64,000 nt of DNA from Lingula anatina (Eukaryota > Animalia > Brachiopoda). Under the pieces are notes generated by a model. That model saw only the letters and a list, made by a program, of their open reading frames with translations. It did not search any database and had not been told where the DNA came from. The DNA is taken from the NCBI GenBank assembly GCA_051362555.1, contig CM120640.1, forward strand, positions 26,584,225 through 26,648,224, given 5' to 3'. Of the stretch, positions 1 to 64,000 are shown piece after piece; within the stretch, counting starts at the first letter, position 1, and each line of letters starts with the position of its first letter. The position numbers and the translations under genes were made by a program.

Positions 1-144
1 AAGTTACTTTTTTAACCAAGGCAAAATAATCAAACTGAAATTTTCTATGATTATGTAAAGCCATGCCGTGTGTTAGCCTGCCTTTAAATATATGACAGAT
101 AATATTTTTGCTGAATCTTTATGTGAACCAATTTGTTTGATTAG

Positions 145-3100
145 GTCTCAACTCCCAGTTGAATTCTGCCAACTCCAGTCTGCAGTCAGCAGTAGGCATG
201 TGGGCTGGTTTAGAGACACAGATAGCCAACCTGGAGGCAAGAGCTGCACAAGTGAATGCAGCTTCTGCAGGTACACAGGCACTATAGATAGATAGAACAA
301 TAATACTGCCTTGTATTATTACATTTCTTCTATATTTCTTAATTTTTGTTGCGACAGTCACCAGTGCTGTGTGCCACAATTCTGTGAAATTATAAGCAGT
401 TTTACATTGGGTATTTTTAAACAGGAACAATCTCGAATATCAAAAAATCATTTCTGTTTTTCAAAAGGTTTGTTTTCAAATTTTCAGATCCAGGCATTAT
501 GACCTTGCTGGACTCAGCTAACAATACAGCCACCCAGGCTCAACAGCTGAGTGACCAGGTGCTCCAGGCTGACCAGAGTGACCAGAGCCAAATCCAAGCT
601 CAGGAGGATCTCGTAGCTGTCATACAGACTAGTGTTAACAGCATATCAGTGGTCACTGCACAAATTAATGCAGAATGTAAGTCGATTTAAATTGAAATGA
701 ATTTACTGTGTAGGGTTTTTTTTTAATTGGTTTGTCGATGGATTTGCCGAAGAAGTTGCTGGAATTTTTTTTAAAAAATATACTTTGTAAAAGAAATACA
801 TTTGTATCCCACTGCAGTGAAATGATGTATCAAGTAACTGATGCAATTCTAAAGTATTGAAGAACATAGATAAGGATTATTTGAAGGGAGACATAGTGAT
901 TTAAAATATCTTTTTGTATACCTTGTGTCAGCCTTTTGAAACCCCAATTTTCCAATTTTCAGTACAAAGCTACAAAATAATGTACAGTCAGATGCAGAGT
1001 CGACTGACCGCAATCAACCAATTCCACAGTGAAACTAATGCCACAAGATACCGACTATCAGCAAAAATGGCGAGCATAGAGGCCAAGCTTGCTCGTGCCA
1101 AGCAGCTAGCATCTAGCCTTGAGCGCCCTGTGAGCTTCCCAGGCAGTGCACACATCACAGTGCAAAACCCATCCCTAGAGAGCAGAATATTCAATGAGCT
1201 GTCCCTAGAGTTCAGGGCAAGCCAGGAGAATGCTACAGGGGTGATCTTCTATGCTGATGGCACAGCTGATAACTCCTGGCTGACTCTGTATGTGAACCAT
1301 GGTACATTGGTTTTTGAATTCAACCTGGGGAGTGGCATAGTAAGAATGGAGAGCTTAGCTACTATTTGCAGTGGCTGCTGGCTCAAAGTTTTAGCCAACA
1401 GGTAAGGTGGTAGCAGCATCTAGGCTGCTGTGATGTGATGGATTCTAGAAGTTAATGACAATGACATGAGTTTGTACGATACCTTATGCCAGTAATGTTT
1501 ATATTAGTGAAAACTTCCTTTTTATTAAGTTAATGAATACTGGTGATTATTCATTAAGAATGTTACAAGTTATTTTAAGATGTTATTGGTATAATACATT
1601 CTCCAGGGATGAAAAGGAAAGTAGATATTAATACATGGGAATATTTCTTAAAAGGTATACCAGCACTGGTCACCTGACAGTGACCAGAATGTCCACAGGG
1701 GGCTCTACTACAGCATATGGAGAGAACAATGTGGGGAACTCCCTCCAACTGGGGGCAGACTTGGTCCTTGCAGGAATGCCATCCAATGCTAAGGTATGTG
1801 AATCTGCTGAAGGCCATTTAGGTGCACAAAATATGATTTGTTTAGACTTTTTATCATATAAAAAACATGTTATAATGGGCATATGTATCCACTGACTTAT
1901 AATAGAAAACAAAGGAGTTGATCTCATTTCTTTTTAATGCTTGTTTCTAGACACAGACTGATGAAATTTTTTAAAATTTTTTAAAGTAGTGTGAAAATTT
2001 ATCTTGATACCAAATAATTTATGGAATGTGTCAGGCAATGCATAACTCGAGTCTTTGTCATTGACCTCTCATTTAAGGCTTCTAGTCTACCTACAACAAA
2101 GTTCCCAGGATGTATAACAAACTTGCATGTAGACAACTTCAGGGTAGACTTGTGGTCAAAGCAGATAGAGAACAGCCTTGGATGTTGCACCAGACCAGTC
2201 ACTCCTGCTCCTGAGGCACTTCTTCCAGGGGTCAGCTTTGATGGTTTTGGCCACTTACATGTGAACCCAGGAAGATTCAGTGCCTTTGGGCAGTCTAGAG
2301 TTTCGCTGGAATTCAGAACATTCAGTTATAATGGAGTGTTGATGTTGGCGGAGAAAGCTGGTAGCAGTGTATATTATGGGATGTATTTGCAAGATGGACG
2401 CCTGATATTCGAATATGGTACTCCTGGCAACACTCAGGCACTCCGTAGCAGTGTAACGTACAATGATGGTGACTGGTATAAGGTACATTTTGACCTAATT
2501 TACATGATGTGACCCAAATAAAATTTCCTAAATGAAATACATGTAATCAAGTGTGCATTAGGTCACATGCAATGTGCTTTAGTCGGAAAAAATGTTGTTT
2601 TTTTTTATGTATCATGTATATTGTGTCATTTTTATGTTTTTTCAAGGTGGACATAACAAGAAATGCAACATATGCAAGTTTGAACCTTCAGAGGGTCAGT
2701 GACAATGGCAATAGTATTTTGGAGATAAAGTCTGTGCGAACTCCAGCCATCACATTGTCAGAACTGCAGAATGGAACACTGTATTTTGGTGGTGTTCCAC
2801 AATCTTCTTCAAGGTAAAGCCTTTCATTTATTTATTTATTTATTTTTGATTTGTAACTATATTTTTTTTGTTGTTGTTGTTGTTGTTGTTGTTGTCATAT
2901 ATATGCACTAGCATGCAGAACATGTTTTATGTTTACCTTTAGAAATTTTACATACTCTATCTTTTTACTATTCCAGTGGCATTCCAATGAGTAGTAGCTT
3001 TGCAGGCTGTATAAGAGAGGCATACTATTATGTCAATAGTTCTAGCCGTGTGGCGATGATCCCCAGGGAAATGGTTAACAGCAGCATTGCGGTGTCACTA

Positions 3101-6100
3101 GATGGATGCTTCAGAAATGTAAATATCGGTTATGCCATGATATTAACTTATAGCAGTGAATTCAGATTTTGTATCATAAAATGGGGGTAGAGTATTATCA
3201 CAAAGGAAAGTCATGCAACATATATGAGTATTAAGACTTTGGTTATATTCTAAGTAGACCCCTTTAAAAGAATTCAATTCAAGAATTAATAATATGTTAG
3301 CATTACATGAAAAAATTTAAGGGGGAAATATACCAATTACTCTCTGTGTTTCAGGTCATCTATGGAGCTGGATTTAGGACAGATTTGTCCTATTCTTCTT
3401 ATGCCGCAACAGGGAATACAGAAGTTGTGAACAGATTAGAAATTGACTTCAAGACCAGTGAACCAAGTGGCCTCCTGTTTTTTACTCAAGATCCAGGCCA
3501 AACTGTATGTATTGCATAAACATACTCTTTCACAACCAACCAAGTCAAGTAAATGCAATTGAAGCATAAATCCTGTTGACCAAGACATTTTCTTTGCAAT
3601 ATGTTTTTATTTTTTTCCATTCTTAGTATTCAGTTTGATACAGAATATAGAACTATTTGCTTTTCAAAAATAATGTCATTATTGCTTGTCTTCAAAGCAA
3701 ATTAATGTCCTTTTCCAGAAACCTTCCCTGTATGTGGCACTGTACCATGGCAATGTGTTTGTTGAGATTGGCACAGAGAATGGTCCACTTATCCAGCCAC
3801 TGATGACCACAGGCTTTTACCTAGCCGATGACTTTTTGCACACAATACAGTTAGATCTCAGTGCAAACAGGTAGGTGCAAAGAAAGTTATTTGATCAATT
3901 TTTTCCAAGTATCTGAAAATAAAGCATGTGTCCATGGACTGAAATGATTTTAAAACTGTTAACTTAATTATTATTATTATTATTGTAAAAACTAAGAATT
4001 AATTCATCCTATTACTTGTTTATCCTGCTAGGCCCAGACTGGTAGTTGATGGTATCAATGTGGTGAGCCTGGACACCTTGTCATCAGACCAACATCCCCT
4101 CACTGGTGGAGGGAGCACCCTGTACATAGGGGGTGTGTCCTCAACCTCTGCTGTACACACCCAAGTCCCAGTACTCTCATCTTTTGCTGGTGGAGTACAG
4201 AAAGTGGCTGTTAATTCAAGGTTTGTGTAGGAATTGAGCTGGTTTGGTAATTGGTTTATAATTAGTGGAGAATGAATGTTGATGAAATGTTTTGAGGCAT
4301 TTTTTTTCATATTTTTGTGTGCAGATGTATTGTGTGGTTTTATCAGGATAATAAGCTGCAATTTATGATGTAGTCCTTATCAAGTAAAATGCTCTAGGAT
4401 TCACCCACATCAAATGGGATAAAAAGGACAAATTAGGAACATCAAAACTCAGTTTGATCAACAACTAATTTATCCTCTCTTTTTTCAGATCTGTAGATTT
4501 CTTCAGCACTAGCCAGTTAACAGGCCAAGCAGGGCTGTATTTGAGTGGTGTCCCAGCCCCACCAGACACGACCCCTCCCCCACCCTACACCACCACCCTC
4601 CCACCCCCCACCACTGCCCCACCCACATGTGCCCCCTCATCAAATCTGACCTATCTGACTGATTCTGTTAGGTTTGGAGACCAACCAGACAGCTATATGG
4701 CCTTCAATATATCTAACAGGAATTTATTTAACAATAGGTGAGCAAAATATATTCTGTGATAACATACATAGGGCATGTTTTTAAAAGTTTTTAAAAAATT
4801 CTTTTCAAGCCAAGGGAGTTTTCTCACACTTTACACATAATCTTAAGGTAACTAGAGTTTTGATAAAACAAAGATATGTTAAGTTGTCAATTAATTTTTA
4901 TGCATGCCTTGCTAGCCCCTAGCTGTATATAAAAATAACAGTACTCTTCATTATTTTGTCATTTTGTTTCTTTCTTGTTGTTTTCATTGCAAATACCAAA
5001 TATGCACATATGTAATTTGTGTTGTGCTGCCTTAATGGTCTTGTGACAACTGTAACTGTAGCATTGCCAATCCATTCCAGTTTTGTCCTGATCACAGAGT
5101 TCAGAGCCCTCTCTCCTAATGGTGTTCTCTACTACGCAGCAAACAGATATGTCAACCCAGAATACTGGATAGGACTGTACTTAGAAGATGGTTATCTTGT
5201 CTTTACTATGTCTAGCAGCACGCGCTCTAATTTTACCAGGGCTGTGAAATCAAGACATACATATGATAATGGAGAATGGTGGGAGGTGAGATTTACAGTA
5301 TATCTATTATAGTGTACATATTGGCACAGTGTGCATATTATTTTATCAATTCCAGCATTACAGTACCCTTTGCCATTCTAGAACTTGCAAATATAATAAG
5401 AATAATTGTGTGTATATGTAAAGTAATTTTATTTTTATTGTTTACCATGTTATTCAGCCTTCAGTGATTAATTGACAGATTTTAATTGCAGAATTATCCA
5501 TTTTTAATATCCCATTATCATGCTTTTTATGTTTTTTTTTCAGGCAACTGTTCTCCGAATCAATGATTTTATTGCTTTGGTAGTATCTAAGGATTACAGG
5601 AACAATCAGCAAATCTCTACGATTCCGACTAGTTTATTCATAACCACAAACTTCTATCTTGGTGGAGTGGATTCTCGATTTGGCGGAACTTTTCCACTTC
5701 CAGTATGTTACCTCAAATGCCATGCTTTGTTTTATTGTAAAGCCACTTGATTATATTTAGATTATTTTATAAAGCATGAAAGGTCATTTGCAGTTCTGTA
5801 AAATTCTTCAGTTTGTTCTATTTTAAGGGGAAATGAGCTTTTTTGAATCAGCTGTGCACTCATAACTACAAAATAAGAAATAAAGAACTGTAATTGTTAC
5901 TTGTACCAGAAAGCTTCTAAAAAAAGCCAAGAAAAATATTATGTTGAGTTTGTCTAATGATTGAATATGGCCCAAAGTTCTGCAGTTTTTTTCTCATCTT
6001 TAGATTGGCAAGACTCCTTTCCATGGCTGTATAAGAAAGATGGAAATGAACTCCCACAATAACCCCAATGCATACATCTTCAGTGTGCTGTAAGTATTAT

Positions 6101-7960
6101 TATTTTTTCAATAAAAATTACCAAAGAAGATCAAGAAAATAACTAGAAACAAACTAATTTTATGGTCCACCTTTGGATTATTGTATACTGTCACATGTGT
6201 AGAATTTGTAATTTTCCTAGTTGACAAGTAAACGTTTTGAAAAGTTGTCACTGAAGTAAAAAAAAAAAAGAATCTGTGCTTCAAAATGTTAGTCCTGTGT
6301 TAAACTTTGTTTTAAGCAACAGATATAACTTTCTTACCTTTGTTGAAAGGGGTTACATTACCAAGTTCAACGTACAGTAAGTTTTGATGTTAAATGTTGG
6401 AGACGGTTTGGGTTTGGATGGTGGATTGGGTATAATGGAAAGTGATAAAAATGGCTATTAATAGAGCAATTGATATCTACATATACATTGGAAAATAAAT
6501 GGAAAATGAAATATATTATGTCAGTTGTGTGAATTTAACAAAAAATTCTACTATGTAAAAAGAGAAAAGGGTTGTTAAAACTTTGTTGCTCAGGTAATTT
6601 TGCCATTTCAGTAATCCTGACCAGTCACTGGGTACTTCCCTGTGTTATGCTAGTGTCAATACTGGGACATCATTAAATGGAGCTGGATATCTGAAAATAG
6701 GTATGAAAATACTTTCCTTCTGACACTTTGCAAATGTTTTTAATGAAATAAATTCATGGTTGTTGCTACTGCTGGTTTTACCGTTTAGTAATAGATATAA
6801 TATGAATCAGGGACATGTACATGCTATACATGAGGGTAAAGCAGAAATGGTTGTCACATACACTTTGGTGTCAATGGTCTTTTTAAGGACCATTTTCATA
6901 TCAAGGGTATTGAATTTCTGTTAGTCCATAACCACATCACTTTCTTGAAACTCTTTACGTTTATTTCAGCAAAGAACCATTTTCACTCTCAGTCATCACC
7001 AAAAAATGTTTCTTATTTTTCAGTTGAGAGTGTAACAGTTGAAGAGAATTCCACAATAAGCCTAACATTCAGAGCTGCCAATAACACAGCCAGCCTGGTG
7101 AGCATCTATTCCAGTAACTCTTCATTCTTCTCACTGGAGGTCGTGGAAGGCAGGGTATGTATAAAGAATCTGTATAACAGAAGTGTTCATGTGGACATAA
7201 AAATCATTACACAAAAATCAGCCCGTGTTGCTAGTAAATTGCTTTCAAATTTTCAAATCCTAAAATATGTTTTCACAACATAGCCCACAAGATAAAAAGT
7301 TACTTTAGGTCATAAATCTTTACACTGCTGTGTCATTCATGTCTGATAGATATATTTAACAGTCAGAAAAGTTCACCAAGTTTTTCTTTTCCAGTTGCGT
7401 GCTGTCATAAGTAATGCCATAGACCCCCTCACCCCATTCATGGCTGCCCTGTCCCATGAGACAATCAGACACGTCATCTGTGACAATAACAACCACACTG
7501 TTACAGCAAGGATCAGTAGAGTGGGGGTCTCAATAGAGGCTGACCAGGAGCCTAGAGAGAATTATGCTTTCCTTAGGGGTTTTGTGATTCCTACAATCAC
7601 AGCTCCTCTGTATGTGGGTGGAGTTGAAGGTAGGTTTTAAAGTTCTTGGGTAGCAAATCTGCATAATGGTAATATCAGTGTTGCCATGATTCCATTGTCA
7701 AGAAGTCTTTATGTTCACATCTAATAAAATAATTTTACATAACTTCATCAAATTTAAGCTAATAATAAGGTAGTCGAGGGAAAATTAGGTACCTAATTTG
7801 GGGTGTTTCACTGACAGGTTTTCTTTTTTCAGCTCCAAGCCGTCCATTTATAACCAGAGGACTGGAAGGCTGTGTCAAGTCCATCAGTGTTAATGGCAAC
7901 AGCTACAACCTTCGTAATGTTGTGAAATCTCATGGCTCTTTGAACGGATGCCCAGTATAG
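145..7960 (+). CDS. Laminin alpha chain, 3' part (end of coiled-coil domain, LG1-LG5); 5' part lies outside the window
   Basis: 18 phase-compatible GT-AG exons: 145-270, 488-676, 963-1401, 1655-1793, 2078-2482, 2647-2813, 2977-3118, 3355-3504, 3719-3870, 4032-4220, 4489-4737, 5081-5285, 5544-5702, 6004-6089, 6612-6700, 7024-7154, 7395-7629, 7833-7960 (TAG). Heptad-like helix (LNSQLNSANSSLQ...IEAKLARAKQLAS) is followed by five LamG repeats (LEFRT..NGVL, YNDGDWYKV, LYFGGVP, FAGCIR, LYVGGV, LEGCVKSISVNG). A Pro/Thr hinge (PPDTTPPPPYTTT) lies between LG3 and LG4 and the protein ends GCPV*. The paralog (alpha1/2 vs alpha3/5) was not assigned. Confidence 0.93.
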
Positions 7961-8003
7961 CGACGTGGGGATTGTCATTCTATATAAGATTTTGATTGAA
8001 AAA

Positions 8004-9255
8004 ACAAGGCAGCAAAGCTGTCAAATGTACAGACAAAAAACAGAAAATAAAGATGCAAAATAGGTCATTTTGTCAATTTTGATGCAATAATAAATAATGC
8101 TTATAATAGCACTGTCAGTCAACACTGAATTTTAATCATGCACAACAGGTAACATGGTCAATAACAGGAGTGGACCCAGAGATATTGCAAAATTTACCTG
8201 CATAATTATCACTGCTTCCTTATTATTAATCTAGCAGACTGGCTTAATCTTTGGGAGTTTACAGGGAAATATCAACAACTGTGCTTTATGTAATCTCATT
8301 TAATAACCTATTAATTAGGCAAATGACTTTATAACTCTGAACTTAGCTTAGTGATACCCAAGGGAAATTTACAGACTGACCCTCTCAAAGGTCTTTCAGG
8401 CCCATAAGTCACATCTTAAGAAAAGCACAAAGTAATAATGCACAAAATAGGATGCTGTCAATTCTGATGCAATAATATATTACGCTTAACTGCAAAGTCA
8501 ACATCAAATTTAAATTATGCAAAACAGGTAATACCGATGAAAGTAAAAGCAGGCCCATGAGAGTTCAAGTTCATACTTAGAAAATGCCAGAATGAGAAAA
8601 ATGAGAATTTCACAAAAAGTTACGTTAATTCAATATAAAATGATAATCCAATAGAGCTGGTTTTCTTATTTGAGCTGTATGTCAATCCTAAGAATCATTC
8701 TTTTACGCTAAAAAAAATAATAAGTAACACAGTTTGCTTTTTATCATAACGTTTGTGATGACAGTGCACGAAGTTGGCTTTTTGTCAATTTTGATGCAAT
8801 ATTACATAATGATTAACTATAATTACCACCATTTATTTTCATTAATAACGTGGTCATTTAGAAAATTTGATTACCACTGGGCTTCATGACCATGGGAGTT
8901 CCAAATCCCACATTGAAAATGCCAATATATGAAAGAAAACTTCACAAACATGTACAACAGAAAAAGAAACCAATTAGATTGCTTTTCCAACACAGGCTGC
9001 ATTTTAGAACTGTGTTTCTTTCCTGTAAGTTTTAGGAAGAGTAAGTAACATGGTTTTTCTTTAATGGTCACTATAAAAGCAGTGTCCAAAATAGAGGTTT
9101 CTTCATTTTCGTTGCAATATTACATAATGCATAATGACCATCAATTTTAATAATGAAATAAAATTATCATGGATATTCAGACTAGCAAAGGTCTTCAAAC
9201 CCATGGAAGTTCAAAGTCACACCTTGAAAATGTCGATATGTGAAAAATTTAAGGA
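8004..9255 (+). mobile_element. 3'-truncated copy of the non-autonomous Helentron/DINE-like family that forms the 27-52 kb array
   Basis: Starts with the family 5' motif acaaggcagcaaagctgtcaaatgtacagac and shares internal blocks with the copies at 31744, 40733 and 47734; no 3' palindrome. Confidence 0.8.
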
Positions 9256-10276
9256 TGAGTGCAGATAACCATTGGCAAAGTGCCCATCGTCAAATTTTTA
9301 AAATAATTTGCTATTATAAAGTTTATGCATATATTGGTTGTGTGAAAAAATATTATTTGGTTTGAGGCATCGTATTTTTAATGAGTTATATGTGGGGGTG
9401 GAGGAAACCAGATTTACCTGTTGTATGCAGTCTAATATGAATCAGAGCAAGTTATTTCAGCATATATATTGCATAAATAATTTTTTCTAATGAAACTTGT
9501 CTTCTGGTGAAAAAAAGAGTTATATGTTAAATAATTGCGATGTGGCACAAGTAAATGGGAAAGTAATTGTTTTTTTTTTGTTTGTTTGTTTGTTTTTTAT
9601 TAATCCTAGAGAAGAGAGGGATGGGTGGTGTATTACAATATTTTCTCACAGATTTCACTTAACTGTATAAAAGTCTTGTAACTAGAAAAACTTGTATCAG
9701 CGTATTTATTAATTTTATATAACTTTTCTCACAGACCAGCATTTGTTGGTATAAATAATTATATTGTTAACCAATACACATTTTGTACAAAGCCCTATAG
9801 AATAGTAAAAAATGCTAAAAGCAAAAGGCTGTTACAGTAACACAAAAAAAATCATATGTTAAAGCACTCTAAACACCTATTTGGAATGTTTCCATTAACC
9901 ATACAATAAACAAGGTATAAATTGTACCAAAATAATGATAAGGTAAAAGTAAAAACTAAATGAAAATATAGTACACATAATAACAGTAATGGCCAATAAT
10001 CTGTATGACAATGAAAATAAATCACCTAAAAAGTACTTCATATATGATAATTATATATGTGATAAAGACCTTGTATAGAAAGCAATGCAAGAGTTATTTT
10101 ATACAAAATATATAAATATGAGAATAAAAAATGTATAATAAACAATAGATAATTAATCAGATGTGCTGTCTGAAACACTTTCTGCCTCGCTAATACTCTC
10201 ACCACTTGATGTTGGTAAATGCAAGAAGTTATAATGAGACTCTTTATAACTTCTTGGTAAATGTGAGGCATCCTAC

Positions 10277-10281
10277 CTCCC

Positions 10282-10312
<31 letters not shown>

Positions 10313-10326
10313 ACACAAACACACAC
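10277..10326. repeat. Poly-C plus (CA)n microsatellite
   Basis: Directly visible simple repeat. Confidence 0.9.
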
Positions 10327-11270
10327 GCGAAAGTTTTTTTAAACCATGCCAGTTCTGAACTGTGAATAGGGGAACTATGGGTCGCTGCATGCCATCTTCT
10401 TTCAAGCAAATCAAAGAAATGTTAAGATTATAAATAGTAACTAAAACATTTTAATTTAAAAATCACACCAAGCATATTATCTTTTCGTTATCCTTTCTCC
10501 TTGCAAAATCAAAGCAACCAAAAAAACTGGACAACTCCACATAAATATTAATAGCAAAAATGTATTATCACTTTATCTTTATTGTCATCATCTGTGAAAC
10601 AAGATATGAAATGAAAGTTTCTTCAAAGTGCATTGTGGATCAGTGTATATTGTGGATAAGTGTTCCAGTGTACGCGGACAAGGTCGTTCAATGACGGCCT
10701 GGGGCAGGTTAGTAAACTTCAAGTTGATATCATTTCAACAAGATGCAAGGACACTGTCAATCACAATTAGGGGAGAGGCATGCGTGGTTTCCCTTTAAAA
10801 ACTATTATAGCCTAACATTGATTCTTCCCTCCGAAGTAAATGTGTGATTTTTTTCTTTTTAAACAAAAAAGTTAAGGTATGAAAACGCTGAATGTATTTC
10901 AAACGTAGGTGTATATACAATACAAATAATGAAATCTGTGTCTCACTCTCCCACGACACCCCCGCGTCCAAACTGACAGGATGGTGGCGACAGCAACGCC
11001 CCCAGTCGACAATCTAAGATTGGAAGTCTATGAGCGATAGACTAATTAATGCCAAATTTCCGCATGACAACGATTTACAGACTCCCGGGAATTATTTTCC
11101 CTCAACGCTCTTTGTCGCGCTGGCGGTCAATGCAGCATTTATTTCAAAACAAGTTGACCGCAAATTAAGCACGATTTTGCACCTTCAAGTTCCGTGTCAC
11201 GTTTTCATATCATGCATCTTTTATTTCTACAAGTATTCTCTGCCCAAAATGCGTAAAAAAAGAGAGTTAT

Positions 11271-11390
11271 CTTACCAGGTTGTTTAGAAAACTTCTTTTT
11301 CCTCCGACTACACGTCTTCTCTCCCGTTCACCTCCAGGTTAAAATGACCACTCAGCTTCGCTTCTAACACCACTACACGTCACTTCCGGG
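11271..11390 (-). promoter_or_regulatory. Putative promoter and non-coding first exon facing left
   Basis: Overlapping ETS-CRE composite CCGGAAGTGACGTG on the minus strand (11376-11389) in a locally CpG-rich segment, then ~95 nt without ATG ending in a strong donor CTG|GTAAGA at 11276/11275. Confidence 0.45.
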
Positions 11391-12269
11391 CACAATCAGT
11401 CTTCTCCGATTCCCTTTAATAAACACACGTAGGAACTGCAAGTCTTCAAAATGGTTGAATACATGTAAGTTTAAATCAGTGAAAAGGGATCCAAAAAATA
11501 TTTTTTCATTTTAATACTTATCATTCATCAGCTTTTGCATTTTCCATCTCTTTTATCTCAGCTGCTTATGATAAGTGTCTAAATCATCAATTAATTCTCG
11601 TAAAATATAAATAGTTTAAGTCATGAATAATCCTTAGATATACACCCAATGCATATTTTCAAAGATGCCAGTGTGTTATTGTGATGTTATACAAGTTGTT
11701 ATTATTTTAACAAAAGTTAAAAGAAAATGATAAAAAAACACCAGACTAAGATATGGGTCCCGTGGCAATCTTCCTTCTACAATTTAAGTGTGAATTACTA
11801 GTAACTATGAAAACAGGAACTCACAAACAATATTACAATCACCATTTACCGAATCTGTATTAATTATTACTTTCAATCTTAAAACATTTAAGTCAACCAT
11901 GAAACAATCTATAAGAGAATTGAATTGTGTTAATGGTATGGCAACTCCTGAGAACATCTTCAGTTATAATATAATGGCAGTGTTCCAAAACCACGATACA
12001 TATTAAATACAGGCTTGCTTAAATCTTAAACGGAAAGGAAGTATTATCAAGTGTTGCACCTGCTCAGCAAAGCTGCAAATTTTATTTTGCAGCATCACAA
12101 TTTCACTAGCACAAATCAGTAATAATTGTTAGTATATTTGTAACATATTTAATAATCTAAACATTATTAAAATATTACCACACATATTTATGATAAATGT
12201 ATGCATATTTGTAATAACTAAATTTTGTCATTTGCTACGGGAATGGGGGGGGGGGGGGTCTTAAAAATA

Positions 12270-12778
12270 AAAATTTTGGACCGCAATTCCCACAGCAAAT
12301 ATGAAGGAGTAGGCCTACCAGTAGATAAGGCCGGTACCATGAAACTGAGGGTCCGTGTGACAGAAAGTCCGTCCTCCATATAGTTAGGGTTAGTTTGACC
12401 TAAGTAGGTCAAAAGCTAGGGCGAGGCTCACTTGTACAAATGAATGGGAAGCGGACTCTCTGTTATGGGGGACTTTCTGGTAGGCCTACATGTCACCGGT
12501 GATGGCACAGAAATGGGAAAATTCTTGGTTTTGTCTAGTTTTGCTTGCATTATACATTTATATAAAATCTGATTCTCAAAATAAATGCAATCGGCAAGTA
12601 TTATGCTACAGGGATGGGAGTGAGGTGTTCTTAAGAATAAAAAAATTGGGCCTTAATTCCCTCAGCAAATATAAAATAGTGCCAGTAGATAAGGACAATA
12701 ATGGCACAAGGATGGAAAAAATCTTGGTTTTGTCTGCTTGCTATATGCATTTATATAAAAAATTGGGCCTCAATTCCC

Positions 12779-12822
<44 letters not shown>

Positions 12823-12880
12823 GTGCCAGTAGATAAGGATAACAATGGCACAGGAATGGGAAAAAACTAGTTTTTTTCTC
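12270..12880. repeat. Three degenerate local repeats (aaaattgggcc..aattcccacagcaaa..ccagtagataagg..atggcac), one with a poly-A expansion
   Basis: Units start near 12270, 12640 and 12757; poly-A at 12784-12820. Confidence 0.7.
12331..12499. mobile_element. Small MITE-like insertion (~170 bp)
   Basis: Interrupts the first repeat unit between agataagg and tgatggcac (the other units are empty). Imperfect inverted ends ccggt.. / ..accgg, inverted subterminal cagaaagtcc / ggactttctg, internal gttagggttag. Confidence 0.55.
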
Positions 12881-13689
12881 GTTTTACTTGTGTTATAGTC
12901 AAGAACATATACATTTATACACAATGTACCCCTTCGTTAACATTAAGAGGTGTTGGGTTCTTAAATCTACAGTGGGATTTATTTAAGTAAGATAGTTACT
13001 TCTCTAATTTGACTCAGGAAAGTCTAGGTAACGGCTCGAGTTATTCCTGGGGCTCCATAACTTAAAAGCATCGCGTATTGCGAACGGCGATATCACATAG
13101 AGGCTACAGTGTATTACATGGGGCGAGCATGGTCAAGTAATGGAATCGAGACGCTTGCGCTCGGTCGCAATGCGCGCTGCTTTCGAGTTACGGGGCCCGG
13201 GAGAGCAAAGTAACGCAGCACCACAGCTTTGTATCCAAAAACCAAAATTCAACTCATTACCTGGACATCGGCTAGTTTTATGGAAGAAATTGGAGTGACA
13301 GAAATAGTGACGAGATTGTAAAAGTTTAAGTGAGAGGCGAAAGAGGATAATTTCTACGAGCATACATGCGAGTCCATTTAAATTTATTTGCAAGTCTCGC
13401 TTTTTTTTAGCGATCTGTACACGACCACTTTTTTTTTTTACAAAAAAAAAAAAAAAAAAAGAAAAGAAAATTATAGAATATTTTTTATTCAACTATTATG
13501 TACAATTTTGAATATTTACAGTTGATTTAAAAAGGACTAATAATCAGTAATGAACTACGTTAACGCAATGAATTAATACATAGCAGTATTATCAAAAGTT
13601 CTAAGATTTTCCATCGTCTTCATCTAGCGTCGGAACGCACACAGTCCGATAATGCAGGTCTTGTGGTCGGAAACTGGTACCAGATGCTC

Positions 13690-13800
13690 TCGGGCCGTGG
13701 GGAAAACCCGTCTTAACCCTTCGTGGGGAATGCCGGGAAAGTGCCCACGCCCGGATAATTCGGTACTTATAACATGACGAAATCGGTTTCTATTGGCACG
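13690..13800 (-). promoter_or_regulatory. Putative TATA promoter with a cluster of NF-kB-like sites
   Basis: Minus strand: CCAAT (13796-13792), TTTCGTCAT, TATAAGTA (from 13771) and a CA initiator ~29 nt downstream (13742). Plus strand: GGGGAAAACCC (13699-13709), GGGGAATGCC (13725-13734), GGGAAAGTGCCC (13735-13746). CpG-rich island from about 13070 to 13850. Confidence 0.45.
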
Positions 13801-16378
13801 GCGCTGCGTACAGTTCAAGAATCGTCCCGTTTTAGACAGCATTGTGTGACGGAATAACCTTTGCCTTGACTAACTATTCTCTATATATACTATACACGAG
13901 GTGAAGCCTAAAAACTTATTAAAGTAATTCTTACAGAAAAAGGCACTGAAGCCAATAAAAAACTAACAAGAGACATAACAATTAAACAGAATCATTTTGA
14001 CTTTATCTTGGAGAATTAAAATCATAAATAAAGTTAATCATTTTACAACTGCAAGCATCTTTCAAAACTTTATAATAGTTCTCTTTATGATAAAATGCAA
14101 ACAGATTCAAGTAATATAATTATAACTCGGGAATATCAATGATTTCAACTAAACTTTGATATATAATTCGACTTAAAATACCAGGTTTCTAAAATGTAAC
14201 TTTGCACTGAAATCGCAACTACCTGCATGATACAAGTACAATATAAAGCAAGCTTGCTTCAAAATATTTCGAATCTCACATTACACTGTATGACCTCCCA
14301 TGTAAATTTCAATCTGAATTTTTTTTGATCCGGAGAAAAGGTGCATATGTGATGAAGTGGATGTATTTGTCAACTATAACACTTGAGAAAATCTGAATAT
14401 TAGTAATGTGATCTCTATCTTGAGAGATGACAGCATCTCTCAAGAAGAGCAGACTGTACAAAAAATATAATGAAATATTTTCTCACACGTAAAATATTTC
14501 ATTACAGATTTTGCACAATCTATCAATGTAAAATCTCTTCATGTAAAAGCGTTTACATGAAGTCAGATTTTACAAAGATGTGAGGGTTTGTTAGTAAGGT
14601 TAGTGTGCAGGTTAAGACCTTTTCAAATGTCATACTGACAAACAACTCCACATCATCAAAAGCACAAATTTGAAAAATGACCATCTCAGATTGAAACAAA
14701 ACACAGACGACCACGAGTGGTGGGAATGTTTTTGTGAGCAAAAAACTATCTGCATTCAGAATGTGGATAAAGCAACTCTATATTCAAATTTATTAATATA
14801 ATAATTATAGCAACTGTAGAGGTAGACTTTTCCTACAGAAGCACACATCTTATTCAATTGATCTTGTATGGAATGAAGAATTATCTTGAACCTCAGTTTT
14901 CTCTTCTGTTATTGAAATAAAATGGTTCACTGCATAAGGCATAAAATACAAATGAAATTTGATGCAATTTCACCTGACATGTTTGTAATCCATGAACCCC
15001 AAATATTCTCAGTATCCAAAAGACTGATACATTATTAGACTGTATTCCCACTACATTCAGTACTGTATATTGCCTTCATTACCATTCCGCATTCTTTATA
15101 TTTGTTTGCAGAACAAGCCGTGTCCTTCAACACCAAAACTCGTGGGATGTCCGAGCATCCATGAAAGTGTCCACAGGGCTCCTTGCTAACGCTGTACAGT
15201 GTTCAACATCTTGGACATTTGGTCTTGGGTCGACGTTATCTGACATCATGCAGGCGTAATTATTGGAAAACTCCCAATTCGTAGCCTACAAATGAAATCC
15301 AACTTTTACTCAAAAGTATGAAAAGCTATATCGAAAGCTTGCAGTACCTGCAACAAAGAAAGTATATCACTGGTATTTACACACCGTTAACATTAATGAA
15401 AAGTTTGGTTCTTAAAATGATCAGAGCGTTATTTCCAAATGTACAGTGAAATATGCTTCCTTTATTGAAATATATATATTAACTTTTTAGAGTAAGTAGA
15501 CAGCAGTCTTCAAAAAATAAATTATTTCAAACATTTGACAAAAAAGTAAGAAAAGATGTTGCTACATTGAATATTGTAATGTTAGCCTACATGTTAAATT
15601 GTTGACTGTCTGTGCTACTTCTAATTCTACTGTTTGTTTACATAGGATATAGGACTGTCAATAATAAGAAACGCCATAATACACCAATAATAATACTTAA
15701 AAAATTCAGAACCACTTTTCTTAAGTTGTTGATCCCCAATAACTTACAAAGTTATCTGTATAAAGATCCCTCAATCCTGAAGAAGTGTTTCATCTGGAGG
15801 TTTGGTAGTTGCAATCTTCATTTTTAGAATCCACCACTTTTGGTAGCCTGCAAATTTAAATTATTACTTCAAAATGTAATAAAAGTCAACCATTTGTATA
15901 TGAAATGTGTTTTTAAAGTTTCAGCAGTTTGATGGGAAATAAATATCAAAAGCACTTTTGTCACAAACTTGGAAAAAACATTCAAGCGAAATATTTTGAC
16001 ATGCCACTGGCGACCTTCAGACTTAATATCACAATGGGGTATTGCATAAATTAGTTTTAACGAAGGAAAAGGAACACTAACAGCATTCAAACGACTCTAC
16101 TCAAAGACAAGTTTAAGTAAAGCCTGATCAATCTAGATCCAGCGGGAGGAGTGTACTAGTATTCCATCAAGTGTTTAATTTGTGAAGGATTTATATGGGA
16201 GAGAAAGAGAAAGTTGAACGTTAGAGTTAAAGAACACGGGAAGGAATAAGAAAGGGTACCCGAAGAGGGAAAAATTCACAATATAGAGAGATGGAAATAA
16301 ATACTCACTTCTACGGTGGCCTTTTATTACCACAACCACAGCACTGGAGGTGGGGGTGGTAGCTGCTAGTATACAATT

Positions 16379-16812
16379 TCTGGACCAGTGACAACGTCCC
16401 GGAGTCACATTGGTGGCGGTGGGTGTTGGGGGCGGTAGCTCCAAGTAATCTGGACCAGTAACCACGCCCTGGAGTCACATTGGTGGTGGTGGGTGGTGGG
16501 GGCGGTAGCTCCAAGTAATCTGGACCACTGACCACGCCTCGGAGTCACATTGTTGGTGGTGGGTGGTGGGGGCGGTAGCTCCAAGTAATCTGGACCACTG
16601 ACCACGCCTCGGAGTCACATTGTTGGTGGTGGGTGGTGGGGGCGGTAGCTCCAAGTAATCTGGACCAGTGACCACGCCTCGGAGTCACATTGGTGGTGGT
16701 GGGAGCGGTAGCTCCAAGTAATCTGGACCAGTGACCACGCCCCGGAGTCACATTGGTGGTGGTGGGTGGTGGGGGCGGTAGCTCCAAGTAATCTGGACCA
16801 TTGACAACGTCC
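16379..16812. repeat. 70-bp G-rich tandem repeat, 6 units (one 63 bp)
   Basis: tctggacca recurs at 16379, 16449, 16519, 16589, 16659, 16722 and 16792. Confidence 0.95.
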
Positions 16813-18264
16813 TGCAGAATATTGAGACTGTTGAGGATCTGAAAGTTGACGAATGGCATGTCAAAATATTTTGTATGAATGATAAGGTTTTTCCACATCT
16901 GTGACAAATTAAAAGAGCTTTTTACCTGTGAAAAATGAGCACTGAATTTGCTAGAGTAAATTGTAAATGGAAAACAAATGCCTGCACCGAGTGACAGGTC
17001 CCAAACATTCTTAAAACAATTGTCTAAGACCTTGCACAAAATGCTCAGTTTGTTGGAGTTGCACTGATAAAAGATTTGTATTATCTATACAATGAATGAC
17101 AATCTAGTTAATTTACCCTTATCCTGTCCCACAACTTACCTTGAATGCTCTCTAATCAACTATTGAAGGGCTCTTGAAACACTATATGATATAGCTGACA
17201 TGGCTTTCTCCATTTTAGCCTTGTTAACCTTGTTAAAATGGACCGTCATCAGGACAGGCGCTCGCCAATGCTATCTGCCTCAACTACAAAATAAAAAAAA
17301 TTATAAGTCAAAAGTTTCCCTCTTTACTTCTCCCACCCAAATCCAATCTACTAACCATAAATATCTTAATCCTAGGAGTGGGTCATGGGTAAAAGACATT
17401 GCCTTCTGAATTTGAGCTGTCAAATTAACGTGGCTAACGGTTTTTAGTTTTTCAAGGTATGAAAAGTCACTTAAGTGTTTTGTTTTCCCCAAAAAAAACA
17501 TGAGTGATATGTACCTTTTAAGGGTTTCCATCTCTGTGAAACGCCATATGCTTCTGATGCTCCCCCATGCAGCCCCCTAACATACAGACCATGGCAGGAC
17601 TCAACCATGCACCAAGGATTGAATGTGACCCTCTTCTTGCACCTCTTTCAAAAAAGCGGGACTTTATCAGGAATTGCCCTAATTGAGTTCTGTAAATAGA
17701 GAGGAAAATTTGATTAGTTTTCAAAAATTGTATATCAAAAGCAGTCTGCAGACAGAAAAATTGTTGGAATCGGTAGATTTCCAGAATGTGTCAATTTGGT
17801 GACATGGCTGTTAGATTTTTTCTATAAGTATGAAAAAGAGCTTTTGATTCATTTTAAATGTAACTGTTACATCATGATTCGAGAAAAATGTCAAGGTCTT
17901 GTTAATACAAATATTAATGCAATCCAGTCTAGTCCTATTGAACTTTGTATTCGAACCAGTGAATCAAGATTCAGACATCTATATCTAGTTTTTAGGAAAG
18001 AAGGTGGACTGAATGGCCAGTAGGGTGAAAAGTTTATGGCATAGACTGCTGCTGAAAAATTAATTTTAGTGTATTGTTCTCGCCAGTAACACGGGTTACC
18101 TTGCAGGTTTTTCCGCCTCAGTGAAACACCATATGCTTCAGACGCTTCTCCAATGCAGCCTCTTCAACAGACCGTGGCAGGACTCACTGGCACCAAGGAT
18201 TGAGGGATGTATCGGAAGTGTGCACGTGGCCCTCTTCTCCTTGCAGTTGCCATGAAACGTTGGA

Positions 18265-18642
18265 CAGGACTCGCTAGACGCTTCCTAGTGCAGCCACCTC
18301 GTAGACAGACCATGGCAGGACTCGCTGGACGCTTCCCCAGTGCAGCCACTTCATAGACGGACCATGGCAGGACTCGCTGGACGCTTCCCCAGTGCAGCCA
18401 CCTCGTAGACGGACCATGGCAGGACTCGCTGGACGCTACCCAAGTGCAGCCACCTCGCAGATAGACCATGGCAGGACTCGCTGGACGCTTCCCCAGTGCA
18501 GCCACCTCGCAGATAGACCATGGCACGACTCGCCGGACGCTTCCTTAATGCAGCCACCTCGTAGACAGGCCATGACAGGACTCGCTGGACGCTTCCCCAG
18601 TGCAGCCACATCAAAGAGACAGACCATGGCAGGACTCGCTGG
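18265..18642. repeat. 52-bp GC-rich tandem repeat, block A (7 units)
   Basis: caggactcgctggacgcttccccagtgcagccacctcgtagacagaccatgg units start at 18265, 18316, 18368, 18420, 18472, 18524 and 18576, partial at 18630. Confidence 0.95.
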
Positions 18643-18808
18643 CACCAAGGAATGGTCAAAGTAGCTTAAGTGTAGATTTGGGACGTCTCCTTGCAGTTGT
18701 GTTCTGTCAACAGAAAGAAAAATGAATTAATGACTTTTCATACTATGTCAGCACTCTGCAGTCAGGCTTACCTTTAAGTGGTTTCCATCTCATTGAAACA
18801 CCACATGA

Positions 18809-19237
18809 CAAGACTCGCTGGACGCTTCCCCAGTGCAGCCACCTCGTAGACAGACCATGGCAGGACTCGCTGGACGCTTCCCCAGTGCAGCTACCTCATA
18901 GCCAGACCATGACAGGACTCGCTGGACGCTTCCCCAGTGCAGCCACCTCGTAGACAGACCATGGCAAGACTCGCTGGACGCTTCCCCAGTGCAGCCACTT
19001 CGTAGACAGACCATGACAGGACTCGCTGGACGCTTCCCCAGTGCAGCCACTTCGTAGACAGACCGTGGCAAGACTCGCTGGACGCTTCATAAGTGCAGCC
19101 ACCTCGTAGACAGACCATGTCAGGACTCGCTGGACGCTTCCCCGGTGCAGCCACCTCGTAGACAGACCATGACAGGACTCGCTGGACGCTTCCCCGGTGC
19201 AGCCACCTCGTAGACAGACCACGGCAGGACTCGCTGG
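18809..19237. repeat. 52-bp GC-rich tandem repeat, block B (8 units)
   Basis: Same unit starting at 18809, 18861, 18913, 18965, 19017, 19069, 19121 and 19173, partial at 19225. Confidence 0.95.
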
Positions 19238-19297
19238 CTCCAAGGGATGGTCGAAGTAGCTTAAGTGTAGATGTGGGGTGTCTCCTTGCAGTTGTGT

Positions 19298-21130
19298 CCT
19301 GTAAACAGAAATAAAAACGAGATTAGATTTCTTTCATTTCTCAAAGCCCCCTTCCAAAAAGAAAAAAGATTACATACCTTAAGGAGTGTAGTCAAAGTCC
19401 CACAGGTGGCGCCCATCATCTTCTATGTCCTGTAAACAGAAATAAAAACGAGATTAGATTTCTTTCATTTCTCAAACTTCCCTTCCAAAAAGAAAAAAAG
19501 ATTACATACCTTAAGGAGTGTAGTCGAAGTCCCACAGGTGGCGCCCATCATCTTCTATGTCCTGTAAACAGAAATAAAAACGAGATTAGATTTCTTTCAT
19601 TTCTCAAACCTCCCTTCCAAAAAGAAAAAAAGATTACATACCTTAAGGAGTGTAGTCGAAGTCCCACAGGTGGCGCCCATCATCTTCTATGTCCTGTAAA
19701 CAAAAAATAAAAACGAGATTAGATTTCTTTCATTTCTCAAACTTCCCTTCCAAAAAGAAAAAAAGATTACATACCTTAAGGAGTGTAGTCGAAGTCCCAC
19801 AGGTGGCGCCCATCATCTTCTATGTCCTGTAAACAGAAATAAAAACGAGATTAGATTTCTTTCATTTCTCAAACTCCCCTTCCAAAAAGAAAAAAAGATT
19901 ACATACCTTAAGGAGTGTAGTCGAAGTCCCACAGGTGGCGCCCATCATCTTCTATGTCCTGTAAACAAAAAATAAAAACGAGATTAGATTTCTTTCATTT
20001 CTCAAACCCCCCTTCCAAAAAGAAAAAAGATTACATACCTTAAGGAGTGTAGTCGAAGTCCCACAGGTGGCGCCCATCATCTATGTCCTGTAAACAGAAA
20101 TAAAAACGAGATTAGATTTCTTTCATTTCTCAAACTTCCCTTCCAAAAAGAAAAAAAGATTACATACCTTAAGGAGTGTAGTCGAAGTCCCACAGGTGGC
20201 GCCCATCATCTTCTATGTCCTGTAAACAGAAATAAAAACGAGATTAGATTTCTTTCATTTCTCAAACTCCCCTTCCAAAAAGAAAAAAAGATTACATACC
20301 TTAAGGAGTGTAGTCGAAGTCCCACAGGTGGCGCCCATCATCTTCTATGTCCTGTAAACAAAAAATAAAAACGAGATTAGATTTCTTTCATTTCTCAAAC
20401 CCCCCTTCCAAAAAGAAAAAAGATTACATACCTTAAGGAGTGTAGTCGAAGTCCCACAGGTGGCGCCCATCATCTTCTATGTCCTGTAAACAGAAATAAA
20501 AACGAGATTAGATTTCTTTCATTTCTCAAACTCCCCTTCCAAAAAGAAAAAAAGATTACATACCTTAAGGAGTGTAGTCGAAGTCCCACAGGTGGCGCCC
20601 ATCATCTTCTATGTCCTGTAAACAGAAATAAAAACGAGATTAGATTTCTTTCACTTCTCAAACTCCCCTTCCAAAAAGAAAAAAAGATTACATACCTTAA
20701 GGAGTGTAGTCGAAGTCCCACAGGTGGCGCCCATCATCTTTTATGTCCTGTAAACAGAAATAAAAACGAGATTAGATTTCTTTCACTTCTCAAACTCCCC
20801 TTCCAAAAAGAAAAAAAGATTACATACCTTAAAGAGTGTAGTCGAAGTCCCACAGGTGGCGCCCATCATCTTCTATGTCCTGTAAACAGAAATAAAAACG
20901 AGATTAGATTTCTTTCATTTCTCAAACCCCCCTTCCAAAAAGAAAAAAAATTACATACCTTAAGGAGTGTAGTCGAAGTCCCACAGGTGGCGCCCATCAT
21001 CTTCCATATCCTGTAAACAGAAATAAAAACGAGATTAGATTTCTTTCATTTCTCAAACCCCCCTTCCAAAAAGAAAAAAAAGATTACATACCTTAAGGAG
21101 TGTAGTCGAAGTCCCACGGGTGGCGCCCAC
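19298..21130 (-). repeat. 132-bp tandem repeat, 14 units, each a ~80-nt GT-AG intron plus a 52-nt exon
   Basis: cctgtaaac recurs at 19298, 19429, 19561, 19693, 19826, 19958, 20087, 20219, 20351, 20483, 20615, 20747, 20879 and 21010. The minus strand reads AAG|GTATGT...CTAAT..pyrimidine tract..TTTACAG|GAC. Confidence 0.93.
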
Positions 21131-21486
21131 CAGTTTGCAGTCTGCTTCCTGGACCTGTAATAAAAAGAAACCTGGAAAGCATGGGAATATGCAATGACAC
21201 TACGACTCCAGCCCACGACAGCAAAAAGGTGAAGTATCCTGCGAAGATGACCGAGCGACGATTCCTCGTGGGGAGAAGCGAAGATTTTAGCTGGCCAGCT
21301 AAGAGAAACGCCGAATCCACCGTCTAGACGTCTGCGTGTGCAGGGAACAATATGTCGAAGAGCGATGCGTTGACGTAGGATGAGTAGAAGATTGGGAGAA
21401 ATGGGAGTCGACTCCCGTGTCCTTTGTTCTTGATACAGGGCGCAGCACATGGCATCCGTCCTGTTGCTCTAGATCTGTCCGCTGTT

Positions 21487-21570
21487 GAGTGAACGCACTT
21501 TTAAAATTTTGCGCTTTTATACCTTTGTTGACGTATAGTCACATGATGGCGTTCTTGTTGTCACCAATGG
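21487..21570 (-). promoter_or_regulatory. TATA/Inr core promoter
   Basis: TATAAAAG at 21521-21514 lies exactly 31 nt upstream of the A in TTCACTC (21490). Upstream are a TGACG half-CRE (~21529), an E-box GTCACATGA (21538-21546) and CCAAT (21564-21568). Confidence 0.7.
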
Positions 21571-22080
21571 TCAACTTGTTCAAAGGGGATGGCCTTTGAT
21601 AGTGATGTGCAAAGTTGGTAATAATATCTTATCAACATATACATTTTCTTTTATATTTTATATTTTGATTATTCTGCCTGTCAGTTTGTTTATAATAAGA
21701 GTAATAAGTTCTAAGCAATGTCTGTGAAATGTGCAGGCAAATTTGATGAAAATTTCTGAACAATATACCTTCTCCCTAAAATTTTTATAGGTACGATGTC
21801 CGTTAAGCTGGTAGCTGTGAACTTCTCGCAGGCTACTTTAGTGTGCGTGTATTTGAACACTGATCCAAAATGTGGATAATGTAATTTGGCGTAGGGTGAC
21901 TGCATTTTTGAGGCAGCCTGAGGGAGTATGGTTGTTCTGATTGTAGTGAATTGTAGAGAGACAATTGGAAGTACACTGGACTTAGCATGTTCAGTCACCC
22001 AAGTACTCTGAAACACATTTTGTAATCAGCTGACTTGTTATTCTGAAAAATGAAAAAACAAATTATATTGATTTACAAAA

Positions 22081-22401
22081 CTGGAAGATAGAAGCAGTGG
22101 ATCATATTACTTATGCCAGGCAGAAGAAACGACTGAATGTATATTTTTATATTCAAAACGTCTACTGATTTAGGTAATAATTAATAGCCTGGAAGATAGC
22201 AGCAGTGGATCATATTACTAATGCAAGGCAGAAGAAACGAGTGAATGTATATTTTTATATTCAAAACGTCTACTGATTTAGGTAATAATTAATAGCCTGG
22301 AAGATAGCAGCAGTGGATCATATTACTAATGCAAGGCAGAAGAAACGAGTGAATGTATATGTCTATATTCAAAACGTCTACTGATTTAGGTAATAATTAA
22401 C
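22081..22401. repeat. 108-bp tandem repeat, 3 units
   Basis: ctggaagatag..gcagtggatcatattac recurs at 22081, 22189 and 22297. Confidence 0.92.
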
Positions 22402-22931
22402 AACTGACGTCTCCCTTCATGGCGTCGGGTTATCAGTACTCCCACACCAGTAACATGAGTTATGAGTTAAGCAGAAACAGAAAAAGATTTTTTATAAAGA
22501 TAATGCAAGTATATGTGTAGGCCCATTTATCTTTTTTTATATTACTAAACGTAAGAATTGTTTGTCCAAGTGAAACTTTACTTACATCAGCCTAGCAACT
22601 AAATCTGACGTTTTAACGTCTCCGAAAATAACTAGAATTTTTTGAATAACGCAATAATGCGGCCACCTTCGAGGTGTCGCCCGGTTTTTAAAAATTGAAA
22701 AAAGAAACTTTTCGGGGCGTCTTTTGTCGCGGGTCATTATTTTCAGTTGTTTGATGTTTTTTGGTAATATTTTAGCCATTGATAGAATCTATAATTCAGT
22801 TACATCCACGATTAGCTAGACGAAATGGTGACAGGGAAAAGTCAAATTTTTTAAACGGCAAAAACTGCATTCTCTTAGAAAGCAATTAGCAAACATTCAT
22901 TACCAGGCACTGTGAAAAATTCAACCGAAGT

Positions 22932-23156
22932 TGAAGACAAAATGTGTCAAAAATAAACGTGCATGTCGTAATACCTATTTAAAGCAGTATAATTTTTGTT
23001 AGTATTAAAAACGTGAGTCGGAAAATGTTTGCATAATTACATAAAAAACTAGAATTATCTCTTTATGTGACCACAGTTTACTCATGTGCCTTACATCATT
23101 CCCTTAAACCCTTTCCCAATATCGATTTCAGATATTTTTGACACATTTTGTCTTCA
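22932..23156. repeat. Perfect 24-bp inverted repeat with ~177-bp spacer
   Basis: tgaagacaaaatgtgtcaaaaata (22932-22955) and tatttttgacacattttgtcttca (23133-23156). Confidence 0.85.
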
Positions 23157-25525
23157 TCTGAATCACGTGAACGTTATCAAGTGTCATAAGGCATACATTA
23201 CGAAAATATTTAGGTCTTGGAACGTGATTTGATGACTTTTTTAAATGCATATATATACAATTATAAATTTATAATTAAGTTATTTAATATCAAATTATAA
23301 GTTCTGACCGAGTTTTAAAATTTATTTTAGGAGGGGTAAAAAAACCCAACCCCATCTAATATATATTGGATACATCCGTAGGCCTTTGTCCTTAGAACTA
23401 GGCGTACAAAATGTGTCTTCTAGCTAAAGTTATTATTATGGTGTATGTGTAATTAAAAAAAAAACTACGTAAGAGTGACAATAGGTCATGTGTTTCGAAT
23501 GCACCCCCACTCTCCGATCAGACATTACTTATGTATAATTCACAGTCCATCTTCGTTGTAGTTTGTGACTTAACGTCATTTCTTAGTGAAGCGGTGTTGT
23601 CCTCAATTTACCTTAAATGTCCAAATTACTAAGAAGAAACCACTTGCAAGAATTATAAGGCTTTTTATACTGCTAGGTCTATAGACGTGATACACACGAT
23701 ATTTTGCAACCCCACAAAATCTGTTTCTTAAAATTTTGGTTCCACCACAAAGCTTAGCACTATCATTCTTTTTTGCTTTATTGATATATTTTCAGTACAT
23801 AAATGACCATTGTCTGTTGCCCAATTTTGCACAAAATTAAGATAATCCCCAAAACCTCATTAATTGTGTTTCCTCCATCCCAAAAAATATTAAAAATTTC
23901 TCCTCATAATTTAGTAGTGCACTGGCATCTACACAGTACATAAATGTATCATTATCATAACATCTTGTTCTTACTGATAACATAATGATCTTAATTCCAT
24001 AACAATTCTAAAATGTTAATAACAATGAAAATTCAAAGTAGATGGCAAGATTCTTATTGTGCTGATAAAGATAAAATATGTAAATTCAATACTGATTAGG
24101 TACTGTATACTGGCTCATTGAAAAAAGGGAACCGTTTCACAAAAAAATTAAGCTTAGACTGCTAAATCTGGATAGCCAACTATACAAAGTCAACTTTGCG
24201 ATATTGTCTTACAACTACAATTTTTTAAGAATGATTGGTCCACAGTTGATGAGTAGAATATACATAAATGGGCTACTGACACCATTGCAAGTAAAAGACT
24301 TGCCAAGACAATCAAAATGTAAATCAAAGGAAAGTGAAAAGAAAGTAAAAAGACTGGAAAAAATGAGGCAAAATTGATAACTTGGTTAATGAGCGAACAA
24401 TACTCTAGTTTTGATTAAATCAGAACTTTTCTTGCACCTATTTTTATTTTTGCCATTTTGTAAGTGAAAAAAGGGGAATAGGGGATTGGTGTAGTGAAAG
24501 CCCAACCTTAACCTTTGGATGCTATTCTCATTAAACATATGCATAAAAGACAAAATTTAGACCACAAATAGATTCATGCAATCTACCAACCTTTTTTACA
24601 GTGAGTCATTGCAACTTATCAGTTATTTCTGGCCTAGGCTATCTGTAAGATTCTTACAACTGTGAAGTGCAACTTAGCCAGCTAAGTCTTTATAGGCTCA
24701 GATTTTAGACTACAAACCAACTTCAAACATTTAGTAAAGCAAGTGCAAGGAATAGTTAGTTTGAAGGCTCTGCCTCCCCATAGAGTGAGAACAAACACAG
24801 TCACACTGTATGATACATTACAGAAAACATTGGTTAAAAATATACTCTGGAATTTTACATTTTCACTAGTATAGAATCAATTTGATTTCTAAAACTGACT
24901 TATTATAAAAATACTCCTGTCAATTTAAAACTTTTTCATAAAGCATATCTGAAATACACTGATAAAATATTATTAAAAATATTAAAATTTGATATTCACA
25001 GATAAAATAGGCTCAAGTCAAAATGATTAAGACAATTATTGAAGCATTATTCAAACCCCAATTTTGATTATTTTCATACAATTAGTGATTCACAAGTTTT
25101 TTAACAGAGTTGTACCTAATCTGACTACATGATATCTATCAAAATCTCTCTAAAATCAAGTGACAAAAAAATGCCCACAGTTTCAAGCACCATAAAATAT
25201 GGCTTAAGTAAGTAATATCCTCAATTGTTTCATAATAAACGTCATGTCACTTGAATGTACCATTCTCCAGAAAAAAAAGATGAACTTGCAAGGTTTGATA
25301 AGTCTGCGTTTACAGGTAGATGTCATAGTTTAATATACATGAGGCAGCTTTATATCGTGGTCAACAATATTATATTATATTATATCAGTTTCTCTAGCCT
25401 CCATGTCTTATTCGTCATAATATTTTGATTTTCAAATTCAGGGTCCCCTAGTAAAAGATCTTGCATTTCCTCTTGATCACAGAAGAATCTGAGTTGAGAA
25501 TACAGTTGAGAATACAGAGTTAAAA

Positions 25526-25631
25526 TTAGGCCTCTCCTCTCCACTCGGGGTCCTCTTGCAACTGAACCTCGCTGACATCCATGGTTACATCTTGAAAAAT
25601 AATATATTCCCAAAAAAGTTTAAATGGTGCA

Positions 25632-25669
<38 letters not shown>

Positions 25670-26629
25670 TAAAATCAATAAATCTTGGACACATTACTTG
25701 TCGTACGTCTGAATAACACGACAGACAAGAAGAAAATAGTTGCTCTTGAAAATGGACTTTAAGTAATGAAAATGCAAGATGACAGCTAGTAGATAGTACA
25801 TGTGCATGCAATTTATTTGAAATTCTGACTTTTCAGTCCTAATGATTTAGATTATTTATAGCCAATAATCTGAGAAAATAAAATATTCAACAGAGAAATT
25901 GGTCCTGCTCGTACCTGACTGCTTAATATTCACTGCAACAAACGTCTCTACGACATCGTCGAGCTGATCAATAGGGTCATCATAATCACATCCTGTGTAC
26001 GCTTTTTTCTCGAGGCAGTACTTAAGGAAACTACACCAAAGAGAAGTTGAAAATAAAGAAAGAATTGCCTACTTTCTTTTGTCTTTCTGTATGGACTTTC
26101 ATTCACAATAAAAGAATTGCCTAGTAGACACTATTTTGTCTGTCAGTTTGGAGTTTAATTTACATGTTTTTTAACTTTCCTTTTTTTTTCTATTTTTTTT
26201 TTTTATTATTTAACAGTCTGTCTGATCTAAAACATGATAGCTTTCTCTTTTTAATCTTTCTATCCTCTTTGTTTTTTTTTTTTTTTTTGTCAGTCTGTCT
26301 GAACAAACATTAAAAATTTAATTTATGAACTTTATTAAATCCTTAACATTTCTTTTTTTGTTGGTTTGTCTGTCTGTCTGAACAAGAGTTCTTAGAAACA
26401 ATGAGATTAAATAAAGATAAAATAAAGGAAAAAAATTTTGAACCTAACATGGCTGATTTGTGTTTGGTTTGAAAAAGTCTTATAATTTGATTGAACTTTT
26501 TTTGCTTACTGATCAAATAAATTAAAATAATTCACTTCACCTGTTCCAATGTTCATCTTGCAAAAGAAGAAACGGATTCCCTACAACAATCAATAGGGCC
26601 TTTGCTCTTGTGATCGACACATTAAACCT
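25526..26629 (-). CDS. MOV10: MOV10-type SF1 (UPF1-like) RNA helicase, last three coding exons only
   Basis: Exons 26629-26541 (RFNVSITRAKALLIVVGNPFLLLQDEHWN, helicase motif VI), 26030-25915 (SFLKYCLEKKAYTGCDYDD...) and 25590-25526 (DVTMDVSEVQLQEDPEWRGEA*). Phases are compatible; the YC....YTGC and terminal PEWR motifs match the MOV10 C-terminus. Confidence 0.85.
25633..25668. repeat. (TAA)n microsatellite
   Basis: Directly visible, in the last MOV10 intron. Confidence 0.9.
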
Positions 26630-29600
26630 CTGAAAAAAAAATTAATCCCACATGTAACTGTATGTGCGGGTGAACACTGAAGACAGTATAGTCTGAGACT
26701 AACTGTTCATATCTCTTCTGTGAATTCCGCATCACATGGCATAGTCTCCGCAGTGCCATAGTGGAAAGAAATGGTGATGAAAATAGTATGGACTCTAGCT
26801 GTTTAAATAACCTTACATTTCAAAATGTACAAAGTCTTATGAATTATGTGTTCACGCATATACACATGCCACAGCACAATCATGGTAATGACACTATCTT
26901 TTCAATGGGCAAAAATTATCAAACTTTCAAATGTATACCTTTATAAACACATTAAGTATATAGTATTAGTGGTACTCTTACTGCACAGATTAGAACTATA
27001 GAGTAGCTTACTTTTTTATTCTGTTGTGACCATCCAATAGGAATTGGGTAGGAGTATTAAAATTTTAAAAATTAATGGCCTAAAAAATACCGCATCTGTA
27101 AAATTCACAATTTCCCCCCCACTGAAAAAAATCAAGTTATTACCATATGCTGAGGTGGCACTAGCAATTTTTTCTAAAGCCAAATTACTACTTTTTCATC
27201 ACTTTTTTCTCCAAAATGGTTTAAATTTGACTAAAATAAGTCAAATCAACCCTATTTTGTTTAGCCAATTGAAGTCAGTTTTAGCATATAATCAACTAAC
27301 AATATTTTTAAGAAGCTGAAAATGTCAAAACAACACTTTTACATATCTAATTTGTTCCATATTGAGACTGTTAACATGCCTAAGAATTAAATCTGAAGAA
27401 ACGCCACTTATATGCAAAAAGGGCTAATAACTTCATCAAAACTTAACTGATCAAGCTTATTTTCAAACTTGATCTGTATATTAGTCAGACTGATCACTCC
27501 TGTAAGTTTCAAGACAAAAGGCTGATTGGTTTTCCTTAAAATGTGTTATTAGTGTTGCATATATGCTGAATAATGGAAAAAAACAGCATAACTTTAAATT
27601 TGTAAAAATAGTCCAATCAAGCCAATTTTCGAACTTGACCTGCGTATTATGAATATTCATCAGTTCTGTAAGTTTCAAGCCAAAAGGTAAAATGGTTTTC
27701 CACTTATCGTGTTATCAGTGCTGCATATATGCTGAGAAAATGCAGAAAATGGTTCATTTTGTTAATTTTGATGCAATAATAAATCATGCCTACAATAGCA
27801 CTGTCAATCAACACTGAATTTTAATCATGCACAACAGGTGACATCGTCAATAACAGGAGCGGATCCAGAGATATTTTCTGACAGTATTCCAAATTATCTT
27901 TGTTTATCCATCCTACATTTTTGAGGGTCTTCCAACAGAAAAAAACAGATACCCATCAATATGAACTTTAAAATATGAAAGACCCAGAAGACGGCCTCAA
28001 TCCACCCCTGCAATAAGATTACAGTTTCAGGACCAAATTCACATAATGAAAATCCCAATATTTGAATAATGATGACAATGCATAAAATAATATTACATAA
28101 TGTTTAAAGACATAAATGCAACTGTTTATGTGGAAATACAGAGAATGTGAAGAGCTTCAGGTGGATGGGAGCTGAAAATGCCAGTGTTTGAAAAATAAAT
28201 TAAAAAGAAAACACAACAAAAATATCCCATTAAAGCTGCTATTCAAACTTTTAATCTTGCTGTAATAACATGATATGAATAACCCCAATGTGTTTGAGGA
28301 TAATAAGGCACTGTTATTCAAATATTTTTTTTTATTTTGTTAACTTATTTGCAATATTAAACAACATTTACCTGCATAATTATCACAGATTCCTAATTAT
28401 GTGACACAGTTAAGAGAGCCTAACCTATGGGACTTTACTGGGAAATCTCAACGTGTTTTATGTAATCTTATTTAATGGGCACTTGGAAATTAATTAGGCA
28501 AATGATTTTATAGCTCTGAATTTAGCTTGTGATACCCCAAGGGACAATTACCACCATCCATAAACAGTAGCCCCATATAGCACTCTATAGAGCTGCATTG
28601 CTTCCAGAACAGAAAACAATCACTGATTTTCCAACACAAACTGCACGTCAGTCTTACAAAACTTTTCAGTAAGTTTGAGTATCATAAGTAACATGGTTTT
28701 TCCTTAATGGTCATTCCGGCAGCCATTTCCAAAATAGGGTTTTCTTCAACTTTTATGCAATATAACATAATGACCATCAATTTTTAATAATAAAATAAAA
28801 GTATCATGGATATACAGAAAATGTGACATGGAAAGGTCTTCAAGGCCATGGAAGTTCAGAGTCACACTTTCAAAATGCCAAAATGTATACAAGAGATAAC
28901 TGTATTAAATTGATTTTCTTCCATTTTCAACACCTTTTATTCATATAACAAAGTAATCAATTTACTGTCATTTTTAAATGAACAACTGAGAAAATTGGTG
29001 ACATAGGAAAAATATCAATAGAACAATTTTAAATGTCCAGTTTGCTCCATTCTGAGATTCTGAACATGGTGAATGATTGAATCTGACAAACTGTAAAGAT
29101 ATGAGTTTATTATTATTTCCATTTTTTGACACTTTATTACACAATTACAGGTTTACCATCTTTTTTATATAATCAACTAACAATATTGTTAAGATGCAGA
29201 AAATGTCAAAAGAACACCTTTACATATCTAATTAGTTCACATATGAGATTGTTAACATGCCTAAGAATTAAATCAAAGGAAAAAACACTTATATACAAAC
29301 AAGGCAGCAAAGCTGTCAAATGTACAGACAAAAAACAGAAAATAAAGACGCAAAAAATAGGTCATTTTGTCAACTTTGATGCAATAATAAACAAGGCAGC
29401 AAAGCTGTCAAATGTACAGACAAAAAGCAGACAATAACAATGCACAAAACAGGCTACTGTCAATTCTGATGCAAAAGTACATTATGCTTAACTGCAAATT
29501 CAACATCAAATTTCAATTATGCTCAACAGGTAATACCAATGTAAGTGAAATGTGTAACAAGCGTAAGGCTTCAGGCCCATGGGAGTTTAAGTTCACACTT

Positions 29601-32600
29601 TGAAAATGCCAGAATGAGAAAAATGAAAATTTCACATAAAACTGCTTAAATTCAATAATAAATGATAACCCATTTGAGCTGGCTTTCTTATTTGAACTGC
29701 ATGCCAATCCTACAAATCATACTTGTAATTTGAAAATAATAATAAGTAACACAGTTTTCTTTTCATAATGTTTGTAGTAGCAGTGCAAAAAGATTTTTGT
29801 CAATTTTGATGTAACATTACATAATAAATTACAGAATAATTATCACCAATTTTTGATTATTGACTATAAATAGCATGGACATGTAGAAAATTTGATTACC
29901 ATTTGGCTTCATATCCATGGGAGCTTCGAGTCCCACAATGAATATGCCAACATGATAAAAATGAATATTTCACTAAAATGTATAACTTCCAGAAAAAGAA
30001 GCCAATTAGACTACTTTTCCAACTCAGGCTGCATTTTAGTCCTTTGTTTCTTTTTTGAAAGTTTGACAATCATAAGTAACATGGTTTTCCCATAATGGTC
30101 ATCATGGCAGCAGCACCCAAAATTGTGTTTTCTTCTTTTTTAATGCACTATTACATAATGCTTAACAGCATAATGACCATCAGTTTTTAATAATAAAAGA
30201 TCCGTATCATGGATTTTCAGAAAATGTGATTAGCATGGGTCTTCAAGCTCGTGGAGGTTCTTAAGTCACACCTTGAAAATGCCAATATGTGAAAAATTAA
30301 ATTTTCACAAAAAAACTGATTAACTGCCAAAAAAATTTACCAAATAGACTGCATTGCCCACTGAAGCTTTATTTAAGTCACATGTTTCTTCCTGTAAGTT
30401 TGAGAACAGTAAGTGACATGGTTTTCCTTAAATGGTCATCATGGGAGCAGTGTCCGAAATAGGGGTGTCTTCAAATTTTGATGCAATATTACATAATGTT
30501 TAACAGGATAATTACCATCAATTTTTAATAATAAAATATTAGTATCATGGATATTCAGAAAATGTTCCTAGCAAAGGTCTTCAGGCCCAAGGAACTTTAA
30601 AGTCACACCTTGAAAATGCCAAAATGTAGACAAAACAGCACTGTCCTGAAATGTGTTTTTTTCCATTTTTAACAATTTTTTAACATATGACAAAATTAAC
30701 AATTTACTGCCATTTATATATGATCAACTAAGAAAATTGATGAGATGGGAAAAATATCAATAGAACAGTGTTTAATGTCCAATTTCCTCCATTCTGAGTT
30801 TCTGAACATAGTGAATGAATGAATCTGACAAACTGCAATGATATGAGTTTATTTCCATTTTTGAAACTCTATTATACAATACATGATAACAAGTTTACCA
30901 TCATTTTTACTAAATCAACTAACAATGTTGTAAAGATGCAGGAAATGTCAAACAAACGCTTTTACATATCTTATTAGTTTAATAATGAGACTGTTAACAT
31001 GCCTAAGAAATAAATCTGAGGAAATGTGAAAAAACAGCATAACTTATAAAATAATGGCCCGATTATGCTGATTTTCGAACTTGACCTGCGTTTTAGTAAG
31101 ATTGATTACTTCTGTGAGTTTCATGACAACAGGTCTATCGGTTTTCCTTAAAATGTGTTAACAGTGTTGCACATATGCTGAAAAGTGAAAAAAACAGCAT
31201 AACTACTAAAATAGTGGCCCGATCATGCCGATTTTCGAACTTGATCTGCGTTTTAGTAAGATTGATTACTCCTGTGAGTTTCATGACAACAGGCCTATCG
31301 GTTTTCCTTGAAATGTGTTAACAGTGTTGCATATATGCTAAAAAGTGAAAAAACAGGATAAATTCTACAATAATGGCCCGATCATGCTGATTTTCGAACT
31401 TGACCTGCGTTTTATGAATATTAGTCAGCTCTGTAAATATAAAGCCAAAAAGTAAAACTGTCTTCCACTTATGGTGTTAACGCTGAAAGTGCACGGCGAC
31501 GGCGACGGCGACATGATCGGCGACGGCGACGGCGACGGCGACGACAGACGCAGGTGATGGCAATATGTACAGACACATCTGTGTCTGTACATAATAATGC
31601 TGTCAATCAACACTGAATTTTAATAATGAACAACAGATAACATGGTCAATAACAGGAGCAAACAGGAGAGATATTTTCTAACGGTATTCTAAATTATCTT
31701 TGTTGATCCATCCTCCATTTTTGATGCTCTTCCAACAGAAAAAACAAGGCAGCAAAGCTGTCAAATGTACAGACAAAAAACAGAAAATAAAGATGCAAAA
31801 AAGGTCATTTTGTTAATTTTGATGCAATAATAAATAATGCTTATAATAGCACTATCAGTCAACACTGAATTTTATAATCATGCACAACAGGTAAAATGGT
31901 CAATAACATGAGCGGACCCAGAGATATTCTCTGACAGTATTCCAAAGTATCTATTTTGATCCATCCTCCATTTTGATGGTCTTCCAACAGAAGAAAAAAT
32001 AGATACCAGGCAATATAAACTTAATAACCTGACTGTCTTCCGGAAGTCCCAGAAGATGGTCTCAATCTACCCTTTCAATAAGATTACAGTTTCAGGACCA
32101 TGAGAGTTCAAATTCACATGATGTAAGTCTCAATATTTGAAAAATGATGACAGTGCATGAAATAATATTACATAAGTAACATAATGTTTTAAGACATACA
32201 AGGCAGCAAAGCTGTCAAATGTACAGACAAAAAGAAGGAAAAAAACAAAATAGGGTACAGTCAATTCTGATGCAAAAGTACATTATGTTAAACTGCAAAT
32301 TCAACATCAAATTTTAATTATGCTCAACAGGTAATTCCAATGTAAGTAAAATGTGTAACAAGCATAAGGCTTCAGCCCCATAGGAGTTCAAGTTCACACT
32401 CTGAAAATGTATAACTTCCAGAAAAAGAAGTCAATTAGACTGCTTTTCTCAGGCTGCATTTTAGTCCTGTATTTCTTTTTTGAAAGTTTGGCAATCATAA
32501 GTAAGATGGTTTTCCCATAATGGTTTTCATGGCAGCAGCACCCAAAATTGTGAGTTCTTCTATTCTGATGCAATATTACATAATGGTTAACAGCATAATG

Positions 32601-35600
32601 ACAATCAATTTTTAATAATAAAATAAAGGTATCATGGATTTTCAGAAAATGTGACTAGCATGGGTCTTCAAGCCTGTGGAACTTCAAAGTCACACCTTGA
32701 AAATGCCAATATGTGAAAAATTAAACTTTCACAAAAAATCTGTTTAACCGGCAGAAAGAATTACCAAACAGATTGCATTGCCTACTGAAGCTGTATTTAA
32801 GTCCCATGTTTCTTTCTGTAAGTTTGAGAACAGTAAATGACATGGTTTTCCTTAAATGGTCATCATGGGAGCAGTGCCCAAAATAGGTTTATTTTCAAAT
32901 TTTGATGCAATATTACATTATGTTTAACAGCATAATGATCATCAATTTTTAATAATATCATGTATATTCAGAAAATGTGACTAGCAAAGGTCTTCATGCC
33001 CATGGAACTTCAAAGTGACACCTTGAATATGCCAAAATGTAAACTAGACAGCACTGTGCTGAAATGGGTTTATTTCCATTTTTAACACTTTTTTAATATA
33101 AGATGAAATAAACAGTTTACTGCCATTTTTATATGATCAACTAAGAAAATTGATGAGATGGGACAAATATCAATAGAACTGTGTCAAATGTCCAATTTCC
33201 TCCATTCTGACATTCTGAACATAGTAAATGATTGAATCTGACTGATATGAGTTTATTTCCATTTTTGACACTTTATTACACAATACACGATAACAAGTTT
33301 ACCATCATTTCTACATAATCAACTAACAATGTTGTAAAGATGCAGGAAATGTCAAACAAACACTTCTATGTGTCTTATTAATTAAATAATAAGACTGTTA
33401 ACATGCCTAAGAATTGAATTTGAGGAAATGTGAAAAAACAGCCTGACTTCTAAAACAATGGCCCGATTATACTAATTTTCAAGCTCAACCTGCATTTTAG
33501 TAAGATTGACCACTCCTGTGAGTTTAATGACAATTGGTCTATCTGTTTTTCTTATATTGTGTTTACAGTGTTGCATATATGCTAAAAAGTGAAAAAACAG
33601 CATAACTACTAAAATAGTGGCCCGATCATGCCGATTTTCGAACTTGATCTGCGTTTTAGTAAGATTGATTACTCCTGTGAGTTTCATGACAACAGGCCTA
33701 TCGGTTTTCCTTAAAATGTGTTAACAGGGTTGCATATATGCTGAAAAGTGAAAAAACAGCATAACTTCTACAATAATGGCCAGATCATGCTGATTTTCGA
33801 ACTTGACCTGCGTTTTATGAATATTCATCAGCTCTGTAAATATAAAGCCAAAAAGTAAAACTGCCCTCCACTTATCGTGTTAACAAGGAAAGTGCACGGC
33901 GCCGGCATCGGCATCGGCGACGACGGCGACGACAGACGCAGGTGATGGCAATATGTACAGACACATCTGTGTCTGTACATAAAAAAACAGTACAACTGCT
34001 TATGTGGAAATACAGAAATGTCAGAGTCTCAGGCGGATGAGAGTTAAAAGTCACAAATGCAAGTGTTTGAGAAAAAATTATAAAGGACAAGGCAGCAAAG
34101 CTGTCAAATGTACAGACAAAAAGCAGACAATAACAATGCACAAAACAGGCTACTGTCAATTCTGATGCAAAAGTACATTATGCTTAACTGCAAATTCAAC
34201 ATCAAATTTTAATTATGCTCATCAGGTAATACCAATGTAAGTGAAATGTGTAACAAGCGTAAGGCTTCAGGCCCATGGGAGTTTAAGTTCACACTTTGAA
34301 AATGCCAGAATGAGAAAAATGAAAATATCACATAAAACTGCTTAAATTCAATAATAAATGATAACCCATTTGAGCTGGCTTTCTAATTTGAACTGCATGC
34401 CAATCCTACAAATCATACTTGTAAGTTGAAAATAATAATAAGTAACATAGTTTTCTTTTCATAATGTTTGTAGTAGCAGTGCAAAAAGATTTTTGTCAAT
34501 TTTGATGTAACATTACAAAATAAATTACAGGATAATTATCACCAATTTTTGATTATTGACTATAAATAGCATGGACATGTAGAAAATTTGATTACCATTT
34601 GGCTTCATGTCCACAATGAATATGCCAACATGATAAAAATGAATATTTCACTAAAATGTATAACTTCCAGAAAAAGAAGCCAATTAGACTGCTTTTCCAA
34701 CTCAGGCTGCATTTTAGTCCTTTGTTTCTTTTTTGAAAGTTTGACAATCATAAGTAACATGGTTTTCCCATAATGGTCATCATGGCAGCAGCACCCAAAA
34801 TTGTGTTTTCTTCTATTTTAATGCAATATTACATAATGCTTAACAGCATAATGACCATCAGTTTTTAATAATAAAAGATCCGTATCGTGGATTTTCAGAA
34901 AATGTGACTAGCATGGGTCTTCAAGCCCGTGGAGGTTTTAAGTCACACCTTGAAAATGCCAATATGTGAAAAATTAAATTTTCACAAAAAACTGATTAAC
35001 TGCCAAAAAAAATTTACCAAATAGTCTGCATTGCCCACTGAAGCTTTATTTAAGTCCCATGTTTCTTCCTGTAAGTTTGAGAACAGTAAGTGACATGGTT
35101 TTCCTTAAATGGTCATCATGGGAGCAGTGTCTTCAAATTTTGATGCACTATTACATAATGTTTAACAGGATAATTACCATCAATTTTTAATAATAAAATA
35201 TTAGTATCATGGATATTCAGAAAATGTTCCTAGCAAAGGTCTTCAGGCCAAAGGAACTTCAAAGTCACACCTTGAAAATGCCAAAATGTAGACAAGACAG
35301 CACTGTCTTGAAATGTTTTTTTTTCCATTTTTAACAATTTTTTAACATATAACAAAATTAACAATTTACTGCCATTTATATATGATCAACTAAGAAAATT
35401 GATGAGATGGGAAAAATATCAATAGAACAGTGTTTAATGTCCAATTTCCTCCATTCTGAGTTTCTGAACATAGTGAATGAATGAATCTGACAAACTGCAA
35501 TGATATGAGTTTATTTCCATTTTTGAAACTCTATTATACAATACATGATAACAAGTTTACCATCATTCACTACTAAAATAGTGGCCCGATCATGCCGATT

Positions 35601-35967
35601 TTCGAACTTGATCTGCGTTTTAGTAAGATTAATTACTCCTGTGAGTTTCATGACAACAGGCCTATCGGTTTTCCTTGAAATGTGTTAACAGTGTTGCATA
35701 TATGCTAAAAAGTGAAAACACAGCATAAATACTACAATAATTGCCCAAACATGCTGATTTTCGAACTTGACCTGCGTTTTATGAATATTCATCAGCTCTG
35801 TAAATATAAAGCCAAAAAGTAAAACTGTCTTCCACTTATCGTGTTAACGATGAAAGTGCACGGCGACGGCGACATCGACGGCGACAGGGACGGCGACGGC
35901 GACGACAGACGCAGGTGATGGCAATATGTACAGACACATCTGTGTCTGTACATAAAAACATAACAAA

Positions 35968-36151
35968 ACTAGAAAAGCACTCCGAGAGTGCAGACCTCTG
36001 CCAAGGTAGCAATTGTTGATTATTATTGATTTTTGTCCTCTTTGGCCCACTTCTGACAGTTCCTGAAAATTTCAGCAAAATCGGTCCATAACTTTTTGAG
36101 TTATGTTGATGACAAACAGGGGTGAAAATATAACCTCCTTGGCAGAGGTAA
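35968..36151 (+). mobile_element. Second, short DINE/Helentron-like non-autonomous element
   Basis: actagaaaagcactccgagagtgcagacctctgccaagg ... acctccttggcagaggtaa: a subterminal inverted repeat plus a 3' hairpin. It is absent at the equivalent site near 28215. Confidence 0.7.
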
Positions 36152-36197
36152 ATATAATTCCAATGAAGCTGCTATTCAAACTTTTAATCTTTCAGTT

Positions 36198-36199
<2 letters not shown>

Positions 36200-36262
<63 letters not shown>
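36200..36262. repeat. (TA)n microsatellite (others at 41343-41376, 48592-48645, 54049-54108)
   Basis: Directly visible. Confidence 0.9.
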
Positions 36263-36266
<4 letters not shown>

Positions 36267-37589
36267 TTATTTGCAATATTAAACAAAATTTACCTGCATA
36301 ATTATCACTGCTTCCTTATTATTAATCTAGCAGAGAGCTTAACCTATGGGAGTTTACAGGGAAATATCAACAAGTGTGCTTTATGTAATCTCAAATCACA
36401 AGTGTGCTTTATGTAGCCTATCAATTAGGCAAATTACTTTATAACTGAAATTAGCGAAGTGATACCCAAGGGAAATTTATAGACTGACCCTCTCAAAGGT
36501 CTTTCAGGCCCATAAGTCACAACTTAAGAAGAGCACAAAACAATAATGCACAAAATAGGAGACTACCACTTCTGATGCAATAATACATTATGTTTAACTG
36601 CACAGTCAACATCAAATTTTAATTTTGCACAACAGGTAACACCGACGAAAGTAAAAGCATAAGGCTTCAGGCCCATCAGAGTTCAAGTTTATACTTAGAA
36701 AGTGCCAGAATGAGAAAAATGAAATTTCACACAAAATTGCATTAAATTCAATAATAAATGATAACCCAATTGACCTGGCTTTCTAATTTGAACTGCATGC
36801 CAATCCTAAAAATCATACTCTTAAGTTAAATATAATAATAAATAACACAGTTTTCTTTTCATAATGTTTGAAGTAGCAGTGCAAAAAGATTATTGTCAAT
36901 TTTGATGTAACATTACATAACAAATTATAGAATAATTATCACCAATTTTTGATTATTGACTATAAATAGCATGAACATGTAGAAAATTTGATTACCATCC
37001 GGCTTCATGTCCATGGGAGCTCCGAGTCCCACAATGAATATGCCAAAAAGATGATGAATATTTCACTAAAATGTATAACTTCCAGAAAAAGAAGCCCATT
37101 AGACTGCTTTTCCAACTTGGGCTGCATTTTAGTCCTGTGTTTCTTTTTTGAAAGTTTGACAATCATAAGTAACACGGTTTTCCCATCATGGTTATCATGG
37201 CAGATGTGGATGATTGAATCTGACAAACTGCAATGATATGAGTTTATTTCCGTTTTGGACACTTGATTACACAATACATGATAACAAGTTTACTATCATT
37301 TTTACATAATCAACTAACAATGTTGTAAAGATGCAGGAAATATCAAACAAACACTTTTAGGTATCTTATTAGTTCAATAATGAGACTGTTAACATGCCTA
37401 AGAATTGAATCTGAGGAAATTTGAAAAAACAGTACAACTTCTAAAATAATGGCCCGATAACGCTGATTTTCGAACTCAACCTGCATTTTTGTAAGATTGA
37501 CCACTCCTGTGAGTATAATGACAATTGGCTAAGCTGTTTTTCTTATATTGTGTTATAAATGTTGCATATATGTTGAAAATGGAAAGAAA

Positions 37590-38675
37590 TGAGGTGTTGA
37601 AAATGGAAAGAAAATCATTTCAGTACAGTTATCTCTTGTTTACATTTTGGCATTTTGAATGTGTGACTCTGAACATTCATGATCTTGAAGACCTTCCCAT
37701 ATCACCTTTTCTGAAAATCCATGATACTTTTATTTTATTATTAAAAATTGATGGTTATTATACTGTTAAGCATTGTGTAATATTGCATTAAAATGGATTT
37801 TGGACACTGATGACCATCAAGGGAAAACCATGTTACTTATGGTACTTACTGAAAAGTTCATCTTGTGTTGGAAAGTCAGTGTGATTGTTTTCTGTTTTTA
37901 AGCAATGCAGTTCTATAGAGTGCTATTTGATGGTACTGTATGGATGGCAGTCTATGAAATTGCCCCTTGGGTGATCACTAATTAAATTAAGGTCTATAAA
38001 GTTTTGCCTGGTAATTAATTTTCAATTGGCCATTAAGTGAGATTACATAAAACACTCATTGAGATTTTCCTGTAAAGTCCCATAGGTTTAGCTTTCTTAA
38101 CTGTGTCAAATAATTAGGATTTGGTGATAATTATGCAGGTAAATGTTGTTTAATATTGCAAATATTTTTACAACAGAAAAAAGATTTGTGTTATGCCAAC
38201 ATGCTATAGATGAATAACAGTGCCTTATTTTTCTCAAACTCAGTGAGGTTATTCATATCATATTAATACAGCTAGATTAAAAGTTTGAATAGCAGTTTTA
38301 TTGGATTTTTTGTAATGTTTTATTTAAATTTTTTCAAAATTATTTTTCAAACACTTGCATGTTCAAGATGCGACTTTTAAGTCCCATCCACCAGAAGTGC
38401 TGTGCATTTTCTGTATTTACACAAGCAGTTGTATTTATTTTTATTTCTATAAACATTATGTTATATTATTTTATGCACTGTCATCATTTTTCAAATATTG
38501 TGATTTTCATTATGTGAATTTGAACTTTGGTGGTCCTGAAACTGCAATCTTATTGCAGGGGCGGATTGAGACCATCTTCTGGGCCTTCTGGAAGACAGAT
38601 TTTAATGTTTACATTGACGGGTTTCTTTTTATGTACAGACACAGATGTGTCTGTACATATAGCCATCATCTGCGT
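37590..38675 (-). mobile_element. Inverted segment of the same element family
   Basis: 37595 onward is the reverse complement of 39660-39715; it continues as the reverse complement of the 27960-28930 / 40040-40540 type blocks and ends in an inverted 3' palindrome (38630-38675). Confidence 0.8.
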
Positions 38676-41340
38676 CAAGGCAGCAAAGCTGTCAAATGTA
38701 CAGACAAAAACCAGAAAATAAAAACGCAGGAAATAGGATACTGTCAATTCTGATGAACTAATGTATTATGCTTACTGTAACTGCATAGCCAACATCAAAT
38801 TCTTATTCTGCATAACATTGGATTAGGATGAAAGTAAAATGTGTATCAAGCATTAGACTAAGTTCCCATACCTAGATCAATCTAACAGGATCAATCCAAC
38901 TCCAAGGGGTTTCTCACAAAATTGCTTTCAGTTTGAGAATCTTAGGATTCTGGCATGCCAGTTTCAGTAGGCGTGACAGACAACTAAGCCACTTACATTG
39001 ATTGCAATTTAGCGAGAATTCCCATGGAGATAGATCGATCCACAGTTAGCGTGATAGGGTCTGGAAATAGTCCCTAAGGTGTCAGGCTGATAAGAGTTAA
39101 ACTTTGGAAATGCCAGAATGAGGTACAGTGAAAATTACACACACAAAAAAAATTGCTTAAACTCATTAAAAAAATATATATATATCTATATATATTATTA
39201 ATTTTTTTTTTTTTTTTTTTTGGCTGTATGTCAATCCTAAGAATCATTCTTGTAACTTAACAAAATACAGAAAATGTTACAAAGTAAGAGTACAGGGCTC
39301 CTGGCAGATGGGAGTGATAAGTCACGACTTGAAAATGCCAGTATAGCACTCTATAAACCTGCATTGCCTCCAAAACAGAAAACAATCACATTGGTTTTCA
39401 AACACAAGCTGCACTTCTGTCTTATGAAACTTTTCAGTAAGTTGCAGTATCGTAAGTAACATGGTTTTCCCTTAATCGCTATCCTGGCAGCAGTGTCCAA
39501 AATAGGGTTTTCTTCAACTTTCATGCAATAAAACATAATACTTAACAGTATAATGACCATCAAATTTTTTATAAAAAAATAAAAGTATCACGAATATTCA
39601 GAAAATGTGATTTGGGAAGGTCTTCAAGGCCATGGAAGTTCAGAGTCACACTTTCAAAATGCCAAAATGTAAACAAGAGATAACTGTACTGAAATGATTT
39701 TCTTTCCATTTTCAACGCCTTTTTTAAAACAAAATGATCAATAAAATGTCATTTATAAATGTTCAACTAGGAAAATTGTTGACATAGGAAAAATATCAAT
39801 AGAACAATTTTCAATGTCCAATTTGCTCCATTTGCAGATGCTGAACATAGTGAATGATTAAATCTGACAAACTGCAATGATGAGTTCCTTTCCATTTATG
39901 ATACTTTATTACACAATGCACAATATTATAACAGGTTTACCGTCATTTTTATATAATCAACAAAAAATATTGTTAAGAAGCAGAAAATGTCAAAACAACA
40001 CTTTTACATATCTTATTAGTTCCATAATGAGACTGTTATACAAAAATACAGAAAATGCAAAGCACTTCTGGTGGATGGGAGTAAAAAATCACATCTTGAA
40101 GATGCTAGTGTTTGAAAAATAATTTTAAAAAAATTTTAAATAAAACGTAAAAAATTCCAATAAAGCTGCTATTCAAACTTTTAATCTAGCTGTATTAACT
40201 TGATATTAATAACCCCACCAAGTTTGAGAAAAATAAAGCACTGTTATTCATCTATAGCATGTTGGCATAACACATTCTTTTTGTTGTAAATTTATTTGCA
40301 ATGTTTAACATCATTTATCTGCACAATTATCACCAAATCCTAATTTTGTGACACAGTTAAGAGAGCTAAACCTATGGGACTTTACAGGGAAATCTCAAGG
40401 AGTGTTTTATGTAATCTCATTTAATGGCCAATTGAAAATTAATGAGTAGGCAAGTGACTTTATAGACCTTAATTTAATTAGTGAACACCCAAGGGACAAT
40501 TTTATAGACTGCCATCCATACAGTACCATCATATAGCACAAAGGTGTTGCATACATGCTGAAAAAAGTGAAAAAACAGCATTACTTCCCTAAAAATGACC
40601 CGATCATGCTGATTTTCAAACTTGACCTGCGTATTATGAATATTCATCAGTTCTGTAAGTTTGAAACCAAAAGGTAAAATGGTTTTCCACTTATCGTGTT
40701 ATCGGTGCTGCATATATGCTGAAAAAAGTGAAACAAGGCAGCAAAGCTGTCAAATGTACAGACAAAAAACAGAAAATAATGATGCAAAATAGGTCATTTT
40801 GCCAATTTTGATGCAATAATAGATAATGCTTATAATAGCACTGTTAGTCAACACTGAATTTTAATCATGCACAACAGGTTACATGGTCAATAACAGGAGC
40901 TGACCCAGAGATATTTTCTGACAGTATTCCAAAGTATCTTTGTTGATCCATCCTCTATTTTGATGATCTTCCAACAGAAAAAAAAAAAAAATCGGTCAAT
41001 ATAAACTTAAAAATCCGAACGTCTTCTGGAAGCTGACCCAGAAGATGGTCTCAATCCATCCCTTCAATAAGATTACAGTATCAGGACCATGAGAGACCAA
41101 AGTCACATGATGAAAGTCTCAATATTTGAAAAATGATGACAGTGCATAAAATAATATTACATAATGTTTGAAAACAAAAATAACATACAACTGCTTATGT
41201 GGAAATACAGAAAATGTGCAGAGCTTCAGGCGGTTAAATATCACAAATGCAAGTGTTTGAGAAAAAAGTTATTAAGGAAAATAAACAAAACTAGAAAAGC
41301 ACTCCGAGAGTGCAGACCTCTGCCCAGGCAGCAATTGTTG

Positions 41341-41377
<37 letters not shown>

Positions 41378-44300
41378 CCTGCATAATTTACCTTCATAAT
41401 TATCACTGCTTCCTTATTATTAATCTAGCAGAGAGCTTAACCTTTGGGAGTTTACAGGGAGATATCAACAAGTGTGCTTTATGTAATCTCATTTAATGGC
41501 CTATTAATAATCATTAATTAGGCAAATGACTTTATAACTCAGAGCTTAGCTAAGTGATACCCAAGGGAAATTTACAGACTGGCCCTCTCAAAGACCCTTC
41601 AGGCCCATAAGTCACATCTTAAGAAAAGCACAAAACAATAATGCACAAAATAGGAGACAACCAATTCTGATGCAATAATACATTATGTTTAACTGCACAG
41701 TCAACATCAAATTTTAATTATGCACAACAGGTAACACCGACAATAGTAAAAGCATAAGGCTTCAGGCCCATCAAAGTTCAAGTTTATACTTAGAAAGTGC
41801 CAGAATGAGAAAAATGAAAATTTCACACAAAATTGCATAAATTCAATAATAAATGATAACCCAATTGACCTAGCTTTCTAATTTTAACTGCATGCCAATC
41901 CTAAAAATCATTCTCATAAGTTAAAAATAATAAAAAGTAACACAGTTTTCTTTTCATAATGTTTGCAGTAGCAGTGCAAAAAGATTATTGTAAATTTTGA
42001 TGTAACATTGCATAATAAATTATAGAATAATTATCACCAATTTTTGATTATTGATTACAAATAGCATGGACATGTAGAAAATTTGATTACCATTTGGCTT
42101 CATGTCCATGGGGGCTCCGAGTCCCGCAATGAATATGCCAAAAAGTTAATGAATATTTCACTCAAATGTATAACTTCCAGAAAAAGAAGCCAATTAGACT
42201 GCTTTTCCAACCCAGGCTGCATTTTAGTACAGTTTTTCTTTTTTTAGGATTGACAGTCATAAGTAACACGGTTTTCCCATCATGGTCATCATGGCAGCAG
42301 CACCAAAAATTGTGTTTTCTTCTACTTTGAAGCAACATTACATAATGCTTAACAGCATATATGACCATCAATTTTTATTTAATAGAATATTAGTAACATG
42401 GACTTTCAGAAAACATGACAAGCAAAGGTCTTCAGAATCATGGAACTCCTTGTCACACCTTGAAAATGCAAATAAGTGAAAAATTAAATTTTCACAAAAA
42501 ACTGTTTAACTGCCAGAAAAAATTACCAAACAGACTGCATTGCCTACTGAAGCTATATTTTAGTCCCATGTTTCTTTCCTGTAAGTTTGAGAACAGTAAG
42601 TGACATGATTTTCCTTAAATGGTCATCATGGGAGCAGTGCCCAAAATATGGGTTTCTTCGAATCTTGATGCAATATTAAATAATGTTTAACAGCATAATG
42701 ACCATCAATTTTTAATCATAAAATATTAGTATCATGGATATTCAGAAAATGTGACTAGCAAAGATCTGCAGGCTCATGGAACTTCAAAGTCACATCTTAA
42801 AAATGCCAAACTGTAAACAAGACAGCACTGTTCTGAAATGGGTTTATTTCCATTTTAACACTTTTTAAACAAAACAAAATAAACAGTTTACTTCCATTTT
42901 TATATGACCAACTAAGAAAATTGATGAGATGGGAAAAATATCAATAGAACAGTGTTAAATGTCCAATTTCCTCCATTCTGAGATTCTGAACATAGTTGAT
43001 GATTGAATCTAACAAACTGCAATATGATATGATATGAGTTTATTTCCTTTTTTGACACTTCATTACACAATACACGATATCAAGTTTACCATCATTTTTA
43101 CATAATCAACTAACAATGTTGTAAAGATGCAGGAAATATCAAACAAACACTTTTACGTAACTTATTAGTTAAATAATGAGACTGTTAACATGCCTAAGAA
43201 TTGAATCTGAGGAAATGTGAAAAAACAGCATAACTTCTAAAATAATGGCCAGATTATGCTGATTTTCGAACTCAACCTGCATTTCAGTAAGATTGACCAC
43301 TCCTGTAAGTATAATGACAATTGACCTATCTGTTTTTCTTATATAGTGTTATCAGTGTTGCATATATGTTGAAAAAAGTGAAAAAACAGCATAACTCCCC
43401 TAAAAATGGCTCGATCATGCTGATTTTCGAACTTGATCTGCGGATTATGAATCTTCATCAGTTTTGTAAGTTTGAAGCCAAAAAGTAAAGCGGTTTTCCA
43501 CTTATCGTGTTATCGGTGCTGCATATATGCTGAAAAAAGTAAAAAAAACAGCATAACTTCCCTACAAGTCACCCGATCATGCTGTTTTTAGAACTTGACC
43601 TGCGTATTATAAATATTTATCAGTTTTGTAAGTTTCAAGCCAAAAGCCAAAACGGTTTTCCAGTTAACGTGTTATCAGTGCTGTATATATGCTGAAAAAA
43701 GAGAAACAAGGCAGCAAAGCTGTCAAATGTACAGACAAAGAACAGAAAATAAAGATGCAAATAAGTGAAAAATTAAATTTTCACAAAAAACTGTTAAATT
43801 GCCAGAAAAATTTACCAAACAGACTGCGTTGCCTATTGAAGCTGTATGTTAGACCCATGTTTCTTTCCTGTAAGTTTGAGAACAGTAAGTGACATGATTT
43901 CCCTTAAATGGTCATCATAGGAGCAGTGCCCAAAATAGGGGTTTCTTCAAATTTTGATGCAACATTACATAATGTTTAACAGCATAATGACAATCAAATG
44001 TTATTAATAAAATATTAGTAACATGGACATTCAGAAAATGTGACAAGCAAAAGTCTTCAAGATCATGGAACTTTAAAGTCACACCTTGAAAATGCCAATA
44101 TGTGAAGAATTAAATTTTCACAAAAAACTGTTTAACTGCCAAAAAAAAAAAAAAAAAAAAAAAAAACCAAACAGACTGCATTGCCTACTGAAGCTGTATT
44201 TTAGTCCCATGTTTCTATCCTGTAAGTTTGAGAACAGTAAGTGCCATGATTTTCCTTAAATGGTCATCATGGAAGCAGTGCCCAAAATGGGGGTTTCTTC

Positions 44301-44879
44301 AAATTTTGATGCAATATTACATAATGTTTAACAGCTTAATGACCATCAATTTTTAATTATAAAATATTTGTATCACAGATATTCAGAAAATGTGACTAGC
44401 AAAGGTCTTCAGGCCCATGGAACTTCAAAGTCACGCCTTGATAATGCCAAAATGTAAACAAGACAGCACTGTTCTGAAATGGGTTTATTTCCATTTTTAA
44501 CACTTTTTTAACATAAAACAAAATAAACATTTTACTGCCATTTTTATATGTCCAACTAAGAAAATTGATGAGATGGGAAAAGTATCAATAGAACAGTGTT
44601 AAACGTCCAATTTCCTCCATTCTGAGATTCTGAACATAGTGGATGATTGAATATGACAAACTGCAATGATATGAGTTTATTTCCATTTTTGACACTTTAT
44701 TACACAATACATGATAACAAGTTTACCATGTTTTTTACATAATCAACTAACAATGTTGTAAAGATGCAGGAAATATCAAACAAACACTTTTAGGCATCTT
44801 ATTAGTTAAATAATGAGACTGTTAACATGCCTAATAATTGAATCTGAGGAAATGTGAAAAAACAGTATAACTTCTTAAG

Positions 44880-45880
44880 TAATGGCCCGATTATGCTTAT
44901 TTTCGAACTCAACCTGCGTTTTAGTAAGATTGACCACTCCTGTGAGTATAATTACAATTGGCCAATCCGTTTTTCTTATATTGTGTTATCAGTGTTGCAT
45001 TTATATTGAAAATAGTGAAAAAACAGCATAAATTACCTAAAAGTGACCCGATCATGCTGATTTTCGAACTTGACCTGCGTATTATGAATATTCATCAGTT
45101 CTGTAAGTTTCAAGTCAAAAGGTAAAATGGTTTTCCACTTATCGTGTTATCGGTGCTGCATATATGCTGAAAAAAGTGAAAAAACAGCATAAATTCCCTA
45201 AAAGTGACCCGATCATGCTGATTTTCGAACTTGACCTGCGTATTATGAATATTCATCAGTTCTGTAAGTTTCAAGTCAAAAGGTAAAATGGTTTTCCACT
45301 TATCGTGTTATCGGTGCTGCATATATGCTGAAAAAAGTGAAAAAACAGCATAAATTCCCTAAAAGTGACCCGATCATGCTGATTTTCGAACTTGACCTAC
45401 GTATTATGAATATTCATCAGTTATGCAAGTTTCAAGTCAAAAGGTAAAATGGTTTTCCACTTATCGTGTTATCGGTAAAAGTGCACGGCGACGGCGACGA
45501 CGGCGACGGCGACGACGGCGACGACAGACGCAGATGATGGCTATATGTACAGACACATCTGTGTCTGTACATAAAAAATAGCCTAAATTCACTAAAATGA
45601 CCCAATCATGCCGATTTTCGAACTTGACCTGCATATTATGATTATTAATCAGTTCTGTAAGTTTCAAGCCAAAAAGTAAAACGGTTTTCCACTTATCGTG
45701 TTATTGGTGCTTCATTTATGCTGAAAAAAGTGAAAAAACAGCATAAATTCCCTATAAGTGACCCAATCATGCTGATTTTCGAACTTGACCTGCGCATTAT
45801 GAATATTCATTAGTTCTGTAAGTTTCAATCCAAAAGAAAAAACAGTTTTCCACTTATCGTGTTATCGGTTAAAGTGCACG
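44880..45880 (+). repeat. ~161-bp satellite-like monomers inside the element
   Basis: cccgatcatgctgattttcgaacttgacctgcgtattatg recurs at 45047, 45208 and 45369 (period 161). Confidence 0.85.
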
Positions 45881-48308
45881 GCGACGGCGACGACAGACGC
45901 AGATGACGGCTATATGTACAGACACATCTGTGTCTGTACATAATAAAAGATCCGTATCGTGGATTTCCAGAAAATGTGATTAGCATGGGTCTTCAAGCTC
46001 GTGGAGGTTCTAAGTCACACCTTGAAAATGCCAATATGTGAAAAATTAAATTTTCACAAAAAACTGATTAACTGCCAAAAAAATTTACCAAATAGTCTGC
46101 ATTGCCCACTGAAGCTTTATTTAAGTCCCATGTTTCTTCCTGTAAGTTTGAGAACAGTAAGTGACATGGTTTTCCTTAAATGGTCATTATGGGAGCAGTG
46201 TCCAAAATAGGGGTGTCTTCAAATTTTGATGCACTATTACATATGTTTAACAGGATAATTACCATCAATTTTTAATAATAAAATATTAGTATCATGGATA
46301 TTCAGAAAATGTTCCTAGCAAAGGTCTTTAGGCCAAAGGAACTTCAAAGTCACACCTTGAAAATGCCAAAATGTAGACAAGACAGCACTGTCCTGAAATG
46401 TGTTTTTTTCCATTTTTAACAATTTTTTAACATATAACAAATTTAACAATTTACTGCTATTTTTATATGATCAACTAAGAAAATTGATGAGATGGGAAAA
46501 ATATCAATAGAACAGTGTTTAATGTCCAATTTCCTCCATTCTGAGTTTCTGAACATAGTGAATGAATGAATCTGACAAACTGCAATGATATGAGTTTATT
46601 TCCATTTTTGAAACTCTATTATACAATACATGATAACAAGTTTACCATCATTTTTACATAATTAACTAACAATGTTGTAAAGATGCAGGAAATGTCAAAC
46701 AAACACTTTTACGAATCTTATTAGTTAAATAATGAGACTGTTAACATGCCTAAGAATTGAATCTGAGGAAATGTTTAAAAACAGCATAACTTATAAAATA
46801 ATGGCCCGATTATGCTGATTTTCGAACTTGACCTACGTTTTAGTAAGATTGATTACTCCTGTGAGTTTCATGACAACAGGTCTATCGGTTTTCCTTGAAA
46901 TGTGTTAACAGTGTTGCACATATGCTGAAAAGTGAAAAAAACAGCATAACTACTAAAATAGTGGCCCGATCATGCCGATTTTCGAACTTGATCTGCGTTT
47001 TAGTAAGATTAATTACTCCTGTGAGTTTCATGACAACAGGCCTATCGGTTTTCCTTGAAATGTGTTAACAGTGTTGCATATATGCTAAAAAGTGAAAACA
47101 CAGCATAAATACTACAATAATTGCCCAAACATGCTGATTTTCGAACTTGACCTGCGTTTTATGAATATTCATCAGCTCTGTAAATATAAAGCCAAAAAGT
47201 AAAACTGTCTTCCACTTATTGTGTTAACGATGAAAGTGCACGGCGACGGCGACGGCGACATTGACGGCGACAGGGACGGCGACGACAGACGCAGGTGATG
47301 GCAATATGTACAGACACATCTGTGTCTGTACATAAAAACAGCATAACTACCCTAAAAATGACCCGATCATGCTGATTTTCGAACTTGACCTGCGTAATAT
47401 GAATATTCATTAGTTCTGCAAGTTTCAAGCCAAAAGGTAAAATGATTTTTCACTTATCATGTTATCAGTGTTGCATATATGGTGGAAAAAGTGAAAAACA
47501 GCATAACTTCCCTAAAAATGACCCGATCATGCTGATTTTCGAACTTGATCTGCATATTATAAATATTCATCAATTCTGTAAGTTTCAAGCTGAAATGAAG
47601 AACAGTTTTCCACTTAAACTGTTTTTCAAACTTGACCTGTGTATTATGAATAGTCATCAGTTCTGTAAGTTTCAAGCCAAAAGGTAAAACGGTTTTTCAC
47701 TTATCGTGTTATCAGTGTTGCATATATACTTAAACAAGGCAGCAAAGCTGTCAAATGTACAGACAAAAAAAAAAACAGAAAATAAAGATGCAAAAAAGGT
47801 CATTTTGTCAATTTTGATGCAATAATAAATAATGCTTATAATAGCACTGTCAGTCAACACTGAATTTTAATCTTGCACAACAGGTAACATGGTCAATAAC
47901 AGGAGCGGACCCAGAGATATTTTCTGACAGTATTACAAAGTATCTATGTTGATCCATCCTCCATTTTGATGGTCTTCCAACAGAAAAAAATAGATACCAG
48001 TCAATATAAACTTAATAACCTGACTGTCTTCCGGAAGACCCAGAAGATGGTCTCAATCCACCCCTTCAATAAGATTACAGTTTCAGGACCATGAGAGTTC
48101 AAATTCACATTATGAAAGTCTCAATATTTGAAAAATGATGACAGTGCATAAAAAAATATTACATAATGTTTAAAGACATAAAAAACAATACAACTGCTTA
48201 TGTAGAAATACAGAAAATGTGCAGAGCCCCAGGCAGATGAGAGCCTGCCTGGGGCTTAAAGTCACAAATGCAAGTGTTTGAGAAAAAATTATAAAGGAAA
48301 ACAACAAA

Positions 48309-48542
48309 ACTAGAAAAGCACTTTGAGAGTGCAGACCTCTGCCAAGGCAGCAATTGTTGATTATTATTGATAATTGATTGATTATTGATCCGGACCACCA
48401 CCAAAAATTAATCATTGTCCTCTTTGGCCCACTTCCGACAGTTCCTGAAAATTTCTGCAAAATCAGTCCATAACTTTTTGTGTTATGTGGATGACAGACA
48501 AACAGGGGTGAAAATATAACCTCCTTGGCAGAGCTTGAGGTA
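48309..48542 (+). mobile_element. Second copy of the short DINE/Helentron-like element (5' fragment also at 41290-41340)
   Basis: Same termini and same host position as 35968-36151. Confidence 0.7.
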
Positions 48543-48589
48543 AATATAATTCCAATGAAGCTGCTATTCAAACTTTTAATCTTCCAGTT

Positions 48590-48648
<59 letters not shown>

Positions 48649-50609
48649 AAACTTATTTGCAATATTAAACAAAATTTACCTGCATAATTATCACTGCTTC
48701 CTTATTATTAATCTAGCAAAGAGCTTTACCTTTGGGAGTTTACAGGGAAATATCAACAAGTGTGCTTTACGTAATCTCATTTAATGGCCTATTAAAGCAA
48801 ATGACTTTATAACTCTGAAATTAATCTAGTGATACCCAAGGGTAATTTAAAGACTGACCCACTCAAAGGTCTTCAGGCCCATAAGTCACACCTTAAGAAA
48901 AGCACAAAACCATAATGCCCAAAATAGGAGACTACCAATCCTGATGCAATAATACATTATGTTTAACTGCACAGTCAACATCAACTTATGCACAACAGGT
49001 AACACAGACGAAAGTAAAAGCATAAGGCTTCAGGCCCATCAGAGTTCAAGTTTATACTTAGAAAGTGCCAGAATGAGAAAAATGAAAATTTCACAAAAAA
49101 TGCATAAATACAATAAACATGATAATCCAATAGAGCTGGTTTTCTCATGAGCTGAAGGCCAATCCTAAAAATCGTACTTGTAAGTTTAAAATTATAATAA
49201 GTAGCACAGTTTTCTTTTCATAATGTTTGCAGTAGCATTGCAAAAAGATTGTCAATTTTGATGTAACATTACATAATAAATTAGAGAATAATTATCACCA
49301 ATTTTTGTTTATTGACTATAAATAGGATGGACATGTAGAAAATATGATTACCATTTGGCTTCATGTCCATGGGAGCTCCGAGTCCCACAATGAATATGCC
49401 AAAAAAGATAATGAATATAACACTAAAATGTTTAACTTCCAGAAAAAGAAGCCAATTAGACTGCTTTTCTAACTCAGGCTGCATTTTAGTCCTGTGTTTC
49501 TTTTTTGAAAGTTTGACAGTCATAAGTAACACGGTTTTTCCATAATGGTCATCAAGGCAGCAGCACCAAAAATTGTGATTTCTTCTATTTTGATGCAACA
49601 TTACATAATGCTTAACAGCATAATGACCATCGATTTTTAATAATAAAATATAAGTGTCATGGATTTTCACAAAATGTGACTAGCACGGGTCTTCAAGCCC
49701 GTGGAGGTTCTAAGTCGCACCTTGGAAATGCCAATATGTGAAAAATTAAATTTTCACAAAAAACTGTTTAATTGCCAGAAAAATTTTAAGGTCTTCAGGA
49801 TCATGGAACTTCAAAGTCACACCTTGAAAATGCCAATAAGTGAAAAATTAAATTTTCACAAAAAACTGTTTAATTGCCAGAAAAATTTACCAAACAGACT
49901 GCATTGCCTACTGGAGCTGTATTTTAGTCCCATGTTTCTTTCCTGTAAGTTTGAGAACAGTAAGTGACATAATTTTCCTTAAATGGTCATCATGGGAACA
50001 GTGCCCAAAATAGGGGTTTCTTCAAATTTTCATGCAATATTACATAATGTTTTACAGCATAATGACCATCAATTTTTAATTATAAAATATTAGTATCATG
50101 GTTATTCAGAAAATGTGACTAGCAAAAGCCTTCAGGCCCATGGAACTTCAAAGTCACATATTGAAAATGCCAAAATGTAAACAATACAGCACTGTTCTGA
50201 AATGGGTTTATTTCCATTTTTAACACTTTTTAAACATAAAACAAAATAAACAGTTTACTGCCATTTTTATATGACCAATGAAGAAAATTGATGAGATGGG
50301 AAAAGTATCAATAGAACAGTTTTAAATGCCCAACTTCCTCCATTCTGAGATTCTGAACATAGTGGATGAATGCATCTGACAAACTGCAATGATATGAGTT
50401 TATTTCCATTTTTGACACTTTATTACACAATACATGATAACAAGTTTACCATCATTTTTACAAAATCAACTAACAATGTTGTAAAGATGCAGGAAATGCC
50501 AAACAAACACATTTACGTATCTTATTAGTTCAATAATGAGACTGTTAACATGCCTAAGAATTGAATGTGAGGAAATGTGAAAAAACAGCATTACCTTTTA
50601 AAATAATGG

Positions 50610-51530
50610 ACTGATTATGCTGATTTTCAAACTCAACCTGCGTTTTAGTAAGATTGGCCCCTCCTGTGAGTATAATGACAATTGGCCAATCTGTTTTTCT
50701 TATATTGTGTTATCAGTGTTGCATATATACTGAAAAAAGTGAAAAAAAACAGCATAAATTCCCTATAAGTGACCCGATCGTGCTGATTTTCGAACTTGAC
50801 CTGCGTATTATGAATATTTATCAGTTCTGTAAGTTTCAAGCCAAAGGGTAAAACAACTCTTCATTTATTGTGTTATCAGTGTTGCAAAAATGCTGAAAAA
50901 AAGTGAAAAAATAGCCTAAATTCACTAAAAATGACCCAATCATGCTGATTTTCGAACTTGACCTGCGTATTATGAATATTCATCAGTTCTGTAGGTTTCA
51001 AGCCAAAAGGTCAAATGGTTTTCCATTTATGGTGTTATCGGTGCTGCATATATGCTGAAAAAAGAGAAAAAATAGCCTAAATTCACTAAAAATGACCCAA
51101 TCACGCTGATTTTCGAACTTGACCTGCGTATTATGAATATTCATCAGTTCTGTAAGTTTCAAGCCAAAAGGTAAAATGGTTTTCCACTTATCGTGTTATC
51201 GGTGCTGCATATATGCTGAAAAAAGTGAAAAAACAGCATAAATTCCCTATAAGTGACCCGATCATGCTGATTTTCGAACTCGACCTGCGTATTATGAATA
51301 TTCATCAGTACTGTAAGTTTCAAGCCAAAAGGTACAATGGTTTTCCACTTATCGTGTTATCGGTGCTGCATATATGTTGAAAAAAGTGAAAAAACAGCAT
51401 AAATTCCCTAAGAGTGACCCGATCATGCTGATTTTCGAACTTGACCTGCGTATTATGAATATTCATCAGTTCTGCAAGTTTCAAATCAAAAGGCAAAATG
51501 GTTTTCCACTTATCGTGTTATCGGTAAAAG
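50610..51530 (+). repeat. ~161-bp satellite-like monomers, about 6 tandem units
   Basis: Same monomer repeated tandemly, ending at the aaagtgcacggcga 3' module. Confidence 0.85.
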
Positions 51531-52781
51531 TGCACGGCGACGGCGACGGCGACGACAGCGACGACGGCGACGACAGACGCAGATGATGGCTATATGTACA
51601 GACACATCTGTGTCTGTACATAAAAAAGCAGGAAATAACAAAATAGGCTACTGTCAATTCTGATGTAAAAGTACATTATGTTAAACTGCAAATTCAACCT
51701 CAAATTTTAATTATGCTCAACAGGTAATACCAATGTAAGTAAAATGTGTAACCAGCATCAGGCTTCAGGCCCATGGAAGTTCAAGTTCACACTTTGAAAA
51801 TGTAAAACTTCCAGAAAAAGAAGTCAATTAGACTGCTTTTCCAACTCGAGCTGCATTTTAGTCCTGTGTTTCTTTTTTAAAAGTTTGACAATCATAAGTA
51901 ATATGGTTTTCCCATGATGGTCATCATGGCAGCAATACCCAAAATTGTGTTTTCTTCTATTTTGATGCAATATTTCATAATGCTTAACAGCATAAAGACC
52001 ATCAGTTTTTAATAATAAAATATACGTATCATGGATTTTCAGAAAATGTGACTAGCATGGGTCTTCAAGCCCAAGGTGGTTCTAAGTCACACCTTGAAAT
52101 TGCCAATATGTGAAAAATTAAATTTTCAGCATAAATCTGTGTCTGTACATAAAAAGTGACAGAACAATTATGATCAATAAATTTTTTTCATTCGATTCAT
52201 ACATACTTCCCATACCTTGTTAATTATTTAGTTTGAATCAGGGTATGCTTTGGGTTCCTTATTTTAATAAGGCTGGTGTTACAAATTCTAAATGCAACTT
52301 ATAGACTTTTACATAATTTTCTGAACAGCTGCACAATCAGAAATTTTTACTTTAATCCAATTAATTAAATGTGTTTAGTGATAAGTGTTTTCTATAATAA
52401 AGATCCAACAGCCATCCAGAACAACTTTCATCCATTAAAATAAGCATTCTTTATTTACAGGATTAATGAAAATATCAGTGTTTTTTTAATTTTAGCTTAT
52501 AAAACTACTCATAATTCCAACAATAAGACATCCAAGAAAATCTTTACTAGTGTGTTTTTGTGTTTTCTGTATTGCTTTAAAAAACAGATGCACATCAAGT
52601 TTGCACGATTTTTAAAATTTAAGTTTCATTAACTTTAAAAAAAATTAATAAAAATCAATCAAAATTTTGTATAATCCACACAAACAAAATGTATGGGTTT
52701 AACTATGCAACCAAAGTCATAAGACAATCGAAAAAAAAAAACAAACAAAAAAAGACTGCTGTCCTCCTTGGCTTGAAAGTC

Positions 52782-54043
52782 TCAAGGTTTTCCAAACTTT
52801 CTTTGTAAATGTTCCAGCCACTCATATATAGAAGGCTCCTCTGCATCTGGCTGAAAATGGTAAGATAACACTATTAATACTGGCTCAAATACAAACTACC
52901 TTTTCAACAGAAATAAATCATACAAACACTAAAGAAAACCACCACTGACAAGAGCTTCATATTCATTTTAAAAAAAGAGCAATCGCTTCACACCTTTAGG
53001 CTATCCAAATTATCTTCTTTTGATCCCTCTACTTTGACCAAAGTGACATTTTCTGCCCCCTGTGCAGTAGAGTCCACCTTCAGTGTGCATACTATGTGGC
53101 CTCCCTCCCCTACCATTTGCCGGATGAGGCCCTCAGATGGTATCCAATCTATGGCATACCTGAAAGTAATTATGAACCACATGGAGCCACAGGCATTTTT
53201 AGAATGTAATACTGCACTGAAGTTTACAGAAGGTTTACCAAGACAGGAGAAGAGAACATGGACACGAAAAAAAATTAGTCTAGCTCCCAAGGGATATAAT
53301 AGTGCTGTTTAGGCTTTCATTGTGAATTTTCATGATTCACAAATTATTTACTATATAAGTGTCACAGGTAGATCACTTGGTTGTACTAGACAGTCCTTTA
53401 AACTCCCATCTTTTAGCCTGTACAACAGACTCTGAACAGTAAAATTCCAGTATTATTTCAATAATAAAAGTAGATGTACCACTTCCAATGACAATCTTTG
53501 AAAAGAGGGCATTAAAATATGCATATGATTATGCCAGACATCTCTGGAGTTATAACTTACAGGACTGGCGATCCTCAGAGAATTATTCTAGACTATTGAA
53601 CTAATCAGGTGCTACAGATAGGTTTACATAAAATTTATGGTAGGTGAAAAAGAAGACTAACTAATATTCAAGCACTTCCTGTTCATATTCCAACATTCCA
53701 ATCAAAAGTGCATGTTTGTATGGTGGTATGGAGTTGGCAATGATAAAAAGTAGTTTACAATATATTTCAGTTATCACTGAAAATTTTTTTAAAAATAAAC
53801 AACCATTATTATAATGCCCCAGAATTATTTTCAACAAAAAGCCCTAATCAAATCTTGAAAGTATACCTACAGCTGTCTAAGATCCACTATTTCTTTCCTC
53901 AATGGTAAATGCTTCTCCCATGCTTTTTGGATTTCACTGATCATATATACTACATCATTCTTTTCCACTGCATAATCTATTATATCAGTAACATCCAAAC
54001 TTTCCAAATTGATCTAGAAAGAAAAAAATAAATTTCTAACAAA

Positions 54044-54111
<68 letters not shown>

Positions 54112-57075
54112 CTAGGTTTGTATTTATTATTCTTTACTTATAGTCTATTAAGAATGGTCATGCATTTATTCTTGGCAATATTTACAATTACTCTATATTC
54201 ATAAATGCTCAAGAAAAAGTGCCTCACTTCTGCCTTGGCCAGGACATAACTTCCATATTTCCCCAGCTTCCATGTCATGCTGAGTAAGAGTTTACTGTCT
54301 TCATTGTCTCCCGAGTTCATGTATTCTATGGTCAGGGTATTTCCTGAGACGGAGTGCTCCTTGAACCCTGATAAAACTGACATCTGAGACAGAGCCTTGT
54401 CATACCTGCAATTATCAAGAACCTTTCAAAAAAAAGACAGATGAGCTATACTAGGTACATTAATTTGATGTTGTTTCTTTGATATACAGTATTAGTGCAT
54501 ATTTCATTAACTAATTACTATCATTATTTAAATAATATTGTAATCAACCCAAAAAATTAGCAAAATGACAACTATAAAACAGTCAGTTAAAAGTCAAACT
54601 TAATATACCACTGCAAATCTTGTTTTGCTTTTTGGTCTTCTATTTTCTTAACCCTGGCAACCTCCTCAAGTTCTTTTTTACTCTCTCCTAAAAGTCCTTG
54701 TAATCTTTCACCAAGACCTTGAAACTTTATCATTTTCTCCTTTGCTTCATGGGTTGCTTCTTCACATTGCTTTATGGATTCCTGCACTTCTTTAAGTTCC
54801 TCTTCCTAAGGACATAGGTATAGGTAAAAAAACTTTATATCAAAATTTGATCAAGATATTTCTTATAGGAACAGGCAATCCCATTAGAAAATAAATAAAT
54901 AAAATTAAAGTAATATAAATGTATGTACTTAATCAAATCATATCATTAAATTTTCTTTTCTCTTTTTTTCATACCTTTTAGCATGGATTCATGGTTTCAA
55001 TGACATATAGTCTTGTATATGCAAATTCATGTATAAACACTTATGAATTAGAAAGGTCACAAAATAACAATTTACCTTTTCTTTCATATTCAAAGGCAAT
55101 TGTGGGATTTCATTACTCTCCTTGTTTCCATTAAGTAAGCCTAGTTTCTCATTCAGCATGGCACTATTTTGGAGAGATGCGTCTAGTTTACTTTTCTGGA
55201 AATAAATTATATACTTATATCAAAGAACACAGTTGTTATACAACTATCTTATGTTTTTCTTTTATTGTCATACTGACACCTGCTTATTCATATGTTTTTT
55301 TTTTCTGATTTCCACATTTAAACGTTTAATATCTAATGCATTAAAACCAAATCACGAAATCCCTGGGCTTATCTTCTATAACATTTCTACAAGAATGAAA
55401 ATTAAAGATAGCTTTCTTTGGAATTTCAAAATTAAAATCTTCTGTTTAATGTGTTTTTAATATGGATTACCTTTGTCTCAACTTCTTTCATTTCTTCTGT
55501 CAAGGTATGCACCCTTTCTGAATAAGTTCTATATGCTGGAATGTATCAAAAAAATAAAAAAGGAATTTACAAAAAAAAAAAAAAGATATTAGTTTTAATT
55601 TTAGTCTATCAGTTTCCTGCTATGGCTGTTAATTCCAAGTCACTAAAAGTATGTTATAAACTTGTATCCTTTTTGGAAATGAACCTGTTCTGGAGTCTAT
55701 CAATCTTGACCATACATGTCAATTGATACACAGAAAATCTGTCACTATGCTAAGGTGACCTTTAACAACAAAATCAGCCACCCCTTTAAAATGCTATTTT
55801 CTATGTAATTAAATTAATTTTTTTTCAACAAAATGAAGATGGAATAAAACTGAAAAATTGCCACAGCAATTTATCAAAAAGAGGAAAAAAATATGCATCA
55901 TTTGCTATTACCTTTCTCCACATGGTCTAAGTCTTCCAGTAACTTTGCTTTCTTATCATCCATCTGTTCCTTCAGCTCGCGAACATGTTCTCTGCCTGCT
56001 TTGAAGTCGGCATCTACAGAGTTATAAAAAACATAGATGAAAGCTTAAGAATATCAAGGTATACCCAATTAACAAATATTTTCTGACTGACCTACCTCTG
56101 TTACAAAAAATGTCAATTATCTAATTGAGTCATGTTGCCATCAGTAAGAAATAAATATATAAATTATGAATAAAGAGATATATACATAATTTATCAAAAC
56201 AGAATATGTCAAGTATATTTTCAAAAGAGAATTGTCACTTGTTTTCACCAAAAGAGAATTGTCTGAAGAAAATGCTATATTCACCTTCCTGTGAGGTATC
56301 AGGCCACTTGTCTTCACTTTCTGCTAGGCACTCTAAAAGTTTCAATTTTGACTGCAGTTCAATGGCTGTATTCTTAAGTAAACTGAATTGTTGCTAAAAA
56401 ATAAGAATTGTTCTGTTAAAAAGAATAGATCTGTAAAAAATCCAATATATTGCATTTAGGTAATCTTGTTAAAGAAAATATTTAGACATCAAAATGTTAA
56501 GGAACAAAGATATTAAATTGTTTTACTCGACATTTAGAACTTGGAAGAAAGAAAAGTCTATAACCTTAAGATACCCAAGCTTGACTTTGAACGTTGTGCA
56601 AAGATCTCCTTGTTCCAACTCATCTCTCTTGGAAACTAAATCAAATTTCCTCTTCCTCAGGTCTTCAATATTTCTGTAATTAAATACAGTTAACACATAT
56701 GGTGATGTACATATACATTTTAATTAAATTTTAATTAAAATTTATAATTACTAAATGTTTACTCAGCAGTCATGTATTAAATTGAAATACTTCCCCTGGC
56801 TCCTTATACTTTAAGAACACAGATGTATTACACTTATGTCTAATAGTAATACTAGTAATTGTGTAGCGTTAAATAATTGTGACGATTCCTAATTTGCCTC
56901 AATAACTAATCTAGGAAAATATTAAACGATTAGATCCAACACTGAGTGACCGTGTAAGAGACGGTATAATTGCTTGATAATGGAGTAAAATAGGTTTCAT
57001 ATTTTGTAACTATAAATGGCATATTTCGACGTACCCCTTTATCTCCTGGAGCTTATTTGGGTGTTCACTTGCCAT
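52782..57075 (-). CDS. 432-aa coiled-coil protein with RWD-like C-terminal region; probable Zwint/Kre28/Sos7-like outer kinetochore protein
   Basis: 11 phase-compatible exons: 57075-57035, 56673-56565, 56393-56285, 56013-55912, 55535-55471, 55195-55076, 54805-54609, 54405-54228, 54013-53871, 53159-52994, 52850-52782; sum 1299 nt, MASEHPNK...WLEHLQRKFGKP*. The N-terminal ~250 aa are E/K-rich heptads and the C-terminal part alternates strands and helices (NTLTIEY, LLLSMTW, DVTDIIDYAVEKND, YAIDW, IVCTLKVD). The gene model is solid; the family assignment is an inference. Confidence 0.75.
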
Positions 57076-57352
57076 CTTGCTGATTTTAAGGAAATGCTTT
57101 GCAATGTTTTGAAACAACAAGTGCACAGCCTTCTCATATTTTTGCGCCCTCAATTTACGCATGCGTTGGCATTATATGGGTCATTCAAGATGAGCCCGCG
57201 CACGTTTGCTTTGCAAGTTTTGGAGCAGCAGGAAGATGGGTAACGTTGAAATGTAGTGTTATTGTTGTGTGCAGATGTGATGAAAGTCTAAGGCAACTGT
57301 TGATGCACAACTGTCTAAATTATGTCAGCTATCATACGAAACAGAAAAGAAA
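57076..57352. promoter_or_regulatory. Short bidirectional promoter between the coiled-coil gene and DHX34
   Basis: Divergent ATGs 277 bp apart. Contains TTTGAA (CHR-like, 57108-57113), TTTGCGCC (E2F-like, ~57141) and palindromic ACGCATGCGT (NRF1-like, 57157-57166). Confidence 0.65.
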
Positions 57353-60300
57353 ATGCCGAGGACAGAAAATGATCGAGATGGAGAAAAACCAAAAAGGGAC
57401 GAGAGACACAGATCACCAACAGACTCACATCATAGTAGACACAGACACGATAGAAACAAAAAGAAGCACAAACACAAACATGGACACAGAAGGAGAAGCA
57501 GGTCTTCAAGTAGGAGTGGTAAAGACAGGGAGGAGAGAAAGGCCCACGGATCAAGAGAAAGTTTTTCTACTTCACCCCAAAGAAGAAAACAAGAAGACAG
57601 ACATGATTCTAAAGACAGATATGATTCCTCTCCAAATCTGTATACAGACAGGCACAAGAAAAGAAATCAGTATGGGAAGGATGAGAAAGTTGTTGAAAAT
57701 TCAACTACATATATGAGCAACAAACATGAAACAGAAGCTACATCCTCTGTAAGACAGGGTGATCATTCACAAGAAGTGGTTGAGAGCTCTTCAGAAAGTG
57801 AAAAGGAATTTGATGATTTTGACTTCGAATGTGAAAAATCAACTCTTGACAAAATGTTCTTTAGAGAAGATGACTTAATAAAAAGGTTTGTCCTTAAGAA
57901 TTAAGCAATGAATGGATATAAAACACCTAAATTGACTTTGAATTGATAAGGAACATAACAAAGGTATTAAAATTGCTGCTACTAGTAAATGTTTGTCACA
58001 GCTGCATGTAAATTTTAAGCAGTCATATTTATAATAATTGAGTTTCAATCTGTAGGGGCTCACAAGATTATAATGACTTCTGGGCATTCCTGAAGAAGTT
58101 CAAGGCTTTTAACAGGAAGAAAGCAATGCAGCAAAAAGGTATCAAATGCTGCCACATTTACAGATTTAGAATCGACATATATTAATATTGACAAATTTGA
58201 CATATTGTTACCAATTTTTTTTTTTTTGGGGGGGGGGGGTATTTAGCTGGTTAAAATAGGTAAATGCATCTAAATTGATGGATAAGAATGATTCACATTA
58301 TAAAATCAGATATGTACCCAAAAGAAAAAAGTTTAAAGTTGCAAGAGTGTATATATGAAAGCAATTTGATTTTTTTTCTTATCATATTCTTTTGTTTGTT
58401 TTATTGTTAAGTTTTCATATTTGCATTTCAAGATACTTTTTTTCCAGGTAGCAGATCTAAATCAAATTTGAAAGAGAGCAAGTTAGGTATACCAATGAAG
58501 TATGACAAAAGATACAAGATCAATCTCTCTGTGGCAACTAAGGACATAGAAGATATGTTGAAGTATGGAGGAAGTAAGCACAAAGGTAAAAACCCATTTG
58601 AAATCCTTACATTTTGTCTAAGATCAACAGTAACAACCCTAGATTTCTGCAAATGAGATTAGTTAATTTTGACAATAGCAATTCCGCAAGAAAAGATGCA
58701 TTTTCAGGTATCCTTTTATTCCAGAAAAATCTCAATTGAACAAGGAGAGGATAGCTGAATTTAGAAGCATCTTGTTGCATTACTTTGATTTTTGCCAGAA
58801 GCAGAAGGTAATAGAAAACAGACTATTTAATAAAAAAAGAACATTTATACATTGCATTAGTCATTCTTATATTTTAACTTTTATTATTGGTTTGACTGCC
58901 ACTTTAATAGAGTTTGATATAAAGCTAGATCTAGAGACTTAACTAATTTCTTGTTTATTTTTGGCAAAGGTCCAACAGGTTTTCCCCTACTTAGCAAGTA
59001 TTTGATATTTTCCTGTCCATTGTAAGTTTCACTGTAATACCAAAAGGCTATCTGGGTTCTCTAAATAGATCATTTAAGGCACATTGTCTGTCGCACACCA
59101 ATAAAAATTTGAAATACTTCTCAGAATTTCCTCATTATTTTTCCAGTTTTCAAAATTAATAAAGATAAAGAAGGACCAGCAAAATCTGCCCATCTATCAG
59201 TATAAGGAAAAGATAATTGAAACACTGAAAGAGTACCAGGTAATTGTGGTGGCTGGAGACACGGGCTGTGGAAAGTCAACACAGGTATGTACTTAATAAC
59301 AGGTGTCCCTAAATGTCTGTGTTAACAATTTAAGGTCCATGTCTAATTTCTGCTTTCTTGCTGTCATTTTCTTTTACTAAACTGCTGATCTTTGGGTCCA
59401 ATATGGTATTCATGACTCAGTTTTAAGTTTTCAAATCAAGGTGTGTTATTTGTTGAAAATATATAAATTTTCTGTTGTTATTCTAGGTTCCCCAGTACTT
59501 ATTACAGGCAGGCTTCACTAACATTGCCTGTACCCAACCCAGGAGAATTGCCTGTATTTCTCTCAGTAAAAGAGTGGGTTATGAAACACTGAATGAATAT
59601 GGATCAGAAGTTGCCTATCAGGTACGTAGAGGGACATGTTAATAAAACTGGTTAACTTGGTTAAATCTGCATATTTTATGAAAGCTTTCAATTCCCGACT
59701 AAATCAAATTGTGTTATCTATACTGTTGCAAGTTACTTTATTGTATGGGAAATAGACAGATATTACCTTTCTTTATAGGTTAGATTTGAAAGATCCAGAA
59801 CAAGAGCCACCAGAATAATTTTCCTGACAGAAGGTACCTTTGAATTCCCTTACTTTAGTATATTGGGTTCTCATTGTATAATGGTTAAATTTTAGAATAA
59901 AGGGATAGATGAATCTGAGAGAGAAAGAGAGAGACAGATGTACACGTTTTATCTGTTAAGTAACAAGATAATTACAGAAACTGATGGTTTTGTTTGAATA
60001 TATAATGAAAAAAGATGCAACCTTAACCTGCAAAATATAATTGATTTCTTATGAATACACAATATTTGTTGTTGAAGGTCTATTACTAAGGCAGATGACA
60101 ACAGACCCTTTCCTTAAACAGTACAATGTCATTGTAATAGATGAGGTAGGCTGAATAAAATTAGATAATAGATAGAATTATAATATATACCCTACATTTT
60201 ATTACTTATATTGCAACCATTTTTACTTCTATAGATTTGAGATTGGGAGCAATTGTCCTTTTTCTTACTCTTTTCTTTGGGTTACAAGGTCAGAAAGTAT

Positions 60301-63300
60301 TAGGGAAGAAGTTAAATGATGAACTGGTTCTGAATTGAAGCAGGGCACTGGAGGTCAATACATATGAAGCTGTTTATGTAGAGATCATTAAAAATGAAAT
60401 ATAGAATATTGTGGATGCATAAAGATTTTTTGTCATCTTTACCTAAAGAAAAGCATTCTATCTTTTGATTTGGATCAGTCAAAAGTAATGTACATTATTG
60501 TGATATGAGTGCATTTTCCAATTTGTGCTTGCGTCATTTTATATCTCATGTTTTAATTCCATATTTGGTGATTTTCTATGAACACGTTTCCTGCAATATA
60601 TACATCTTAGTCATGTCTGTACTTCAGGTTCATGAGCGTCACATCTACACTGACTTTCTGCTTGGTGTTGTCAAGTGTCTACTTCAGCATCGTGATGATA
60701 TCAAAGTGGTCCTCATGTCAGCCACCATCAACATTGACATGTTCAGTGGATACTTTGATCACGCCCCAGTCATCAAGGTACAGCCCAAAACTTAATAATT
60801 ATTAAAATTGGAAATATTGATTTAAATAAATAGAAGGACATAGACTAATATTCTGATATTTTGAGAATATGCTTTTGACAAATCTAGATATATAGAATTT
60901 ATTTTACAAGTATTTAAGAAATCAACCACCTACATAATGGAATGATTAAGTTAGTATTTCTTTAGGTGCCAGGGCGTCTGTACCCTATACAGTTGCAGTA
61001 TCACCCCATTGACCAAGCAGATAAAGAAGAAAAAAAGGGAAAAATTGATCCATCACCTTACCTAAAGATAATGCAAATGATAAATCACAAAGTAAGTATT
61101 TAGTCCTGCTTACATGACCATTATGATTATATTAATATTTATTTTAGAACAAAATGGTCTGAGCTTTAGAGTATTTTTAATTTATAAAAAATATTAATAG
61201 AATATGTAGATGTTGCTCCATTATCTGATGCTGTTGGTGTAACATTGTTTTCAAAGCTGCTTACATCATATGACAAGGGTGTATTTACTATTAGATTAAA
61301 TAGACTCAAAAATATGGAAATAAGTGTGTTTGACTATGGCATTGTAGTTTGTGAAAGCATCTCATAACCTTAATTTACAAACAACTAATTATGCACTATT
61401 TGGTCCCTGTTTTAGTATCCAGACTCTGAGCGCGGTGATCTTCTGATATTCCTCAGTGGCATGGCAGAGATAATGACGTTGGTGGAGGCAGCTAACATGT
61501 TTGCTCAGAAATCCAAGAGATGGATTGTTCTGCCTCTTCACAGTGCTCTCTCCATCTCAGAACAGGACAAGGTGTGTATGGCCCGGTGTGTAGTGAAATA
61601 TAAAAAGGGAAGTCAAATGAAAAGATACAGTCACTTGATAGATTCACGATATCTCAGATATAAAAGTGTTCATTTTTTTTTAAATCAAAGTTTTAGCCAT
61701 TTTTTGTAATAGATTGAGGTGAGATGCCCTTTATGCCTACTGTGTTATATTCATCTTGAATTGCATTGAAATATGTTTCTAAATAAAAATTATGATATAG
61801 TGTATCTTTTTTTTTTTCAGGTTTTTGATTACCCTCCTGAGGGCATTAGAAAGTGTATTATCTCAACAAATATTGCAGAAACATCAGTCACCATTGATGG
61901 TGTCAGATTTATTGTGGACTCAGGAAAGGTATGTTATTATCTTACAATCAGCATATAGGTCAGGATAGTAGATTGTTCTGTATATACATTTAGGTTCATT
62001 TCACTGAATCATGAAAATTGAAGCGCTTGTTATCTTCCTTAGGTCAAAGAGATGAGCTATGATCCTAAGTATAAGATGCGTAAATTGCAAGAATTCTGGA
62101 TCAGTAGAGCTAGTGCTGAGCAAAGAAAAGGCAGAGCAGGTAGACTTAAATTATATATGTATTTGACCACAACATTCATACCTTATTAAACATTTTATTC
62201 AATATTGAAACTAAATGAGCTAAAGAAAATGAATGAACCAATTAAAGACTAATTTTCAAGGTGAATTATAAATGCATCTCTTTCAATTGAAATATATTTT
62301 TATTGTCATATGATTGAACAATTATCATCTCTTCTCACAGGAAGAACTGGGCCAGGTGTGTGTTACCGTTTGTATGATGAGAGTGACTATGATGCCTTCC
62401 AGGAGTATGCCACTCCTGAGATACAGAGGGTACCATTGGATACATTGATCCTTCAGATGGTCTCTATGGGGCTACCTGATGCTAGAAAGTAAGTTCATAA
62501 CATCTGTCTATATTTTTGGTTAATATACTTGAATCTGTGTGAAACTAGAGATGAATTGAAGTAAGAGCAGCATATACTAGTAGGTTGAAGTTTATATGAA
62601 TATCTTTTGTAACTTCAGGTTTCCATTCATTGAACCACCATCTGACAGCAGCATAGAAAATTCTGTGGCTTTTCTGAAGGAACAGGTCAGCTCATTTTCC
62701 CATATCCTATCATTTTTTAAATTTGTACTTGCATATTAGTGTGAACATAATCAAAGTAGATATTAAAGATTTTTTTAATTAAATTGCTTTCACAAGTATC
62801 ACTATTTTTGTGATAGGTTATGTATCTGTTCACAGGGGGCTCTTACAGAAGATGAGAAACTGACCCCTATTGGTGAGATGCTTGCCCAGTTACCCGTGGA
62901 TGTAGTCATTGGGAAAATGCTCATCCTTGGTTCCATATTTCAAGTAAGAGATTTTATAGCAGTGGTAATTTTGAGTAATAATAATAATATTATTTAATTA
63001 ACATGTTCATTTTTTTGTTGTTGTTGTATAACAGAAAAAAATATATAACCAGTCATATTTTTACAGTGTGACAAATTTAAGACACATATTATGTTTTTCT
63101 TTCAGATGATTGACCCTGTGTTGTCCATTGCTGCTGCCCTCAGCGTCCAGTCTCCTTTCACCAGCCGAGCTCACACTGACCATGATGCCGTTGTAAGCTG
63201 ATAAATGAACAAATAAATATGTTTATATAACTCCCTGGTCTTTGTACCTCAGATATTTTAAAGTAATTCTAGAAAGGTGTGTTTCAGCCAGGGCTGCTTA

Positions 63301-63573
63301 TGCCTGGAAATCAATCCTATTTGCATCGTCAAACAGCCAGATTACAAAGGTTACAAGTTGTTGTGGTGTGAACAAATCTCAAGTAAAACAAAGGTTCTTG
63401 TAAACAATGCCTATAAAATATTTGAATAATTGTTACTGGCAAGGGAATTTCCAGCACTGAAGATTTTCTTATAAAGTGATACATTTTTAACTCCTCAGAG
63501 CTCTAGGAAGTCCATTGAATCTGACCATGGGGACCCCTTTACTTTGCTTAATGCTTTTGATGAATGGATTCAG
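57353..63573 (+). CDS. DHX34: DEAH-box RNA helicase DHX34, 5' part (continues beyond the window)
   Basis: Exons 57353-57885, 58056-58138, 58448-58585, 58725-58807, 59147-59284, 59487-59621, 59779-59833, 60078-60145, 60628-60777, 60966-61091, 61416-61571, 61821-61928, 62043-62139, 62341-62488, 62619-62685, 62836-62943, 63106-63192, 63499-63573. Motifs: [60 protein letters not shown]34-typical segments: [47 protein letters not shown]. Confidence 0.95.
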
Positions 63574-63639
63574 GTGAGACATTTTCTTACGGAAGAAATT
63601 AAAATTGTGCAGCATGCATATTCTATATAACTAAATATC

Positions 63640-63900
63640 TACCTTTGAAAAGTTTTCTTCGCTAAATTCGACATGTATATATGTATAGTGTCCATTATAC
63701 TTCCATTGTCATGAACTTCGGCTTCCTCCTGGTCACCATCTCAATATTTTGTTAAGTTAAAACCAACAAAAGCTTTCGTTTTTCCAGAAAAGTTTCTTTA
63801 GCCAGGTGAAACTTTCCAATTATAAGCCTTAAATACTTTTTTCATCACTTTGCAGTAAAGTGATTTGCCTCTCCCCTAGTATAGGCATTTCTTTTCAGAA
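63640..63900 (-). mobile_element. Possible highly decayed LINE (RTE-like) RT fragment in a DHX34 intron
   Basis: Broken minus-strand translation IGKFHLAKETFLEKRKLLL...WTL loosely resembles the RI..AK.AF.....LL....WTL region downstream of RTE reverse transcriptases; frameshifts and stops are present. Confidence 0.25.
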
Positions 63901-64000
63901 TGTATTTGTATCTTGTGAGACTCCACTTATTGTATTCCGCCACAATGAGGTATTGCACCTTTGTGGATGATTCAGATGATGTGTTCACATAATCTACATA

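What the first reader, a model, noticed from the sequence alone, without database searches (positions are those of the whole stretch)
19298..21154. Minisatellite whose unit is a complete exon-intron cassette (13 near-identical 52-nt microexons)
Seen: each 132-bp unit on the minus strand has an AAG|GTATGT donor, a CTAAT branch-like motif, a pyrimidine tract and a TTTACAG| acceptor around a 52-nt exon (gacatagaagatgatgggcgccacctgtgggacttcgactacactccttaag). All 14 introns keep intact splice sites. The consensus exon has a stop in every frame (frame 0 reads DIEDDGRHLWDFDYTP*), and 52 is not a multiple of 3. Inference: this is not a tandem coding exon array. It could be a lncRNA carrying many exon junctions, an NMD-destined transcript, a source of variable-length isoforms or circRNAs, or a neutral recent amplification.
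Basis: partly seen in the sequence, partly recalled or inferred. Interest (0 to 1): 0.8.

Follow-up and report, generated by a model that had tools for sequence, protein, structure and literature searches.

The report
Repeat-built noncoding RNA keeping its introns
In a lamp shell (Lingula), a 132-base unit of one tiny exon plus one tiny intron is repeated 14 times inside a likely noncoding RNA; in two of three informative samples these repeated introns are mostly left in while a neighbouring ordinary intron is cut out, most likely as a side effect of a recent repeat expansion.

Summary
The anatomy is confirmed: 14 donors, 14 introns of 79-81 nt and 13 internal exons (12 of 52 nt, one of 49 nt). 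The consensus exon has a stop in every frame. The genome is a Lingula brachiopod. RNA reads show the array is transcribed on the minus strand, inside a multi-exon RNA with no long ORF. The introns are real but often kept: spliced joints were 4 of 40 (X1), 7 of 26 (X3) and 8 of 10 (X7). A downstream 410-nt intron was removed in essentially all reads (29 and 21 joints, intron depth 0-2). The intact splice sites are no sign of selection: the units differ by only about 1%. The rest of the RNA is built from a related, older exon-intron module, also found at three annotated Lingula loci and nowhere else. Best reading: a lineage-specific, repeat-built lncRNA whose young exon-intron minisatellite is spliced inefficiently and variably. 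It resembles FIRRE (repeated exons) and amphioxus 'mirages' (splice-site minisatellites) but belongs to neither. Function is not shown. Interest 0.38.

The parts
19299..21091 (-). Exon-intron minisatellite: 14 introns (79-81 nt) and 13 microexons (12 x 52 nt, 1 x 49 nt at 20087-20039)
   Evidence: Transcribed on the minus strand, with both spliced and unspliced joints.
21092..21640 (-). 5' exon. Its last 41 nt are a copy of the microexon 3' part; the start is diffuse, about 21500-21640.
   Evidence: continuous depth 9-19 over 21149-21452 in X1, fading to 1.5 at 21605-21642; no sharp start listed. for the 41-nt match. Start position inferred.
18772..19298 (-). Exon B (527 nt) with an exonic 52-nt tandem repeat unrelated to the microexon; stops in all three frames (2/1/4)
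   Evidence: Its head is seen joined to the unspliced last intron (loose ends). Its donor is predicted only.
18704..18771 (-). 68-nt intron B-C, likely of the same family as the array intron
   Evidence: Predicted GT-AG; 3' end 85% like the array intron over 27 nt, E=0.012. Splicing not tested.
18100..18703 (-). Exon C (604 nt), a paralogue of B; stops 4/4/4
   Evidence: Donor at 18099 shown by reads.
17690..18099 (-). 410-nt intron, fully spliced: the internal control
   Evidence: CT..AC joint in 29 (X1) and 21 (X3) reads, intron depth 0-2; 0 joints in X7 and X8 (6 and 8 reads laid).
17515..17689 (-). Exon D (175 nt), an older copy of the B/C module
   Evidence: 80% to the tail of C; depth 21-36.
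17284..17514 (-). 231-nt intron, partly retained
   Evidence: spliced 5 (X1) and 10 (X3) reads; intron depth 3-8 and 9-16.
17140..17283 (-). Exon E (144 nt), sometimes skipped
   Evidence: joined to exon F in 19 (X1) and 16 (X3) loose-end reads; skipped in 4 X3 reads.
16309..16838 (-). Exon F with a 70-nt tandem repeat (6.3 copies)
   Evidence: Acceptor shown; repeat; donor predicted.
14790..15847 (-). Predicted last exons G (15847-15748) and H (15285 to an AATAAA at 14794)
   Evidence: GT-AG and AATAAA prediction only; no reads laid here.

Best explanation
The array is a tandem repeat of one 52-nt exon plus one 80-nt intron inside a spliced, minus-strand, likely noncoding RNA of a Lingula brachiopod, and its introns are removed in only some molecules (4 of 40, 7 of 26 and 8 of 10 joints in three samples), most likely as a by-product of a recent, unselected expansion. 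How it likely works: unequal crossing-over or slippage multiplied one copy of an older intron+exon module from which exons B, C and D are also built (inferred from sequence likeness). The ordinary long introns are spliced (shown for two). The array introns are slow, likely because tiny exons and tiny introns crowd the spliceosomes and a hairpin is predicted to cover the pyrimidine tract (inferred, post hoc). So the poly(A) pool holds many array-retaining molecules, predicted to be nuclear. Any form that is exported and translated would stop early, upstream of several junctions, and would be an NMD target (inferred from general rules, not tested). No function of the RNA is shown.
For: Strand and expression: X1 depth 135-140 against 3.5-3.8 on the other strand over 20997-21072, so this is RNA and not genomic DNA. 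Retention: the joint counts above. Intron depth of about 140 is roughly 14 copies times the 9-19 depth of the unique 5' part. Ten X1 loose-end reads cross an array-type acceptor unspliced into a B-type head (3 of the window's type, 7 of a variant). Contrast with the 410-nt intron: 29 and 21 spliced joints, depth 0-2; Fisher P=2e-15 (X1) and 7e-6 (X3). Noncoding: the longest AUG ORF is 153 aa fully spliced and 134 aa with the array retained, and exons B-H have stops in every frame. Frame-changing indels occur in reads: 7 nt at 21341 in 6 of 16, 1 nt at 21387 in 5 of 12, 2 nt at 17156 in 20 of 21 and 17 of 17. The exonic 52-nt repeats show no 156-nt (lag 3) similarity. Youth and no selection: 1.2% substitutions per site, 5 distinct in exons and 5 in introns, P=0.53. 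The array is real: unit-specific variants of the assembly recur in other individuals' reads, for example the variant of 2 of 14 introns in 19 of 132 X1 and 6 of 80 X3 reads (one search place 21049). Family: three NCBI L. anatina ORFs share the B/C/D module, and one reads through a 69-nt segment that scores like the array intron (50.9 against 59 control windows, best 37.4).
Against: X7 shows mostly spliced joints (8 of 10; P=1e-4 against X1+X3), so retention is not fixed and may be regulated; X7 is unstranded and richer in variant-type reads (7 of 27 at 20994). The joint counts are biased both ways: a spliced read spans 2-3 junctions but counts once, and many unspliced reads lie contiguously and are not counted. 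Some intron reads come from other alleles or paralogues (56 of 220 X1 reads are only 90-95% alike). The fast removal of spliced forms by NMD would also raise the unspliced share. Keeping 0 or 1 microexon gives a 253- or 272-aa ORF, and NCBI annotates three related loci as coding. The link between the array and the downstream exons on one molecule is inferred from overlap and strand, not from long reads. Exons G-H are untested. The array intron does not fold better than shuffles (z -0.6), so the hairpin explanation is weak (n=4 introns).
Confidence: 0.68

Rival explanations
1. A functional detained-intron device: the retained strong donors and acceptors bind U1 and U2 and would tether the RNA to chromatin or soak up splicing factors, and splicing of the array would be a tissue or stage switch tuned by copy number.
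For: Selective retention beside fully spliced introns; a different spliced share between studies; 14 donors matching 7 of 9 positions of the U1-complementary consensus (consensus recalled); U1 motifs retain lncRNAs on chromatin in mammalian cells (10.1101/310433, abstract only); a related intron is read through in a paralogue's NCBI model.
Against: No sign of selection on the signals. Modest expression: 220 reads laid of 12.4 million in X1 and 2 of 9.5 million in X4. No localisation data. The sample differences may be allelic.
Confidence: 0.14
2. The array is spliced normally and the spliced RNA is destroyed by NMD, so the unspliced majority only reflects what survives in the nucleus.
For: The first AUGs open 43- and 153-aa ORFs that end far upstream of many junctions. 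X7 shows efficient splicing.
Against: The surviving molecules have the downstream long introns removed but not the array introns, so the array introns are still slower. Translation is not shown.
Confidence: 0.1
3. A rapidly evolving protein-coding gene or a recent pseudogene: skipping all microexons, or all but the first, makes a 253-272-aa protein, and the array acts as a poison cassette.
For: The ORF exists in the assembly. Three related NCBI models of 108-215 aa keep one frame across a shared junction.
Against: The ORF ends inside exon B, and reads carry frameshifts within it. The stop-free variant of the first microexon is nearly absent from reads (one marker 0 of 122, the other 4 of 124 in X1). 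No skip joint was listed. No Pfam family. Only 2 of 9 hits in 1.84 billion proteins exceed 40% identity, both Lingula singletons. One NCBI model translates an intron-like segment.
Confidence: 0.05
4. A host gene for a small RNA repeated in each intron (mirtron or snoRNA), or a spliced-leader donor array.
For: The same layout is known for repeated host genes (recalled: C19MC, SNHG14). The intron length is in the mirtron range.
Against: The intron does not pair end to end and folds like shuffles. Rfam gave only 2 chance-level hits in 13000-27000, neither in the array. No pile-up of read starts or ends and no diverse loose ends at the donor were listed. Small-RNA libraries were not available.
Confidence: 0.03

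Closest known systems
FIRRE/Firre lncRNA with RRD exons (PMC4820808, PMC9074896; passages read)
   Same: A lncRNA whose mature sequence is largely repeated exons (RRD in 7 of 13 human and 11 of 23 mouse exons; mouse copies 91-99% alike), with isoforms differing in repeat number.
   Different: RRDs are dispersed local repeats with a tested nuclear-retention role and hnRNPU binding. Here a complete 132-bp exon+intron is head to tail, the introns are often retained, and no homology to FIRRE or function is shown.
Amphioxus 'mirage' minisatellites (PMC3087553, PMC3902484; passages read)
   Same: A minisatellite whose unit carries splice signals, in a marine invertebrate, with divergent boundary copies.
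   Different: Mirages duplicate one exon-intron boundary inside coding genes and are reported not to disturb splicing. Here the unit holds both boundaries, the internal sites are used in some molecules, and the host is likely noncoding.
Tandem exon duplications in untranslated regions, e.g. Drosophila hydra and pip (PMC9013439; passages read)
   Same: Noncoding exons duplicated in tandem with their splice signals.
   Different: Those are mutually exclusive first or last exons; these are near-identical internal microexons.
Detained or retained introns in polyadenylated RNA (search listing only) and U1-dependent chromatin retention of lncRNAs (10.1101/310433, abstract)
   Same: Particular introns stay in poly(A) RNA while neighbours are removed.
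   Different: Nuclear location, regulation and U1 dependence were not tested here, and the retained intron is present 14 times.

Membership tests
Repeat-built multi-exon lncRNA (FIRRE-like architecture) | Transcribed, spliced RNA | tested here: met
   stranded reads and GT-AG joints.
Repeat-built multi-exon lncRNA (FIRRE-like architecture) | No conserved ORF | tested here: met
   (153 aa at most with 2 or more microexons; 253-272 aa only with 0-1); frameshifting indels in reads; no close homologues outside Lingula. Ribosome data lacking.
Repeat-built multi-exon lncRNA (FIRRE-like architecture) | The repeat coincides with exons of the mature RNA | tested here: met
   Exon-exon joints in 3 of 4 runs, though a minority in two of them.
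FIRRE orthologue | RRD sequence, mammalian X synteny, hnRNPU-dependent nuclear retention | not tested
   No comparison with FIRRE sequence was run. The host is a brachiopod, so orthology is not claimed.
Mirage minisatellite | Tandem repeat spanning an exon-intron boundary | tested here: met
   here both boundaries are in the unit.
Mirage minisatellite | Repeated sites are decoys that leave the regular mRNA unchanged | tested here: not met
   Internal sites are used and the repeat is part of the RNA.
Mirage minisatellite | Length variation between haplotypes | tested here: inconclusive
   Reads show other unit variants and another 5' border. Copy number cannot be read from short RNA reads.
Detained intron | Retained in poly(A) RNA while neighbouring introns are spliced | tested here: met
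   X1 and X3. Not met in X7.
Detained intron | Nuclear location and regulated removal | not testable with these tools
   No fractionation data; tissue labels are coded.
Mirtron or snoRNA host array | Intron folds into an end-to-end hairpin or matches a small RNA family | tested here: not met
   ends unpaired, z -0.6; no Rfam hit in the array.
Spliced-leader RNA gene array | Abundant reads starting at the exon and joined to many different mRNAs | tested here: not met
   no start pile-up listed, no diverse loose ends at the donor, depth follows the flanking exon.
Coding micro-exon array | Frame-preserving exons without stops | tested here: not met
NMD substrate | Translated stop upstream of junctions; UPF1-dependent decay | not testable with these tools
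   The geometry fits; translation and decay were not measured.

The most novel reading that the evidence does not exclude
A lncRNA that carries a copy-number-variable battery of 14 detained mini-introns. Each retained unit offers a U1 site and a U2/branch site, so the array would act as a multivalent splicing-factor tether or sponge, switched off by splicing in certain tissues or stages, in a Lingula-specific family of modular RNAs.
Probability: 0.12. Interest if true: 0.68.

Novelty: new variant of a known kind. Interest (0 to 1): 0.38.

Why it matters
It is a natural experiment on splicing: 14 near-identical short introns with good-looking signals are left in while a 410-nt neighbour is removed, which makes crowding, tract folding and copy number testable in a minigene. 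It also shows one route by which a minisatellite adds a dozen introns to a lncRNA at once, the step that the mirage papers propose for intron gain but did not see used. If the retention is regulated and functional, it would be a new design of nuclear RNA tether; present evidence does not show that.

Tried and rejected
No indexed RNA holder was listed ('no RNA holder listed'); 5 of the 9 same-label raw-read runs were laid, each read to 6-26%. X4 gave 2 reads and is uninformative; X7 and X8 gave 6 and 8 reads downstream. One joint row (21127 to 20998, 4 X3 reads) was left out of the counts because it is a register shift within an exon. Homology between the 52-nt microexon and the exonic 52-nt repeat is rejected (20 of 52 identical, reached by 1466 of 2000 shuffles), so the shared period looks coincidental. 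Microexon against module heads: 1 of 5 comparisons was significant (2 of 1000 shuffles), a weak hint only. The open plus-strand frame (211 aa) is broken by 1-nt indels, has no Pfam hit above cut-off, and the RNA is on the other strand. Mirtron, snoRNA and spliced-leader readings were rejected. A 20-nt exon motif gave 0 matches in metagenome and viral contigs. The protein atlas did not answer. The laminin exon search found nothing. One search used exon borders off by 1-2 nt; one search replaces it. Literature: ten searches listed no paper on this locus or on a Lingula lncRNA of this build; only open-access text was searched, and no supplements were read.

Full report
Observation. The array is as described. 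TRF gives 19295-21129, period 132, 13.9 copies. On the minus strand there are 14 AAG|GTATGT donors, 14 introns of 79-81 nt ending in TTTACAG with a CTAAT upstream, and 13 internal exons, 12 of 52 nt and one of 49 nt. The consensus exon has a stop in each frame. A strict intron pattern is found 14 times in the window, only here. The units differ from the consensus at 1.2% of sites, with 5 distinct substitutions in exons and 5 in introns (P=0.53). The chance that none hits a GT or AG is 0.52-0.74; for a wider 21-nt signal set it is 0.03 counting copies and 0.18 counting distinct changes. Intact signals therefore show youth, not selection.

Host. Most exons of the DHX34 gene at 57.3-63.6 kb align at 90-100% to the Lingula anatina protein, against mostly 60-94% to mollusc proteins, so the genome is a Lingula brachiopod, for which 1.6% heterozygosity is reported (PMC4595640, passages read). 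Laminin G exons lie at 0.9-2.5 kb. An AAA_12-like exon lies at 26629-26543 (E=2e-4, below cut-off); calling it MOV10-like is recalled. No whole genome was held.

Expression and splicing. Nine raw RNA runs of the same species label were listed, none indexed; five were laid. On a stretch holding one unit and the 5' flank, reads from all units pile up. In stranded run X1 depth over the intron is 135-140 for minus-strand RNA against 3.5-3.8 for the other strand. The unique flank 21149-21452 has depth 9-19 and fades out by 21640, so the RNA starts there and runs into the array. Exon-to-exon joints (back 52, plus rows whose in-between letters complete an exon) against 132-nt unspliced joints gave spliced shares of 4 of 40 in X1, 7 of 26 in X3 and 8 of 10 in X7; X4 had 2 reads. 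One row of 4 reads was dropped as a within-exon shift. The unspliced joints carry the intact donor. These counts are rough: spliced reads span several junctions and count once, and many unspliced reads are laid without a joint. On the downstream stretch the 410-nt intron 18099-17690 is removed in 29 (X1) and 21 (X3) reads with depth 0-2 inside it. The intron before exon F is also removed (19 and 16 loose-end reads). The 231-nt intron before exon E is partly kept (depth 3-16; 5 and 10 spliced reads). The contrast between array and 410-nt intron is strong (Fisher P=2e-15 and 7e-6), and so is that between X7 and the other two (P=1e-4). X7 is unstranded and richer in variant-type reads, so allele or paralogue may explain it as well as tissue.

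Not an artefact. Other individuals' reads show the 132-nt tandem joint and unit-specific variants of the assembly, for example the variant of 2 of 14 introns in 19 of 132 X1 reads and the 3-nt-shorter exon in 4 of 90 X3 reads. The exact copy number is not tested.

Coding potential. With corrected borders the longest AUG ORF is 153 aa when two or more microexons are kept and 134 aa with the array retained; exons B to H each have stops in all frames. With 0 or 1 microexon an ORF of 253 or 272 aa arises and ends inside exon B. Reads carry frame-changing indels in that ORF and further down, no skip joint was listed, and the exonic 52-nt repeats of B and C are no more alike at lag 3 than at lag 1. 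A search of 1.84 billion proteins with the exon B frame gave 9 hits; the two close ones are singleton 'uncharacterized' L. anatina models, LOC106164805 and LOC106173768, and a third is LOC106153014. None has a Pfam family above cut-off. They keep one frame across one shared junction, which is the best point for a coding past. But one of them translates straight through a 69-nt segment that scores like the array intron (50.9 against a best of 37.4 among 59 control windows). I read them as automatic ORF calls on a small Lingula-only family of modular RNAs.

Origin. B, C and D are copies of one exon module. The last 27-33 nt of the array intron resemble the acceptors of C (E=0.012) and, weakly, D (E=0.15). 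Reads from other alleles or loci join an array-type intron to a different B-type head and a B-type tail to a variant microexon. The array is thus likely a young local expansion of one derived copy of an older module, in an RNA that has also grown 52-nt and 70-nt exonic repeats. The equal 52-nt period of microexon and exonic repeat is not homology.

Why retained. The donors match the U1 consensus (recalled) at 7 of 9 positions, better than the efficiently used donor of C (6 of 9), and the tracts are as pyrimidine-rich, so weak signals are not the reason. Predicted openness of the tract is 0.28 for the array and 0.33 for the partly retained intron, against 0.69 and 0.71 for the two fully spliced ones. 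This is post hoc, n=4, and the intron folds no better than shuffles. Crowding of spliceosomes on 52-nt exons between 80-nt introns is the other likely cause (general knowledge, not tested). Loss of spliced forms by NMD could add to it.

Comparison. FIRRE has repeated exons with a tested nuclear-retention role (PMC4820808, PMC9074896, passages). Amphioxus mirages are splice-site minisatellites reported not to change the mRNA (PMC3087553, PMC3902484, passages). Tandem duplicated noncoding exons are common (PMC9013439, passages). U1 motifs hold lncRNAs on chromatin (10.1101/310433, abstract). This locus combines those features without meeting the defining tests of mirages, small-RNA hosts or spliced leaders. 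An earlier unchecked note of this scan describes a similar exon+intron noncoding array in a fungus, so the design is not unique. Ten literature searches found nothing on this locus (open-access text only; no supplements read).

Verdict. A real and transcribed exon-intron minisatellite in a likely noncoding, lineage-specific RNA, with partial and variable splicing. New variant of a known kind; best explanation 0.68; interest 0.38. The functional tether reading has probability 0.12 and would deserve 0.68.

Noticed in passing
window 21795-22080 and beyond, + strand: Plus-strand RNA rises to depth 14 (X1) and 8 (X3) at 22080 and is absent in X7 and X4, with a read-free gap at 21643-21794: a likely divergent promoter shared with the array RNA. 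A little minus-strand RNA (depth 1-4) also lies at 21795-22022.
   Followed up: no
window 22081-22400: A 108-bp repeat, 3 copies, 97% alike, in the path of the plus-strand RNA. It has GT and AG motifs that might make a second exon+intron unit on the plus strand (by eye, untested).
   Followed up: no
window 21012 (run X7, loose ends): Three reads join the exon variant that is last in the assembly's array to a microexon start: either another allele's order or a back-splice (circle). Not resolvable without DNA of the same animal.
   Followed up: partly
window 21174 (run X7, loose ends): Three reads show a different 5' border of the array (a consensus microexon directly after an acceptor), so array borders differ between alleles or loci.
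   Followed up: no
window 18265-19237 and 16379-16809: Exonic tandem repeats of 52 nt and 70 nt in the same RNA. The 52-nt consensus is stop-free in all three frames, giving spurious 120-150-aa ORFs like those annotated at related Lingula loci.
   Followed up: yes
window 17156 and 17515-17523: All or nearly all reads of X1 and X3 carry a 2-nt insertion in exon E and an 8-nt longer end of exon D relative to the assembly: allele difference or assembly error.
   Followed up: partly
window 26500-57000: Introns of the long minus-strand gene are filled with about 160-bp tandem repeats next to ACGGCG runs, likely a dispersed element.
   Followed up: no
window 57284-63600: DHX34 gene, exons mostly 90-100% identical to L. 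anatina XP_013379582/XP_013398262. The accession of one module-family model (XP_013398288) is close to the latter; whether it is the same locus could not be settled.
   Followed up: partly
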